Positions 1 through 64,000 of a stretch of 64,000 nt of DNA are shown here, piece by piece. The stretch is taken from positions 1,472,001 through 1,536,000 of the forward strand of contig OZ250165.1 in NCBI GenBank assembly GCA_965238005.1, in the 5' to 3' direction. The notes under the pieces were generated by a model. The model worked only from the letters and a program-made list of their open reading frames with translations. It was not told the origin of the DNA and made no database searches. The translations under genes and the position numbers were made by a program. Positions within the stretch are counted from its first letter, which is position 1. Every line of letters starts with the position of its first letter. The DNA is from Longimicrobiales bacterium (GTDB lineage: Bacteria; Gemmatimonadota; Gemmatimonadetes; Longimicrobiales; Gaopeijiaceae).

Positions 1-310
1 CCGGCTGGTCGCCACGGGCCTCACCATGGAACTGCCCGAGGGATTAGAGTGTCAGGTCCGGCCGCGGTCGGGCCTGGCGCTCCGGCACGGGATCACCCTC
101 CCCAACAGCCCGGGGACCATCGACCCGGATTACAGGGGCGAGCTGCGCATCATCATGCAGAACAACGGAAGCGAGTCCGTCCGTATCGAGCGCGGGGAGC
201 GGATCGCCCAGTTCGTCTTTCAGCGCTTTGCTACGCCCGAAGTTGTGGAGTGCGATGAACTCGGTTCCACCGGAAGGAGTTCGGAAGGCTTCGGAAGCAC
301 GGGACGATGA
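1..310 (+). CDS. dut: dUTP pyrophosphatase (5'-truncated by window edge)
   Basis: Motifs [25 protein letters not shown] and C-terminal GFGSTG. Confidence 0.95.
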
Positions 311-455
311 CAGCCGACGGCCCGGACGCTGCAACTCACAGTTTGACAATGACTTGACGCCACATTTCTTGCAGGCATCTTGAGGTGATGATAGTGTGGT
401 GTCTGCAAGATTCTGAGACCAGAGAGAATCTCCGATAGCCCAGACCTTCACCAAA

Positions 456-1481
456 TTGCTTGAAACCTACCGGTTGATCCCCGTGAACGACATCGCGGTG
501 GATCTCGGGACGGCGAATACCCTCGTATACGTGAAGGGCGAGGGAATCGTCCTCAACGAGCCCTCGGTTGTGGCGGTGGACAAGGCGTCCGGCCGGATCA
601 TGGGTGTCGGGCTCGAGGCCAAACGCATGCTGGGCCGTACGCCCGAAGGGATCGAAGCCGTTCGGCCCCTCAAGGACGGAGTCATCGCCGACGTCGACGT
701 GACGGAGTTGATGCTCCGTCACTTCCTGAAGCAGGTGACCGCCAAGCGGGTCTTCCAGATCAAGCCCAGGGTCGTCGTGGGTGTACCGTCGGGAATCACG
801 GAGCTGGAGCGACGGGCAGTGCGCTCCAGCGCGATCTCTGCGGGTGCGAAGGCCGTCTACATGGTCGCCGAGCCCATGGCTGCGGCTATCGGCGTGGGCC
901 TGTCGGTGGAGACTCCCACGGGCAACATGGTCATCGACATCGGGGGTGGAACCACCGAGATCGCGATCATCGCGCTGGCGGGCATCGTTTCGAACACGTC
1001 GATCCGGGTCGGTGGGGACGAGCTCGACGCGGCCATCGTGACGTTCCTCCGCAAGAACTACAACCTTCTGATCGGAGAGCCGACGGCAGAAGCCATCAAG
1101 ATCCAGATCGGATCGGCCTTCGAATCCGGAGAGGAGCGGGAGATGGACGTGAAGGGGAGGGACCTCGTGAGTGGCATCCCCAAGACCGTCCACGTGCACT
1201 CGCAGGAGATCCGTGAGTGCATCCAGGAGCCTATCCAGGCGGTGGTGGAGGCCGTTCGGCGTGCTCTGGAGATCACGCCCCCCGAGCTCTCCAGCGACAT
1301 CGTGGACCGTGGAATCGTGATGACGGGGGGCGGCGCCCTAATCCGGGGCCTGGACCGGCTTCTGCAGCATGAGACGAACCTGCCCATCCACGTGGACGAG
1401 GAGCCTCTCACGTGCGTGGTGCGGGGAGCTGGCCGGATCCTGGATGACCTACGGAAATACCGCACGGTGTTGGCGACATAG
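456..1481 (+). CDS. mreB: Rod shape-determining protein MreB (true start uncertain, possibly 435)
   Basis: DLGTANT, VRPLKDGVIAD, DIGGGTTE, GGGALI; first gene of the mre operon. Confidence 0.97.
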   Translation: MLETYRLIPVNDIAVDLGTANTLVYVKGEGIVLNEPSVVAVDKASGRIMGVGLEAKRMLGRTPEGIEAVRPLKDGVIADVDVTELMLRHFLKQVTAKRVFQIKPRVVVGVPSGITELERRAVRSSAISAGAKAVYMVAEPMAAAIGVGLSVETPTGNMVIDIGGGTTEIAIIALAGIVSNTSIRVGGDELDAAIVTFLRKNYNLLIGEPTAEAIKIQIGSAFESGEEREMDVKGRDLVSGIPKTVHVHSQEIRECIQEPIQAVVEAVRRALEITPPELSSDIVDRGIVMTGGGALIRGLDRLLQHETNLPIHVDEEPLTCVVRGAGRILDDLRKYRTVLAT

Positions 1482-1542
1482 TGTAGGAGTCTTGGAGAGC
1501 CTACACTGACCACCCCACCCTCTTCAGGGGCTCGGCAGCGCC

Positions 1543-2403
1543 ATGCCAACGTACACCGATGAGACCAATGGGACGAAACCGAGCCGAAGCGGGCTGATCG
1601 CCCTCGGGTTCGTCGTCGTCTCCCTCCTGGTGCTGTACTTCCCGGACGGAGCGCAACAGCAGTTGGCTTCGCTCATGCGGGGTAGCATCCTCCGACCCTT
1701 CGTGATGACCCAGGAGGGCCTCGCCCGCAGGCGTGTGCACGCCGCGAAGACCGAAGCCCTACAGCTGCAGTTGGACTCGTTGGCGTCGGTCCTCTCAGAT
1801 CAAACCACGTTGGCGGAAGAGAACGATCGTCTCCGGCGCCTTCTCGATCTGTCCCAGCGGCTCTCGTCGATGTATGTGGCGGCCAGCGTGATCCGGCCGG
1901 GGACGCCGGGCTCCGAGAGCATGTTCCTCCTGGACGCCGGAGGCCGTCGCGGTGTGGTGGCCAACACGCCCGTGATCATGGGGCGAGGGCTCCTCGGCGT
2001 GGTGCGGGAGTCCCGCGAGAACAACGCGGTCGGAATGGATTGGACCCATCCGGAGTTCCGCGCCAGCGCCATGACGCTGGATGGCGCCGTGTATGGTCTG
2101 GTGCAGGCTAACCGGGGGTTGTTCCGGGAGTCCGATCGGCTGCTGCTGGACGGGATTCCGTTCCATCAGGAGCTGGCGCCCGGGACTGTTCTGGTCACGA
2201 GCGCCCTCGGTGGGGTCTACCCCCGGGGCATCCCCATCGGCACGGTCATCGAAGAGGCCGAGTCGCGGGCCGGTTGGCGGCGTTCCTATTGGTTGCGCCC
2301 GTTCGTGTCCCCCGGAGAGGCTACGCACGTGCTCGTTCTGGTGCCCGACGAGGCGTCCAAAGACCTGACCGACGTCTGGTCGCAGGGAGAGCCGGGTTCG
2401 TGA
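1543..2403 (+). CDS. mreC: Rod shape-determining protein MreC
   Basis: N-terminal TM, coiled coil (EENDRLRRLL), VTSALGGVYPRGIPIG; lies between mreB and mreD. Confidence 0.92.
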   Translation: MPTYTDETNGTKPSRSGLIALGFVVVSLLVLYFPDGAQQQLASLMRGSILRPFVMTQEGLARRRVHAAKTEALQLQLDSLASVLSDQTTLAEENDRLRRLLDLSQRLSSMYVAASVIRPGTPGSESMFLLDAGGRRGVVANTPVIMGRGLLGVVRESRENNAVGMDWTHPEFRASAMTLDGAVYGLVQANRGLFRESDRLLLDGIPFHQELAPGTVLVTSALGGVYPRGIPIGTVIEEAESRAGWRRSYWLRPFVSPGEATHVLVLVPDEASKDLTDVWSQGEPGS

Positions 2404-2882
2404 AGGGTCCTCTCAGGGTGTGGGGTGTCGTCGGGCTCCTCGTCCTCCTGCACTTCGGCCTTCATCTGAGTCTCGGCCTGGGCAGGAGCGCTCCCGACCT
2501 GCTCATCGTGGCTCTCCTGATCGCCGCCCGCGAAGTGGGGGCGGGGGCCGGAGCCGGCCTGGGGTTTCTATTCGGGCTCATGGACGACGCCTTCTCGGTG
2601 CTGGCCTTCGGAGCCAACACCTTCGCTCTGACTCTCGTCGGGGCGGCGGGAGCCAAGACGAGGGATCTGTTCGTGGGTGACTCCCTCATCTTCATGGTGT
2701 CGTATCTCGTCTTCGGAAAGTGGTGCAGGGATCTCCTTCATTGGGTTGCGGTAGGCGAGGCGGTGAGAGAACCTTTCCTCGATACGATGTTGATCAACTC
2801 GCCGCTGGCCGCGGCATACGCCGCTTTGATCGGACTGGGTGCGATAGTGATCAGCGGCATCGGGTGGGAGACCGTACGGTGA
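2400..2882 (+). CDS. mreD: Rod shape-determining protein MreD
   Basis: Hydrophobic 160-aa protein with PDLL and GFLFGLMDDAFS; GTG start overlaps mreC stop. Confidence 0.88.
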   Translation: MKGPLRVWGVVGLLVLLHFGLHLSLGLGRSAPDLLIVALLIAAREVGAGAGAGLGFLFGLMDDAFSVLAFGANTFALTLVGAAGAKTRDLFVGDSLIFMVSYLVFGKWCRDLLHWVAVGEAVREPFLDTMLINSPLAAAYAALIGLGAIVISGIGWETVR

Positions 2883-4711
2883 GAGTGCAGCACCCACACC
2901 GCAGGAGACGACGGGCCCACGGGGCGCTGGGAATCGCTGCCATCGTCATCGGAGCTCTGGCCCTGCAGTTCTTTCGGGTCCAGGTACTCCGCTCCAGCGA
3001 CTACAAGCTCCGCTCGGAGTCCAACCGCTTGCGTCCTTCGGCGGTCCCTGCCCCCCGGGGGACGGTCTTCGACCGATACGCGCGTGTCATCGCCGACAAC
3101 GTTCCGGGGTACGCGGTTTACGTTCTCAGGGACTCGCGGGAGTCCACCCGGGAAGCCCTGGAGCGACTGCGACCCCATCTTGGGCTCTCCCACGAGAGGA
3201 TCGAGAGCCTCATGGAGCGGGTGCGTCGCCATGAGCCCCTCCTCGTGGACATCGACGCCGACTTCGCAGCCATCGCCATTTTGGAGGAGCGCCGGGAAGA
3301 CTTCCCTGGGGTCTACATCGAGATGCGACCCAAGCGCCGCTATATCGGGGGGGCGGCGGTGGGGCATGCCCTCGGGTACGTCGGCGAGGTAACGGCCGAA
3401 GAGCTCGAGACGGCCCGCTTCGCCGAATACGAGCAGGGGATGCTCGTCGGGCAGGTCGGAGTCGAGCGCCAGTACGAGGATAGGCTCCAGGGTCGGCAGG
3501 GGATGCGTTACCTGGAGGTGGACGCCACGGGGCGCATCGTGGGCCCATTGGCCGGCATCGAGGAGGACCCGGGACAGCCCGGCGAAGATCTTGAGCTCAC
3601 GCTCGATCTGGAGCTGATGGAGTGGGTCCATCGGATCTTCCCGGATTCCCTGTCTGGCGCCGTGGTCGCGTTGGACCCGGCGGACGGCGGCGTATTGGCC
3701 CTGTACTCGGCTCCGACGTTCGACCCCAACGCCTTCGTGGGAGGCATCAGCACCGAGGACTGGGAGGCCCTCGACACCGATCCACAAAAGCCTCTTGTCA
3801 ATCGAGCCGTGATGGGTCTCTATCCCCCGGCGTCGACGTGGAAGCTGGCCGCGGCCGGCATCGCCCTCGAGCTCGGAGTCGTGGGTCCACATGAGGAGAT
3901 GCCGATTCCGTGCACCGGCGGATTGGTGTACGGCGGCGAGTATCGCTCGTGCTGGCTTCCCTCGGGCCACGGCTCTCTCGACCTCGCCGGGGCCATCGCC
4001 CAGTCATGCAACGTGTACTTCTATCAGCTCGGCATGAAGATCGGACTGGATCGCATGTTGGAGGCGGGTACTCGGATCGGGTTCGCAGAACAGTGCGGCA
4101 TCGACCTTCCACAGGAGAGCCGGGGCATCTTTCCTGGCGAGAGGGCTTTTTGGGAGCGCCGATTCGGCTATCGTCCGCTCGAGGGTGAGGTCCTGAGTTT
4201 GGCCATCGGCCAGGGACCGAACTCCCAGACGCCTCTCAAGATGGCCCAGTTCTACCTGGCGCTCGCCCGCGACGGATCGGCTCCGGCCCCACACCTGCTG
4301 AAGAGCCCGGATCCGCGGGAGGGCTGGCGGCTGAACCTCTCTCGCGAGAGCATCGAGCAGCTCCGGGAGGGGATTCGGCGGGTCACTGCCCCTGGCGGTA
4401 CGGCGCACTACCGGGCCTCCCTCGAGCATTGGGAGATCATCGGCAAGACGGGAAGCGGACAGAACGCGCAGGACCCCGAACGTGCCCACGCGTGGTTCGC
4501 GGGCATGGCGGGCCCCTGGGGCGCAGAGCCGGAGATCGTGGTCGTGGCTCTGGTCGAGTTCGGTGGGAGCGGCTCCGCGATGGCGGCGCCCATCGCCGCC
4601 AAGACCGCCGACTTCTACCTCCGACGGAAGCACGGTATTCCGGTGGACACCATCCAGACCTTCGCCGAGCACGTGGAGGCGGGCAGACCGGCACCGTGGG
4701 CTCGTTGGTGA
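2879..4711 (+). CDS. mrdA: Penicillin-binding protein 2 (class B transpeptidase)
   Basis: APRG, SxxK (STWK), SxN (SCN) and KTG motifs; GTGA overlap with mreD. Confidence 0.95.
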   Translation: MRVQHPHRRRRRAHGALGIAAIVIGALALQFFRVQVLRSSDYKLRSESNRLRPSAVPAPRGTVFDRYARVIADNVPGYAVYVLRDSRESTREALERLRPHLGLSHERIESLMERVRRHEPLLVDIDADFAAIAILEERREDFPGVYIEMRPKRRYIGGAAVGHALGYVGEVTAEELETARFAEYEQGMLVGQVGVERQYEDRLQGRQGMRYLEVDATGRIVGPLAGIEEDPGQPGEDLELTLDLELMEWVHRIFPDSLSGAVVALDPADGGVLALYSAPTFDPNAFVGGISTEDWEALDTDPQKPLVNRAVMGLYPPASTWKLAAAGIALELGVVGPHEEMPIPCTGGLVYGGEYRSCWLPSGHGSLDLAGAIAQSCNVYFYQLGMKIGLDRMLEAGTRIGFAEQCGIDLPQESRGIFPGERAFWERRFGYRPLEGEVLSLAIGQGPNSQTPLKMAQFYLALARDGSAPAPHLLKSPDPREGWRLNLSRESIEQLREGIRRVTAPGGTAHYRASLEHWEIIGKTGSGQNAQDPERAHAWFAGMAGPWGAEPEIVVVALVEFGGSGSAMAAPIAAKTADFYLRRKHGIPVDTIQTFAEHVEAGRPAPWARW

Positions 4712-4747
4712 GCGCGAAGGGCACGAAAGGGGCGGCTAGGCTCCTCG

Positions 4748-5986
4748 GTGTTCCGTAGAGCCTTCGCCCGTTGGGCCGGAGCCCCCGCGCTGGTCCTGGC
4801 CGTCATGCTCATGACAGCGTTCGGGATCGCCATGATCTATTCGGCAGGCGTCCTCAACATTCCGCGCTCCGTCACGGAGGGAGCGTGGATTCGCCAGGCC
4901 CGCTGGTTCGTGCTCGCCCTCGTGGCCTTTACCGTGGTCCGCCAGCTGCGCCCTCGCTGGTTCGAGTGGGTCGCCCTACCCGCATACGGCCTCAGCGTCC
5001 TGCTCCTGGGGATGACACTTGTGGTAGGTACCGTATCCGGGACGGCTACGGGGGTGAAGAGCTTCCTGGACCTCGGGTTCATCCGGTTCCAGCCGGCGGA
5101 GCTCGCCAAGTTGGCGACCATCCTCGCCCTGGCCCGCTATCTGGGGACTCGCTCCGAAGATCCCACGACCCTCCGGGCCCTGCTCACTCCGTCGGCCATC
5201 GTCGGCATCCCCCTGGGATTGGTGATTCTCCAGCCCGATCTCGGGACGGCTCTCGCCTTCGTGGGGATCCTCTTCGCCGCTCTCTATTGGGCGGGTGCCC
5301 CCATCGGGCTCCTGGCGTTCCTGGCGAGTCCCGGGGTCGCGTTGATCTTGAGCTTCGACAACCGGATCTGGGCCGTGTTCTTCGTGGTCGTCGTAGGCTC
5401 TCTCTACTTCTTTCGCTACCGTCTGTTTCTGGTGGAGTCTCTGACCATCGTCCTGGCGAATCTCGCGGCGGGAACCATCGCGACCCCCCTCTGGAACTCC
5501 CTGGCCGAGTACCAGCAGAACCGCATTCTGGTCTTTCTGGACCCCAGCGTCGATCCGCGTGGGGCGGCGTATCATCTCATACAGTCCATGGTCGCCATCG
5601 GCAGCGGCGGGCTGAGCGGGAAGGGGTTCACCGAGGGGACCCAGAAGAGGTTGGACTTCCTCCCCGAGCAGCACACGGACTTTATCTTCTCGGTCGTCGG
5701 TGAGGAGTTGGGCTTTCTCGGAACCGGGCTGGCCCTGGCCCTGTTCGCCTTCATCCTGTACCGCCTCGTGAAAATGGCCGAAGAGGCCGCGGATCCATTT
5801 GCAGGCCTGGTGATCTTCGGTATCTTCGGAGCCTGGCTGGTCCACATTTTCGTGAATGTCGGCATGACCGTCGGCATGGTACCGGTCACGGGAATACCCC
5901 TACCCTTCGTTAGCTACGGCGGAACCTTCCTCCTCATGTCCTGGATCGCCGTCGCGATGGCGGCTAGGGTCGCATACGAGGGATGA
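4748..5986 (+). CDS. rodA: SEDS peptidoglycan glycosyltransferase RodA
   Basis: FQPAELAK, QPDLGT, LPEQHTDFIFSVVGEELG, GIPLPFVSYGG; follows mrdA. Confidence 0.95.
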   Translation: MFRRAFARWAGAPALVLAVMLMTAFGIAMIYSAGVLNIPRSVTEGAWIRQARWFVLALVAFTVVRQLRPRWFEWVALPAYGLSVLLLGMTLVVGTVSGTATGVKSFLDLGFIRFQPAELAKLATILALARYLGTRSEDPTTLRALLTPSAIVGIPLGLVILQPDLGTALAFVGILFAALYWAGAPIGLLAFLASPGVALILSFDNRIWAVFFVVVVGSLYFFRYRLFLVESLTIVLANLAAGTIATPLWNSLAEYQQNRILVFLDPSVDPRGAAYHLIQSMVAIGSGGLSGKGFTEGTQKRLDFLPEQHTDFIFSVVGEELGFLGTGLALALFAFILYRLVKMAEEAADPFAGLVIFGIFGAWLVHIFVNVGMTVGMVPVTGIPLPFVSYGGTFLLMSWIAVAMAARVAYEG

Positions 5987-5995
5987 GCCCAGCCA

Positions 5996-6835
5996 ATGGC
6001 CTGGTTTCGGAAAGACAAACAGCCCCTCAAGGCGGAAGACAGGCGCGACGTACCGTCCGACGTGTTCGACAAGTGCCAGGGGTGCGGGGAGATTCTCTAC
6101 GGCGAAAAGCTTACCCAAAACCTCAAGGTGTGCCCCGCCTGTGGCCACCACTTCCGCATAACGGCGGAGAGGTACGTCGAGATCCTCCTTGACGAAGGAT
6201 CCTTCGAGGAGATCGACCGCGACATCGGCAGCGCCGATCCCCTCGGATTCCAGGACCTCAAGCCGTATAAGGCCCGCCTGGAGGCCGCAGAGTCCAAGGT
6301 CGGCAGGAAGGAGGCCGTCCTGTCGGGGACCGGGAGGGTCGAGGGTATGGGCGTGGCTCTGGCGGTCATGGATTTCCGCTTCGTCGGCGGCTCCATGGGG
6401 TCCGTGGTGGGGGAGAAGATCGCGCGTGCTGGCCAGGCCGCTCTTGAACGTAGGGAGCCTCTCGTGGTCGTCAGCGCCTCAGGCGGTGCTCGGATGCAGG
6501 AGGGTATCTACTCCCTGATGCAGATGGCCAAGACGTCTGCCGTGCTTGCTCGTCTCCACGAAGCCGGTCTCCCCTATATCGCAGTGCTCACGGATCCTAC
6601 CACCGGTGGCGTAACGGCGTCCCACGCCATGCTCGGGGACGTGAACCTCGCCGAGCCAGGGGCCCTCATCGGGTTCGCCGGCCCCCGGGTCATCGAAGAG
6701 ACCATCCGCCAGGAGCTTCCGGAGGGATTTCAGCGTTCCGAGTTCTTGCTCCAGCACGGGATGATCGACCGGGTCGTGGACCGGCGAGAGCTAAAGGCCA
6801 CGGTGGCCACCCTCCTCCGCCACATGATCGACTGA
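5996..6835 (+). CDS. accD: Acetyl-CoA carboxylase carboxyltransferase beta subunit
   Basis: CxxC...CxxC zinc ribbon, [38 protein letters not shown]. Confidence 0.97.
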
Positions 6836-8202
6836 TGGAAGGACCCGACCTGTCTCCGGGTTACTTATCCGTTCTGTCTCCCGCCCGACTCGACTCCGCG
6901 GCGGGTGACCCCTTCTTGGACGAGCTGCTCCCCCGGCTCACGCACGGCGTCCACTGGGGCCTCTCCCGGATGGAGGCCTTCCTCCGGGGCACGGGGGACC
7001 CCCACCGCTCGTATCCGAGCGTTCATTTGGGAGGAACGAACGGGAAGGGGTCCGTGGCGTCTACCGTGTCTGCGGCTCTCGAACGAGGGGGGAGCACTAC
7101 CGGACTCTACACCTCTCCGCACCTGTGCTCCTTCCGTGAGCGGTTTCAGGTGGCCGGCCATCCGGTGGAGGAAGGCGAGCTGCGAGAGCTCATACGGGAC
7201 CTGAGAGACGACATCGTCCGTCACGAGCTGACCTTCTTCGAGGCCGCCACGGCCTTGGCGTTCCACCTGTTCCAACGTCGAAGCGTGGACGTGGCCGTCA
7301 TCGAGGTGGGCCTGGGGGGGCGGCTGGACGCCACCAACGTCGTCACGCCGCTGATCACCGCAATCACCAATGTGGCCAAGGACCATTCGGAGTACCTGGG
7401 TGAGACGCTGTCCGAGATCGCCCGGGAGAAGGCCGGTATTATCAAGGCCGGCGTTCCACTGCTCACCGGTGAAAGCGATGAGCAAATGCTGTCGGTCTTC
7501 GAGGACGTCTGCGACCGGATGGAGGCTCCCTTCTCGCCCCTGCGCCTCGACCCGGAAGAGATGGATCTCGAGATCACCGAGGCTCACACGTCCTTTACGG
7601 TCTCCACCCACGTGTGGGGATCGCTCCGGGTCCGCACCCCGCTGGTGGGTGAGCACCAGGCCATCAACGGTGCGCTGTCTGTAGCGATCCTCGGGCACCT
7701 GCCGGAGTCGCTTCGTCCCGATGCGCGGACCGTTCTGGATGGGATCGAGAGCGTCTGTTGGCCCGGGCGCTCTCAGGTCGTGCACCTCGACGGTCAGACA
7801 TGGCTCTTCGATGTGGCTCATAACCCGGCCGGCGCCTACGCCCTGGCGTCCGTGCTGGAGCGACTCGCGCTGCCGCGGCCGATGGTCTTGCTGACTGCCG
7901 TGCTCGGGGACAAGGACTGGCGCTCCATCCTGCCGCCACTCTTCGCGAGGACCGACCACGCGGTCTTCACCCAGGCGCCTTCGGCCCCACCGGAGCGGCG
8001 CTGGGATCCCTATGTCGCGTCACTGGCCGTGGGCCGTTCCGAGGCCGAGATCCGTCCCGACTTCGGCGAGGCCCTCGAACGGGCCAAGGAGCTTGCCGGG
8101 TCGGGGACCATCGTTGTGACGGGCTCGAACCACACCGTCGGTGACGCCCTCGGGGCCCTCGATCTGTCGCCGTTCCAGCAACCACCGGGCCGGGGATCCT
8201 GA
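6835..8202 (+). CDS. folC: Bifunctional folylpolyglutamate synthase/dihydrofolate synthase
   Basis: GTNGKGS, YTSPHL, EVGLGGRLDATN, DVAHN; classic accD-folC synteny. Confidence 0.95.
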   Translation: MEGPDLSPGYLSVLSPARLDSAAGDPFLDELLPRLTHGVHWGLSRMEAFLRGTGDPHRSYPSVHLGGTNGKGSVASTVSAALERGGSTTGLYTSPHLCSFRERFQVAGHPVEEGELRELIRDLRDDIVRHELTFFEAATALAFHLFQRRSVDVAVIEVGLGGRLDATNVVTPLITAITNVAKDHSEYLGETLSEIAREKAGIIKAGVPLLTGESDEQMLSVFEDVCDRMEAPFSPLRLDPEEMDLEITEAHTSFTVSTHVWGSLRVRTPLVGEHQAINGALSVAILGHLPESLRPDARTVLDGIESVCWPGRSQVVHLDGQTWLFDVAHNPAGAYALASVLERLALPRPMVLLTAVLGDKDWRSILPPLFARTDHAVFTQAPSAPPERRWDPYVASLAVGRSEAEIRPDFGEALERAKELAGSGTIVVTGSNHTVGDALGALDLSPFQQPPGRGS

Positions 8203-8261
8203 GACGGCAGAAGAGCCCGCGGCCACTGTACATTTGAGACGTCTGGTTTAGATTCGCCCGC

Positions 8262-9545
8262 ATGTCGAAGCCAATCTTCGCGCGCCTTCCTGGATTCCGT
8301 GACTTTATCCCGGAAGAATTCGCCTTCCGCGAGCATATCTTGGACGCCTGGCGCCGGGTCTCCCGCCGCTACGGTTTCTTGGAATACGACGGTCCCCCCC
8401 TGGAGCCTCTCGGACTCTACGTGGAGAAGAGTGGCGAGGAGATCGTCGGCCAGCTGTACCACTTCCAGGACAAAGGTGAGCGGGAGGTCTCGCTACGTCC
8501 CGAAATGACGCCGTCCCTTGCCCGCATCCTGGCCGAGCACAGCCGCTCCCTGGCCAAGCCCATCCGCTGGTTCTCCGTACCGCAGCTCTTCCGCTACGAG
8601 CGTCAGCAGAGGGGCCGCCTCAGGGAGCACTTCCAGTGGAACGTAGATGTTGTGGGCGAGGAGGGCGTTGCCGCGGATGTTGAGGTACTGGCCGTGGGGC
8701 TGGACGGACTCCGCGAGCTCGGACTCGGCCCCGACGATATCCTGGCACGGGTTTCCGATCGACGCCTGCTGTCCGAGGTGCTCTCGGCTTTCGGAGTAGA
8801 AGAGGAGCGTCTCGTCACGGCTTTCGCCGTCATCGACAAGCTCGAGCGCGCGAGTCCCGACCGCTCCCTCGAGAGACTCCGGACCGAGGGGGGCCTCAAC
8901 GAGGACAACGCGCGTGTGGCGCTGGAGCTGTTCGAGGAAGGGACCTTGGAGGGGGTCGCGTCCCGCCTGGGCGATCAGGAGGGCGTAGCCCCAGAGCTGG
9001 AGCGTCTCGAGGCCTACTTCGACCAGCTCGAGGCCATGGGCCTGGGTCCGTACGTGCAGTTCGATCTCAGGATCGTCCGAGGGCTGGCCTATTACACCGG
9101 AATCGTCTTCGAGCTCTTCGACCGAAAGGGGGAGCTTCGGGCCATCTGTGGAGGCGGTCGGTATGACAGGCTCCTGGAGCTCGTTGGAGGTGACCCCCTT
9201 CCCGCCGTCGGGTTCGGCATGGGAGACGTGGTCCTCGGGGACCTGATCCGCGAGCGAGGGCTCATGCCCGAGACTCGCCCCCAGGTGGACTACTATATCG
9301 TCGTCATCGGGGAAGAGCACCGGAAGCTTGCGCTCTCCATAGCCCACGCCAATCGCGACCGCGGCTTGAGCGTGCTTTATGGGCTGAAGGAGCAGTCGGT
9401 GCGAAAGCAGTTCACGGCCGCCGGGAACGCGGGAGCTCGGGACGTCATCGTCCTCGGTCCCGACGAGGTTGCTCGGGGCCGGGCCGTGATCCGGAATATG
9501 GCCTCCGGGGAGGAACGGGAAGTACCCCTGGAGGAGCTCGAATGA
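8262..9545 (+). CDS. hisS: Histidine--tRNA ligase
   Basis: LRPEMT, FRYERQQRGRLREHFQ, RGLAYYTG, GGGRYD. Confidence 0.96.
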   Translation: MSKPIFARLPGFRDFIPEEFAFREHILDAWRRVSRRYGFLEYDGPPLEPLGLYVEKSGEEIVGQLYHFQDKGEREVSLRPEMTPSLARILAEHSRSLAKPIRWFSVPQLFRYERQQRGRLREHFQWNVDVVGEEGVAADVEVLAVGLDGLRELGLGPDDILARVSDRRLLSEVLSAFGVEEERLVTAFAVIDKLERASPDRSLERLRTEGGLNEDNARVALELFEEGTLEGVASRLGDQEGVAPELERLEAYFDQLEAMGLGPYVQFDLRIVRGLAYYTGIVFELFDRKGELRAICGGGRYDRLLELVGGDPLPAVGFGMGDVVLGDLIRERGLMPETRPQVDYYIVVIGEEHRKLALSIAHANRDRGLSVLYGLKEQSVRKQFTAAGNAGARDVIVLGPDEVARGRAVIRNMASGEEREVPLEELE

Positions 9546-9850
9546 TGTCGCGTGACGACTCCCACCCCGAGACGCGGCGCATGATGGAGACGGCCATTCG
9601 GCGGCTCAACGCCCTCGAGTACGTGATCCTCGCCGTGGCCATGGCACTGGCGCTGGCGGCCGGCGCACTCACGGCGTGGCTCGTCCAGAGCGCCACGGGC
9701 GCCTCGTTCAGGATCTCCTGGATCGTGGCGTCGCTCCTGTTCTTCGGAGTGCCGGGTTTCATAGTGCTCCGAAAGGAGCACCGAGTCGAGGTGACGAAAG
9801 GCACGCAGGACCCTGTCCGGGATTCCACCACCAAGAGGGATGATGGCTGA
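9542..9850 (+). CDS. Small two-TM membrane protein, unknown function
   Basis: Overlaps hisS and proS ends; two hydrophobic segments. Confidence 0.75.
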   Translation: MMSRDDSHPETRRMMETAIRRLNALEYVILAVAMALALAAGALTAWLVQSATGASFRISWIVASLLFFGVPGFIVLRKEHRVEVTKGTQDPVRDSTTKRDDG

Positions 9851-11303
9851 CAATAAGAAGCTGACCCCCCGCGACGAGGACTTCGCGGCCTGGTACAACG
9901 AGCTGGTGCTCCGGTCCGAGCTGGCCGACTACTCACCGGTCCGAGGCTGCATGGTCATTCGGCCGTGGGGATATTCCATATGGGAGAACATGCAGCGGGC
10001 TCTAGACGACATGTTCAAGGCCACCGGCCACGAGAACGCGTATTTCCCGCTCCTGATTCCCATGAGCTTCATCGAGAAGGAGAAGGAGCACGTCGAGGGC
10101 TTCAAGCCCGAGCTCGCTATCGTCACCCACGCCGGCGGCAAGGAACTGGAGGAGCCACTCGTGGTTCGGCCCACCTCTGAGACAATCATCATGTCGATGT
10201 TTGCGAAGTGGATCCAGAGCTATCGCGACCTCCCGTTGCTGTTGAACCAGTGGGCGAACGTCATGCGCTGGGAGCTCCGGACCCGGCTGTTCCTGAGGAC
10301 CTCGGAGTTCCTCTGGCAGGAAGGCCACACCGTGCACGCCACGGCCGAAGAGGCGGAGGAGCACACGCGGCGCATGCTGGGCGTGTACCGGACGTTCATG
10401 GAAGACTGGATGGCCATACCTCCCGTAACCGGGCTCAAGTCCGATGCCGAGAAGTTCGCCGGGGCGGTGCGAAGCTATTCGTGCGAGGCCATGATGCAGG
10501 ACAACCGGGCCCTGCAGGCCGGCACCTCGCACTTCCTGGGTCAGAACTTCTCCAAGCAGTTCGAGCTCACCTTCCAGACGGAGGAGGGGATGGAGGAGTA
10601 TGGGTGGAACACCTCCTGGGGGGCGTCCACGCGGCTGGTGGGGGGGCTGGTGATGACGCACGGCGACGACCAGGGACTCGTCCTGCCTCCGAAGCTGGCT
10701 CCCGTCCAGGTCGTCATCGTTCCGATCCTCAAGGGAGACGATCACGGGCCCGTACTCGAGAAGGCCGACGCCATCCGGGATGCTCTGGCGGAAAAGGGCA
10801 TACGTGTCAAGGTCGATTCTCGCGACTACTTGAGCCCCGGCAACAAGTACTACGAGTGGGAGCGGAAGGGCATCCCGCTCAGGATAGAGATCGGGCCCAA
10901 GGACATGGAGTCCGGGCAGGTTGTTCTGGCCAGGCGCGTGCGGTCCGAGGAGGAGCCGCGCAAGGAGTTCGTGCCGGAGTCGGAAGCGCTCGCCACCCTG
11001 GGAGATCGGCTCGACACGTTCCAGACGCAGCTCTTCGAGGCGGCGAAGACCCGGCGGGAGGAGAACTCCTACAGGGGTGTGAACGACCTGGCCGAGCTGG
11101 CCGAGATCATGAACACCACCGGCGGTTACGTATACACGGGTTGGAGTGGAGACCCCGCCGTGGAAGAGCGCATCAAGGACGAGACCAAGGCCACACTGCG
11201 CTGCATTCCAGAGGAGGAGTTCCGATCCCCCAAGGCTCCGGCAAGGTGCATCGGGGGAGAAAAGGACTCCGCCATGGAGGTCGTGTGGGCAAAGGCATAC
11301 TGA
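9840..11303 (+). CDS. proS: Proline--tRNA ligase (archaeal/eukaryote-like type)
   Basis: VRPTSET, NQWANVMRWE, FLWQEGH, QAGTSHFLGQNF, C-terminal KAY; no INS editing domain. Confidence 0.96.
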   Translation: MMADNKKLTPRDEDFAAWYNELVLRSELADYSPVRGCMVIRPWGYSIWENMQRALDDMFKATGHENAYFPLLIPMSFIEKEKEHVEGFKPELAIVTHAGGKELEEPLVVRPTSETIIMSMFAKWIQSYRDLPLLLNQWANVMRWELRTRLFLRTSEFLWQEGHTVHATAEEAEEHTRRMLGVYRTFMEDWMAIPPVTGLKSDAEKFAGAVRSYSCEAMMQDNRALQAGTSHFLGQNFSKQFELTFQTEEGMEEYGWNTSWGASTRLVGGLVMTHGDDQGLVLPPKLAPVQVVIVPILKGDDHGPVLEKADAIRDALAEKGIRVKVDSRDYLSPGNKYYEWERKGIPLRIEIGPKDMESGQVVLARRVRSEEEPRKEFVPESEALATLGDRLDTFQTQLFEAAKTRREENSYRGVNDLAELAEIMNTTGGYVYTGWSGDPAVEERIKDETKATLRCIPEEEFRSPKAPARCIGGEKDSAMEVVWAKAY

Positions 11304-11325
11304 TGACCAATCCGGCCGGCGGGGC

Positions 11326-12426
11326 GTGAGCCTCTCCTTCCCCCGGCTCGACGGCGAGCTCCACGCCGGCGAGCGCACGGTCTCGGAGCTCGCTGCGGAG
11401 TTCGGAACGCCTCTCTACGTCTATGACACGGAGGTGATTGAGTCCGCCTATCGGCACTTCGAGTCGGCGTTCGAAGGGGTCGATCTGCTCATGGCGTACT
11501 CGGTCAAGGCCAACGGCAACCTCGAGATCCTCCGACGCCCTGGGGGCCGGCGCCGACATCGTCAGCTTGGGAGAGCTCCACCGCTGCCTGACGGCCGGGG
11601 TTCCCCCCGAGCGGATTGTCTTCGCGGGGGTGGGGAAGACCGAAGTGGAGATGGAGGCCGCCCTCGGCGCCGGGATTCTGGCGTTCAACGTGGAAAGCGA
11701 GGGCGAGCTCCGCGTGTTGGACACGGTGGACATCGACGTCCACGTCGGATCGTAGATCCTCGAGCCGGACCCCTATGTGAAGGCCCTCGGCGAAGTGCTG
11801 GAACTCGCCGGTGAGTTGGCCCAGGAGGGCATCGAGCTCCACTTCGTCGACCTCGGAGGAGGCTACGGCGTTCGCTATGCCGACGAGGAGCGTATGTTGG
11901 CCGACGCGCTCGCCAGCGTGATCGTTCCTCAGGTGAAGGAGGCGGGCCTGAGCCTCATCCTGGAGCCCAGCCGGTTCATCGTTGGGGAAGCGGGCCTTCT
12001 GGTGACGAGGGTGCTGTACGTAAAGGATGAGGGGCCGAGGACATTTGTGGTCACGGATGGGGGGATGACCGACCTGATTCGCCCCAGCCACTACCAGGGC
12101 TTTCATCGCATCGGCCGGTGCGGCTCAGGCACGACGCCACCCACGCGGTGGTGGACGTCGTTGGCCCCATCTGCGAGAGCGGAGACTTCCTGGCCCGGGA
12201 GAGAGAGCTGGCCCTTCCCCGGGAGGGGGACCTCCTCGCCGTGCACACCGTGGGAGCGTATGGCTTCGCCATGTCGTCCAACTATAACTCCTGTCGCCGA
12301 AACTCCTGTCGCCGAGCCGCCGAGGTGGTGGTGGACGGCTCGGAGGTGATCCTGGCCCGACGCCGGGAGACGCTCGATGACCTGATCCGGGGTGAGCGGC
12401 TCCCCAACGGGACCTTGTCGTCTTGA
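11326..12426 (+). pseudogene. lysA: Diaminopimelate decarboxylase pseudogene
   Basis: [35 protein letters not shown] and [12 protein letters not shown] are spread over several reading-frame segments; TAG at 11753-11755, frameshifts near 11538 and 12115, internal deletion near 11725, 15-bp duplication at 12286-12315. Confidence 0.93.
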
Positions 12427-12432
12427 GGCTTT

Positions 12433-13980
12433 ATGATCGAGCATGATCGCATTCTGATTCTCGACTTCGGCTCCCAGTACACCCAGCTCATCGCCCGTCG
12501 AATCCGAGAGGAGCGGGTCTACTCGGAGATCCACCCACCCTCGCAGCCCCTCGACTGGATCCGGGAGTGGGCGCCGAAGGGAATCATCCTGTCCGGCGGG
12601 CCATCCTCGGTATACGACGAGGGGATACCCACCGCCGACCCGGAGCTGTTTCAGTTGGGGATTCCCGTGCTCGGAATCTGTTACGGGATGCAGCTCATCG
12701 CGCAGCTCGAAGGGGCGGACGTGATCCTGGGGAAGCGCGAGTATGGCCGGGCCGAGCTCACCGTGCACGAGCCGGGGGGGCTCTTCGAAGGCTTCGCTGA
12801 CGACGAGCCCACCCAGGTGTGGTGCTCTCACGCGGACCATGTCGACGAGCCACCGGACGGCTATCGGACGTTGGCGTCCACGGAGAGGCTCTCAGTGGCG
12901 GCGTTCAAGAGCGAAGATCGACACATCTATGGCGTCCAGTTCCATCCGGAGGTCGCCCATACGGTCCGCGGCGAGGAGATCATCTCGAACTTCCTCCTGG
13001 GAATCTGCCGGTGCCGTCCCACGTGGACGGCCGGAGCCTTCATTGAGGAGTCAGTCGCGGAGATCCAGAGAGCCGTGGGAGACGGCACCGTCATCTGCGG
13101 GCTGTCGGGGGGCGTGGACTCGTCCGTAGCGGCCGCGTTGGTGCACCGTGCTGTGGGCGATCGCCTGACGTGCATCTTCGTTGACACGGGACTCCTCAGG
13201 AAGCACGAGCGCGAGAACGTGGAGCGTACCTTCCGGAAGCACATGGGCATCCGACTGGTCGTCGTGGATGCCGCCGAGGAGTTCCTGAGCGTCCTGGCCG
13301 GCGTAGAGGAGCCCGAGGAGAAGCGGAAGCGGATCGGACACGTGTTCATCGACGTCTTCGGGCGACTGGCCCGTGCGGAGGGGACGGGAGCCCGCCACCT
13401 GGTTCAGGGCACTCTGTACCCCGACGTCATCGAGTCTTTTTCCACCGGAGGACCGTCCCAGACGATCAAGACCCACCACAACGTTGGGGGGCTGCCGGAG
13501 GATCTTCCGTTCGAGCTCATCGAGCCTCTCCGGGAGCTCTTCAAGGACGAGGCCCGCCAGGTGGGCCGGGAGCTCAGCCTTCCTGAGGAATTCATCCGCC
13601 GACATCCGTTCCCCGGTCCGGGACTGGCCATCCGAGTCCTAGGCCAGGTGACGGAGGAGCGACTGGCCGTGCTGCGGGAGGCGGACGCCATCTATCTGGA
13701 CGAGATTCAGGCCGCGGGGCTCTACGACGAGATCTGGCAGGCCTTCGCCGTGCTCCTCCCCGTGCGAGCCGTCGGCGTGATGGGTGACAACCGCACCTAC
13801 GAGAACGTCGTGGCTCTCCGCGCCGTCACCTCACGCGACGGAATGACCGCGGATTGGTATCCGTTCCCCCACGACGTTCTCGGCCGGATCTCCTCGCGCA
13901 TCAGCAACGAGGTGGTGGGGGTGAATCGGGTGTGCTACGACGTCTCGTCGAAGCCCCCCGGCACTATCGAGTGGGAATAG
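12433..13980 (+). CDS. guaA: GMP synthase (glutamine-hydrolysing)
   Basis: [45 protein letters not shown]. Confidence 0.98.
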
Positions 13981-14376
13981 GAACCCCCTCCGACTACTGC
14001 ATCAGCCTCGATCTCGATGAGCATGGCGGGGTCGATGAGCCTGCTCACCTCCACCATGGTTGTTGTGGGAGGATGGGCGCCGCAGGTCTGCTGATGAGCC
14101 CGTCCGTACTCCTCCCATCGTTCGATGTCGGTGACGAACATGCGAGTGCGAACTACGTCGCTCATGTCCGCTCCGTGAGCCGCCAGGGCTTCCCGTATTA
14201 TCTCGAAGCACCGGAGAAGCCTGCCCGTATCCGTCTCCAACGGCGTGGACCCCTCCGCCTTCCGCCACCGGTGCCGTACCCGTGACGAAGACGTGGTCCC
14301 CGGCCCTCAAAGATCGGCAATATCCGACGCGCTCCTCCCAGGGGGCGCCGCTGAAGCTACGCTGAAACTCAGCCAT
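13935..14376 (-). pseudogene. RidA/Rid-family protein, frameshifted
   Basis: N-half (SGAPWEERVGYCRS...VTGT) and C-half (DVVRTRMFVTD...TMVEVSRLIDPAMLIEIEADA) are in different frames; one extra base near 14218-14220. Confidence 0.8.
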
Positions 14377-14746
14377 CTCTCTCCGATCCCTCGCCTGCCA
14401 TCTGAAGCATCAGAGATATGCGTGCCTCCACATCGTTCCAGAGATCGCGCATGAACTCCACTTCGGTGTGGTAGACCTCGAGGAAGAGCCGAAGGTTCTC
14501 CTCGGTAACCTCGTGCATGGCCAGCACGCTGTCCCGTTCGACGGCATTGACCTTGCGGGAGGTCTTCCGGAGCGCCACGGATCGCAGATCGACGTAGACC
14601 TCGATGAAGGTCTCGCGGTCGATCGTGTCCACCACTTCGTTCGGCGTATTGACGCCACATGCTCCCGACGCCACACCGAGGAGCAGGGCGATCAGGGTGA
14701 CGAGGGGGTGCGGAGGGGAAGGCGTGGGGCTCGACGCTTCAGACAT
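14369..14746 (-). CDS. Putative lipoprotein (DUF4296-like helical domain)
   Basis: Hydrophobic signal ending in SGAC; helical body; overlaps the Rid gene start. Confidence 0.6.
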   Translation of the reverse strand: MSEASSPTPSPPHPLVTLIALLLGVASGACGVNTPNEVVDTIDRETFIEVYVDLRSVALRKTSRKVNAVERDSVLAMHEVTEENLRLFLEVYHTEVEFMRDLWNDVEARISLMLQMAGEGSERDG

Positions 14747-14980
14747 GTCGAAGTGGGTTCTCGGGGTGATCATAGGGCGGAGGCGGCGAGCCGCACGGCT
14801 CCACCGGGGTCACAATATAGAGTTCCATTGGCATGGATGCACCGTGCCCTCGACCGGCCGAGACACTTTAGGTAAGGGGGTGCTATTATGTTTCCACTGA
14901 TCGACCATCCAGCAGGAATACACGTCGTGGTCGGCGTCCGATCCCCGACATCCGTGGTCACGAGGCGTGGAAGAGGCTCC

Positions 14981-16423
14981 ATGAACAGAATCCTCGGGCA
15001 AGCCCGGCTGATGCTGCTCGCCGGCCTGTTGTGGTCGGCCGCGGCCTGCGCGGTCAACCCCGCCACGGGTGAACGCCAGTTCATGCTGTTGAGTGAAGAT
15101 CAAGAGATCGAGATGGGTCGGGACGCCGACGGGCAGATCACTGGGGCGTACGGGCTGTATCCGTCCGACGAGCTCCAGACGTTTGTCCGGGGCATCGGTG
15201 AAGACCTCGCCGCCCAGTCGGAGCGCCCGCAGCTGCCGTGGTCGTTCAAGGTGGTGAACGATCCCGTCGTGAACGCCTTCGCGCTTCCCGGGGGGTTCAT
15301 CTTCGTCACCCGTGGCATCCTGGCCAGCCTGAACTCCGAGGCCGAGCTGGCCGGCATCCTCGGCCACGAGATCGGCCACGTCACGGCCCGGCACTCGGCG
15401 AGTCAGCTCAGCCGTCAGCGGCTCCAGCAGATCGGACTGGGAATGGGGGCGGCTGTGTCCTCGGACTTCGCTTCGGCCGCAGGAGTGCTCTCGGCGGGGT
15501 TCCAGCTCCTCAATCTCCGGTACAGCCGGGGTGACGAGTCTCAGTCGGACGAGCTCGGGGTCCGCTACATGTCGCGGGCTGGGTACGACCCCAATGCCCT
15601 CGTGGGCGTGTTCCAGACGTTGGCGCTGGCGTCCGGGGGAGGGGGCAGGCTCCCCGAATGGCAGTCGACCCATCCGAATCCCGAGAATCGCGAGGCCAAG
15701 ATCCGCGAGCTGGTGGCAAGCTCGGGACAGGACTACTCGGGGTACACGTCGGGGAGGGACGAGTATCTGCTTCGCCTGGACGGGCTGGTGTACGGTGTGA
15801 ACCCCCGGGAGGGCTTCTTTGAGGGCGGCCTGTTCCGGCATCCGGATCTGGCCTTCGCCATGGACTTTCCGCCGGGCTGGAAGACCGCGAACCAGAGGTC
15901 TCAGGTGGCGGCCGTGGCGGAGGACGAGAGCGCCATCGTCGTTCTCACGAGTGCGTCGGAGCAGGGCAGCCTCGACGTGGCTGTGCGCGCCTTCCTGGGC
16001 CAGAACGGCATCAGCGGGAGCGCTCCCCGCCGGACGACCGTCCATGGCCTCGAGGCGCGTGAGGCTTCGTTCGAGGCGCAAACGGATCAGGGGAGGCTCC
16101 GCGGAACGGTGCTCTTCGTCGGCCACGGCGGCACCCTCTTCCGGATCCTTGGCTACGCCTTCTCGTCTCGCTGGCTCGATCATGAGAGCGGGGTGATCGG
16201 GAGCGTGAGGAGCTTCCGTGCGGAGAGGGACCCAGAGGTCTTGGGGATCGAGCCCGCCCGACTCGAGATCGTTCGATTGCCGTCGCGGATGACCTTTCGG
16301 GAGTTCACCGAGGCCCATCCGTCCACCATCGAGGCCGAGAAGCTGGCGGACCTCAACCGGCGCACGCTGGACGAAGCTCTGGAAGCCGGAACGCTTGTGA
16401 AGCGGGTGACGGGCGGGCGATGA
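14981..16423 (+). CDS. M48 family zinc metalloprotease lipoprotein (BepA/YfgC-like)
   Basis: Lipobox AAC-AVNPATG, NAFALPGG, HEIGH zinc motif, STHP. Confidence 0.92.
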   Translation: MNRILGQARLMLLAGLLWSAAACAVNPATGERQFMLLSEDQEIEMGRDADGQITGAYGLYPSDELQTFVRGIGEDLAAQSERPQLPWSFKVVNDPVVNAFALPGGFIFVTRGILASLNSEAELAGILGHEIGHVTARHSASQLSRQRLQQIGLGMGAAVSSDFASAAGVLSAGFQLLNLRYSRGDESQSDELGVRYMSRAGYDPNALVGVFQTLALASGGGGRLPEWQSTHPNPENREAKIRELVASSGQDYSGYTSGRDEYLLRLDGLVYGVNPREGFFEGGLFRHPDLAFAMDFPPGWKTANQRSQVAAVAEDESAIVVLTSASEQGSLDVAVRAFLGQNGISGSAPRRTTVHGLEAREASFEAQTDQGRLRGTVLFVGHGGTLFRILGYAFSSRWLDHESGVIGSVRSFRAERDPEVLGIEPARLEIVRLPSRMTFREFTEAHPSTIEAEKLADLNRRTLDEALEAGTLVKRVTGGR

Positions 16424-16554
16424 GGGGCCCCGAGGGCTCACTTCAGACCGGTTGACGGCCTTGACGTGCCCGGTAAACTAGTGTGGTCTAATGGCCCCCT
16501 GGTGGCCGGTACCGCCCGGCCCGACACCGGTCTCTATTGAACGGAGTCCCATCG

Positions 16555-17052
16555 GTGAAGCGTAGCGCGATAGCCCTACTCCTGCTCACTGTCGTGTGGG
16601 GTTGTGCGAGCCGCACGGTGACCAGAAGCCCCGTCGCAGCCGTGGCGCCGGCCCTCTCTGTAGAGAGGTTCCTTCAAGCTGCCAATACGCGAGATCTGTT
16701 TGCGATGGCGCGTCTCTTCGGGACCCGCGACGGGCCGGTGGAGGATACGGGGAGCTCCTTCGGATGCTTCTGGAAGAAGATCGGCTCTGCGTTCGGTGGT
16801 CAGTCGTGCGTCAAGTGGGTCGACGTGGAGCTCCGCATGGACGCGATCGCGGACATCCTCCGGCACGAGGACTACCAGATCGCCTCCGAGCGCTCAGTGG
16901 CGGGGACGGAGCGCGAGACCACACGGATCGGCGTCGATATGTCGTTCGCCGGAGGACAAACCGTGCAAGACGTGGGCTTCACCGTGGTCCTGGCATCGGG
17001 CGATCGGTGGCTCATCGAGATTATCGAGCTGGACAAGGTCACAGGGACCTAG
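16555..17052 (+). CDS. Putative lipoprotein, unknown function
   Basis: Signal peptide ending VWGC; GTG start. Confidence 0.65.
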   Translation: MKRSAIALLLLTVVWGCASRTVTRSPVAAVAPALSVERFLQAANTRDLFAMARLFGTRDGPVEDTGSSFGCFWKKIGSAFGGQSCVKWVDVELRMDAIADILRHEDYQIASERSVAGTERETTRIGVDMSFAGGQTVQDVGFTVVLASGDRWLIEIIELDKVTGT

Positions 17053-17093
17053 TAGGGCACGTCTGAAGGAGCCGGCGGGATCGTTGCTGAGTG

Positions 17094-17489
17094 CTACTCC
17101 GGTTGCTGGACCAGCTCGATCAGCACGCCGCCTGTGGTCTTGGGATGAAGAAACGCGACCTGGTGCCCCCGAGCGCCGGAACGCGGCTCCTCGTCGACGG
17201 GCTGGAACCCTCGTGTCTTTAGTTCCTCGAGGGCTGCTCGGATGTCGGGAACCCTGTAAGCGATGTGGTGAAGACCGGGTCCGCGGCGCTCGATGAAACG
17301 GGCCACGCCGCTGTCCGCGGATCGGGGCTCGATGAGCTCGACGGCGCCCAGGAACGCGACGTTGACGCCCTGGGCGGGCAGCTCTTCGATGGTGGAACAA
17401 GCGCACCCGGTGACGGGTTCGAAGGTCGCCGCCGATTCTTGAATGGATCGGACCGCAATGGCGACGTGATCGAGCGGATAGCCGTTCAT
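17094..17489 (-). CDS. mce: Methylmalonyl-CoA epimerase / VOC family
   Basis: LDHVAIAV, ELIEP, GPGLHHIAYRV, FLHPK, GVLIELVQ. Confidence 0.9.
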   Translation of the reverse strand: MNGYPLDHVAIAVRSIQESAATFEPVTGCACSTIEELPAQGVNVAFLGAVELIEPRSADSGVARFIERRGPGLHHIAYRVPDIRAALEELKTRGFQPVDEEPRSGARGHQVAFLHPKTTGGVLIELVQQPE

Positions 17490-17565
17490 AATTGGACTAG
17501 ATTGGATAGATGAGCCTGGACCGGATCGTAGGGCCGGTCCATTGAAGGTACAAGGAGACAACCTG

Positions 17566-17901
17566 ATGAGTGATAACGGGAAGATCGTCGAGATCACGGA
17601 CCAGAATTTCGCCGAGACCATCGAAGAGGGAACTGGTCTCACCATGGTGGATTTTTGGGCTGCGTGGTGCGGTCCGTGCCGAATGGTGGCCCCCATTGTC
17701 GAGGAGCTGGCCGAGGAGTACGGCGACGAGGGGCTCACCGTCGGGAAGCTGGATGTGGACGCGAACCCGAAGGTGACGATCCGGTTCGCCGTGCGCTCCA
17801 TTCCGAGCATCCTGTTCTTCAAGGATGGACAGCACGTGGACACGGTGGTGGGCGCGGTGCCACGCCCCACCTTGGAGGCCAAAGTTCGGGAGCACATGTA
17901 G
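17566..17901 (+). CDS. trxA: Thioredoxin
   Basis: DFWAAWCGPC; AAGGAG RBS upstream of ATG 17566. Confidence 0.97.
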   Translation: MSDNGKIVEITDQNFAETIEEGTGLTMVDFWAAWCGPCRMVAPIVEELAEEYGDEGLTVGKLDVDANPKVTIRFAVRSIPSILFFKDGQHVDTVVGAVPRPTLEAKVREHM

Positions 17902-17983
17902 GCGCTCCGGACTCGGTTCCAGAATGGGTCGACCGGCCCGGGGGTGAGAGCCCCCGGGCCGTCGCTCGGCTATACTGCTTCCC

Positions 17984-18853
17984 ATGAGCACTCTCTATAT
18001 CGTCGCCACGCCTATCGGTAATCTCTCGGACACCTCCAGGCGTGCCCTCGAGGTCCTGGGCTCCGTGGACGGTGTGCTGGCCGAAGACACCCGGCGCACC
18101 AGGGTCCTGATGGATCACTTCGATCTTCACGCGCCGCTCACGTCCCTTCACGAGCACAACGAAGCCTCACGCATCGCGGGCGTCCTGGACCGCCTGAACG
18201 CCGGCCAGTGCCTCGCCCTGGTTTCCGATGCCGGGACTCCTCTGCTTTCAGACCCTGGGGAGCGCCTGGTGCGTACTGTGGTGGAGGCCGGGCTCAACGT
18301 GGTTCCCGTTCCGGGCCCTTCAGCGATCCTCGCCGCGTTGGTCGGTGCGGGCTTCCCCACGGTGCCGTTCACATTCCATGGCTTCGTTCCACGGAGGAAG
18401 GGGCCTAGGAGCGACCTCCTGGAGCGGATCGTCGGGGCGAGCGAGACCTCGGTCGTGTTCGAGGCGCCCGGCCGACTCGGCGTGCTTCTGTCCGATCTCG
18501 GGGAGCTTGCCGGGGAGGAGAGGCAGGTTGTCGTGGCCCGGGAGATGACCAAGATTCATGAGGAGTTCTTCCGGGGAACAATGGGTGATGCGGCCAGCTA
18601 TTACGGCGAGCGACCGCCGCGGGGAGAGATCACCGTGGTCGTGTCGCCGAGGGTTGAAGAAGAGGCCGAACAGCGGGTCGACGTGGCGGCCGCGCGAGCC
18701 TTGGCGCAGGCGCTTCTGGCCGAGGGCCTGACGCCCAGCAGGGCGGCGCGCGAAGTGTCGTCCCGCCTGGGGATCGCGAAGAACATGGCATACGAGATCG
18801 TGCATTCACTTCCAGGTGCTGACGATCCCGACATCGAAGAGGAGCCGAGTTGA
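17984..18853 (+). CDS. rsmI: 16S rRNA (cytidine-2'-O)-methyltransferase
   Basis: LYIVATPIGNL, AEDTR, LVSDAGTP, PGPSA, REMTKIHEE. Confidence 0.96.
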   Translation: MSTLYIVATPIGNLSDTSRRALEVLGSVDGVLAEDTRRTRVLMDHFDLHAPLTSLHEHNEASRIAGVLDRLNAGQCLALVSDAGTPLLSDPGERLVRTVVEAGLNVVPVPGPSAILAALVGAGFPTVPFTFHGFVPRRKGPRSDLLERIVGASETSVVFEAPGRLGVLLSDLGELAGEERQVVVAREMTKIHEEFFRGTMGDAASYYGERPPRGEITVVVSPRVEEEAEQRVDVAAARALAQALLAEGLTPSRAAREVSSRLGIAKNMAYEIVHSLPGADDPDIEEEPS

Positions 18854-19580
18854 GCGGAGCGACCCACCACAGGGGGCAAGCGCCCCACTTTTTCAACAGG
18901 CCTCGAAGAGCCTCGTGGTCAGTATCGCTCTGCTGATAGGCATGCTGGCCTCGGCGGGCCCGAGCGTGTCGCCTGACTCCGTCCTGTCCATAGCACGGCT
19001 GCAGTACGAGGGTGGCGGGGACTGGTACGCCAACCCGTCTTCGCTGCCCAACCTTCTTTCCGCCATCCGCGAGCGCACGGGCCTTCCCGTGTCGGGCCGA
19101 CCCGATACGGTTCGGCCGCTGGACCCGTCGCTCAAGGACTACCCGTATCTCTACATGACAGGGCACGGCAATGTGCGTTTTTCTCCTGAAGAGCGGGTGG
19201 CTCTTCGCGAGTATCTCTTATCCGGCGGATTCCTCCACGCCGACGACAACTACGGCATGGACGAGTCATTCCGGAGAGAGATGGCCGAAATCTTCCCGGA
19301 GTACGAGCTGTCCGAGCTTCCAGCGGGTCACCCGGTTTTCAGGGTCATGTACGAGTTTCCCGAGGGCCTGCCGAAGATCCACGAGCACGACGGGAAGCCG
19401 CCACAGGCCTTCGGGATCTTCCACGGGGGAAGGCTGATCGTCTTCTACAGCTACGAGTCCGACCTGGGGGATGGCTGGGAGGATCCGGACGTTCATGAAG
19501 ACGCTCCTGAGATCCGTGAGGCCTCGATCCGCATGGGGGTCAATCTCTACCTGTACGTCCTCAGCCAGTTGGTGCCGTGA
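18850..19580 (+). CDS. DUF4159-like protein
   Basis: YEGGGDWYANP, PYLYMTGHG, GGFLHADDNYG, LPKIHEHDG, DLGDGWED; start uncertain. Confidence 0.8.
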
Positions 19581-22500
19581 GTCCGGCTCCCGTTCGCGTT
19601 GTTCGCATCGTTGGGGATGTGCGAGAGCACCTCATGAACCGAGCTCGCCTGGCCTTTGGCCTCTGGCTCGGAGCGGGAGTGACGGGGATCCTGATCCTGG
19701 CGTGGCTGGTGGCAGCTCCCGACGGTTGGCGCCAGGGGACGGCCATGCCCCTGATCATCGATCTCGCCCTGGTGGGGCTCGGAGTCCTCGCGTGGACGGC
19801 GTACCGGCGGATAGGGACGCTCTGGCTGCGAGAGCCCAATCTGACGGCGAGCATGGAGGAGAGCGCCGGCCTCGCTCCCGGCGTGCTGCAGGGCTCCCTG
19901 GAGCTGGCCAGGGCCCTTCCGCCGGGCGTGTCCTCCGCTCTCGCCTTCCAGGCCGCCGAAGCGGCGCTGACCGACCTGAAGGGTCCGAGGCCCCGTTTGG
20001 CCGGGAGGCTGGCTGCCGAGGCCGCTCGCTGGACTCGCCGGGCCGCGATGGGGCTGGTGCTGCTGGTGCCGACCGTGGCACTGCTTACCGTAGTGTCCCC
20101 CAGCCGGTCCTTCGCCGCCTGGTCGGGGCTTGCGCGGCCGTTCGGCCTCCTGGCCGGCCCCACGCTTCCTCCGCTGAAGGTGACGCCGGGAACCGCCGAG
20201 GTACTCCGCGGTGCTGACGTGCCACTCACCGTGACTGCCCCGGGGCGCACGACGGTCACGGTGCACTGGCAAACGGCGGGTGATGTGGCCCTGGAGGAGC
20301 GTCTCGACGTGGTTGCCGACCGGGCGGGGCTGGTCCTTCGGACGGTTACCGCCCGGACGGAGTACTGGGTCGAAGCTCCCGACGGAGCACGCTCTCCCAG
20401 CTACGTGCTGCAGCCCGTCGACCCACTCCTGGTGAGTGAGGTGACCCTTTCCCTCACGTTTCCCCCTCACACGGGCCGCATCCCGGAGGAGTACGGGGCC
20501 GACATACCTCCCCTCGACATCCCAGTGGGGAGTCGCTTTGCCATCCAGGGTCGGGCGAGTCGGCCGCTCAGCTCGGCCGGACTTGACAGCCCCCAGGGCG
20601 AAGAAGAGCTCCGGCTGGCGGTCTCGGGTCGGGACTTCGAGGGCAACTGGATTCCGCGGGCCAGCGGGGTTTACCCCTGGCGCTTCATCGACACCGAGGG
20701 AGACCCTGCCGAGGTGGCACCTGCCCCGCTGGTGATGACGCTGGTCTCGGACTCGGCGCCCCATGTGGCCGTGCTGGTCCCGGGCAAGGACACCTTGCTA
20801 CCCGTGTCTCTTCGTCAGCCTCTGGTGCTCGAGGCGGCGGACGATTACGGCCTCGACCGATTGGAGCTGGTGGTGTACAGGGTCACGGCATTCGGCGACC
20901 GGCTGGAGCCGGTGGTGAGCCCGATGCAGGTAGGTGGCACACGCGGAGCACTTCTGCGTCCGGTCATGGACCTGAGTCGCTGGGAGCTCCTTCCCGGGGA
21001 CACCGTGCGCTATTTCGTCCGTGCCGTCGACAACGCACCGTCTCCCAACGTCTCCGAGACCCCCGAGTACGTGCTCCGGCCGCCCACGCCAGCTGACCTT
21101 CGGCGGGAAGCCCAGGAGCGCTTGGACGACGCGGCGCGGGGCGTGGAGGAGCTGGCCGACCGGGCGGACGAGCAGGCTCAGGAGGCGCAGGACCTGGAGC
21201 GCCAGCTCAACAACCGCCAGGAGCCCGAGCGCGGACCTCTCAGAACGCCGAGGGAGCAGGAGACCCAGGAGCGCATGGAGTTCCAGGAGCAGGAAGACAT
21301 CCGAGGGGCCCTGGAGGATCAGACGGCGCTGCTCAACGCCATCGACTCCCTCGAGATGGAGCTGGCTCAGCTGGACAGGGATTTGGAGGCTGCGGGATTG
21401 GTAGATCCGGAGCTCCAGCGGGAGCTTCAGGAGCTGCAGCGCCTCATGGACGAACTGGTGCCCGAGAGCCTGCGGGAGCGACTCGAGAAGCTGACCGAGC
21501 GGGTCGAGGAGATGAACGCCAGAGAGGCTGACGAGGCGCTGCGCGAGCTCTCGGCCGATCAGGAAGCCCTCCGCGACCGACTGGAAGAAGCTCTGAAGGC
21601 CCTCAAGCGGGCGGCCATGGAGCAGGACTTCCGGGCCACGGCGGCCGAGGCCGAGGAGCTGGCTCAGCAAGAAGAAGCCCTCGCCGACGCCATGGCCGAG
21701 GGTGACGATCCGGAGCTGCGGGCGGATCAGCAGGAGGTTCTCGAGGAGCGGGCCGAAGAGCTCCAGGAGCGCCTTGACAGGCTCCAGCAGCGCCTCGACG
21801 AAGCGGGCGAGGAGACGGCTCGTGATGCGGTGGAGCAGGCCGCACGGGGGGGCGAACAGGCCCAACAGTCCATGTCCGAGGCCCGGCAGCAGTCCCGGAT
21901 GGGACAGACCCAGCAGGCGGCCCAGTCCGCTCAGGAAGCGGCCGAGTCCATGAGTCAGATGTCGCGGCAGCTCCAGCAGGCCCAGCAGGAGATGGCCGAG
22001 CAGATGATGGAGGCCTTTCAGGAGGCCCTGCAGGAGACCGCCACGGATGCTCTGACCATGGCCCGCGAGCAGGCGGGTCTGCGTAACCAGATGCGGGGTG
22101 CCGGGCAGGAGGAGCTGGCCAACATGCGGGGTGATCAGTCCGCACTCCTGCAGGGCGTCCGTAACATGGCCGACAACCTGTCGATGCGGGACTACATGAG
22201 TCAGGGCGACGACGATCGCGATGTCGCCAGCCAAATCGGCCAGGCCATGAAGGCCATCGAGCAGATTCTGGCTGCACTGGAAGATCAGCAGGGGAGCACA
22301 CCGTCGCCCCTCAACGCGGCTGAGCAGGCCGTGGGGGCGCTCAATCAGGTGGCGCTCGCCGCCATGGCCGCGGCTCAGCAGGCCGGTCAGATGGGACAGT
22401 CGCCGTCGGCTCAGCAGATGATGGAGCAGATGGAGCAGCTGGCCCAACAACAGGGCTCCATCAACAGCCAGACTGGACAGCTGACGCCCATGCGGCTCGG

Positions 22501-22963
22501 TGAGCAGGCGATGGCCCAGCAGCTCCAGAAGACGGCGGAGCGACAGCAGGACGTGGCCGAGGAGCTGGAAGAGATCTCGCAGAAGCCGGGCGCCCAGGAC
22601 CAGTCTCTCGGCGACCTGGAGGCCATGGCCCTGGAGGCCATGGAGCTGGCCGACCGCCTGGCTGGTAACCGGTTGGATGCCGAGACACTTCAGCGCCAGG
22701 AGCAGCTGTTCCACCGGCTCTTGGACGCCGGGCGCAGTCTGGAGAAGGACGAGTTCTCCGACGAGCGGGAGTCGGCGGCACCCGGTGTGTTCGAGCGGGA
22801 CGACGTGAATGCCCTCTCGGCCGAGGATCTGGGCGCGCTCCGCTTCCAGCTTCCTCCGGCCGAGACGCTGCGCCGGCTCTCTCCGGCTCAGAGGCAGATG
22901 GTGCTGGACTACTTCGAGCGACTGAACAGGGCGGAGCGCCGGTCTCCGGGAGGGAGCCGGTGA
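19577..22963 (+). CDS. Large membrane-anchored protein with Ig-like region and long Q/E-rich coiled coil (DUF4175-like)
   Basis: Three N-terminal TM segments, beta-rich middle (ADDYGL), about 600-aa coiled coil, C-terminal YFERL. Confidence 0.75.
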   Translation: MSPAPVRVVRIVGDVREHLMNRARLAFGLWLGAGVTGILILAWLVAAPDGWRQGTAMPLIIDLALVGLGVLAWTAYRRIGTLWLREPNLTASMEESAGLAPGVLQGSLELARALPPGVSSALAFQAAEAALTDLKGPRPRLAGRLAAEAARWTRRAAMGLVLLVPTVALLTVVSPSRSFAAWSGLARPFGLLAGPTLPPLKVTPGTAEVLRGADVPLTVTAPGRTTVTVHWQTAGDVALEERLDVVADRAGLVLRTVTARTEYWVEAPDGARSPSYVLQPVDPLLVSEVTLSLTFPPHTGRIPEEYGADIPPLDIPVGSRFAIQGRASRPLSSAGLDSPQGEEELRLAVSGRDFEGNWIPRASGVYPWRFIDTEGDPAEVAPAPLVMTLVSDSAPHVAVLVPGKDTLLPVSLRQPLVLEAADDYGLDRLELVVYRVTAFGDRLEPVVSPMQVGGTRGALLRPVMDLSRWELLPGDTVRYFVRAVDNAPSPNVSETPEYVLRPPTPADLRREAQERLDDAARGVEELADRADEQAQEAQDLERQLNNRQEPERGPLRTPREQETQERMEFQEQEDIRGALEDQTALLNAIDSLEMELAQLDRDLEAAGLVDPELQRELQELQRLMDELVPESLRERLEKLTERVEEMNAREADEALRELSADQEALRDRLEEALKALKRAAMEQDFRATAAEAEELAQQEEALADAMAEGDDPELRADQQEVLEERAEELQERLDRLQQRLDEAGEETARDAVEQAARGGEQAQQSMSEARQQSRMGQTQQAAQSAQEAAESMSQMSRQLQQAQQEMAEQMMEAFQEALQETATDALTMAREQAGLRNQMRGAGQEELANMRGDQSALLQGVRNMADNLSMRDYMSQGDDDRDVASQIGQAMKAIEQILAALEDQQGSTPSPLNAAEQAVGALNQVALAAMAAAQQAGQMGQSPSAQQMMEQMEQLAQQQGSINSQTGQLTPMRLGEQAMAQQLQKTAERQQDVAEELEEISQKPGAQDQSLGDLEAMALEAMELADRLAGNRLDAETLQRQEQLFHRLLDAGRSLEKDEFSDERESAAPGVFERDDVNALSAEDLGALRFQLPPAETLRRLSPAQRQMVLDYFERLNRAERRSPGGSR

Positions 22964-24738
22964 GACCCCCAAGGAGCGGGGCGCTGCGATCGGTAGCGAT
23001 TCTTCTATCGCTGACCGCCCTCGCTCCTGCCCTCCTACGCGCGCAGACCGAAGATCTGCTGCTGGAGGGTCGTCTGCTTCGCTCCGCCGCGAGCCAGGAG
23101 GCCCAGGGGGACCTCGGCGAGGCGGAGCGAATCCTGAAGGACCTCATGGAGCAGAGGCCCACCTCCACCGGGGGGCTGTTCGCGCTCGAGCGTGTGCTCC
23201 GCTCCCAGGGTCGCATCGAAGAGATTCTTCCCGTGGCCCGGCGATACGAGGACTCGGAGCCGAATGCGGCCGCCCCCAGGATTCTCATGCTCAGGGTCTT
23301 CACGGAGCTGGACGCCACGGACGAGCTGGTGGGCGCGGCCGAGGAATGGGTAGAGCGGTCCGGGTCGTCACCGGAGCCGTATCGGGAGATCAGCAGGATC
23401 TTCCAGCGTGTTTTCGGGCCCGAACGAGCTCTCGCCGTGCTGAAAGACGGCCGGGACATTCTCGGCCAGCCGTCCCTTTTCGCCATGGAGTTCGGCGACC
23501 TCCTTCGGGACCTTGGGAGGATGGAAGAGGCCGTTCTCGAGTGGGCTCGAGTCATCGGCGACGACGGGACGCAGGTATGGGCGGTCATGCGCAGAGTCAC
23601 CGAAATGGAGGGGGATCGGGCGGAGCTCGTTCGACCCCTGGTGGAGCAGCTGGCCCGCCCGCCCACGACGGTGGCTCGTCTGCGGGCCGGGGCTCGCATC
23701 GCCGTGGAGGCGGGTCTGGAGGACGAAGCGCGCGAGTTGGCTACGCAGGTGGTCGGAGATCTCGAAGGACAGGCTCGCCGCGGCTTCCTCACCGCCCTGG
23801 CCCGTCAGGCCGAAGATGGCGGCGGGGCCGAGCTGGCCCTGTGGGCGTACAAGGCCTTGCAGGATGACGCGGCCGACGCGACCGAGGCGCGAGCGCTGGA
23901 TCACCGGATCGCCAACGTGGCTTTGGCCGCAGGTGACACGGCCACCGCTCTCGAGGCGCAGCGGTCCATCGCGCAAGGCCTTCCAGCGGGAAGCGTCGAG
24001 CGGCGACGCGCTCTGGCCGAGGTCCTTCGCCTCGGGATTGCCCGGGGTGATACGGACACCCGTGAGCGTCTCGACCGTTTCCGTCTCGAGTTCCCGGGGG
24101 TTAATGAGGTCGACGAGCTGGCGGTGATGTTGGCCGTGCGACTGGAGGAAGAAGGCGACGGCATGGGGGCCAGATCCCTCCTGGCCGGTGTGGACGGACC
24201 CAAGAGCTTGCTGGAAAGGGGATATCTGTACCTCGCTTCCGGGGAGGTGGTGCCCGGTGGTGGCAACCTAAGGGAAGCGGTTCCTGGACTGCCGCCCACC
24301 GATGCCACCGACGTCATCTCGTTGCTGGGACTCCTGGAGGAGCTCCAGGGAGAGGCGCTGGCCGTGGTCATACGCAGCGCCGTCCTGGCACACCGGGGTC
24401 GCGCCGCCGCCGCTGTCAGCGAGGTCAAGGCCGTGGTGGACGGTCTTCCGGAAGCCGATCGAGCGGCGGTCCTGGCCCACGGTGCCAGGATTGCGGATAG
24501 CGCCGAGCTGACGACACAGGCTGGCGAGCTCAGAGCTCGCATCGTCCGAGATCACGCGGATGCGGCCGAAGCACCCGAGGCGACGCTCGAGCTGGCCCGC
24601 TTTAGAGGTGCCACGTCGGAGGGGGTAGAAGATGCGATCCTGCTCCTCGAGGAGCTGATTCTGAGCCAGCCCGAGAACGCGGTCGTGCCCATGGCCCGCC
24701 GGGAGCTGCAGAAGCTGAGGGACGGTCGGGGTCCGTGA
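22960..24738 (+). CDS. Secreted TPR-repeat protein
   Basis: Signal peptide followed by Ala/Leu-rich helical repeats; GTGA overlap with the upstream gene. Confidence 0.7.
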   Translation: MRPPRSGALRSVAILLSLTALAPALLRAQTEDLLLEGRLLRSAASQEAQGDLGEAERILKDLMEQRPTSTGGLFALERVLRSQGRIEEILPVARRYEDSEPNAAAPRILMLRVFTELDATDELVGAAEEWVERSGSSPEPYREISRIFQRVFGPERALAVLKDGRDILGQPSLFAMEFGDLLRDLGRMEEAVLEWARVIGDDGTQVWAVMRRVTEMEGDRAELVRPLVEQLARPPTTVARLRAGARIAVEAGLEDEARELATQVVGDLEGQARRGFLTALARQAEDGGGAELALWAYKALQDDAADATEARALDHRIANVALAAGDTATALEAQRSIAQGLPAGSVERRRALAEVLRLGIARGDTDTRERLDRFRLEFPGVNEVDELAVMLAVRLEEEGDGMGARSLLAGVDGPKSLLERGYLYLASGEVVPGGGNLREAVPGLPPTDATDVISLLGLLEELQGEALAVVIRSAVLAHRGRAAAAVSEVKAVVDGLPEADRAAVLAHGARIADSAELTTQAGELRARIVRDHADAAEAPEATLELARFRGATSEGVEDAILLLEELILSQPENAVVPMARRELQKLRDGRGP

Positions 24739-25988
24739 GGCTTTTGCGATGGCTCTCGGTCCTGGCTCTGGTCGGCGTCCCGCTTCCGGCTGCGGGTCAG
24801 TTCCTTCTCGTGCCCATGGACCGGACTCAGGTGAATCACCTGAAGGCCTACGGCCTCGCGTATTGGACTCTCGAGCAGTACGGGCGATCCGAGTGGTTCC
24901 TCAACTACCGCGACGGATCCTTCCTGCTCCCCGACATGTCCGGCATCCGTCGACAGGCGGTCCTGCGTGGCGTCTCGATCGAGCCGGTGGGAGGCGCCGA
25001 CGTGGCGGCCATCCGCGCCGTGATCACGGACTCGAACATGGAGTCGGTGGTCCTGGAGAAGGCACCCAAGGTAGCCATCTACACCCCGCCCAACAGCACG
25101 CCCTGGGACGACGCCGTGACCATGGCTCTCGAGTACGCCGAGATCCCCTACGAGAAGGTCTGGGACGACGACGTCATCGCAGGGGGACTCGAGGACTACG
25201 AGTGGCTGCACCTCCACCACGAGGACTTCACGGGTCAGTATTCCAAGTTCTTCATCACCTACGCCGGATCTTCCTGGCTCCAGGAGGAGGTGGCGAGAAA
25301 CGAGGAGGCGGCGCGGCGAACCGGCTTCGCTACCGTGCCGGCTCTCAAGAAGGGTGTCGCACGGGAGATCCGACAGTACGTGGAGGATGGCGGATTCCTC
25401 TTCGCCATGTGCTCTGCGACCGAGACTCTCGAGCTGGCCCTGGGTGCGGAGCACGTGGACATTGCGGCCGCATACTCCGACGGCTCACCCGCCGACCCCG
25501 ACGCCACGCGGAAGATGGACTGGTCCGCAGCCATGGCCTTTACCGACGCGGTAGTTCAGGTGGGACCGTCGGTGAACGCCTTCAGCGACATCGACGGGCA
25601 TCAGGTCAACACGCCTTGGCGCCTGGCGCTGGGGGCGTTCTCCCTCTTCGACTTCTCCGCCAAGTTCGATCCCGTGCCCGCTATGCTCACGCAGAATCAC
25701 GAGGATGTCATTCCGGACTTCTACGGCCTCACCACGTCGTTCCGCATCGCTCGCCTGAAGCCCGGGACCATTGTCCTCGCCAGGGAGGGCAACATCGCCA
25801 AGTACCTCCACGGCAACTACGGAGACGGCACCTGGACCTACTTCGGGGGACATGACCCGGAGGATCCCGAGCACCAGATCGGAGATCCGCCCACCGACCT
25901 GGACCTCCACCCTAACTCACCCGCGTATCGGCTCATCCTGAACAACGTTCTCTTTCCGGCGGCCAAGAAGAAGAAGCTCAAGACCTAG
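24735..25988 (+). CDS. Conserved secreted protein (family often loosely labelled 'asparagine synthetase B'); function unknown
   Basis: Signal peptide; NHLKAYG, WDDAVT, WLHLHHEDFTGQY, FAMCSAT, GHDPED, LILNNVLFPAAKKKKLKT. Confidence 0.7.
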   Translation: MRLLRWLSVLALVGVPLPAAGQFLLVPMDRTQVNHLKAYGLAYWTLEQYGRSEWFLNYRDGSFLLPDMSGIRRQAVLRGVSIEPVGGADVAAIRAVITDSNMESVVLEKAPKVAIYTPPNSTPWDDAVTMALEYAEIPYEKVWDDDVIAGGLEDYEWLHLHHEDFTGQYSKFFITYAGSSWLQEEVARNEEAARRTGFATVPALKKGVAREIRQYVEDGGFLFAMCSATETLELALGAEHVDIAAAYSDGSPADPDATRKMDWSAAMAFTDAVVQVGPSVNAFSDIDGHQVNTPWRLALGAFSLFDFSAKFDPVPAMLTQNHEDVIPDFYGLTTSFRIARLKPGTIVLAREGNIAKYLHGNYGDGTWTYFGGHDPEDPEHQIGDPPTDLDLHPNSPAYRLILNNVLFPAAKKKKLKT

Positions 25989-26261
25989 AAGGCTGTTGAA
26001 GGAGTACAGTGGGCCGCACAACCACCCTGTGCCCAACAGAATAGTTGATATGAACGTACGTGTTCGTGGGTTGCGGTGGCACGGCCCCGACCACGCTTCG
26101 CGCGGTGCCCCCGTCGTTGGAGCTCCTAACCGTAGCGACGGCTATGGCGTCGTCGCTCCGACCCACGCTGTCGCGCGGGTACCCCGGATCTGGGGCCGTG
26201 GCATCCCGGGTACCCGTGCGGTAGCACGGGTGGCGACCCGCTGTACTCCTTCAACAGTCTT
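25989..26261. mobile_element. MITE-like non-autonomous element, 273 bp
   Basis: Terminal inverted repeats AAGGCTGTTGAAGGAGTACAGTGGGCCGC / GCGACCCGCTGTACTCCTTCAACAGTCTT; CTAG on both sides (25985-25988, 26262-26265); internal hairpins; no credible ORF. Confidence 0.8.
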
Positions 26262-26275
26262 CTAGGGGCGCCCCT

Positions 26276-28882
26276 GTGAATCCCGATCGGGAACTCTCCG
26301 AGGCCGCCACCGACGGGGTGACCAACGGCCCCGGCCTACCCGAGCCGCCCGGCTCGACCTCCGACCTACGACTGTCACCTGATGCCGCCGAGGCCATCCG
26401 GCGGGAGATCCAGAAGGCGGGCGGTCGCGAAGTGTGCTTCCTTGTCCAGGTCAGTGAAGCTCGGGAGCTCATCGATCCTCGGGCTGTCGCCCGGGGGAAC
26501 AAGGCCGCGGTCCTGGTAGCGGCTCGTGGAGCGGAGGAGGGAGGGGTCATGATTCACAACCACCCCTCGGGTGTGTTGGAGCCCTCGAATGCCGATCTGG
26601 GCGTCGCCGCCCAGCTCTACGAGGAGGGACTCGGGTCCGCCATCACCGACAACTCTGCCGAGAGCCTTTACGTGGTGGTGGAGCCTCCCTCCCCGCGACA
26701 TGTGGAGCCGTTGGACGTGGAGGCGCTCGAGGGGTTGATCGGCCCAGCGGGGCCCCTGGTCGAGAGTCATCCGCGTTACGAGGACCGGCCCGGGCAACGC
26801 GCAATGCTCCGGCTGGTGGCCGAGTGTTTCAACGAAGGCGGAATCACCATCGTCGAGGCAGGAACGGGAACCGGCAAGTCACTGGCGTACCTGGTGCCGG
26901 CGGCGGCGTGGGCGCTGCAGAACGGTGAGCGGACGGTCATCTCCACCAACACCATCAATCTGCAGGAGCAGCTCGACAGCAAGGATCTGCCGCTGGTCCG
27001 GAGCCTGGTGGGGGACGACGTGGACTGGGCTCTGGTGAAGGGGCGCGGCAACTACATCTCCATCCGTCGGGCGCGACTGGCCGCCGAAACGGCGCCTCTC
27101 CTGTTCGAGGACGATCGGGCGGATGAGCTCGACGGTCTCCTGGATTGGATCGACAGCACCGACGACGGCTCTCTTGCCGACCTGACGTTCGTGCCCAGCG
27201 AAGACGTCTGGGACGAGGTGAGGAGCGATTCGGATATCTGCCTGAGGACCCGCTGCCCGCACTTTCAGGCCTGCTTCTACCAGCGTTCGCGGCGGAAGGC
27301 CGCCGCCGCTCGCCTTCTGGTGGCGAACCACCACCTGCTCTTTACGGATCTGTCCGTCCGAATGGCCACGCGAAACTACTCGGGGTCGGCGGTACTGCCG
27401 GCCTACCGGCACTTGATTCTCGACGAGGCACACAACATCGAAAACGCCGCCACATCGCATCTGGGACTAGAGGCTACCCGCCTCGGGATGTTCCGGCTCC
27501 TGGCCCGTCTGGACCGGAGGGGGCGGGGCGTCCTGGCCGCGGTTCAGGAGGCGCTAGCGGGCGGGAGTGGCCAGACGGCCTCCTCGGAGCTGAGGAGCCG
27601 GATCGAAGAGCGGGTGCGTCCGGCCGTGGACGAGGCCAGGGCCCAGCTCACAGAGTTCCTGGATGCCATCGAGCCGCTCCTGCCGGCGGACGCCGTGGGC
27701 GCAAAGCGAATCGGGACTGCCGACTTCCCGGAACCGGTGGCGCGGCCCGCCGTCCGGGAGCGGCTGGACGGGCTGATAGCGGCGTTCCGGGATCTCGAGG
27801 CGGAGGTACGGCGGGTCAAGGAGAGCCTCGAGCGCGATGAGACCTTGTCCGAAAGTCTCGAGGGACGTGTCCTGGATCTTCAGAGCGTGGAGCGTCGACT
27901 CGACGGGTCCGTTCGCGCCGTCCGAACCGTTCTGGATCCCGAGGAAGGGGAGGATCGGTTCGTCCGGTGGCTGGAATGGAGGGGGCGACCGCGCAAGGGT
28001 CGGCGGAACCTGGTGATGGCATCGGCTCCCATCGAGTTGGGCGGCCTGCTCCGGGAAGGTCTGTTCGAGAAGACCGATACCGTGGTCCTCTCCTCGGCTA
28101 CGCTTGCCGCAAGGAAATCCTTCAGCTTCCTCCGTAGCCGGGTCGGGCTGAGTCCGGAGGAGCTGGAGGCATCTGATGTGATGCACGAGGTCATAGAGTC
28201 TATAATACCTTCTCCCTTTGACTTCAACAATCAAACCATCCTGGCGGTGCCCACGGACTTGCCCGATGTGAATTCCCCCGGGGATGCACTCCAGGAGGCT
28301 ACCGCTCGCATCGTGGGCGAGATGGCAGGCATCTCCGACGGAGGCCTGTTCGTCCTTTTCACTTCACACCGAGCCCTCCGGCGGGTGGCCGAGCTGCTGC
28401 GCTCTGACGGTGGCTTGCCATGGCCGCTTTTCGTGCAAGGGGAGGATGGGCGGGCGCGGCTCCTCGAGCGCTTCGTGGCCTCCGGGTCGGGGATTCTCCT
28501 TGGGACGGTCTCGTTCTGGGAGGGTGTGGACGTACCGGGGCGGCCGTTGCGGGGCCTCGTCATCCAGCGACTCCCCTTCCGGGTGCCCACGGAGCCGGTC
28601 ACGGCCGCCCGGATCGAGGCGATCGAGAAGCGGGGTGGCAACGCCTTCTGGGACTTCGCCTTGCCCCTGGCCGCGCTCCGGCTGAAGCAGGGGTTCGGGC
28701 GCCTTGTGCGCTCCCACGACGACCGGGGCAGCGTGGTGATCCTGGACGACCGCATCCTGCGAAAACGTTACGGGGTGTACCTCAGGGACTCTCTTCCCCC
28801 GGCACCGCTAGCGAAGGGGCCGTGGAGCGAGGTCGCCCACGCCCTGCGTGCATTTCACCAGGGAGGTGCGGGGTACGAATGA
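26276..28882 (+). CDS. DinG/YoaA-family helicase with N-terminal JAB/MPN domain
   Basis: N-terminal E...HNHPSG..EPS.AD; EAGTGTGKS, LDEAH, SATL, FWEGVDV, LKQGFGRLVR. Confidence 0.9.
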   Translation: MNPDRELSEAATDGVTNGPGLPEPPGSTSDLRLSPDAAEAIRREIQKAGGREVCFLVQVSEARELIDPRAVARGNKAAVLVAARGAEEGGVMIHNHPSGVLEPSNADLGVAAQLYEEGLGSAITDNSAESLYVVVEPPSPRHVEPLDVEALEGLIGPAGPLVESHPRYEDRPGQRAMLRLVAECFNEGGITIVEAGTGTGKSLAYLVPAAAWALQNGERTVISTNTINLQEQLDSKDLPLVRSLVGDDVDWALVKGRGNYISIRRARLAAETAPLLFEDDRADELDGLLDWIDSTDDGSLADLTFVPSEDVWDEVRSDSDICLRTRCPHFQACFYQRSRRKAAAARLLVANHHLLFTDLSVRMATRNYSGSAVLPAYRHLILDEAHNIENAATSHLGLEATRLGMFRLLARLDRRGRGVLAAVQEALAGGSGQTASSELRSRIEERVRPAVDEARAQLTEFLDAIEPLLPADAVGAKRIGTADFPEPVARPAVRERLDGLIAAFRDLEAEVRRVKESLERDETLSESLEGRVLDLQSVERRLDGSVRAVRTVLDPEEGEDRFVRWLEWRGRPRKGRRNLVMASAPIELGGLLREGLFEKTDTVVLSSATLAARKSFSFLRSRVGLSPEELEASDVMHEVIESIIPSPFDFNNQTILAVPTDLPDVNSPGDALQEATARIVGEMAGISDGGLFVLFTSHRALRRVAELLRSDGGLPWPLFVQGEDGRARLLERFVASGSGILLGTVSFWEGVDVPGRPLRGLVIQRLPFRVPTEPVTAARIEAIEKRGGNAFWDFALPLAALRLKQGFGRLVRSHDDRGSVVILDDRILRKRYGVYLRDSLPPAPLAKGPWSEVAHALRAFHQGGAGYE

Positions 28883-28979
28883 CCCGCAGCGATACACCTT
28901 GTGGGTGGTGCGGGCCGCGGTAGATTCTGCGGGTCGCCCGGGTACTCCCGGCTGGACCCAACTCAGAGGCGGATACTCA

Positions 28980-29180
28980 ATGACTCGCGTTCTCGGCGTG
29001 CTCGCCGGTGTCGGAATCCTCGTGATGGCGGGCTTCACCTTCCAGGATTCGGCCGCCGGCTGGGCGGACGGTCACTCGGATATCGGATTCTGGTGGGCGG
29101 TCATCACGGTGCTTCTCACCATCGCAGGCGTCGGGACCATCATCGGGACCTGGATCCACACTCAGCCGACCGAGGGCTGA
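28980..29180 (+). CDS. Small two-TM membrane protein
   Basis: 66 aa with two hydrophobic helices; ATG 28980. Confidence 0.6.
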   Translation: MTRVLGVLAGVGILVMAGFTFQDSAAGWADGHSDIGFWWAVITVLLTIAGVGTIIGTWIHTQPTEG

Positions 29181-29184
29181 CGCC

Positions 29185-29850
29185 ATCGGGGCTTCCGGCG
29201 CGCGGTCACGACCATCTAAGATCGTCTGCATAGGGCGCAACTACCACGCCCACGCCGCGGAGTTGGGGAATGTCGTCCCCGACGAGCCGCTCATCTTCCT
29301 CAAGCCGCCCTCCAGCGTCATCGGTCCCGGGGCGCCCATCGTCGTCCCGTCCGGAGTGGGGAGGGTCGACTACGAGGGTGAGATCGGAATCCGAATCGGT
29401 GTTCCCGCCCGGTATGTGCCCGAGGCGGGGGCGTGGGGGGTCGTGGACGGGGTCTTGCCGTTGAACGATGTGACGGCACGAGACCTACAGCGGAAAGACA
29501 GCCAGTGGTCCAGGGCAAAGGGGTTCGACACGTTCTGTCCCCTTGGCTCCGTCTCTCCCTTCGGCTCCGACTCTCCCCTCGAGCCCGACGACTTTCCGGA
29601 GCTGGTGCTCGTCACTCGGGTCAACGGCGTGGAGCGCCAGAGGGCTCCGGCTTCCGAGATGGTGTTCTCCGTCCCGATGTTGATCGCGTACATCTCCCGA
29701 ATCATGACGCTCGATCCCGGTGACGTCATTGCCACCGGGACGCCCGAGGGGATCGGTGCGCTGGAGCCGGGCGACGAGGTCGAGGTGGAGATCGAGGGGG
29801 TGGGTACGCTTCGGAATCCCGTGGTGGGGGAGGAGGACGGTGGCGCCTAA
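29185..29850 (+). CDS. Fumarylacetoacetate hydrolase family protein (start uncertain)
   Basis: KIVCIGRNY (upstream of the first canonical start), FLKP, DYEGE, NDVTARD, KGFDTFCP, TGTPEG. Confidence 0.9.
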   Translation: MGASGARSRPSKIVCIGRNYHAHAAELGNVVPDEPLIFLKPPSSVIGPGAPIVVPSGVGRVDYEGEIGIRIGVPARYVPEAGAWGVVDGVLPLNDVTARDLQRKDSQWSRAKGFDTFCPLGSVSPFGSDSPLEPDDFPELVLVTRVNGVERQRAPASEMVFSVPMLIAYISRIMTLDPGDVIATGTPEGIGALEPGDEVEVEIEGVGTLRNPVVGEEDGGA

Positions 29851-31009
29851 GCGAAGCCGGTCGTTCCTCAGCCTCCCGGGCTATCCCCTGGCAGGCATCC
29901 CGGAAAAGCGTCGGCGTTTGGCGGCTGCCGGAGTCGACGTCATCGATCTGGGAGCTGGGGACGCCGATCTCGACCCGCCTCCGGCGGCGGTTGCACGACT
30001 CGCCGAGGCGGCCGAGCAGCGTGAGATGTCTCGCTACCCCTTCCAGTTGGGTCTGCCCGCGTTCCGCGAGTCGGTGGCCGCGTGGATGGAAAAGCGCTTC
30101 GGTGTTCGTCTCGATCCCTACCAGGAAGTGCTGCCTCTTCTGGGCTCCAAGGAGGGTATCGCCAACCTGCCGCTAGCCTTCCTCGACCCGGGGGACGTGG
30201 CGGTAATCCCTGATCCGGGCTACCAATCGTACAGGGGAGGAGTGATCCTCGCCGGGGGAGAGCCGCACCTCGTGCCCCTCCGTCCCGAGAACGACTTCCT
30301 GATTCCTCTGGACGACTTTCCAGAGGAAGTGCGGTCGCGAATTCGGATGCTCTACCTGAACTATCCGAACAACCCGACGGCCGCTTCGGCGCCACAGAAG
30401 TATCTCAGGGACGCGGTGGACTTCTGCCGCGAGAACGATGCCGTGTTGGTCTACGATCACGCCTACAGCGAGATCGCCTTTAACGGGTATCGCCCTCCGA
30501 GCGTCTTGGAGTCGGAGGATTCGGGTGGAGTGGCCCTGGAGTTCCATTCCTTTTCGAAGACCTACAACATGACGGGGTGGCGCCTGGGATGGGCGGCCGG
30601 CGGAGCCGAGCTGATCGAGGTCCTGTCGAAGGTGAAGACGTTCGTCGACACCGGTGTGTTCAAGGCCGTGCAGGCAGCTGGAGCCGCGGCCCTCGAGTCC
30701 TATGACGAGTGGGTGCCAGGCAACGTGGCTCGTTTCGAGCGTCGGCGGGACGTCGCGGTGGAGAGCCTGCGGGAGGCCGGCTTCGCGGTGACGGTGCCCA
30801 AAGCCACTATGTATCTCTGGGTCCCCGTGCCCGGAGACGCATCTTCACTGGCTTTCGCGGAGCGCGCACTGGAGGAGGAGGGCGTTGTGATCCTCCCCGG
30901 CGCGGCACTCGGCGCGGGGGGTGAGGGATTCTTCAGAGTGGCGCTCACTGTCGACGAAGAGCGCATCAGGGAGGCGGCGGGGAGATTGGGGAGGCTCATC
31001 CGGGGTTGA
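29840..31009 (+). CDS. Class I/II PLP aminotransferase, LL-diaminopimelate aminotransferase-like
   Basis: GSKEGI, LNYPNNPT, DHAYSE, SFSKTYNMTGWRLG; GGAGG RBS before GTG 29840. Confidence 0.85.
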   Translation: MAPKRSRSFLSLPGYPLAGIPEKRRRLAAAGVDVIDLGAGDADLDPPPAAVARLAEAAEQREMSRYPFQLGLPAFRESVAAWMEKRFGVRLDPYQEVLPLLGSKEGIANLPLAFLDPGDVAVIPDPGYQSYRGGVILAGGEPHLVPLRPENDFLIPLDDFPEEVRSRIRMLYLNYPNNPTAASAPQKYLRDAVDFCRENDAVLVYDHAYSEIAFNGYRPPSVLESEDSGGVALEFHSFSKTYNMTGWRLGWAAGGAELIEVLSKVKTFVDTGVFKAVQAAGAAALESYDEWVPGNVARFERRRDVAVESLREAGFAVTVPKATMYLWVPVPGDASSLAFAERALEEEGVVILPGAALGAGGEGFFRVALTVDEERIREAAGRLGRLIRG

Positions 31010-31075
31010 GGGAGGGCCCCTGGCGACGAGGCGCTCCTAGAGGAACCGCCATTCCAAGGGGGCGTACAAGAGCCG

Positions 31076-31927
31076 ATGACAGCACCGAAGGCTTTTGACC
31101 GCCATTCGGGACATGGGTTGACCGACAACCCTCGCCCCTCTCACCGCCGTGTGATGTCGCTCGGGTTCGGCCTGTCGGCTAGCCTCCACCTCATCCTCAT
31201 CATCCTGTACTCCTTCGGCCTCAACGAGTGGGGTCCGAGGGAGAACCGCGTGGGTGTGGAATCCGTCTCCAGGCCGTTTTTCGGCATGCGTGTGGTTCAG
31301 GTGGTGGAGATCTCATCGCCCGAGGCTCCTGCCGAAGCTCCTCGAGAAGAGCCGGAGCCCGATCCGGAGCCGGAGGTGCAAGGACCGGAGCCGGCCGTCG
31401 GCCCGGCCCGAGAGGGCCCGGACGAGGAGGAGGACACCAGGGGTGTGGTACGGGCCGCAGATGCGCTGAGAGTGCGGAGCTCCGATGCCCGGCTCTGGCG
31501 TGCCGCTCTTCCGGAGATCTTCGAGCTCACGGAGGCCGAAAGGCTTCAGTTGGAGCTGGCCGGCCGCCTCGAAGCGTGGAACGACTCGGTGGCCGCCGTC
31601 ATCTCGGCCGAGACGGCCTTGACCGACTGGACGATGACGGATGACCAAGGCAACCGTTGGGGTGTGTCTCCTGGAAAGCTCCATCTCGGAAGCCTGACGC
31701 TACCCCTGCCGTTCAGGTTCGGAGGCACGACGTGGCAGCGCGAGCGGGCCGCAAGGCGGGCGTGGGAGGATGCGGACATCTTCAACAGCGTCAGCTCCCA
31801 GGCCGCCCGGGCCAGCTGGGTGGAGCGGGCCAGAGCCATCCGCGAGCGGAAGGAAAGGCAGCGCCGAGAGGCCGAGCAGAGGCCCGATACGACCCGCAGC
31901 TCTGGAGTCAGCCCCCCCCCCCGCTAG
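31076..31927 (+). CDS. Hypothetical membrane-anchored protein with Pro/Glu linker (TonB-like N-terminus)
   Basis: TM with SxxLH motif followed by EPEP repeats. Confidence 0.6.
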   Translation: MTAPKAFDRHSGHGLTDNPRPSHRRVMSLGFGLSASLHLILIILYSFGLNEWGPRENRVGVESVSRPFFGMRVVQVVEISSPEAPAEAPREEPEPDPEPEVQGPEPAVGPAREGPDEEEDTRGVVRAADALRVRSSDARLWRAALPEIFELTEAERLQLELAGRLEAWNDSVAAVISAETALTDWTMTDDQGNRWGVSPGKLHLGSLTLPLPFRFGGTTWQRERAARRAWEDADIFNSVSSQAARASWVERARAIRERKERQRREAEQRPDTTRSSGVSPPPR

Positions 31928-32069
31928 GTGCCGCCGTCGCAGGAAATAACTCTTTCCTTCCCAGGGTAACTCTTTTCCTCCCCAGGATGAGCCGCAATAT
32001 TCAAATGTTCCCCTAGGCTCTTCCTTTTCGTGACTTCGGCCTGGGGCTTCACTCCAGTGACGGACCGTC

Positions 32070-33395
32070 GTGCACGAACTGCGCTCAGATCCGGGTCGTG
32101 GCATCTACGTGGGTCTTTTGGAGGCCCTCGTCCAGGTCATGGGGATGGCCAAGGGCTACCTATTCGGCCATGGGCCCCAGGTCGCAATGCTCGCCACACG
32201 CCTTGCCGATCAACTGGGAGTGCGGGGCCGCGAGCGGTCGGAGATCCTGTTCGCGGCTATCCTCTCGGATGTGGGCATGATCGGCCTCGTGGAGGAAGCC
32301 TGGGAGAATCCCGTTCTAGTTCTGCCCTCCGACGAACGAGCCCGGGTCTCGGAGCATCCGGAGCGTAGCGAGCGCACCATCAAGCAGATCGCGCACCTCG
32401 GCTCGCTGGCGCCACTGGTGCGGCATCATCACGAGTGGTGGGACGGTACCGGATATCCCGACGGCCTCAAGAGTGACGAGATTTCGGTCGGAGCACAGAT
32501 CCTGCGCCTGGCCGACACGGTCGTGGCCCTCGGCGCCACCCGTCCTCATCGTGGCCCCCTGTCTCCACCGGAGATCATGGCTGTGATCGGCGAGGGATCG
32601 CGGAAGGAGTTCGGGCCCATGGTGGCCGAAGCGTACCTCGCCTTAGCGCGTAGCAACAGGTTGCCGGATTTCCACAACTCCGTATTCCACCGGGCCTGTC
32701 TCGATGCCGCTTCCGAGCTGATTCCCGAGGAAGTCTCGCCGCTGTCGACTCATGAGTTCCTGGACATCGTAGCGACCCTCATCGACGCCAAGGACCCCTA
32801 TACGGCGGGGCATTCGCGACGGGTAGCGAGCCTGGCCACGGTCCTGGCGGAGCGCATGGGCCTGAACCCCCAGATTCGTGAGACGACGTGGGAGGCCGGA
32901 TGCCTTCACGATCTCGGCAAGGTTAGCGTTCCTCTCCGGGTCCTTACGAAAGACGGTCCACTCGACGACGAAGAGCGTCTGAGCATTCAGGCCCACGCGG
33001 CGGCTGGTGCCGAGATCCTGGGAGGCATTCCCGGCCTCAAACACCTGTCGCCGGGATGTCGATACCATCACGAGCGATGGGACGGCCGGGGGTATCCGGA
33101 GGGTCTCTCCGGCGACCGTATTCCCATGGTCGCCCAGATCCTGGGCGTCTGTGACACCTACGACACCATGACGTCGGGGAGAGTGTACAGAGCTGCGCGC
33201 TCCCACCGGGACGCCGTCGACGAGATCGCGAGGTCGGCGGGCACGCAGTTCGGTCCCGGCGTGGTGGACCATTTCGTCCAGCTTCCGGGTCACGTCTTCA
33301 ACAATATCTGGAGCCCGGAGAAGACCTTGAAGGGTTGGCTGGAACGCACCCTGGGCAGCCGCCGCAAGGTCGTCGGTCGCTTCAGCGCCAACTGA
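32070..33395 (+). CDS. Tandem HD-GYP domain protein (putative cyclic di-nucleotide phosphodiesterase)
   Basis: Domain 1 LSDVG...HHEWWDGTGYP (HD degenerate); domain 2 HSRRV, LHDLGK, HHERWDGRGYP. Confidence 0.9.
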   Translation: MHELRSDPGRGIYVGLLEALVQVMGMAKGYLFGHGPQVAMLATRLADQLGVRGRERSEILFAAILSDVGMIGLVEEAWENPVLVLPSDERARVSEHPERSERTIKQIAHLGSLAPLVRHHHEWWDGTGYPDGLKSDEISVGAQILRLADTVVALGATRPHRGPLSPPEIMAVIGEGSRKEFGPMVAEAYLALARSNRLPDFHNSVFHRACLDAASELIPEEVSPLSTHEFLDIVATLIDAKDPYTAGHSRRVASLATVLAERMGLNPQIRETTWEAGCLHDLGKVSVPLRVLTKDGPLDDEERLSIQAHAAAGAEILGGIPGLKHLSPGCRYHHERWDGRGYPEGLSGDRIPMVAQILGVCDTYDTMTSGRVYRAARSHRDAVDEIARSAGTQFGPGVVDHFVQLPGHVFNNIWSPEKTLKGWLERTLGSRRKVVGRFSAN

Positions 33396-33542
33396 TTCTA
33401 GGCGGTCGAGCGCGCCCTTCGCGCACTCCGGGAACACCCTGACTCTCACCGGCGTATTGTCCGGCCCCCGATGCCCCCCGCGGTCTTGGCTTGGGCCGGG
33501 ACGAACCCTAAGCTAGTTCCAGACTTCCTGACAGGAGCGACC

Positions 33543-36299
33543 GTGGCCGACGCGTTGCCACCTCGCCTAGATCCGAAGACCATCGAAGGCCCGCTCTACG
33601 AGCAGTGGAGCGGGCGCGGGTACTTCCACGCCGAGTCCGAAGCCGTCGTGGCCGAGGGACGGGCCCCCTTCGTCATCGTGATTCCACCCCCTAATGTGAC
33701 GGCGGTCCTTCACATGGGGCATGGGCTCAACAACACCATCCAGGACGTCCTCATCCGCTGGAGGCGGATGCAGGGGCGGGTCTCACTCTGGGTTCCCGGA
33801 ACGGACCACGCGGGTATCGCCACACAGAACGTGGTGGAGCGGCGGCTCGCCGCCGAAGGCACGTCCAGGCACGATCTGGGCCGCGAAGCCTTCGCTGAGC
33901 AGGTGTGGAGCTACGTGAACCGGACCGGGGGAACGATTCTCGAGCAGCTCAAGGTCATCGGTTCGAGCTGTGACTGGGAGCGCACACGATTCACCCTGGA
34001 CGACGGCCTCAGCCAGGCGGTCCGGGAGGTGTTCGTACGCCTCTACGAGAAGGACCTGATCTACCGGGGCGAGTACATCATCAACTGGTGTCCCCGCTGT
34101 CTGACGGCCCTCTCCAACGAAGAGGCCGAAGGTGAAGAGGTGGAGGGCAGGCTCTATCATCTCCGTTATCCCGTCACCGGGAGCGCCGCCGCCGGCGCCG
34201 AGTCCGCCCGGGAGGCGGGTGCGGATGCCATCGGACGGCTTCCGGACGGGCGCTGGTACCTCACGGTCTCCACGACGCGTCCGGAGACCATGCTGGGTGA
34301 TACCGCTGTTGCCGTCAGTCCCGAGGATCCGCGCTATTCGGCGCTGGTCGGGGCGGATGCCGAGCTCCCGCTCACTGGACGTACCATTCCGATCATCGCC
34401 GACGAGCTCGTGGATCCCGAGTTCGGCTCGGGCATGGTGAAGGTCACGCCGGCCCACGCCCCCAACGACTTCGAGATGGCCCAGCGCTCGGGAGTACCGC
34501 TCCTCAACGTCATGACGCCCGATGCCAGGATGAACGAAAACGCCCCAGAGGCGTTTCAGGGTCTGGATCGCTTCGAGGCCCGGAATCGGGTTCTCGAGGC
34601 CTTCGAGGAGCTGGGGCTGGGCGGGGGCGACGATCCGTACACCCACTCGATCCCACACTGCTATCGCTGCCACACCGTGGTGGAGCCACGCCTGAGCGAA
34701 CAGTGGTTCGTGCGCATGAAGCCGTTGGCCGAGCCCGCCCTCCAGGCCTCACGAGACGGCACCATCGCCTTCACTCCCGTGCACTGGAAGAAGGTGTACG
34801 AGAACTGGATGGAGAACATCCGGGACTGGTGCATCTCCAGGCAGCTCTGGTGGGGCCACCGCATCCCGGTCTGGTACTGCGGCGACTGCGAGGCGACCAT
34901 CGTGGCCCGGCAGGATCCAGACCGATGCGACTCCTGTGGCGGCACCGACCTGAACCAGGATCCGGACGTGCTGGATACCTGGTTCTCGTCGTGGCTATGG
35001 CCCTTCTCCGTGTTCGGTTGGCCCGAGGAGACCGAGGACCTGAAGGCGTTCTATCCCACCCACGACATGACTACCGCCCCGGAGATCCTCTTCTTCTGGG
35101 TAGCCCGCATGATCATGGCCGGATACGAGTTCATGGGAGAGGCACCCTTCACCCGGGTGTATCTGCACGGGACCGTGCGGGACAAGCAGGGCAGGAAGAT
35201 GTCGAAGTCCCTGGGCAACGGCATCGACCCCATCGAGGTGGTGGAGCTCTTCGGTGCGGACGCGCTCCGCTTCACGCTGCTCTCCTCGGCTGGCATCGGC
35301 ACCGATATCTACCTGGACCCCGAGGACCTGGAGGCATCGTTCTCTCCTGGACGAAACTTCGCAAACAAGGTCTGGAACGCGGGGCGCTTCGCCCTCATGA
35401 GCCTGGGGGACGAGCCGGTGCCTTCCATGGGAGCGGTGGAGGACGCCTTGCGGCTCGAGGATCGTTGGATCTTGTCTCGCCTACAGCGGGCCGTGACCGA
35501 CGTCACCGAGGATCTGGAGCGCTTCCGGCTCCACGAGGTGTCCGATCGCCTCTATCACTTCGTGTGGGGCGACTTCGCCGACTGGTACCTGGAGCTCATC
35601 AAGCCCCGTATGCAAGGTGAGTCGGGTGATGACAGCCTGCACGCGGCGCGAGCGACGCTCGTCGTGGTCCTGGACAGTATCTGTCGCCTTCTTCACCCAC
35701 TCACGCCGTTCGTGACATCGGCGCTCTGGGATCGACTCCCGTTTCCCGAAGGGGCCGAACGTCCCGAGGCGCTCATGATCGCGGCATGGCCCGAGGCGGA
35801 CGAATCGCGCCTCGATACCGAGGCCGAGGTACGCCTGGCGGAGCTCCAGGAGCTCATCACCCAGGTGCGGAGTCTCCGGAAGGAGTACGGAGTCTCGGAG
35901 GGTATGGGCGTCACGGTGAAGTTAACCGGTCTCCAGGACGGGTTCCGCGCCATGGTGGAGGAACAGGGGACAGCCCTGCGGCGACTCGCTCGAGTGGATG
36001 TTTGCGAGGTGGACAGCTCGGCGGACGGTGTGGGTGCCCACGCCGTTCTGAAGAACGGGGCCGAGTTGTACCTTCCACTCGAGGGGGTCATCGACATCGC
36101 CCGCGAGCGTGAGCGGCTTCAGGGAGAGATCCAGCGCTTGAGTGGACAGATGGATAAGGCGCGGGAGAGGCTTGCGAACGAGCGGTTCGTGCAACAGGCG
36201 CCGGCGGAAGTGGTGGAGCGTGAGCAGGAAAAAGCACGGAGCTTCGAGGAGCAGATGGACAAGCTCACGAACAAGCTCGCAACGCTCGCTGAAGGCTGA
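33543..36299 (+). CDS. valS: Valine--tRNA ligase
   Basis: PPPNVT..HMGH, DWCISRQLWWGH, KMSKS, C-terminal coiled coil; AGGAG RBS before GTG 33543. Confidence 0.97.
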   Translation: MADALPPRLDPKTIEGPLYEQWSGRGYFHAESEAVVAEGRAPFVIVIPPPNVTAVLHMGHGLNNTIQDVLIRWRRMQGRVSLWVPGTDHAGIATQNVVERRLAAEGTSRHDLGREAFAEQVWSYVNRTGGTILEQLKVIGSSCDWERTRFTLDDGLSQAVREVFVRLYEKDLIYRGEYIINWCPRCLTALSNEEAEGEEVEGRLYHLRYPVTGSAAAGAESAREAGADAIGRLPDGRWYLTVSTTRPETMLGDTAVAVSPEDPRYSALVGADAELPLTGRTIPIIADELVDPEFGSGMVKVTPAHAPNDFEMAQRSGVPLLNVMTPDARMNENAPEAFQGLDRFEARNRVLEAFEELGLGGGDDPYTHSIPHCYRCHTVVEPRLSEQWFVRMKPLAEPALQASRDGTIAFTPVHWKKVYENWMENIRDWCISRQLWWGHRIPVWYCGDCEATIVARQDPDRCDSCGGTDLNQDPDVLDTWFSSWLWPFSVFGWPEETEDLKAFYPTHDMTTAPEILFFWVARMIMAGYEFMGEAPFTRVYLHGTVRDKQGRKMSKSLGNGIDPIEVVELFGADALRFTLLSSAGIGTDIYLDPEDLEASFSPGRNFANKVWNAGRFALMSLGDEPVPSMGAVEDALRLEDRWILSRLQRAVTDVTEDLERFRLHEVSDRLYHFVWGDFADWYLELIKPRMQGESGDDSLHAARATLVVVLDSICRLLHPLTPFVTSALWDRLPFPEGAERPEALMIAAWPEADESRLDTEAEVRLAELQELITQVRSLRKEYGVSEGMGVTVKLTGLQDGFRAMVEEQGTALRRLARVDVCEVDSSADGVGAHAVLKNGAELYLPLEGVIDIARERERLQGEIQRLSGQMDKARERLANERFVQQAPAEVVEREQEKARSFEEQMDKLTNKLATLAEG

Positions 36300-36321
36300 T
36301 CGACAGCCGGGCATCCGGACC

Positions 36322-37851
36322 ATGAGTGGATCGGGGAGTGCGCTGCGGAGCGACTACGCGGGGGGGATCTTCGCTCTCCTCGCCGTCGGATCGTGCGCGA
36401 GCCCGCAGGGGCCGCCAGGAGGCCCCCCGGATCTGTCGGGTCCACAGGTCGTCGCTACCGTCCCGGACACGTTCGCCCTGATCGAGGCCTTCGACGGGCC
36501 GATCCGAATCACCTTCAACGAGCGGATCAGTGAGCGAGGTGCGTCCGGCTCCCTGGATCAAGCGGTTCAGGTTTCCCCCGAGTCAGGAGAGATCGAGGTT
36601 CGCCACAGGAAAGACGGCCTGGAAGTCAGCATGGAGGGTGGGTTCCTAACCGACCTCGTTTATCGGGTCACCGTGCTGCCCACCGTACAGGACCTCTTCC
36701 GGAACGCCATGCCTCAGCCCTTCGAGTTCGTATTCTCCACGGGGGCCGAAATGGTGCCCAACGCCTTAGCCGGCATGGTGTTCGATCGGCTCACAAGCGA
36801 GCCGATGGAAGGCGTCCGTGTCTCGGCGCGATTTCAACCTCTCGTCGTGGGTGGCATAGGGGAGGCCCGGGGGCCGACGCACGTGGCCATCTCGGACACC
36901 AGTGGCGTATTCGCGTTCCGGTATCTACCGCCGGTGGGCCGTTACGTCCTGACGGCTTTCGCAGATGTGAACAGAAACAGGGAGGCCGATTTCTTCGAGC
37001 CGGTGGGGGGCGCGTTTCAGGCCATAAACGGGGCGGACACGGTCTTCGCCGATATCACCCTCCTGCGCCCGGACACCACGGCCGCCATCGTCAGCGACGC
37101 GGAGGTGGTCGATTCGGTGACGGTGACGGTGGAGTTCGACGACTACCTCGACCCCGACACAGCCCTCACCGGTGTCTTGGCCACGCTCCAGCTGGATTCG
37201 CTCCCCGCCGGGATCGGAGTTCGGGAGATCATGCACGAGCGGGAGTATCTGATCCGTACCAAGGCTCTTGAGGACTCCCTGCGGATGGCGGACTCCCTTC
37301 GGATCCTCGAGTCTATCCGAGTGGCCGACTCCCTCCGCGCGGCGGGTGACTCCGTAGCTGCCACCGAGGTCGACGAGGCCCGGCCCGGGCCGCGACCTGC
37401 TCCGCCGGTCGACCGACGGGAAGACGAGACGAGGGACCTTCCCAAGCGGATGATCTACCTCCTCCTGAGCGACACGCTGATCGCCGAGGAGACATACGAG
37501 TTGTCCGTATCCGGGGTCACCAACATCAACGGGGTCGCCGGCGGGGGTGGAACCGCCGAGATTCTCCGCGCGGCACCTCCCGTGGACTCGGTGGCGATCG
37601 CGGACTCCATCCTGGCTGCCGACTCCGCTGCGGCCGCGCTCGACACGATACCCCAGGATACGATTCCACCCGATACGATTCCCCGTGACACCATCAAGTC
37701 GGATACAACGGGGGTCGGTCCAGCCGGCGCGACGCTCCGGCGGGACATCCAGGCCGGGGCGATTCTCGAGCGGGGTGTTCGGGCGGGCGGCACGCCGCTC
37801 TCCACCCGCCGCCGCCGTTGGTTCAAGCGGGAGCTTCCCCCATGGAGGTGA
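36322..37851 (+). CDS. Lipoprotein with bacterial Ig-like domains
   Basis: Lipobox VGSC-A, PPGGPPD, ITFNERI; low-complexity DS/DTIP-rich C-terminus. Confidence 0.75.
   Translation: MSGSGSALRSDYAGGIFALLAVGSCASPQGPPGGPPDLSGPQVVATVPDTFALIEAFDGPIRITFNERISERGASGSLDQAVQVSPESGEIEVRHRKDGLEVSMEGGFLTDLVYRVTVLPTVQDLFRNAMPQPFEFVFSTGAEMVPNALAGMVFDRLTSEPMEGVRVSARFQPLVVGGIGEARGPTHVAISDTSGVFAFRYLPPVGRYVLTAFADVNRNREADFFEPVGGAFQAINGADTVFADITLLRPDTTAAIVSDAEVVDSVTVTVEFDDYLDPDTALTGVLATLQLDSLPAGIGVREIMHEREYLIRTKALEDSLRMADSLRILESIRVADSLRAAGDSVAATEVDEARPGPRPAPPVDRREDETRDLPKRMIYLLLSDTLIAEETYELSVSGVTNINGVAGGGGTAEILRAAPPVDSVAIADSILAADSAAAALDTIPQDTIPPDTIPRDTIKSDTTGVGPAGATLRRDIQAGAILERGVRAGGTPLSTRRRRWFKRELPPWR
37642..37704 (+). 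repeat. Imperfect 15-bp coding tandem repeat (DTIPx, about 4 copies)
   Basis: Encodes DTIPQ DTIPP DTIPR DTIKS D. Confidence 0.75.
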
Positions 37852-37852
37852 C

Positions 37853-39238
37853 GTGACCGACACCCGACGTCGCATTCCCTCGGTGGAGCAGATCCTGGAG
37901 TCTCCCGCATTCGAGAAGATCCTGGACAGTCATCCGCGAGGGCTTGTCCTGAGCCACCTCCGCGAGGAGGTCGACCGAGTCCGACGGGACATCGGAGCCG
38001 GCGCGGATCCGGGGGATCTGAAGGATTCCGGTCTCTATGCCGAGGCCGTGACACGGCGCCTGGAGACGGCCACGACACCCTCCCTTCGGTCCGTGATCAA
38101 CGGGACGGGGGTCGTCCTCCACACCAACTTGGGACGGGCAGCCCTGGCCCGGACGGCCCTCGAGGCCATGCAAGGGGCACGGGGATACTCCAACCTGGAG
38201 TACGACCTGGATGCCGGTCGGAGAGGATCCCGCTACGACCACTGTGCGGCGCTACTTCAGGAGCTGACCGGGGCGGAAGGCGCCCTGGTCGTGAACAACG
38301 GGGCTGCGGCCCTCGTCCTGGCGCTCAGCACCATGGCCGCCGGGCGGCGTGTCCTGGTGTCCAGGGGCGAGCTCGTAGAGATCGGCGGAGGCTTCCGCAT
38401 TCCCGAGATCATGGAGAGCTCGGGCGCCTTCCTGCGAGAGGTTGGAAGCACCAACCGTACGCGCCTACAGGACTACCGCGAGGCCCTGGTCGAGAGCGAT
38501 ACGGCCCTGATCCTGAAGGTGCACCGCTCCAACTTCCGGATCACGGGATTCACCGAAGAGGCGACGCTCCAGGAGCTTGCGGAGCTCGGGAAAGAGACGG
38601 GGATCGGGGTGGTCCATGACCTGGGCTCGGGCCTCCTGGTCGACCCCGAGCTCCTGGGTCTGCCGCCCGAGCCCCGCCCCACCGAGAGCCTGGCCGCCGG
38701 CGTGGACCTGGTCGCTTTCTCGGGGGACAAGCTCCTGGGTGGTCCCCAGGCGGGGATCCTACTCGGAAAGAGTGACTGGATCGACCGGATGCGGCGAAAT
38801 CCGCTCTGCAGGGCCCTCCGGGTCGGCAAGACCACCCTCATGGCCCTCGAGGCCACCCTTTGCCTCTACCGGGATCCGGATCGGGCGATCCGTGAGATCC
38901 CCGCGCTGGCGATGCTCTCGGCCGACCCGGAGACGCTACGAGAACGGGCGAGGGCGCTCGTCGAGGGGCTGTCCGCCGAAGGGGTCGAGGCCGAGGTGGT
39001 GGAGGCGTCCTCCGTGGTCGGCGGCGGAACGTTTCCGGGCGTCGAGCTGGCGAGCCATGGAATTCGGGTCCAGCCGGGCGAACAAGGGGCCGACGGGCTG
39101 GCGGGGGCATTGCGGTCCGCGTCCCCACCGCTCGTTGGGCGTATCGAGGACGGAGCACTGTGGATCGACCTACGGACCGTGCTCGAGTGGCAGGACTCCG
39201 AGGTGCTTCGCCTCCTTTCCGACCACGCCCGGTCGTGA
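37853..39238 (+). CDS. selA: L-seryl-tRNA(Sec) selenium transferase
   Basis: VINGTGVVLHTNLGRA, VSRGELVEIGGGFRIP, EVGSTNRT, FSGDKLLGGPQAG. Confidence 0.96.
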   Translation: MTDTRRRIPSVEQILESPAFEKILDSHPRGLVLSHLREEVDRVRRDIGAGADPGDLKDSGLYAEAVTRRLETATTPSLRSVINGTGVVLHTNLGRAALARTALEAMQGARGYSNLEYDLDAGRRGSRYDHCAALLQELTGAEGALVVNNGAAALVLALSTMAAGRRVLVSRGELVEIGGGFRIPEIMESSGAFLREVGSTNRTRLQDYREALVESDTALILKVHRSNFRITGFTEEATLQELAELGKETGIGVVHDLGSGLLVDPELLGLPPEPRPTESLAAGVDLVAFSGDKLLGGPQAGILLGKSDWIDRMRRNPLCRALRVGKTTLMALEATLCLYRDPDRAIREIPALAMLSADPETLRERARALVEGLSAEGVEAEVVEASSVVGGGTFPGVELASHGIRVQPGEQGADGLAGALRSASPPLVGRIEDGALWIDLRTVLEWQDSEVLRLLSDHARS

Positions 39239-39786
39239 CGGACCGGACGGGACGCCCGGCGGTCTTTCTCGACCGGGACGGCACCCTCATCGAAGAGAAG
39301 GTGTACCTCGCCGACCCGGAAGGAGTGGTCCTGGTGCCCCACGCCGCCGAGGCGCTCAAGGAGCTCCGCGAGGCGGGGCATGCGCTCGTGATCGTGACCA
39401 ACCAGTCCGGGATCGCACGTGGACTGTACACGGAAGGAGACTACCAGGCCGTGACCAGGAGGCTCGACGAGCTCCTGCGCAACGCCGGCGCGCCGGTAGA
39501 CGCCACCCGATACTGCCCTCATCACCCCGACTTCGGCGAGCCCTGCGGGTGTCGCAAGCCGGGCACCGGTATGCACCGTGAAGCCGCAGAGGAACTGGGG
39601 CTCAGCCTGGAGGACTCGTACTACGTAGGGGACAAGGTCGCCGACGTAAGGCCGGCCCTGGAGCTGGGAGGGAAGGGAATCCTCGTGAGGACCGGTTTCG
39701 GAGTGGACGAAGAGCCGCTGGTGCCGGAAGGCGTAGCGATCGTGGACGATCTCCGGGCGGCCGCAACGCTCATTCTCGACGGCTGA
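39235..39786 (+). CDS. gmhB: D-glycero-manno-heptose bisphosphate phosphatase (HAD IIIA)
   Basis: FLDRDGTL, VTNQSGIARG, CPHHP...CRKP, VGDK. Confidence 0.88.
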   Translation: MTDRTGRPAVFLDRDGTLIEEKVYLADPEGVVLVPHAAEALKELREAGHALVIVTNQSGIARGLYTEGDYQAVTRRLDELLRNAGAPVDATRYCPHHPDFGEPCGCRKPGTGMHREAAEELGLSLEDSYYVGDKVADVRPALELGGKGILVRTGFGVDEEPLVPEGVAIVDDLRAAATLILDG

Positions 39787-39897
39787 CTCGGGCGTTGACC
39801 CCCCCTAGTCCTACCGGTAGCTTCAAGCAAGTAGGTCTCCGCGGTTGAGAACGTTCGCAGGCGGTGGGGGTAAGAGAGCCCCAGGAGACAGAATCAT

Positions 39898-40242
39898 ATG
39901 GAAAGTACCGAGACCCTTTTGACCCTCACGCCCACGGCGGTGAGCAAGGTCCAGACGTTCATAGAAGAGCAGGGGGCATCGGCGGATGCGGGGCTCCGCG
40001 TCGCGGTTCTCCCTGGGGGGTGCTCGGGCTTTCAGTATGGCCTGAATATCGAGGATGCCCCGGAGGCCGACGACGAGGTGCTCGACCTGTCGGGCGTCAG
40101 GATCTTCGTCGACCCGTTCAGCGTCCAGTATCTGGACGGCGTCGAGATCGACTACGTGACCAGCATGATGGGATCCGGTTTCACGTTCACGAACCCGAAT
40201 GCCACCGGTGGATGCGGCTGCGGCAGCTCTTTCACCGCTTAA
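39898..40242 (+). CDS. A-type Fe-S cluster carrier (IscA/ErpA/HesB family)
   Basis: GGCSGFQY, NPNATGGCGCGSSF. Confidence 0.95.
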   Translation: MESTETLLTLTPTAVSKVQTFIEEQGASADAGLRVAVLPGGCSGFQYGLNIEDAPEADDEVLDLSGVRIFVDPFSVQYLDGVEIDYVTSMMGSGFTFTNPNATGGCGCGSSFTA

Positions 40243-40368
40243 AGTCCCAAGAACAGAGCGACCGACTTTCCTGGCTCGTAGGTGAGATCCCTACGGGCCA
40301 CTTCTTTGGGCGTGACTCGTGCCCAAGCACCGTCGGTCGAGGCCCGGATCGGGCCATTAGTGACCAAG

Positions 40369-41019
40369 ATGCGTGTTCTAGCATTCACAGCGGGGGATTT
40401 CGCCGAGAACGGGTACGTCGCGTGGTGTGAGACCACGGGACAGTCCGTCATCGTGGATCCCGGTGCCGCTGCCCCCCAGATGGTCGCTGCCGTGACAGCC
40501 GAGGGAAGTCCGGTAGCCGCCGTCTTGTTGACCCACGCCCATCTCGACCACGTGGAGGGCCTCGGCGTCATTCGCGAGTCCACGGATGCGCCGACCTACC
40601 TGCACCCTGCCGATCGCCCTCTTTTCGACGCTGCGCCGGCTCAGGCGGCCATGTTCGGCCTCGTGGCGCCCGAGCTGACCCCCCCGGAGCGAGAGCTCCA
40701 CGACGGGGACACCTTCCGGTTCGGTGAGACGGCCTTCAAGGTCATTCACACGCCCGGGCATTCTCCCGGACATGTGATCCTTCATGCCGAAGAGGACGAG
40801 CTCGCCATCGTCGGAGACCTGGTCTTTGCGGGCTCGGTGGGGAGGACCGATCTTCCGGGCGGTGACTACCAGGCCCTCTTCAATAGCATTCGACGCCACG
40901 TGCTGACCATGTCCGATGAGACGCGTCTCCTGACTGGACACGGACCGCCCACTACCGTCGGCCACGAGCGCACGAGCAACCCGTTCCTGATCCCGCACTA
41001 CGGAGGAGAGCTGGCGTGA
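40369..41019 (+). CDS. MBL-fold metallo-hydrolase (glyoxalase II-like)
   Basis: THAHLDH, HTPGHSPG, GDLVF, GRTDLPGG, GHG. Confidence 0.9.
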   Translation: MRVLAFTAGDFAENGYVAWCETTGQSVIVDPGAAAPQMVAAVTAEGSPVAAVLLTHAHLDHVEGLGVIRESTDAPTYLHPADRPLFDAAPAQAAMFGLVAPELTPPERELHDGDTFRFGETAFKVIHTPGHSPGHVILHAEEDELAIVGDLVFAGSVGRTDLPGGDYQALFNSIRRHVLTMSDETRLLTGHGPPTTVGHERTSNPFLIPHYGGELA

Positions 41020-41690
41020 CCCCCCCCGTTCCCGTTGCCGTATTCGCGTCGGGCGGGGGAACGAATCTCCAGGCGCTTCTGGATCATGAGAGGGCGAGCG
41101 GAGCCTACAGAGTCGTGACAGTCATCTCCGACCGCCCGGATGCCGGGGCACTCGATCGAGCCAGGGCGGCGGGTCGTGACACTCTGGTGATCGCCATGAA
41201 AGATCGCTCTCAGGAGGAGATCGGGGAGGAGACCCTCCGGCACCTGCGCGACCGGAACGTGAAGGTCATCGCCCTGGCCGGGTATCTCAGGCTCATGCCG
41301 TCGGCCGTCGTGGCCGCCTATCCACGACGCATCCTGAATATCCATCCGGCGTTGCTTCCCGCCTTCGGCGGGAAGGGGATGTACGGAGAGCGAGTCCACC
41401 AGGCGGTACTGGCTGCGGGGGCCAAGGTGACGGGAGCCACTGTCCACTTCGTGGACGAGGAGTACGACACCGGGACGATAGTGGCCCAGTGGCCCGTTCC
41501 GGTCCTTCCCGAGGATGATGCCAAGGGAGTGGCCGCCAGGGTCCTCGTGGCGGAGCACCGCCTCTACCCGGCCGTGACCGATCACCTATGCAGAGCGGTG
41601 GCGGAGGGCAGGGATCCGGGACCGTTCACCCTCCCGTCCAGTGATTTCGAGTCCGCATTCGGGAACGAGACCCAGGGCGCGAGCCGATAG
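41016..41690 (+). CDS. purN: Phosphoribosylglycinamide formyltransferase
   Basis: SGGGTNLQA, LAGYLR, NIHPALLP, GATVHFV, DTG. Confidence 0.96.
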   Translation: MTPPVPVAVFASGGGTNLQALLDHERASGAYRVVTVISDRPDAGALDRARAAGRDTLVIAMKDRSQEEIGEETLRHLRDRNVKVIALAGYLRLMPSAVVAAYPRRILNIHPALLPAFGGKGMYGERVHQAVLAAGAKVTGATVHFVDEEYDTGTIVAQWPVPVLPEDDAKGVAARVLVAEHRLYPAVTDHLCRAVAEGRDPGPFTLPSSDFESAFGNETQGASR

Positions 41691-41706
41691 GGGAGACAAG
41701 CGAGAT

Positions 41707-43428
41707 ATGAAGCGACGAGCGCTCCTGAGCGTGTCCGACAAGTCGGGCATAGAGACTCTGGCCACGTCGCTGGTGGAGGCCGGGTGGGAGATCCTGTCCA
41801 CTGGCGGTACGGCTCGTACTATCCGAGACGCCGGCCTGCCGGTGACCGAAGTGGCCCAGGTTACCGGGCATCCGGAGATGATGGACGGGCGGGTGAAGAC
41901 GCTTCATCCGGCCATTCACGCCGGCCTCTTGGCGCGTCGCGACCGGCCTGACGACATGGCCTCGCTCGAGAAGCACGGGTACGGCCCCATCGACCTGGTT
42001 GCCGTGAATCTCTATCCGTTTCGAGAGACCGTGGCACGGGGGGAGGTTCCGGTGGGCGAAGCCATGGAGAAGGTGGACATCGGCGGGCCCACCATGATCC
42101 GGGCCGCGGCCAAGAGCCACGCCGACGTCCTGGTGGTGGTGGACCCATCGGACTACGACCGTGTGCTTAGCGCGCTGGTGGATGGCGCGACGGTAGACGT
42201 CAGGTTGCGTCGCAAGCTCGCCGCAAAGGTTTTCCGTCACATCAGCGATTACGACGCAGCGGTGGCGGCGTATCTGGAGGCGGGGGCTGGCGGTGCCGAG
42301 GACGAGGGGTCGGAGGCCACGTCCAACGATCCCGAGTCCGGCCAGGGAGCGACTGACTCCGACCCGAGCGCCCCCGACTCCTTGTCCCTCGACCTCGAGC
42401 TGGTCCAGGGACTGCGGTATGGGGAGAACCCCGGTCAGGAAGCCGCCTTCTACCGGTGGTCCGGCAGGCGAGACGGCCTGGCGGGCCTGCAGCAGCTGCA
42501 CGGGAAGGAGCTCTCGTACAACAACCTGCTCGATCTCGACGGGGCTCTCATGTCGCTGGCGCCCTTCGCGTATTCCCCGAGGCCAGCCGTCTGCATCATC
42601 AAGCACACGACGCCCTGTGGCCTGGCCGTGGCGGGGACCTTGGCCGAGGCCTACGAGCGAGCCCTCCGCACGGACGGCGTGAGCGCGTTCGGCTCGGTGA
42701 TCGCGGTGAACCGGTGTATCGATGAGGAGACGGCCGAGGCCATGTCCGGGCTCTTCATCGAGTGCATCGTGGCACCGCGTTTCGAAGATGAGGCCATTGA
42801 GGTTCTCACGCGGAAGAAGAACCTCCGGCTGCTGGTCTCGGGCGGGATCGGCGAGTCGGTGCAGGGCGAGCCGGACGGGGACTGGTGGAAGAGGGCGCCC
42901 GAAGAGGTCCGCAGGGCGGGTCGCTTTCTGGCGGAGCACGGACGACGGCCTGAGGGCCTGGCGTTGCGAAGCGTGTACGGTGGAATGCTGGCCCAGAGCC
43001 CGCCGCTGCCGCCCTTCTATGGTGTGGGCTCGGTGGACTGGTCCGTCACTACCGAGCGCGGCCCCGACGAAGCCGAGTGGGATGATCTGCGCTTCGCTTG
43101 GGCGGCGGTCTTCGGTGTGAAGTCCAACGCGATCCTCTTCGCCAGCGGTGGAGCCACGCTGGGCATCGGCGCCGGTCAGATGAGCCGGGTGGACTCCTCA
43201 CGTATCGCGGTCCAGAAGGCAGCCGATGCGGGTCTCGACCTCCAGGGTGCCGTCCTGGCCTCCGACGCGTTCTTCCCGTTCCGGGACGGCGTCGACGCGG
43301 CCGCCGAGGCGGGCGTGCGCGCCATCGTCCAGCCTGGGGGCTCGGTCCGGGACGAAGTGGTCATCGAAGCTGCCAACGAGCACGGCATGGCCATGGTCTT
43401 CACGGGTCAGCGCCTCTTCCGCCACTGA
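41707..43428 (+). CDS. purH: Bifunctional AICAR transformylase/IMP cyclohydrolase
   Basis: [51 protein letters not shown]. Confidence 0.97.
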
Positions 43429-43510
43429 TCGCGCGCCGGAAGGGCATAGACGCGCGACCTCTTTACACGAGGCCCGTGAATGCCTGAGCTTTCGCCAGGC
43501 AGAAGCGTCT

Positions 43511-43594
43511 GGAGGGGTGGCAGAGCGGTTCAATGCACCGGTCTTGAAAACCGGCGGGCGCAAGCCCACGCGGGTTCGAATCCCGCCCCCTCCG
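43511..43594 (+). tRNA. tRNA-Ser (anticodon UGA), CCA not encoded
   Basis: Acceptor GGAGGGG/CCCCTCC, anticodon arm CCGGT-CTTGAAA-ACCGG, variable arm GGGC-GCAA-GCCC, GGTTCGAATCC T-arm, discriminator G. Confidence 0.96.
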
Positions 43595-43597
43595 CTA
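43584..43597 (+). repeat. attL core (tRNA-Ser 3' end)
   Basis: CGCCCCCTCCGCTA, exactly repeated at 53830-53843. Confidence 0.9.
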
Positions 43598-43651
43598 GTG
43601 CAATACGGCAAGAGCCGATGTAGTATAGACTTACACCGTTATCTGTGCATC

Positions 43652-43675
43652 GTGCCCTACGGTGTGTCCCACACT
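43652..43675 (+). promoter_or_regulatory. Putative integrase arm-type binding sites (left)
   Basis: GTGCCCTACGGTGTGTCCCACACT matches 53678-53701 at 21/24; two tandem 12-bp units. Confidence 0.7.
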
Positions 43676-43802
43676 ACGAGCGGGACGCAAACACTTCCGG
43701 CAGGTGTTCTACTCGGCCGCGCGGGACGGCCAGCCCAAGCCAGGCCCTCAATAGCCTTCCAGCGCTCGCGCAACTGGAGAACTGACCGCCCGCGTTCGCC
43801 CG

Positions 43803-44120
43803 TCATGCCTCTGGCAGTTTCGGCGGCTTGTCTTCCTCATCGAACAAGCTAGGCGGCTTGGTAGTGGCCCCCAGGCGTTCGGCCACGATCCGGGTGTAGC
43901 AGTCCACAAGGTCGTGAGCCGCCATCGCCACGGGCACGCCGGGAGCGGACCCGGACCCCTCGATACGAGCCATCAATTCAACGGCGCACTCAAGGCCGAA
44001 CTCCAACACGTCGCCAGCCCTCGCGCCGTCGATGGTGGCCGCTATGTCGTCCGCGATCTTCAAGGCACGCACGGGCAGGCGGACAGTACGGGTCGTTCTA
44101 GGCTTGCGTCGCTTGAACAT
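43803..44120 (-). CDS. Hypothetical protein, possible ribbon-helix-helix DNA-binding protein
   Basis: AAAGGAGA RBS; RTVRLP beta strand followed by two helices. Confidence 0.6.
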   Translation of the reverse strand: MFKRRKPRTTRTVRLPVRALKIADDIAATIDGARAGDVLEFGLECAVELMARIEGSGSAPGVPVAMAAHDLVDCYTRIVAERLGATTKPPSLFDEEDKPPKLPEA

Positions 44121-44272
44121 CGAATCTCCTTTTCCATGGAATACGGCCAGACCCTAAAGGTGTCACACATACTCCATCCGGTGTCAAGATTGCAAGTGAC
44201 AACCGTATACTGCGTATGCGGGGGATGGTGGCTCAGGGCACCCTAGCACCCACGGACAGGGGCCGAAGGCTG

Positions 44273-45304
44273 CTAGGTGCCGCTCTGTGCGGCCAGGGAA
44301 TCGAGCCCGGTGAGCCTCGCTGCATCGGCCGCGCTCATTCCGGCCGTTACCAATTTCGCGGCCGCACTCGAACGGCCGACGATATCATGAGCCCACAGAG
44401 CCCCGAAGTTGAACGAGACTTCCGTGTCCAGCGCCATGGAGGCGTCTTCGGCGATCATGTCAGCGACGGGCTGGACGGTCGCCATGATCCACCGGCGGTA
44501 GTCTTCTCGAAGCTGCGTCCCGTCCGCGTCCGCGCCCGCCAGGCTGGCCGGAATCCCGCACGCAGCGAACACGGCCCCGGACACGTCCGAGTAGAGCGAG
44601 CGCAGCCCCTCGGGGATCGTCGGCCCCAGGCGCTCGGCCTTCCAATCGTTCCGGGTCCCGCTTTGCGTGCCTTCGCCCCATCCGGCGCTAGTGGACTCTA
44701 GGAGAACCGCCTTTCCTTTCGCTTCGCCTATATCGGTTCGGAGCGCTTCAAGCCCCGCGCCATCGGTCGGGATCGGGACCAGGGCGGCCGTGGGAGTCGC
44801 CAGGTCCTCGGTGATCTTCCCCTCGGCTCCCACGGACAGCTTGCCGAGTAGAGAAGCCACCCCGAGCGGAGACACACCTAGCCAGGGTTGGAGGGGATCG
44901 ACGGACCATCGAAGGTGCAGGACCTCATGACGCGAGACGTTGCGCCGCACGATCACGCCTTCCGGTTCCGGCAAGTGAAGCTCGTAGCGCCAGCCCTTCC
45001 GCACGTCGAAGGCAGCGACGGGCTCAAGATGCAGGCGAGGCTCAACCGCGATCAGGTGAACGCTTTCACCGTGCCGGATCAGGTCCCGGCCGATGGTGTG
45101 GCGCACCCGAGCCGTGAGCACTTCCGGCGCGCCCTCGATGTTCGCAGCGGCCAGGGTGCGGCCCCACAGACCCGCCGCGATCTCAAGCGCTCCGGTGCGT
45201 AGCACGTTCCCGGCATCGGCCGCGGCCGTCGCTTCCAGCCCGGCCACGATCAGGCTTGTGTATCCCGCCGTCCGTTCCTCACGCCGCTTGAAAGGCCACT
45301 TCAT
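44273..45304 (-). CDS. Phage portal protein (HK97-like, compact 343 aa)
   Basis: MKWPFKRRE N-terminus, DLIRHGES, EVLHLRW, WLGVSPL, ACGIP pattern; TGATG coupling to the upstream gene. Confidence 0.8.
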   Translation of the reverse strand: MKWPFKRREERTAGYTSLIVAGLEATAAADAGNVLRTGALEIAAGLWGRTLAAANIEGAPEVLTARVRHTIGRDLIRHGESVHLIAVEPRLHLEPVAAFDVRKGWRYELHLPEPEGVIVRRNVSRHEVLHLRWSVDPLQPWLGVSPLGVASLLGKLSVGAEGKITEDLATPTAALVPIPTDGAGLEALRTDIGEAKGKAVLLESTSAGWGEGTQSGTRNDWKAERLGPTIPEGLRSLYSDVSGAVFAACGIPASLAGADADGTQLREDYRRWIMATVQPVADMIAEDASMALDTEVSFNFGALWAHDIVGRSSAAAKLVTAGMSAADAARLTGLDSLAAQSGT

Positions 45305-45711
45305 CAGATCCGCCCGTCATTGATTAGGTATACCGTGAATTGGAATCGAAGCGCAGCGTTCAAGCTCGATCCAACGGCCTTCTGAGTGGGCAGGTCCCAG
45401 GCACCGGCCAACTGGTAGAAGTAGACACTGACGCCCGAGATCAAAGCATCCTTCAATGTCTGAATCATGAGCTTGGCGATGGCCGGGACCAGCTTACCGG
45501 ACACTCCCACGGCGTCCAGGTGGCCGAAGTAATTGAGAAGGTCCACGGCCAACACGACCCCACCGTGTCGCTGCATTATGCGAATGCGTAGGGATCGCTT
45601 GAGCGCCCCTGACTTCACCGGAATCAGGCGTTGAACATTGGTGCGGAACCCTGAATTGATCTCCGTCTTGAGTACGCCCAGGATGGACCCGGTGAGCGAC
45701 GGCGTAGGCAT
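45304..45711 (-). CDS. Hypothetical protein, possibly HK97 gp10-like neck/tail-completion protein
   Basis: PVKSGALKRSL resembles the gp10 'PV.TG.L..S' motif; follows the head-closure gene. Confidence 0.45.
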   Translation of the reverse strand: MPTPSLTGSILGVLKTEINSGFRTNVQRLIPVKSGALKRSLRIRIMQRHGGVVLAVDLLNYFGHLDAVGVSGKLVPAIAKLMIQTLKDALISGVSVYFYQLAGAWDLPTQKAVGSSLNAALRFQFTVYLINDGRI

Positions 45712-46052
45712 CAGACTTGCCTACTCGTGCATGTGATCGTCGTCTCTCTCTGGCGTTCGTCGGCCGTCGAGATAGACGTAATCAGAAGGTCCCGGCCCCT
45801 CACCCGGCAACGTGCCAGGGTGAAGTCTCCCAGGCTGGCCCTTTGGGTGACGTTGTACAAAAGGGTTCTCATGGATCGGGGCATGGCTAGGTAGCGCATG
45901 GTGACGGAGAAGGCGTCAGCCCGGCTCAATCCGCTTCCCAGGTCGAAGCTTGCGGTCCCCTCATCTTGCACGTCGGCCAGGACGGGCACGGTCACAAAGT
46001 CATCGGCGGTCGATTCCCGGTACGACAGCGTGACCTCTTCATCGTACCTCAT
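45711..46052 (-). CDS. Putative head-closure (stopper) protein, SPP1 gp16-like
   Basis: 113 aa, beta-rich, VTMRY and ITSI...ETTITC pattern; TAATG overlap after the connector gene. Confidence 0.55.
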   Translation of the reverse strand: MRYDEEVTLSYRESTADDFVTVPVLADVQDEGTASFDLGSGLSRADAFSVTMRYLAMPRSMRTLLYNVTQRASLGDFTLARCRVRGRDLLITSISTADERQRETTITCTSRQV

Positions 46053-46414
46053 TAGGGGCCACCCGCCGCGCCGTCGCCGCCGTCGCCGGTGTCCGCCGGA
46101 ACGGCCCCGATCAAGCCACCACGCCGCACCTTGTACGGATTGAGCAGAGAAGCCGCGCCGCTCGAACGCATGGCAGCCGGGCCACCCGGTGCGGCCCCGC
46201 TCGGGTCTGAATCGTAGAGCCACGCCGCCAGGCGCACGAACGCCTCATCGTGGAGCGCGTTCGGAGCGTTCGGAGCGTAGGCCTCCACCATGGCGGTGGC
46301 CGTGGCCGCGATCCTGCCCAGGATAAGGGCAACCGCGCCGGTGGGTGCGGCTTCGCCGTCCGTTATCCGGAGATCGCCTGCAAGCTGCGTGAGGGTCCGG
46401 GTAATCACAGCCAC
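46052..46414 (-). CDS. Head-tail connector (HK97 gp6/SPP1 gp15-like)
   Basis: Helical; ATAMVEAY, EAFVRLAAWLYD, LLNPYK pattern. Confidence 0.75.
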   Translation of the reverse strand: MAVITRTLTQLAGDLRITDGEAAPTGAVALILGRIAATATAMVEAYAPNAPNALHDEAFVRLAAWLYDSDPSGAAPGGPAAMRSSGAASLLNPYKVRRGGLIGAVPADTGDGGDGAAGGP

Positions 46415-46854
46415 ACTCGCCTACGGGCCGTGCTCCGCACTTCGGCGGCCGTCGTGTCGTACTCCGGAGCGCTCACCAACGCAGCCGCCGGGACCATGGC
46501 CCGTAGGACCTCACGGACACCGGCCTTTGTGGTGCGTTCTTCCAGAGCGTGAAACTCAACGCTCATAAACCGCTTACCGGATTCGACGGCCGCTCGGATG
46601 GCCTCGGTCGCTCTGGCTGTCAGAGTGATCCGGCCGTCACGGTGCCTCACGGGCTGTGCTCGAACCTCGACGGCCCCCCGGTGCTCCGCTAGCACGGCCA
46701 CGCCGTCATGCGGCCAGGACACGCTACCAGGTGCGAACACCTCCGCACGGCCACCACTGGCGGCTCTGCCCTCTTGCAACATGACGCCCCTGAGCGTCGG
46801 TTCGTAACCGGCGCGCTCGGCCTCACGTACCTCGACCTCAAAGCTGTATTTCAT
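46405..46854 (-). CDS. HK97-family prohead protease
   Basis: EVFAPG, LAEH (His), MSVEF (Ser), ALVSAPEY...EVR; ATGA overlap. Confidence 0.8.
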   Translation of the reverse strand: MKYSFEVEVREAERAGYEPTLRGVMLQEGRAASGGRAEVFAPGSVSWPHDGVAVLAEHRGAVEVRAQPVRHRDGRITLTARATEAIRAAVESGKRFMSVEFHALEERTTKAGVREVLRAMVPAAALVSAPEYDTTAAEVRSTARRRVWL

Positions 46855-47273
46855 CGGTACCACCTCCGCACCGCTTTATCGCACTCGGGAGAGATCAGGC
46901 CGTCAGAATCGGCTAGGCGAGCTCGCACCGTTTCCTCGCCAGGGTCAACGGTTCGGACGAAAAGCCCGCGCTCGCCTGCTACCTCGCGCCAACGCGGCTC
47001 TTGCCCGGCCCGCGACGTGGTGACCGCAACATCGGCCCCGGAGTCCAGCACGTTCCGGGCGATCACCGCTTGAGCGTAGAGCGCGGCCAGGAGCGCCGGA
47101 TCGTCTTCGCTCCGCACCGGATAGCGACCGTCAGGGCCACGGGTGGCACCCGAGAGCGCCGCCCATAGAGCGGTGACGTCCGCTACCACGGAAACCTCAC
47201 CGGCCTCCAACATCTCGGCCACGACCTGAGACTTACCGGACCCGGCCGGGCCTTGGACTAGATGCAGCGGCAC
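46851..47273 (-). CDS. Small P-loop NTPase/kinase-like protein
   Basis: N-terminal Walker A LVQGPAGSGKS; 140 aa; DPGEETVRARL lid-like motif. Confidence 0.75.
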   Translation of the reverse strand: MPLHLVQGPAGSGKSQVVAEMLEAGEVSVVADVTALWAALSGATRGPDGRYPVRSEDDPALLAALYAQAVIARNVLDSGADVAVTTSRAGQEPRWREVAGERGLFVRTVDPGEETVRARLADSDGLISPECDKAVRRWYR

Positions 47274-47276
47274 GGC

Positions 47277-48512
47277 TTAGGAGATCTTCGGGTGGACCTC
47301 TTTGACTTGCGCGGTCCCGTGAGGAATGAACGGCTCGGCAACCAAGGTGACGGCCGTCACAACCCTCTGGCCCTTACCGGCCTGAGTGTACGGGTCCACG
47401 ATCAGCTCCACCCCGGACCAGATCGGCACGACCACGGACTGCCCCTGAGCGCCCAACAGCGCTACGCCCTTCTGACCGGACGCGGCCTTGTCCGGGACGC
47501 GAGTGGACACCCTCAGCACCGCGAGCTTGCCCATCAGGTAGTCATAGAGGCTCACCGCCGCGTTGTTCTGGTAGAGCGAAGCGTACAGCGCGAAGGTGTC
47601 GGTCCCGATCAGCGCCCGGATATCGCCGAATCCGTTGGCGTGCTTCCCCTCGACCAGGGCAGCGAACCGGGCCACTCCGGTTTGGAAGGTTTCCTTCGCG
47701 GCCGCTATCGCTACGTCCGTGGCTTGGTGGAACAGCCCGGAAAGGTTCGGGTCCGCGCCGTCTCCGTCGATCACTTGATCGTCCAGATTCGATGCCATGG
47801 CCCCGCCGATGGCTGCCCTCAAGTCTGCTTCCATCGAAGGCATGAGCGCGAGATCCTCCAGGCGCACGACGAACGAGCCGGTGATCCGGCCCGGCGTGCG
47901 CTTCGTCAGACTGAAAGCCGCAGCCGTGGAATCCGCCGCCGCGTCCTCAGCCTTCGCACCGGCAGGTGGCGCGGTCGTGAGCGCCGGAAAGTGAGCTTCG
48001 CCAGGCTGGACCATCGGCATGGTGATTCCGAGCGCGGCCGCGTCCGTCCGAGCGAATGCGAAAGGCACCGTCGGCCGGGTGGCGCTCACAGTCTCATCGG
48101 CAGGGTTCGGAGTGACGGCCCGCGCCTCGGGAGCGTCCTGAGCTTCCAGAAGCTCTAGCGGCATCCGGCCCGGCGTGCCCACGGCCTCCGCATACTCGGC
48201 GGAAGCGCCCCGGACACCCTGAGCGGTGAGCGCGGCCGACACGAAGTCACCCACCCGTGCCTTGCCTCGAAGCGCCAGGCGCTCGCGAGTCTCCGCGTCT
48301 ACCGGATCGGCGTTCGGGTCGGGATCGGGCTCGGCGCTTTCGGCGACGATGGCCGCCCGGTGGCGCGTCTCTAGGTCCGCGTACTCGGTCTGGAGGGTTC
48401 CCGACTCTGTGCGGACCTCATCGGTGAAGGCGTCGCCCTCAAGCCCGGAAATCTCATTCAGGCGGGAGCGTACTTCGGAGAGACGGAGTGCGATTTTCTG
48501 GCGAGAAGTCAT
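47277..48512 (-). CDS. Major capsid protein (HK97 fold) with N-terminal coiled-coil delta domain
   Basis: About 110-aa helical N-terminus, LDDQVIDGDG, C-terminal IWSGVELIVDPYT. Confidence 0.85.
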   Translation of the reverse strand: MTSRQKIALRLSEVRSRLNEISGLEGDAFTDEVRTESGTLQTEYADLETRHRAAIVAESAEPDPDPNADPVDAETRERLALRGKARVGDFVSAALTAQGVRGASAEYAEAVGTPGRMPLELLEAQDAPEARAVTPNPADETVSATRPTVPFAFARTDAAALGITMPMVQPGEAHFPALTTAPPAGAKAEDAAADSTAAAFSLTKRTPGRITGSFVVRLEDLALMPSMEADLRAAIGGAMASNLDDQVIDGDGADPNLSGLFHQATDVAIAAAKETFQTGVARFAALVEGKHANGFGDIRALIGTDTFALYASLYQNNAAVSLYDYLMGKLAVLRVSTRVPDKAASGQKGVALLGAQGQSVVVPIWSGVELIVDPYTQAGKGQRVVTAVTLVAEPFIPHGTAQVKEVHPKIS

Positions 48513-48539
48513 TAGGACCAAGCCCCTTGTGTGCGTTCA

Positions 48540-48848
48540 CTACGCGGGATCGCTCCCGCACGGTACTTGAGGCTTTTTTGGTCCAACTGAAAGCTGGCAG
48601 TCCGTGGTGAATCCCGCAAGGTGGCGCTCCCAGGCGTCTTCCGTCTCCGTGGTGGGCCGTCGATGGTGCTCTATGTGACACCCTCGACACCACGCTACCA
48701 GATTGGACGGCTCATTATGATCCGGGCGATGGTCGATATGGTGGACCTCAAGCTGCCCGGCCTTGCCACATTTCCGACACCGCCACCCGTCACGGTTGAG
48801 AATCTTCCGGCGTAGGAGCTTCCATTGGGCGGTCGATGTGCGGCTCAA
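48540..48848 (-). CDS. HNH endonuclease (terminase-associated)
   Basis: W..LR..IL.RDGWRCRKC, EVHH, NLVAWCRGCH; TTG start overlaps the TerL stop. Confidence 0.9.
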   Translation of the reverse strand: MSRTSTAQWKLLRRKILNRDGWRCRKCGKAGQLEVHHIDHRPDHNEPSNLVAWCRGCHIEHHRRPTTETEDAWERHLAGFTTDCQLSVGPKKPQVPCGSDPA

Positions 48849-50299
48849 ACCAACACCGCTTTGACGCCCGCTGCCGGTGGCTCTTGAAGCACCTTCCGCC
48901 ACCCGAGCGCGACGGCCAGGATCGCGGCCGCTGCCGCATCGTCCCGAGCGCGAGCCCGTCGCCCCTGACCGGCCTTCGCCAATTTTTCATTCCCGGCTGG
49001 ATCGGCAATCGTGCGAGCGGAGGCAACGGCGGCAGACAGCAAGAGCGAGCGGGCAGGGGTTACCAGCATCCGGTGAAAGGCAGCCCTGAATCCTCGAACG
49101 TCTTCACCGCCGTCCCGGTAGCCCATTCCCCTCGACACCAACGCCACGAGAGGGAAACGGAGCGCCGCCAGCGCTTGCCTCAATTCGGCCTCACGCCAGC
49201 GGTCTGTGACTATAGCCGCGGGCGCGCCCCACCGCTCCCACACTTCGCCCAGGAGCGTCCGAACGTCGCTCACCTTGCCAGGGGATAGGACAAGCTCACC
49301 ACGCGCCTCCATCTTCTGATAGAGCGCTCCCACGCCGTCACGGAGCCCTCTTTCTTTCGGTCCCGGGTCGTCACCGAAACATGCGACGGCATCGAGCCTT
49401 CCCGTCTCGCACCAAAAGCCAGAAGCGGCCGACATAGCCTCGGTTGAACCCAGGTCGATCCCGAGCACGTAGTCACCCACGGCCGCCGCGTCACCCTCGG
49501 CAGCCTTCCAGGCGCCCGGCTGTAGCAAGTGAGCCTCAACCGTGTCGGACGTGCCCAGGTTGAGCCTGAGCGCCCCGAACGAAGCCAGGGCCACCGGGTC
49601 CCGGCGCGCGATCTCGGCTTCCTCGCGCAACCGATCCTCAAGCCAGGGGAAGGCATCTAAGGAAGGGTTGGCCCGTCGCCATGTACGCCGCTGAAAAGGC
49701 GGGTCATCCGGCCTTGCCGCGAAGGTTGTGGAACCCGGCTCAGCGAGCATCCTAGAGAACCAATGGTCCTCAGAGTCGGGCCGTGTCCCGAGAGCGATCA
49801 GTCGAGAGCCCGGATGCTTGCCCAACCCGGTCCTCAGCGCAGCCAACGCCGCCTCACTGGTAGTGGGTGGCCACTGTGCGGGTTCGTCCGCCAGCACGAG
49901 AAGCGGCCTCAAACCGTGCATCCGGCGCGGGTCGGACCCGATGGCTTTCAAGCGGGCTCTTGTGGGCAAGTGCTCTATCTCGGCAATCGCGGTCGTGTCC
50001 CGCACCCGCCAGGTGTCCCGATCCTCCAGGCGCTCGCTCAGGTAGTGCTTCACGTCCCGAAACATGATGAGGCTCTGAGCGAACGAAGACGCGACCAAGA
50101 TCACCTCCGCACCCGGAGCGCGGAGCGGGCCGTCAATCACCGCCGCCGCTATCGCTCCGCACAGCGCGCTCTTGCCGTTGCCCCTCGCAACCGATAGGGC
50201 AAGATCGCCCTTGGTGCGGGCCAGGTCCGAAAGGAAACGGCGCTCCCAGGGGACGAGATCCAGGTGACGGCCGACATAGCCAACTAGGGATTCACTCAC
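48845..50299 (-). CDS. Terminase large subunit (HK97/Terminase_1-like)
   Basis: Walker A VARGNGKS, Walker B LVLADE, RNase H-like LGIDLG and C-terminal DDAAAA. Confidence 0.92.
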   Translation of the reverse strand: MSESLVGYVGRHLDLVPWERRFLSDLARTKGDLALSVARGNGKSALCGAIAAAVIDGPLRAPGAEVILVASSFAQSLIMFRDVKHYLSERLEDRDTWRVRDTTAIAEIEHLPTRARLKAIGSDPRRMHGLRPLLVLADEPAQWPPTTSEAALAALRTGLGKHPGSRLIALGTRPDSEDHWFSRMLAEPGSTTFAARPDDPPFQRRTWRRANPSLDAFPWLEDRLREEAEIARRDPVALASFGALRLNLGTSDTVEAHLLQPGAWKAAEGDAAAVGDYVLGIDLGSTEAMSAASGFWCETGRLDAVACFGDDPGPKERGLRDGVGALYQKMEARGELVLSPGKVSDVRTLLGEVWERWGAPAAIVTDRWREAELRQALAALRFPLVALVSRGMGYRDGGEDVRGFRAAFHRMLVTPARSLLLSAAVASARTIADPAGNEKLAKAGQGRRARARDDAAAAAILAVALGWRKVLQEPPAAGVKAVLV

Positions 50300-50409
50300 G
50301 AAGCGTGACCACAAAGCCGTACTTCGGGCTCTCTCTCAGGTTGGCCGGTGCCATAACGTGCCGGTCCGCCGAGTCGGACGTGTCTATCCTCGAGCCGAGT
50401 CATCGTCAT
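50296..50409 (-). CDS. 37-aa hypothetical peptide
   Basis: ATG directly follows the upstream stop; its TGA overlaps the TerL GTG. Confidence 0.4.
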   Translation of the reverse strand: MTMTRLEDRHVRLGGPARYGTGQPEREPEVRLCGHAS

Positions 50410-50625
50410 CTATGCGCGATCGGGATCTACTGGCCCCATCACCTTGTGCTCCACTCCATCTATCTTGACCGTCGCGCATTCGACCTCGGGCTCTGGCTCT
50501 GGCTGTCCATCTTCGGGCTCGCCTTCACCCGTCTCGATGCGCTCGCGTGCGCCCTCTACGAGCTTGGCTAACTGCCCCTGGATATCTTCCAGGTTCGCCA
50601 AGGTCACCTTCACCTCGATCTCCAT
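50410..50625 (-). CDS. Hypothetical acidic protein (71 aa)
   Basis: Abuts both neighbours with no gap in the coupled operon. Confidence 0.6.
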   Translation of the reverse strand: MEIEVKVTLANLEDIQGQLAKLVEGARERIETGEGEPEDGQPEPEPEVECATVKIDGVEHKVMGPVDPDRA

Positions 50626-50856
50626 TCAGTCCGCCCCCTTGCCCGCTAGGATCGCTCCAATGAACAGCGCTGCTACAGCGCCCATGGCCCCGGCGTCGCC
50701 GTGCGGCAGGGTAACGCACAACTGGCCGTCATCGGTTGGCGAGATCGTCACCCTTAGCTCGTCTTCCGGTTCGTCACCTTCGGTGCGGGAGTAGAGCCGC
50801 TGCGTCTCGCCCTCGGTTTCCGTGCTCCACCCCGGTAGTGGGAAGTCCTGCCTCAT
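50626..50856 (-). CDS. Hypothetical protein (76 aa) with hydrophobic C-terminus
   Basis: ATGA overlap with the upstream ORF. Confidence 0.6.
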   Translation of the reverse strand: MRQDFPLPGWSTETEGETQRLYSRTEGDEPEDELRVTISPTDDGQLCVTLPHGDAGAMGAVAALFIGAILAGKGAD

Positions 50857-51023
50857 GCGCTCGCCTCGATGGCGACCCGGTACGCTTCGACGAACTCCGG
50901 CACATCTTGCTTCACCAAAATGGCGAAGTCTTCCGGCTCGATCTCACCCGCTTCCATGAGCTTGAGAATCGAGGCGGCTTTCTCTCGGGTGTTGGTCCCT
51001 CGGATCGTGGTTTCTGCTTTCAT
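50853..51023 (-). CDS. Hypothetical protein (56 aa; MKAETTIRG...IEASA), not in the ORF track
   Basis: Translated by hand; ATGA overlaps at both ends (51020-51023, 50853-50856). Confidence 0.6.
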   Translation of the reverse strand: MKAETTIRGTNTREKAASILKLMEAGEIEPEDFAILVKQDVPEFVEAYRVAIEASA

Positions 51024-51679
51024 GTGTTCGGGCTCCGCGTGGGGTACCAGGAAGGTAGGACTGTCCCCGTAGGGGGTGGGGTCCCACCTACGGCGGTCCC
51101 ACCTTCTTGGGACCCACTAGCGGGGAGACTCCACAGATACATTCTCGGGTTGACTTTCGTCACTTCGATACGACCCTCGACTCTCAACTGTGACAGCGCC
51201 TTGGTCACGGTATCCTTGCGTCCACCAACCACCCTGCGCACCGCCGCCGTTGCCAGGGGACCGGCACCCGTCAACGCTTTGATGATGCGTTTCTGCATGG
51301 TGTCGGGTTCGGGCTTGGTTTCCTTCGATGCGGGCAGTTCCCGTGCAGCCCGTAGCCGGAAGTCTTCCGCAAACCGCGCTTGTTCACGGTTCCGATGCTC
51401 CAGGGTGGCCCGGTTCATCGCCTCGGCCGTGTAGGTTTGCCTGCCCCACGTTGCGGGCTCTGTGGCGAGTACGGGTGTGGGTATGATGGGGCAGCCCGGC
51501 GGGAGCCCGTCACCGATGGATGGGATGGGTTCCTCGACAGCCTCAGCCGCCGCCTCGGCCTTTGCGGCCATGCGGTCGCAGATGGCTTGGTATTCCTCAT
51601 TCGTGTGCTCTGTGTTGAGTCCCAACATCTTCCGCACCCGGACCACTTCGGGCGATGGCGCGTAAGGGTCAGGGGCCAC
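51020..51679 (-). CDS. Hypothetical protein with C-terminal winged-helix-like segment
   Basis: IIKAL...VRRVVGGRKDTVTKALSQLRVEGRI pattern; occupies the usual replication-gene position. Confidence 0.6.
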   Translation of the reverse strand: MAPDPYAPSPEVVRVRKMLGLNTEHTNEEYQAICDRMAAKAEAAAEAVEEPIPSIGDGLPPGCPIIPTPVLATEPATWGRQTYTAEAMNRATLEHRNREQARFAEDFRLRAARELPASKETKPEPDTMQKRIIKALTGAGPLATAAVRRVVGGRKDTVTKALSQLRVEGRIEVTKVNPRMYLWSLPASGSQEGGTAVGGTPPPTGTVLPSWYPTRSPNT

Positions 51680-51718
51680 GCGGGCTACTATCGCTTGCCG
51701 TTCGGTGGGGGCTTCGCT

Positions 51719-51913
51719 TTATGCGGCTGGGCTGTTGGAGGCGGGCCGGGATTCGAGCCAGTCGGACACGTCCTCGGCCTTCCAGCGGACTGCCCGCCTG
51801 CCGATGCGGATCGGGCGCGGAAACCGGCCCTCGCTCATCAGCCGGTAGATCGAAGCGCAGGATAGATCAACGGCCTTCTCGACGTCGGGGCGCCGCATCA
51901 GCTTCGGAAACAT
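51719..51913 (-). CDS. alpA: AlpA family regulator/excisionase
   Basis: LMRRPDV...SIYRLMSEGRFPRPIRIGRRAVRW; AAGGAG RBS. Confidence 0.92.
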   Translation of the reverse strand: MFPKLMRRPDVEKAVDLSCASIYRLMSEGRFPRPIRIGRRAVRWKAEDVSDWLESRPASNSPAA

Positions 51914-51999
51914 TGTTGGGTCTCCTTGCAAGTGCTTGTGACTTCGCATGGAGACACGATGACGACGGGAAGGCGGCCCCGTGAGTTGGTAGAATTCAA

Positions 52000-52530
52000 C
52001 TAATTGTTCCCACCACTCCAGGACACGTCGTCATCCCGGTTCCGCCTGAGCCAGATATCCCGGTAGACATCGTTGTGATGAATGGCCCCGCCCACGAGGC
52101 GACAGGCCTCCATCACACCGAGGCCGAGCCCTTGAAGCTCGAAGATCGTGTGTACGACTAGCAGATTGCGCAATGCTTTCGCCGGCCGTCCGGGTTTCCC
52201 CGGTGGGGGCTCTGACCTTGTTCCGTCTGCGACGTCCCGCACCCATTCCTGGAACCCGGGATCGTCCACGGCGGCCTGAGCCCATTCGCGGTCTTGTGCG
52301 GGGAGATTGGTCGGGTCTCGGGAGACCTGTAGCAGGCACTGCAACGCCTGCCAGCAGGGGCGATCATCCTTACTCCGGTCGATGAGATCCTGAAGGTCGT
52401 TTCCGATTTCGGCCCCTTCGTTGACATCATGCGTGACGGCGAGGATTCTTTTGAGCCTCTTGACCTCGGGACCGTTCTCGTCGAGCGCCTCTTTCAGCCC
52501 CAGCAGGACTTCCGCGACCCGCTTATTCAT
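52000..52530 (-). CDS. Hypothetical protein (176 aa), possibly DNA-binding
   Basis: ATGA overlap with the integrase; GKPGRP followed by a helical C-terminus. Confidence 0.65.
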   Translation of the reverse strand: MNKRVAEVLLGLKEALDENGPEVKRLKRILAVTHDVNEGAEIGNDLQDLIDRSKDDRPCWQALQCLLQVSRDPTNLPAQDREWAQAAVDDPGFQEWVRDVADGTRSEPPPGKPGRPAKALRNLLVVHTIFELQGLGLGVMEACRLVGGAIHHNDVYRDIWLRRNRDDDVSWSGGNN

Positions 52531-53660
52531 CGTTTGCCTCCGATGTACCGCGCCCAATCGGCCATGACTTCGCGGCGGCGCTCGTACAGCGTCCCGCGAT
52601 CGTAGGCCGCCTGCACCTTGTCCCGGACCGCGTGAGCAAGCGCCCGTTCCGCGAGCTCGGGGGCAACGGCGGTGTCGCCGCACCATGTCCTGAACGATGT
52701 TCTGAACCCGTGCGGAACCGCTTGGACGCCGTTCTCCCGGAGTAGCTTCGTCAGGGTCATGGCCGACAGCGGCCGCCCGGTCGGGGAAGGGAAGATCAGC
52801 CCTGAGCCGTCCGCGATCTCCCGCGCCTCGTCGAGAACTTGGAGCGCGGCCGGGGCGAGGGGAACACGGTGGGGACGGCCCGACTTGGTGCGACGGCTGG
52901 GGATCGTCCACGTGTCTCCGTCGATCTCCGTCCATTCGGCCAGCCTTGTCTCCCCGGATCGCGTCGCGGTGAGCGTCAGGAACCGGAAGGCCAGCTTCGT
53001 CTCGATCCATGCGTCCGAAGCCTCCACCCTTGCCAGCGCGGCCCGGACCTCTTGGTGGGGGACCGCGCGGAAGTGCTTCACCTTGCCCCCGTTCTTCGGC
53101 AGTGCCGCCCCGATGGCGTCACCGGCCGGGTTGTCCTCGCGGTAGCCTTGGGCTATTGCCCACTTCATGACTGCGCCGATGCGCTGGCGCACCCGCCGGG
53201 CAGTCTCCCTCTTGGTGCTCCAGATCGGGAGCAGAACGGCCATCACGTCGGCGGTGTTGACCTGGTCCACCCTCTTCCTCCCGATACGAGGGAAGGCGTA
53301 GGTCTTTAGGCTGGCGCGCCACTGGGCTTCGCTCTTGCTTCCCGGCCGCCACGCCTCAAGGTGAATCTCCAGAACCTTCTCCAGTGCGCCCTCGAAGCTG
53401 GGGGCCGTGGTCTTGAGTGCGCGCGGATCGCCACCGGCTCGGGCGAGTTTCTTGTACTCGAACGCCGCCTGGCGCGCTTCGGCGAGCGCAGTGTAGGGGT
53501 AGCCGCCGAGGCCCAGGTCTACCCGGCGGCCCCGAACGGTGCCGCGCCAGATCCATTGCTTGCTTCCGGTGGGCTTCACCCGTAGGATCAACCCGTGCTC
53601 ATCGTAGTAGAGTCCGGGCTTCGCGTGCTTCACGCTGGCCGCCGTGAGTCGCTTTGGCAT
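52527..53660 (-). CDS. Tyrosine integrase, P4-like with N-terminal arm-binding domain
   Basis: GLILRV...W...LGLGGYP..LAEAR arm domain; catalytic TRSGE, TKSG, HGFR, LAH, AAY. Confidence 0.95.
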   Translation of the reverse strand: MPKRLTAASVKHAKPGLYYDEHGLILRVKPTGSKQWIWRGTVRGRRVDLGLGGYPYTALAEARQAAFEYKKLARAGGDPRALKTTAPSFEGALEKVLEIHLEAWRPGSKSEAQWRASLKTYAFPRIGRKRVDQVNTADVMAVLLPIWSTKRETARRVRQRIGAVMKWAIAQGYREDNPAGDAIGAALPKNGGKVKHFRAVPHQEVRAALARVEASDAWIETKLAFRFLTLTATRSGETRLAEWTEIDGDTWTIPSRRTKSGRPHRVPLAPAALQVLDEAREIADGSGLIFPSPTGRPLSAMTLTKLLRENGVQAVPHGFRTSFRTWCGDTAVAPELAERALAHAVRDKVQAAYDRGTLYERRREVMADWARYIGGKR

Positions 53661-53677
53661 CGTTCGATTCCCCCGCT

Positions 53678-53701
53678 GTGTCCTACGCCGTGTCCCACAC
53701 T
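53678..53701 (+). promoter_or_regulatory. Putative integrase arm-type binding sites (right)
   Basis: GTGTCCTACGCCGTGTCCCACACT, 21/24 identical to 43652-43675. Confidence 0.7.
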
Positions 53702-53829
53702 GTATTCGAGAATACACGCAAAGGCGTAAGAACACAAGAGTACGAAGGGGAACGTAACCCGAAGGTACTACAGGGATTTAGAGACTTCGCGGGAACCTAC
53801 GGGAACACCTGAAAACCATAAGAGAGGGA

Positions 53830-53843
53830 CGCCCCCTCCGCTA
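53830..53843 (+). repeat. attR core
   Basis: CGCCCCCTCCGCTA, duplicate of the tRNA-Ser 3' end, 170 bp upstream of the integrase start. Confidence 0.9.
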
Positions 53844-53865
53844 TTGTGGGACAACGACTTACGGC

Positions 53866-53904
53866 AAAAGGCCCGCCCGCCGAAAACCGGCAGGTGGGCC
53901 TTTT
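53866..53904. terminator. Bidirectional intrinsic terminator-like hairpin
   Basis: AAAAGGCCCGCCCGCCG-AAAAC-CGGCAGGTGGGCCTTTT. Confidence 0.65.
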
Positions 53905-53924
53905 GGCAACGGTTTTGGCAACGG
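53901..53924 (+). repeat. Tandem 12-bp repeat TTTTGGCAACGG x2 (probable arm sites of an older element)
   Basis: Exact duplication lying between attR and an integrase C-terminal remnant. Confidence 0.6.
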
Positions 53925-53958
53925 CTACCGCGGAATGGGACGTTGGCCCGCAACTGCC

Positions 53959-54090
53959 TCAAGGGTGTCCAGGGCCCCGCTCCGGCTCATCCACGAGCGA
54001 TCGAAGGTGCTCGCGGGAGAGGTGTGTATAGCCCATCGTGGTGCGTAAGTCGGAGTGACCAAGACTCTCCTTCACGTGCACCGGATTCTT
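53959..54090 (-). pseudogene. Tyrosine recombinase C-terminal remnant
   Basis: NPVHVKESLGHSDLRTTMGYTHL (box II LGH...Y). Confidence 0.85.
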
Positions 54091-54093
54091 CTC

Positions 54094-54318
54094 TTCGGCC
54101 AACTTGTAGAGATCGGGTCGAGCCGCGGATTCGATTTCACCGCCGAGGAGATACTTAGCGTGCGCAGCACCGCGCTCGACGACGAAGAGCTGACCGACGA
54201 CGCCCTTGAGGCCGTGGCTGGCGGCGGCCAGGTCCAGGATCCGGAGGCGTCGAGGGTGACCAGGACCAAGAAGGAGAAAGTGCAAAAGCTGGACACGACG
54301 GAAATACTTCGGCCCTAG
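54094..54318 (+). pseudogene. Nif11-like leader RiPP precursor, 5'-truncated
   Basis: LVEIGSSRGFDFTAEE...EELTDDALEAVAGG followed by a 30-aa core. Confidence 0.7.
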
Positions 54319-54433
54319 CGACACCGCGATGGCGAAGCGGTAGCGCCTGAGAAAGTCCACGGCAGAGTCCTCGAGTGGAGTTGACCCGCTTTGGTGGACA
54401 CCTCAGTAGTGAGGGAGACAGGAGGAGTCCACG

Positions 54434-54748
54434 ATGCCAAGAACACATGCGCCGTACCCGCCGGAGTTTCGGCGGCAGATGGTCGAGTTGGTCAGGTCGG
54501 GCCGCTCCGTGGAGGAGCTGGCCCGGGAGTTCGAGCCCTCAAACGGGGCGATACGGAACTGGGTCAAACAAGCTGACTTGGATGAAGGCCGTCGCAGTGA
54601 CGGGCTGACGACGGAGGAGCGTGGGGAACTCAGGCAGCTTCGGCGTGACAACAAGCGTCTGCGCATGGAGCAGGAGATTCTAAAAAAAGCCGCCGCCTGG
54701 TTTGCTCGGGAGAGCAACTCGATCCCGGAACGGGGTTCGAGTTCATGA
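54434..54748 (+). CDS. IS3 transposase OrfA
   Basis: YPPEFR HTH, ELRQLRR...EILKKAAAWFA; A7G slippery site at 54682-54689. Confidence 0.92.
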   Translation: MPRTHAPYPPEFRRQMVELVRSGRSVEELAREFEPSNGAIRNWVKQADLDEGRRSDGLTTEERGELRQLRRDNKRLRMEQEILKKAAAWFARESNSIPERGSSS

Positions 54749-55596
54749 AGACGAATCAGGCCGACTTCCCTGTGCGGGCGATGTGCCGTGTGCTGGATCT
54801 CTCCCCCAGCGGCTACTACGCCTGGTTGGATCGCGAGCCTTCGGCTCGGGCGAAGCGAGATGAGGAGCTCACAGAGCGGATCGAGACGGTCTGGCGCGAG
54901 AACCGAAGGGTCTATGGCCGGCCCCGCATCTACGCGGACCTCAAGGAAGCTGGCGAGCGGGTCGGTGAGAAGCGGGTGGGCCGGCTCATGAAGCAGGCCG
55001 AGATTGTGGGAGCTAGCCGGAGGCGGCGCGGCCCGAAGACGACCAGGCGCAACGAGGACGCCCGTCCCGCGCCGGATCTCATCGAGCGGGACTTCAGCGC
55101 AGACGGGCCAGACCAGTTGTGGGTGGCCGACATCACCTACATCCCGACCTGGGCGGGGTTCTTGTACCTCGCGGTTGTGCTCGACGTCTGGAGCAGGCGG
55201 GTGGTCGGGTGGTCGATGGCTACGCACCTGCGCACCGAGCTCGTCCTGGACGCGCTGAACATGGCGACCTGGCAGCGCCGGCCCGAATGCGTCATCCATC
55301 ACAGTGATCAGGGAACCCAGTACACCTCGATCGCCTTCGGCCTACGCTGCAACGATGTCGGTGTGCGGCCCTCGATGGGCTCCGTGGGCGACGCCTACGA
55401 CAACGCGATGTGCGAGAGCTTCTTCGCGACGCTCGAGTGCGAGCTACTCGACCGGCAGCGCTTCCGGACCCAGGCCGAGGCGAAGATGGCCGTGTTCGAC
55501 TTCATCGAGGGCTTCTACAACCCCCGGAGGCGACACTCGGCACTGGGTCAGCTGTCGCCCATCAACTTCGAGCGTCGCCACGGAGCGGCAGCATGA
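54745..55596 (+). CDS. IS3 transposase OrfB (DDE)
   Basis: WVADITY, HHSDQGTQY, DNAMCESFF, YNPRRRHS. Confidence 0.95.
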   Translation: MKTNQADFPVRAMCRVLDLSPSGYYAWLDREPSARAKRDEELTERIETVWRENRRVYGRPRIYADLKEAGERVGEKRVGRLMKQAEIVGASRRRRGPKTTRRNEDARPAPDLIERDFSADGPDQLWVADITYIPTWAGFLYLAVVLDVWSRRVVGWSMATHLRTELVLDALNMATWQRRPECVIHHSDQGTQYTSIAFGLRCNDVGVRPSMGSVGDAYDNAMCESFFATLECELLDRQRFRTQAEAKMAVFDFIEGFYNPRRRHSALGQLSPINFERRHGAAA

Positions 55597-55720
55597 GAAA
55601 CCTGCGTGGCCAAGTTGCCCTTTACTCCCCCGCTGCGCGGGGGAAGCTTTCCTCTCCCCAGCGAGGGGGACAGACTATAAACCTCAGTGTTCACCCGTCC
55701 ACTGAAACGGGACAGCTCCA

Positions 55721-56955
55721 CTTCTGTCTTACGCCCGAGTGGGTGCTGTCGATCAGGTTGGTCGAGCCCAGGCACTTCCTCAGCCGCGGCGGGAGGCCGA
55801 GCCGGTTGATCGTGAACATCTCGCTGAGGCCTTCGCGTAGGCTGGCCGAGGCCGAGGGGTGGTCGCGCTCGAGCCATCGGGCGAGCTGCTCGAGCTTCTG
55901 CTCGCCCTGCTTCGCGTCCAGCTTCATCGCCGCCCGGAACGCCGCCTTCACCTGAGGATGCTGATCCTTCGGCAGATGACCCAGCACGTTGCGGAGCTTG
56001 TGGTTGCGGCAGCGCTGGATGGGGTGACGTTGGCCGAACACCTTCTCGATCGCCTTCCTGGGCGCTTTCGAGCCATCGATCACGAACAGCCGCCGCCTGC
56101 CCGGGTCCAGGCCGCGCTCGACCAGATCCTCTAGGAGCGCGCTGGTCACCTCGGCGTTCTCACTCGCTCCTTCCCTCACGCCCAGCACGTGCTTCTTTCC
56201 GTCTGAGTCCAAATCTAGGGACACTACCAGCAAGGGTGCGAGCCCATCTGGATCCCGTCCAGGTAGATCACCAGGAGGTCCCACGCATCCAGCCGGCGCT
56301 CCATCAGCTCCTTCAGCACGCGCTCCGAGGCCTCGACCGTCTCACGGCTCACCGCCGACTTGCTCACCCCGACCGTGTCGGCCATCTCACCGATCACACG
56401 GCCGTACTTCCGCGTGCTCACCCCCGCCATCAGGACCTCGAGCATCCGATCCGCCACGGCGCCCGGTCTCCGCATCGCTGCGTACGCCGGCACCTCGACC
56501 TCGCCACCCTCCCCGGCGCCCCGGCGCCTGAGCCGTGGCCGCTCCACACGCACCTTCCGGTCCGACAGGTAAACCACACCACCCTGCCGGCCATACCACA
56601 CCGTGTCGTCTTCCGCTCGTGACCGACCTGCCTGCTTCACGCCTGCCACACCCTCGGCGCTCATCTCCAGCACCGCTTCGATCGTCGCTCGTCCCATCAC
56701 CTGGATGACTTCGTCGATCGCGACCTCCGTCTGCTCCACGAGCTCAAGCATCGGAAGCAGAAACTGCCCCTCCCGCTTCAGGAACTCCCTGATCGCGCGC
56801 TTGTCCGCCCGATCCCTTACCTCGTACGTTCTCTTCATCGTGGTGGCTCCGTGTTGGGGTTTTTGCCTACCCGAGCCTATCGGCCCGGGACCCCCGGAGC
56901 CACCACTTTTCTTTCTCCCCTATCAGGAACCTTCAACTACGGTTGGGACAGCTTC
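55721..56955 (-). mobile_element. IS256-family element remnant (frameshifted, 3'-truncated by IS3)
   Basis: GVSTR, SKSAVSR, YLDG, KHVLG, FVIDG, QRCRNHK, STNLIDS split over two frames; ORF start 56838. Confidence 0.85.
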
Positions 56956-56956
56956 T

Positions 56957-57183
56957 GAACCAGGCACCAGGGTTGCCAGCCTTCACGCATACGCCGTTCC
57001 ACGCTTTGCGGAGGCTCTTGATGGGCTGGCCCTTCCGGTGGAACACCGTCCGCACGATGGTGCCCAATGTTCGTTGCACCCGTTCGGTCCTCTCTCGCTG
57101 CTCGCGGATGAGGGCGGCTAGTTCAGGGAGTGCGCGGAAGGGGATCTCGCGGCCTTCATTGTTCTTCGTGGTGCCGGGCTCCC
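56957..57183 (-). pseudogene. Internal fragment of a tyrosine integrase
   Basis: Hand translation EPGTTKNNEGREIPF...VFHRKGQPIKSLRKAWNGVCVKAGNPGAWF, cut by IS256 just before the expected HxxR. Confidence 0.75.
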
Positions 57184-57969
57184 ACTGGCCTCAAGTAGTG
57201 CGGCAAGTGCTTGAGCACAGCGCGATGCTCCTGGCGCTGAACGTCGCAACGACGGTGCCTAAGGAGTAGCCGCCTTACCCCCAAACGGGACCGAACACCC
57301 GAACAGTCGCGCCCAGCCGAGGCGTGTTATGGGTGGGGTGGTGGGGCTTGCACGATGAGGACGCGGCTACACCAACAACGTCCAGATTCCATCAGTTACC
57401 AGAGCAGACCACTTCCCACATCGACTCTCCAACCCGTTTCGGGGCGGACGGGTAAGGGAGGGCTACGCCCTATTGACTTTCTTCGCCTTATAGATGCTGC
57501 GCGTCCAAGATGTCGACCGGCGGGCGCAGCGTGTGACCTACATGCTCAGCGCGCCAGTAGCGATAATCGCTCGTCAGCGGGTGGGGGCGCTGGATTTAAC
57601 GGAAGACGCCGCGACCTCTTCTGCGTGTGCGTATGCCCGTTTCCAGGACCTGAAGTGAGCATCGTCGGGGCTGTCCGTCCCGTCGAGCCACGCAGATATA
57701 TCCTCCGAAGAGACCACCTCCGACGAGCCCATCAACACCGCAACCACGTTATCATCCGGCCCCGGCGATCGCGGCGTAGACTCTAGTGAGCCTACCGACT
57801 TTCCTTCCCAGTCTCGAAGGTAGCGCGCCAGGTGGCCGGGGGAAGGTAGTCGCTCCACCTTGCGGCGGTTGAGTCAGTGGTGGAACAATAGTCTTCGCAA
57901 TTCGCTCTCCGGCCGTGATGTCTGTCACACGGCCGGCACGGCCCTTTTTTGGGAGTGTCGGAGGAACAC

Positions 57970-58920
57970 ATGAGACCATGGACCCTTCTTTTCGGCTCCG
58001 CGTTCACCGTTGCGCTCGTCGGTTGCGCCGACTCTCCGACCCCCGCGCCGCCGGAGGGCTACGTGGAGGTCCCGGGCGGCAGGATCTGGTATCAGACCCT
58101 CGGTGCGGAGTCGACCGGTACGCCCCTCCTCGTCATTCACGGCGGACCTGGCTTCGGCAGCTGCACCTATGTCTCGACCCTCACGGGGATCGCCCAGGAC
58201 AGACCCGTCATCCTCTACGATCAGCTCGGGGCCGGACGATCGGATCGCGCGGACGATACCTCCCTCTGGCAGATCCCCCGCGAAGAAGTCGATGCGCTGC
58301 GCTCGGCTCTCCGGCTGGACGAGGTCCACGTCATGGGGCATTCCTGGGGAGGCACGGTGGCGATGGAGTACATGCTCACGCGACCGGAGGGGGTGCGCTC
58401 GGTGGTGTTCGTGGGACCGATGTTGAGCACGTCTCGTTGGGTGAAGGAATCCGTCGACTTGATTGGACAACTCCCTCCGAGTCTGGCCGAGGCCTTGAGG
58501 CGGGGTGAGGCGACCGGTGACTACGCGTCGCCGGAATACCTGGCCGCGACCGATTCCTTCTACGCTCGATTCCTGGTGCGCAGCGAGTGGCCGTGGCCGG
58601 TTCTTCCGGGCTGTGAGGAGGATCCCGGTGTAAACATGCAGGTCTACGAGCACATGTGGGGACCGACGGAGTTCACGGCGACCGGAACACTGCTGGACTT
58701 CGATCGGGTGGGCCGGCTGCCGGAGCTCGATTTGCCGGTGCTTTTCGTCGTCGGCCGCTACGACGAGATCCCGACCGAGACCGTGCGGGAGTTCGCCGGA
58801 CTCGTTCCCGGGGCCGCCTTCGAGATCATCGAGGATGCGGGCCACATGGTCAACATCGATGGCACGGAGGCGTTCAACTCGGCGGTCGCCGCCTTCCTCG
58901 GCGACGTAGACGGCCGCTGA
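57970..58920 (+). CDS. Proline iminopeptidase-family alpha/beta hydrolase, lipoprotein
   Basis: Lipobox LVGC; HGGPG, YDQLG, GHSWGG, GRYDE, AGH. Confidence 0.9.
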   Translation: MRPWTLLFGSAFTVALVGCADSPTPAPPEGYVEVPGGRIWYQTLGAESTGTPLLVIHGGPGFGSCTYVSTLTGIAQDRPVILYDQLGAGRSDRADDTSLWQIPREEVDALRSALRLDEVHVMGHSWGGTVAMEYMLTRPEGVRSVVFVGPMLSTSRWVKESVDLIGQLPPSLAEALRRGEATGDYASPEYLAATDSFYARFLVRSEWPWPVLPGCEEDPGVNMQVYEHMWGPTEFTATGTLLDFDRVGRLPELDLPVLFVVGRYDEIPTETVREFAGLVPGAAFEIIEDAGHMVNIDGTEAFNSAVAAFLGDVDGR

Positions 58921-58926
58921 GGGGCG

Positions 58927-59080
58927 TGAACCGCTCCGGGTTCATCGGAGACTAATTGAATTGAGTATCGCGAGCTCGGGTTGAGCATGCAAGTGACGAT
59001 AGTATGCTTCCTCGAACTCCACCGGAGGAACATGCCCGATTGGTCCTAGGAGGCGGTGATAGTTGAACCACCACACCCGA
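58927..59080 (-). mobile_element. IS3-family right-end remnant
   Basis: Terminal TGAACCGCTCCGGGTT and OrfB tail WWFNYHRLLGPIGHVPPVEFEEAYY. Confidence 0.75.
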
Positions 59081-59302
59081 TCACACCTCGGTAATCGAAC
59101 AGTTTGTGTTGCACATTGGCAACGCCTTCGGCGAGCTGGCAGTGACCTCCGCTCCGAAGTGACTGGGATACTCGGCTGGACTCTCCTCCGCCGGGAACAG
59201 GTCAGAGAATGCGAATGACGAGCAGCCGCCCGCCGGATACGAGATCGGCGCCGGCAACGGCGCCTCGCGGTGAGCCCTCGTTGCGGCCTTGGGTTCAGCA
59301 CG

Positions 59303-61597
59303 TCAGTTCATTGTCATCTTCACCCTCGGCCCGGGAGGCATGAACCTGTGTAAGAAGTCGGTTCGCAGGTTGTACAAGTGATCCTGCGTATTTCGACCTA
59401 CTCTCAATCCATGGTTGCGGTTGGGATATACCATCATGCTGAACTGCTTCTCGTGGGCGACTAATTCATTGACCAGAGATTCAAAACTCTGGTAATGCAC
59501 GTTCGAGTCTCCGCTACCGTGAATGATGAGCAAATTGCCTTCGAGGCGATGTGCCCAGGTTATCGGCGAGCCGTTTTCGTAGCCCTCCATATTCTCGTCG
59601 ATGAGTCCCATAAAACGTTCTTGATAGCCGGGATGGTAAAACCGCTGGTGGCTCACAAACGAGGACGGCATGGCGAGCTTGTACAGATCCGGGTACCGAA
59701 AGATGAGATTGAGGCTCATCTGGCCTCCACCGCTGTGTCCGTAGATCCCGACTCTTTCGGGGTCCAAGTATGGGGTGGTGGCGAGGATCTCCGTTGTGGC
59801 GGCGGCGTGGTCCTTGGCCGCTAAGATTCCGAGCTGACGGTGAATACTCTTGCGCCAAATGCGACTTCTGGGAGCCGAGGTACCCCGAGGGTCGACACTC
59901 ATCACAACGTATCCCTGCTGCGTGAGCATCAGATGCCACAGGTATCTCGTGCCGGCCCATGAGTCCAACACGGTCTGTCCGGCAGGCTCTCCGTAGATGT
60001 AAAAAAACAGCGGATACTTCTGTTGTGGATCAAAATCCGGTGGCTTGATGGTAAACGCGTCCAACTCCAATCCGTCCCCAATATCCACGCGGAAAAATTC
60101 CGTGGGACTCTTCTCGAGCTCGGCCAACTTTTGGCGAAGGTCGGTGTTGTCCTCGAGCACCCTCGCGGAGCGGTGATCCGGAATGCGAATCAGATCGACC
60201 TCCGGCGGGGTGTCTTTCGTCGAGAAGGTGTGGATGGCCCAATTGAAATCAGGCGACACCTGATAGCCATGGGTGCCGGGGGATTCCATCGGAGTGATCC
60301 GTTCGGAAGTCCCGCTACCGTCCAGCGGTACCCGGAACAAGAAACGCTGTGTCGCGTTGTCCGGCGACGCCATGTAGTAGAGCCACCCTTCTTCTTCATC
60401 TATTCCCTGAATCACGATGACGTCGAACGGGCCCGGCGTGAGCAAACCCAACTCCTGCCCCGTGCGTGAGTACAAGTACACGTGCGACCACCCGTCACGT
60501 TCACTCACAAACGTGAACTTCTCACCACCGTCGAGCCAATAGATGTTGTTCGGCTCGACCCAGGCGCTGTCTGTTTCGACGAGGATCGACCGGACGGCAC
60601 CCTCTGGAACATCCGCCAGCAACACCCGCAGAGTGTTCTGACGTCGGTTCATGATTTGCAACACCAATTCACTGGAACTGGCCGCCCAATCCATCCGCCA
60701 CAGATAGTCTTCGTGAGGATCTGCCGGTAGATCCAACCAGCTCGTCTCTCCTCCGCCGGAGGCGACAACGCCCACCCGGAACGAGGCCATCTTCTGTCCC
60801 ACTTTTACATAGGGAAACGATACGATCTCAGGATAGAGGGTCTCGGTGTTGTTGATCATGTAGAAGTCCGGAACGTCGCTCCAGTCCGACTGCACATAAA
60901 CGACGAGTTTGCCGTCCGGACTCCAGGCGTATCCACCCTTGCCCGCAATCAGGTCTCCGTATCGCCTGTTGAGCATGGAATTGCTGGCGGATTTGATTCT
61001 CCCGTTGAACAGCCGCTCCGCCCCGTCCGTCGTCAACCGGATGATCTCGAATGACGTAAGGTCTTCCACATAGATGTCATTGTCTTTGACGTAACTGACG
61101 CGACGCCCCTCCGGGGAGAACCTGGCAGTCTGCAACGATTGGGGGGCCGCATCGCGTCCAAGCTTGTGCCAGTTCCATCCCAGGAGGTCGAGGACCCAGT
61201 AGTCCTGTGCTGCACTGCCTCGGACCACCTGTTTGAGATTGGTGGATATGAGAAGTTTGGATCCGTTAGGGGACCAGGAATAACTCTCGATCTCCATCGG
61301 TGATGACTCGCCCGGCAGGATCAGTCTCCACGCCGGAACCGCCACCACCTTCGCGCCGGTCTCCGCGTCGTACCTCACCACATCTCTCGCGCCGTCGTTA
61401 GTATCCGATGCTTCCAAAAGGGTGTAACTGGCCCCACCCGCCGACCACACCACGGGCCCGAATGACTTGGCCCGGAACCCTGAACTCAAGATTCTCTCTA
61501 CGGTCAGCAGTGAAGAGTCGTCTTGCTGAGCAAGGGCCGGAAAACGTGGCACTGCCAGAACGGTTATTGCCAGTACCGTTATTGCCAGATTTCTCAT
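59303..61597 (-). CDS. Dipeptidyl peptidase IV (S9B family), secreted
   Basis: Signal peptide, beta-propeller (WSPNG, SERDGWSH), GHSGG nucleophile, DSNVH, NRNH; GGAGG RBS. Confidence 0.92.
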   Translation of the reverse strand: MRNLAITVLAITVLAVPRFPALAQQDDSSLLTVERILSSGFRAKSFGPVVWSAGGASYTLLEASDTNDGARDVVRYDAETGAKVVAVPAWRLILPGESSPMEIESYSWSPNGSKLLISTNLKQVVRGSAAQDYWVLDLLGWNWHKLGRDAAPQSLQTARFSPEGRRVSYVKDNDIYVEDLTSFEIIRLTTDGAERLFNGRIKSASNSMLNRRYGDLIAGKGGYAWSPDGKLVVYVQSDWSDVPDFYMINNTETLYPEIVSFPYVKVGQKMASFRVGVVASGGGETSWLDLPADPHEDYLWRMDWAASSSELVLQIMNRRQNTLRVLLADVPEGAVRSILVETDSAWVEPNNIYWLDGGEKFTFVSERDGWSHVYLYSRTGQELGLLTPGPFDVIVIQGIDEEEGWLYYMASPDNATQRFLFRVPLDGSGTSERITPMESPGTHGYQVSPDFNWAIHTFSTKDTPPEVDLIRIPDHRSARVLEDNTDLRQKLAELEKSPTEFFRVDIGDGLELDAFTIKPPDFDPQQKYPLFFYIYGEPAGQTVLDSWAGTRYLWHLMLTQQGYVVMSVDPRGTSAPRSRIWRKSIHRQLGILAAKDHAAATTEILATTPYLDPERVGIYGHSGGGQMSLNLIFRYPDLYKLAMPSSFVSHQRFYHPGYQERFMGLIDENMEGYENGSPITWAHRLEGNLLIIHGSGDSNVHYQSFESLVNELVAHEKQFSMMVYPNRNHGLRVGRNTQDHLYNLRTDFLHRFMPPGPRVKMTMN

Positions 61598-62031
61598 TCT
61601 GTCCTCCATGTTGTCAGCCGAGCAGTCGAATTCGGACCTAGCGCAACGCCTCACTCCAATGCGCTCGCAGCCTCGCGAATCATCGTGATGTCGGCGACGA
61701 AGATGCTGCGACCGCACTCATCCCACAAGCAACCGGGACTCCGATGGGGGGCATCGAGATGCGGAACGTCGGCGCTCGCAAGACCACGAGCACGTCGCTG
61801 ACCGTCTCACTACAAAACGGCATCGGTAGCTGCCCAACCCGATCCATCTCCACCTCGAACTCCTCATGCTCGCGCGCATCATGCGCAGGAACCAGTCGTG
61901 GGCGTCACGGGCTGTGTGGACGCCATAGCGAGGTGAGAGGCCGAAGGAGCGTAGCGACTGAAGCACGACCGGCTGTTACACGATGGCGCCCCTCTCTGGG
62001 CGAAGCCCATAAAACTACTCAGCTGGACTCT

Positions 62032-63564
62032 TCAGGCGTGGGCACTGCTGTAGTGCTCTTTCAGCGCTCTTCTCTGGACTTTCCCTACGGCGCTCTTGGG
62101 CAAGCTGGGCAAGAAGAAAACCTTCTCAGGCACCTTATGAGCCGCGATCTGCTCCTTGGCAAATTCAATCAATTCTCCCTCGGTAGCCGATACCTCTTCC
62201 CGCTTGGCGACATACGCTACCACGACCTCACCCCACGTCTCATCCGGTATGCCGATAACCCCGGCTTCGGCCACCGCCGGGTGCTGGTAGAGAACGGCTT
62301 CTACTTCTTGCGGCGAAATGTTGGAGCCGCCTCGGATTATGAGTTCCTTCTTGCGCCCGTCGAACCAGCAGTAGCCTTCTCCATCTTGCTTGACGAGATC
62401 TCCGGTATAAAGCCACCCCTCGCGCAGGACCTCAGCGGTAGCCTCAGGGTTGTTCCAGTAGCCGATCGTATTTCCCGGACACTTAACCGTCAGCTCGCCC
62501 ACTTCTCCGGGCTTCACTTCCTCGCCGTCCGCATCCATCACACGCAACAGGACGCCCTCTAAAGGCACCCCGATGGACCCCGAGCGGATTTTTCCAGGGG
62601 GGTTCCAGGTGATCGGCGCGATTTCGGTCATGCCCAAGAGCTCGTGCAGGGGGAGAGAAAAGGCACGCGTAAACTGCTCCTGCAAAGCCGTGGGGACCGA
62701 GTCGCCGGCCGCTAAAAAGCGCATATCGGCACGGATATCATAGGGGGTCGCCGTTTGGCATTCTACCAGGGCCTTGCACTGGACCGGCATGGCAAACGTG
62801 AAGGTGCACTGCTCCCGCTCAAGGGTCTCCAATATCGTCTGGGGGTCACTCGCGGTTGGGAGAACCAGCGTGGCGCCGACGGTGAGGCTAGAAAGCATGA
62901 TGCACATGAAAGCCGCCATATGGGTCATGGGCGTCAGCACGGCCGCCACCTGCTCACGAGACATCCCCATCTGTTCCATCATGGCAATCATGTAGTGCAG
63001 CGTTTCGTGGGTGTGTGTGACCCCTTTGGGCCGTGCGGTCGTCCCCGAGGTGTAAAGGATGGCGGCCACCTGGCCGGGCTCCACGGCCGGCCATTCTATC
63101 GTTCCGGAGGGGGCGGTCAACAGATTCTGGAAAGCACTGGTGTCCGCGAACTGGCGGTCGCGGGTCAGATAGCACAGCTGTAACTGCGGCAGGTGCGGTT
63201 GGATCGGAAGGACCTGTTGGTACAAGTCCGGCTGGCCAATGTAAAACCGGGCTTGACTGTGCTGTAGGAGATATTCGATCTCCGACGGCCCCATGCGGGC
63301 ATTGATCGGCACCGCAATGGCGCCGGCCTTGAAGCATCCATAGTAGCCGAAAACCAGCTCCGGACAATTGCTCATGTGCAATGCAACACGATCCCCCGGC
63401 TCCAACCCTTGTGCGAGAAGGTTAGTGGCTAACCGGTCAGTCAAGGTATCGACTTCGGCATAGGTCCAGGCGTGCTCAGCAAAGATCAGCGCCGTTTTTT
63501 CAGGATGATGCGTGTGTCCATCGCGGAGGAAACGGGCGAGGGTCATCGGTCTCTCCTGAATCAT
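62032..63564 (-). CDS. AMP-binding acyl-CoA synthetase/ligase
   Basis: YTSGTTARPKG, GMTE, TGD, GRKKELIIRGG, LPKSAVGK. Confidence 0.92.
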   Translation of the reverse strand: MIQERPMTLARFLRDGHTHHPEKTALIFAEHAWTYAEVDTLTDRLATNLLAQGLEPGDRVALHMSNCPELVFGYYGCFKAGAIAVPINARMGPSEIEYLLQHSQARFYIGQPDLYQQVLPIQPHLPQLQLCYLTRDRQFADTSAFQNLLTAPSGTIEWPAVEPGQVAAILYTSGTTARPKGVTHTHETLHYMIAMMEQMGMSREQVAAVLTPMTHMAAFMCIMLSSLTVGATLVLPTASDPQTILETLEREQCTFTFAMPVQCKALVECQTATPYDIRADMRFLAAGDSVPTALQEQFTRAFSLPLHELLGMTEIAPITWNPPGKIRSGSIGVPLEGVLLRVMDADGEEVKPGEVGELTVKCPGNTIGYWNNPEATAEVLREGWLYTGDLVKQDGEGYCWFDGRKKELIIRGGSNISPQEVEAVLYQHPAVAEAGVIGIPDETWGEVVVAYVAKREEVSATEGELIEFAKEQIAAHKVPEKVFFLPSLPKSAVGKVQRRALKEHYSSAHA

Positions 63565-63684
63565 GGTTCTATCCTCGGTCAGACGCTTGTATTCACGTTC
63601 TGAGCGTCTTCGGAGTCGTGCCAGATGCGGCGGGCGAAGTAGGCCCTGCCCTTGGGGCGGTTGCCGGCTTCACCCGTTCGGGCC

Positions 63685-64000
63685 GGTAGTGTCCCTAGAT
63701 TTGTGTAAAAGCGGATAAGCTGGACAGGAGGGAAAGAAAAACGGAAGCTCCTCTGTTGTTGTTCACTGTCACATGAACCCGGGAGTCCGGGTCTGCAGAG
63801 CAGGCTCGGAACCGGAGAGGAGCTTCCGATGCAAGAGATTGTGGAGATCGGTCGGGCCACGCAAGACGAGCTACGCGATGATTTGCGCGAGCTGTTTCAA
63901 GGCGCGATCCGGCTGACGCTCGAGATGGTGCTGGAAGAGGAGCTGAAGGCCATGGTAGGTGCACGCCGCTTCGAGCGGGTGGGAAGCCGGAAGGACCATA
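63685..64000 (+). mobile_element. IS256-family element, left part (transposase from 63829 runs off the window)
   Basis: End GGTAGTGTCCCTAGATTTGTGTAAA; N-terminus MQEIVEIG...LEEELKAMVGARRFERVGSRKDH. Confidence 0.8.

Follow-up and report, generated by a model that had tools for sequence, protein, structure and literature searches.

Organization of the tRNA-Ser element

At a tRNA-Ser locus in the window (the whole 64,000-nucleotide stretch of DNA that was analysed) lies an element of 10,246 bp (43598-53843) bounded by two copies of a 14-bp att core, CGCCCCCTCCGCTA, one of them at the 3' end of the tRNA gene (Table 1). No further copy of this core occurs when both strands of the 4.84-Mb genome are counted. 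The same site is empty in the congener G002, and GC content showed no distinction between the element and its surroundings. A 12-bp repeat pair represents a possible integrase arm site. Contigs from 4 read runs (at most 3 samples and 2 studies) among the 15 runs listed covered the element, contig depth in this comparison not being equivalent to copy number; no attP/attB joint appeared among 15 contig joints listed of 35, a result with no bearing on excision.

All genes of the element are on the minus strand and free of internal stops, with 10 of the 17 gene junctions overlapping by 1-10 nt and 2 abutting (HNH counted from the TTG at 48848). No tail, tape-measure or lysis gene was matched among the called genes, nor among another 24 ORFs, 85 aa or longer, taken from both strands. 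These results confirm the observations of a sequence-only reading of the locus, which had described a 14-bp att repeat and genes for integrase, AlpA, TerL, HNH, capsid, protease, connector, closure and portal (supported here through families, models, relatives and look-alikes), largely overlapping and without lesions on one strand, and no tail, tape-measure or lysis genes between the att copies. That reading had also named two findings that would refute it, full-length prophages with tail genes at the site in close relatives and structural ORFs without HK97 folds. Neither was borne out: congeners carry no larger prophage there, and the capsid and portal models match HK97-type structures. The Ne1 neck gene, the P-loop AAA_33 gene and the lack of a recognisable terS or primase were absent from it.

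Table 1. Features of the element and its integration site, in window coordinates.
Feature	Position	Strand	Basis or remark
tRNA-Ser(TGA), integration target, kept intact	43511..43595	+	ARAGORN
att core, tRNA side, 14 bp	43584..43597	+	2 genome copies
12-bp repeat	43664..43675, second copy 53690-53701	+	these 2 copies only, genome-wide
105-aa ORF, no assigned function	43803..44120	-	no meaningful family match
Portal, 343 aa	44273..45304	-	PF04860 7.8e-8; model (pLDDT 75) resembles GTA, HK97 and other portals
Neck/tail-completion (Ne1, HK97 gp10-like), 135 aa	45304..45711	-	Ne1 profile of relatives
Head closure (Hc1-like), 113 aa	45711..46052	-	ESM Atlas 0.94, 191 shared features, PF05521
Head-tail adaptor (Ad1, gp6-like), 118-120 aa	46052..46414	-	family alignment; phrog_442/phrog_40 in relatives
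Probable HK97-type prohead protease, 149 aa, invariant His58 and Ser98	46405..46854	-	family profile
P-loop NTPase/kinase (AAA_33), 140 aa, accessory	46851..47273	-	PF13671 4e-6; phrog_4581 positions 124-256; Atlas 0.93
Major capsid, 411 aa, HK97 fold, helical N-terminal delta-like domain	47277..48512	-	PF05065; model pLDDT 82; Foldseek
HNH endonuclease, ~102 aa, coupled to terL stop	48540..48848	-	family profiles, junction analysis
Large terminase, 484 aa, Walker A/B and nuclease acidic residues intact	48845..50299	-	phrog_9 4e-48; alignment
37-aa micro-ORF linking upstream genes to terL	50296..50409	-	abuts upstream stop, 4-nt overlap with terL start
Conserved pre-terL motif copy, TGGCACC core, candidate cos	50343..50356	-	motif counts over related loci
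Three small coupled ORFs (56, 76, 71 aa)	50410..51023	-	no TerS family match
208-aa protein, weak winged-helix match	51020..51646	-	TrmB 0.023
AlpA regulator/excisionase	51719..51913	-	PF05930 5.7e-14
176-aa ORF after integrase	52000..52530	-	relatives in 3 other elements
P4-type tyrosine integrase, 377 aa	52527..53660	-	PF13356, PF22022, PF00589; Phage_int_M 2.7e-26
att core, integrase side, 14 bp	53830..53843	+	outside DNA resembles sequence directly after tRNA in congener G002

Neither family profiles nor the further ORFs revealed a primase, helicase or other replication gene, so the element would lean on host or helper replication. In relatives, the position of the 208-aa protein is a replication slot with primase/helicase or Rep genes (AAA_25, VapE-like, Replicase); no longer relative of the 208-aa protein itself was found, a negative of little weight.

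Head and neck proteins

The capsid protein matched PF05065 at 7.6e-8, and its predicted model matched the capsids of HK97, D3 and T5 (DT57C) with a Foldseek E of 6e-11; the PF04860 match of the portal lies under the cut-off, and its model matched GTA/HK97 portals (E 4e-8). Protease, connector and closure gave no direct family match with the element's own sequences, and these likely identities are supported indirectly, via relatives or look-alikes. Peptidase_S78 was matched by 10 of 19 aligned protease relatives, and the protease family profile matched HK97 gp4 (3.5e-7); among the 19 connector (Ad1) relatives three matched phrog_442 and two the Ad1 family phrog_40, and the closure ORF was missed by a closure profile built in this analysis. 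A profile of the Ne1 proteins of 10 relatives returned the 135-aa ORF as its best non-member match (E 7e-5; best reversed decoy 0.24), and the relatives' Ne1 profile matched HK97 gp10 (1.7e-4). When the PDB was searched by sequence, the capsid and adaptor profiles found nothing and the protease profile found one entry. An AAA_33 P-loop gene is present in a minority of relatives.

Of 80 adaptor ORFs, five (from four distinct elements) extend at the C-terminus by 151-699 residues, and by eye these additions resemble fibres. Such extensions would suit a tail-independent mini-virus or transfer particle that consists of head and neck only and adheres directly by its neck to cells or helper virions. 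Also in keeping with it are relatives that form circles without an integrase and carry replication genes of plasmid or VapE type, and the element's own genome, in which no tailed prophage and therefore no helper was found. We consider this quite improbable, given that the adaptor of the 10.2-kb tRNA-Ser element has no extension, that the extension scanned (L080) gave no Pfam or PHROG match, that Ne1 and, once among relatives (L027), a tail terminator are tail-docking parts, that lysis genes were not found, and that tail-less heads of the EcCIEDL933 type require tails, as far as the accessible parts of the published accounts describe them.

Related elements

The order terL-HNH-capsid-protease-portal is shared by more than 130 related loci, at TerL identities down to ~30%; where bounded, these loci span ~9-13 kb. 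Seven tRNA-anchored elements, including the tRNA-Ser one, measure 9.3-12.5 kb and occupy tRNA-Ser (two), Asn, Sec, Pro, Ala and Arg; because chance 12-14-bp repeats flank many relatives, sizes were taken solely from repeats anchored at a tRNA. The family also includes circles of 10.2, 10.7 and 13.6 kb and a 9,605-bp tandem contig. Among 108 loci with a TerL relative, many of them truncated contigs, HNH was present in 106, capsid in 101, protease in 89 and portal in 79, nearly all in one order; the HNH gene follows terL wherever the two share a strand, and its product may be a gp74-like terminase partner. Three sets of ORFs gave no tail-tube, tape-measure, baseplate, holin, lysin or TerS match: 144 of the 268 ORFs left unassigned in 30 related elements, 40 ORFs representing recurring clusters, and 99 ORFs of three circular records. 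In IMG/VR and JGI contigs the capsid queries gave no confirmed relative, and a narrower TerL alignment did. In a TerL tree made by a quick method with 8 references, none of them a Firmicute cf-PICI (capsid-forming PICI), a branch with an SH-aLRT of 100 separates the 37 family TerLs from EcCIEDL933.

These data bear directly on whether the locus could be what a deletion left of a tailed prophage, or a head cluster domesticated as a gene transfer agent. A Ne1 gene usually adjoins tail genes, the element has no recognisable replication gene, its capsid and portal models resemble RcGTA proteins too, and insertion sequences break several relatives, all of which favour such an origin. Against this, both att cores are intact and the congener site is empty; size and order stay constant over the related loci despite TerL divergence; the best 80 IMG/VR relatives are records of 4-26 kb with no tail match; dN/dS in the closest pairs is 0.07-0.47 in head and packaging genes, indicative of purifying selection; the patchy distribution (capsid in 0 of the 40 nearest relatives; presence in 16 of 400 genomes of the phylum) is unlike that of a fixed GTA; and no cultured phage matches a family-type capsid or TerL above 30%. 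We judge this the least probable of the readings, and one already largely refuted.

Packaging genes and the pre-terL motif

The best cultured-phage matches of TerL were HK97-group TerLs at 27-30%. Directly ahead of terL, a non-coding motif (occurring in all three frames) was counted in 74 of 100 loci versus 161 of 6,646 control windows, the former value being inflated since the pattern was derived from the same loci. In 31 of the 74, ACCG follows 34-35 nt downstream, a spacing like that of the HK97 genome end. The element's own copy has an imperfect second half and sits inside the 37-aa micro-ORF, which may be no real gene. By its position, where cos is expected, the motif is a candidate cos site; it could instead be a promoter or operator. 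Contig ends at the motif showed no agreement among the ends before terL in the output listed.

No terS was matched by PHROG or Pfam in the element or in any relative tested (ORFs of at least ~80 aa in relatives), and the same searches recovered both positive controls, the TerS of EcCIEDL933 and that of G654. Profile phrog_83 finds the tailed prophage of G654 but had no match in four genomes that carry such an element or in five virus records. Six long TerL relatives have N-terminal extensions, several of them basic and helical to the eye, in which no TerS was matched. Searches of 24,688 six-frame ORFs with single TerS and primase sequences were blank and were discarded, the positive control having been missed, and a C-terminal pattern of P27-type TerS had two off-frame matches judged to be chance.

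The same satellite might nevertheless package with a TerS, either an unrecognisable small ORF of its own or that of a helper, making it a further divergent cf-PICI lineage. We regard this as unlikely, though it has several points in its favour: TerS is a core gene of cf-PICIs in the portions of the descriptions consulted; TerS sequences diverge fast, and the single-sequence search missed its own control; several small ORFs of the element lack assignment; and 9 of the 11 functions of the SatelliteFinder cfPICI model are present, which, counted by function, is the lowest class reported (the model asks for at least 9 of 11 profiles and no forbidden tail profile). On the other side, the motif lies 130-275 nt ahead of the Walker A codon, compared with 700 nt from cos in HK97, and its position directly before terL leaves no room for terS; no conserved ORF family was found there among 67 loci, 37 of which have no clustered ORF at that place (where clusters do lie there, most are adaptor, closure or primase/helicase); and the packaging operons of L033, L049 and L051 have almost no unassigned ORF among those of at least ~80 aa scanned. 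According to the available parts of the HK97 studies, TerS is dispensable for packaging in vitro and cos cleavage is driven by gp74 (PMC9410871), and TerS confers cos-specific binding and stalling (PMC11331095, PMC9410871), which leaves specificity without TerS in the element unexplained. Taken together, the family likely packages its DNA without the small terminase used by known systems of its type.

A probable capsid-forming satellite with borrowed tails

Our preferred reading, which we hold to be probable, is an intact integrative element of 10.2 kb that encodes its own HK97-type head, neck and TerL, has no tail, and acts as a capsid-forming satellite using the tails and lysis of an unrelated long-tailed phage. 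Using the 14-bp core, the integrase would insert it at the 3' end of tRNA-Ser, with AlpA presumably aiding excision. In the weakest step, the circle would be copied by the replication machinery of host or helper, with the 208-aa winged-helix protein as a possible link. Capsid, protease and portal would then build a small head, of T=4-like size if EcCIEDL933 is a guide; TerL and the coupled HNH would cut at the pre-terL site, as a putative cos, and fill this head with no small terminase of their own. Ad1, Hc1 and Ne1 would close the head and form a tail dock, to which, by analogy with cf-PICIs, a helper tail may be added in the cell or after lysis. The element appears to work like a cf-PICI, and the look-alike family likely borrows tails from other phages.

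A wider proposition, which we advance tentatively and at somewhat less than even chances, is that of an independently evolved and very widespread head-only family of ~10 kb with a two-part TerL-HNH motor acting at a cos fused to terL and no small terminase, spanning tRNA islands, integrase-less plasmid-replicon circles, copies in helper capsid genes and adaptor-fibre members, some perhaps attaching to cells or helper virions tail-free. Should the satellite reading be right, head-only satellites that pirate tails extend far beyond the three cf-PICI clades described, and many of the 10-kb records that are scored as phages of 12-33% completeness are in fact entire elements belonging to one family. 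The family would also be a natural test of an open question, whether an HK97-type cos is sequence-specific in vivo without a small terminase, and a minimal self-packaging head docking on foreign tails would be a candidate vehicle for delivering genes to uncultured phyla.

Comparison with known systems

The nearest described systems are the cf-PICIs, whose prototype is EcCIEDL933 and whose core genes, in the accessible portions of the sources, include terS and a primase-replicase (10.1101/2022.09.08.507074; PMC10085698; 10.1101/2025.02.11.637232). As described there, they share with our element an integrase and AlpA at the start, unidirectional genes, a length of 10-18 kb (within which the 10,246 bp between att bounds, with a terminal integrase followed by an AlpA-type regulator, falls), an HK97-type capsid, protease, portal, adaptor, closure, HNH and TerL, and the lack of tail-tube, tape-measure and lysis genes. 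They differ in that no member of the family tested has a recognisable TerS, in the extra Ne1 neck gene that the family often carries, in a replication module that is variable and, in the tRNA-Ser element, absent, and in order: capsid-protease-portal-connectors-HNH-terS-terL in cf-PICIs, terL-HNH-capsid-protease-adaptor-portal in the family, which is none of the orders described. By BLAST, EcCIEDL933 gave no capsid or TerL match at E 0.1 and a portal match of 23% (E 0.03). The claim of the sequence-only reading that this gene content defines cf-PICIs is not supported, terS and primase-replicase not having been found and the gene order matching none described; its view of an integrative element that encodes a head and no tail, and that probably belongs to a distinct family apart from the cf-PICI lineages described, is supported, with the genes kept under selection. 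Because the TerS, replication-module and gene-order features are not those of cf-PICIs, and TerL stands apart from EcCIEDL933 in the small tree, we propose a separate family of capsid-forming satellites, of which we found no counterpart in the literature.

The HK97 module (gp1-gp7, gp10, gp74) is matched by family profiles for TerL (3e-68), capsid (9e-6), protease (4e-7), portal (0.003) and gp10 (2e-4), and resembled in the HNH partner and in the two-part motif spaced like the HK97 end; the element, however, lacks gp1 (TerS), the tail terminator, and tail and lysis genes, and its genes are rearranged in a genome a quarter the size. Mulch and MiniFlayer, at ~9-17 kb, reportedly encode some virion parts and are helper-dependent or possibly so. 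Helper-embedded PICIs (HE-PICIs) recall the relative G654, which lies inside a tailed prophage's capsid gene with a 14-bp direct repeat, whereas HE-PICIs, by the available part of their description, rely on helper heads and the tRNA-Ser element sits at a tRNA and not in a prophage (PMC10111431). EPIPs are likewise described, in the portion available, as ~9-17 kb, encoding some virion parts and helper-dependent or possibly so, but have TerS and a tape measure (PMC12822802). Similar size, some virion parts and possible helper dependence are ascribed to the 'twilight' HK97 mini-genomes in the accessible part of PMC13669383, where the encapsulin-like mini-genomes differ by having neither portal nor terminase; members of the head-only family described here might be among that source's unclassified twilight genomes.

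An intact and mobile head-only island at tRNA-Ser

The 10,246 bp between the two 14-bp att cores, the first of which begins in the last bases of the tRNA-Ser gene, hold 18 called ORFs, all on the minus strand and all free of internal stops; neighbouring genes overlap by 1-10 nt at 10 of the 17 junctions and touch end to end at 2 more. The core has no further copy in the 4.84-Mb single-contig genome (G000). Direct Pfam or PHROG matches were obtained for the integrase, AlpA, large terminase (TerL), HNH protein, capsid and an AAA_33 P-loop protein, and for the portal, whose match falls short of the Pfam threshold. The protease carries the invariant His and Ser, with a Peptidase_S78 match in 10 of 19 relatives. 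Three of 19 relatives support the identification of a putative head-tail adaptor (Ad1), and the ESM Atlas that of the closure protein (Hc1). The ORF of 135 aa that precedes the portal encodes an HK97-gp10-like neck protein (Ne1); these three labels come from PHROG and record labels. The element has no recognisable gene for a tail tube, tape measure or lysis, nor one for a small terminase (TerS) or a primase. The island is real and intact, as the sequence-only reading of a tail-less element with an att pair had proposed, and the structural check suggested there, run on capsid and portal, gave AlphaFold models (pLDDT 82 and 75, respectively) that resemble HK97-type capsids and portals in the PDB.

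In the congener G002, which is 96% identical to G000 in the kilobase leading up to the tRNA, the tRNA end runs straight into sequence resembling the DNA beyond the element's right att core, so that the site is empty. Different DNA follows the tRNA in a second congener, G001, and element genes are absent from the 19 kb beyond the tRNA in both. The competing explanation, that a larger prophage had decayed at this site, is made unlikely by the empty site and by these 19-kb stretches, no larger prophage being seen at the site in either congener. The element is therefore a mobile insert, and we expect it to excise.

An integrase C-terminal fragment, an IS3-family element and a split Mutator-family transposase lie past the right att, and this debris marks the tRNA site as an insertion hotspot. 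Elsewhere G000 holds more than 20 integrase paralogues, most of them 43-54% identical to that of the element, and 11 other AlpA-like genes, none of either accompanied by head genes, as well as two dense tRNA arrays, one with a tRNA-Ile(AAT) call, unusual for bacteria.

Coordinates of the island and of features in related loci (plain numbers, window; L, examined loci; G, genomes; C, contigs)
Feature	Location	Remark
tRNA-Ser(TGA)	43511-43595	integration target
Second att core	53830-53843	14 bp
AAA_33 P-loop protein	46851-47273	
HNH protein	48540-48848	
Element motif copy	50343-50356	second half imperfect
Transposon/integrase debris	53959-56838	past right att
tRNA array	G000:C1 1035994-1037821	17 genes; tRNA-Ile(AAT) call
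tRNA array	G000:C1 4451264-4455247	18 genes
TerL-like ORF	L075:8107-9156	G000:C1 about 1,791,100
Neck protein and tail terminator	L027:6201-6970	3' of portal
Lambda gpA-type large terminase	L052:10792-12414	opposite strand
Long adaptor ORFs	L080:3484-5778, L159:4952-7418, L161:8562-10704, L087:5934-6765	
Element inside prophage major capsid gene	L073:14956-16068, L074:5936-6199	G654:C1 about 2,046,900-2,057,700

A wide family of related elements

The capsid was found in none of the 40 nearest genomes. Elsewhere in the phylum 16 of 400 genomes gave a match (2 of them weak), as did 14 of 251 in the class to which the Vicinamibacterales genome G425 belongs. There were 335 capsid relatives among 8,000 scored candidates, and one relative is named from Gemmatimonadota; the lengths of 115 capsid-relative contigs have their commonest bin at 8-10 kb and a second rise at 20-24 kb. 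Thirty-eight loci (37 relatives and the element) form a coherent family, mostly ordered int-alpA-(replication)-terL-HNH-capsid-protease-adaptor-portal, with a few circularly permuted and several broken, and the seven elements anchored at a tRNA, among them this one, are 9,262-12,494 bp long. TerL alignment yielded 108 further loci, 28 from metagenomes and 80 from IMG/VR (the best 80 of 245 confirmed there, in records of 4-26 kb), in which HNH (106), capsid (101), protease (89) and portal (79) nearly always follow the same order.

Terminal repeats identify three records as circular (10,194, 10,704 and 13,632 bp), and one contig (L038/L063, G417:C2) repeats a 9,605-bp unit, devoid of an integrase, in tandem; the copies agree at 10,395 of 10,395 bases along one stretch and at 10,307 of 10,359 along another that overlaps it. 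This tandem, the 10,194-bp circle (L080) and L004, all integrase-less, carry plasmid-type Replicase-PriCT, VapE-like helicase or HTH-Rep genes and are satellite-plasmid forms.

Head and packaging genes are under selection, with dN/dS of 0.07-0.47 in close pairs (at most nine closest pairs per gene, one pair without synonymous change); TerL of the element and its nearest relative give pN 0.21 and pS 0.65. Among fetched elements the nearest capsid relative belongs to an Acidobacteriota element (67%) and the nearest TerL relatives to the element's own family (74%), a difference by which modules of the family are judged, from these comparisons, to have been shuffled. Panacea/SocA-like antitoxin genes recur as cargo in or after the packaging operon (L029, L030, L031), and in L052 a lambda gpA-type large terminase replaces the family TerL and HNH. 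Five of 80 adaptor ORFs, in four elements, have an extra 151-699 residues that look fibre-like by eye, and the extension in L080 has no relative among fetched loci.

Tail genes, small terminase and a candidate cos

Relatives (30 of 31) supplied 268 unassigned ORFs, of which 144 were scanned against PHROG and Pfam; this set excluded transposases, some close duplicates and ORFs shorter than about 80 aa. Nine elements proved to have Ne1 neck proteins, and a single one, L027, a tail terminator, its weak 'minor tail' match sitting under a stronger Ne1 match; the neck protein and terminator both lie 3' of the portal there, so the point of helper takeover may differ between members. None of these 144 ORFs matched a tail tube, tape measure, baseplate, holin, lysin or TerS, nor did any of 40 representatives, out of 50, of the ORF clusters that recur across the 108 loci, or any of 99 ORFs of the three circular records.

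A TerS may nevertheless be present in the element and have gone unrecognised, since these sequences diverge fast, a single-sequence search did not recover its own positive control, and small unassigned ORFs remain in the elements; yet the profile phrog_83, which recovers the proteins of EcCIEDL933 and of the G654 prophage as positive controls, was silent in four element-bearing genomes (G000, G399, G176, G232) and five virus records. The P-loop protein, kept by only a minority of relatives, and the HNH protein match neighbouring parts of phrog_4581 (labelled terminase small subunit), apparently fused there, which hints that the P-loop protein may act in packaging.

Of 100 loci, many of them kin, 74 have a motif built on GGNNCC, with three variants, at 130-275 nt upstream of the Walker A codon of TerL; the pattern, which was derived from these same loci, occurs in 161 of 6,646 control windows. 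The motif is seen in all three frames, and ACCG follows 34-35 nt downstream in 31 of the 74, or falls within a 16-nt window in 39 of 74, compared with 9% at random. HK97 has a G-run and ACCG 39 nt apart ahead of its genome end, with terS occupying the 700 nt from cos to the Walker A codon; set against this spacing, the candidate cos of the family appears to be joined straight to terL. The motif could instead be a promoter or operator, although we infer a cos function. HK97 TerL and procapsid suffice for packaging in vitro and gp74, its HNH protein, sets off cos cleavage, as the available text of the sources describes, while TerS confers cos-specific stalling (PMC9410871, PMC11331095). By analogy, TerS-free packaging would be possible in the family, but these HK97 findings do not account for its specificity.

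Helper phages

No tape-measure match or second capsid was detected in G000 (completeness 96%), and its one other TerL-like ORF, a weak match (phrog_9, 1.7e-7), has no recognisable head genes around it. The element would probably form small heads and borrow tails, and its helper would need to be a phage arriving from outside, unless the tails are met after lysis, as described for cf-PICIs (capsid-forming, tail-less phage satellites) in the available text of 10.1101/2025.02.11.637232.

The major capsid gene of a tailed G654 prophage is interrupted by a partly decayed family element that carries a multicopper oxidase and is flanked at each joint by a 14-bp direct repeat; the split prophage has TerS, tape measure, holin and endolysin, so tailed phages share hosts with the family. 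A second copy, in G524 (L050), begins just past a different phage capsid gene that is truncated at the corresponding point of the profile; phage-like genes lie past the other end of this copy, and there is no clear repeat. Such a subfamily might disable helper heads and spare the tails, as helper-embedded PICIs might.

Comparison with capsid-forming satellites

No description of the family was found in the literature surveyed, with most subscription journals beyond reach, and the SatelliteFinder tables or PMC13669383 data files may list members. By function the element has 9 of the 11 SatelliteFinder components given in the available text of PMC10085698, and so, judged from its genes, would work like a cf-PICI. 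It differs in that two listed features, TerS and a replication module, were not recognised, and in a gene order that matches none described in the available text of 10.1101/2022.09.08.507074. A quick tree of 45 TerLs placed the 37 family proteins on one side of a branch (SH-aLRT 100), apart from eight references that include the prototype EcCIEDL933 and no Firmicute cf-PICI. For these reasons, the tree being small, we do not file the element as a cf-PICI: what holds of the sequence-only assignment to that kind is a head of its own, no tail and the nine functions, while TerS, replication module and a described gene order were not found. We regard the element as part of a wide head-only family, a variant of the capsid-forming satellite kind.
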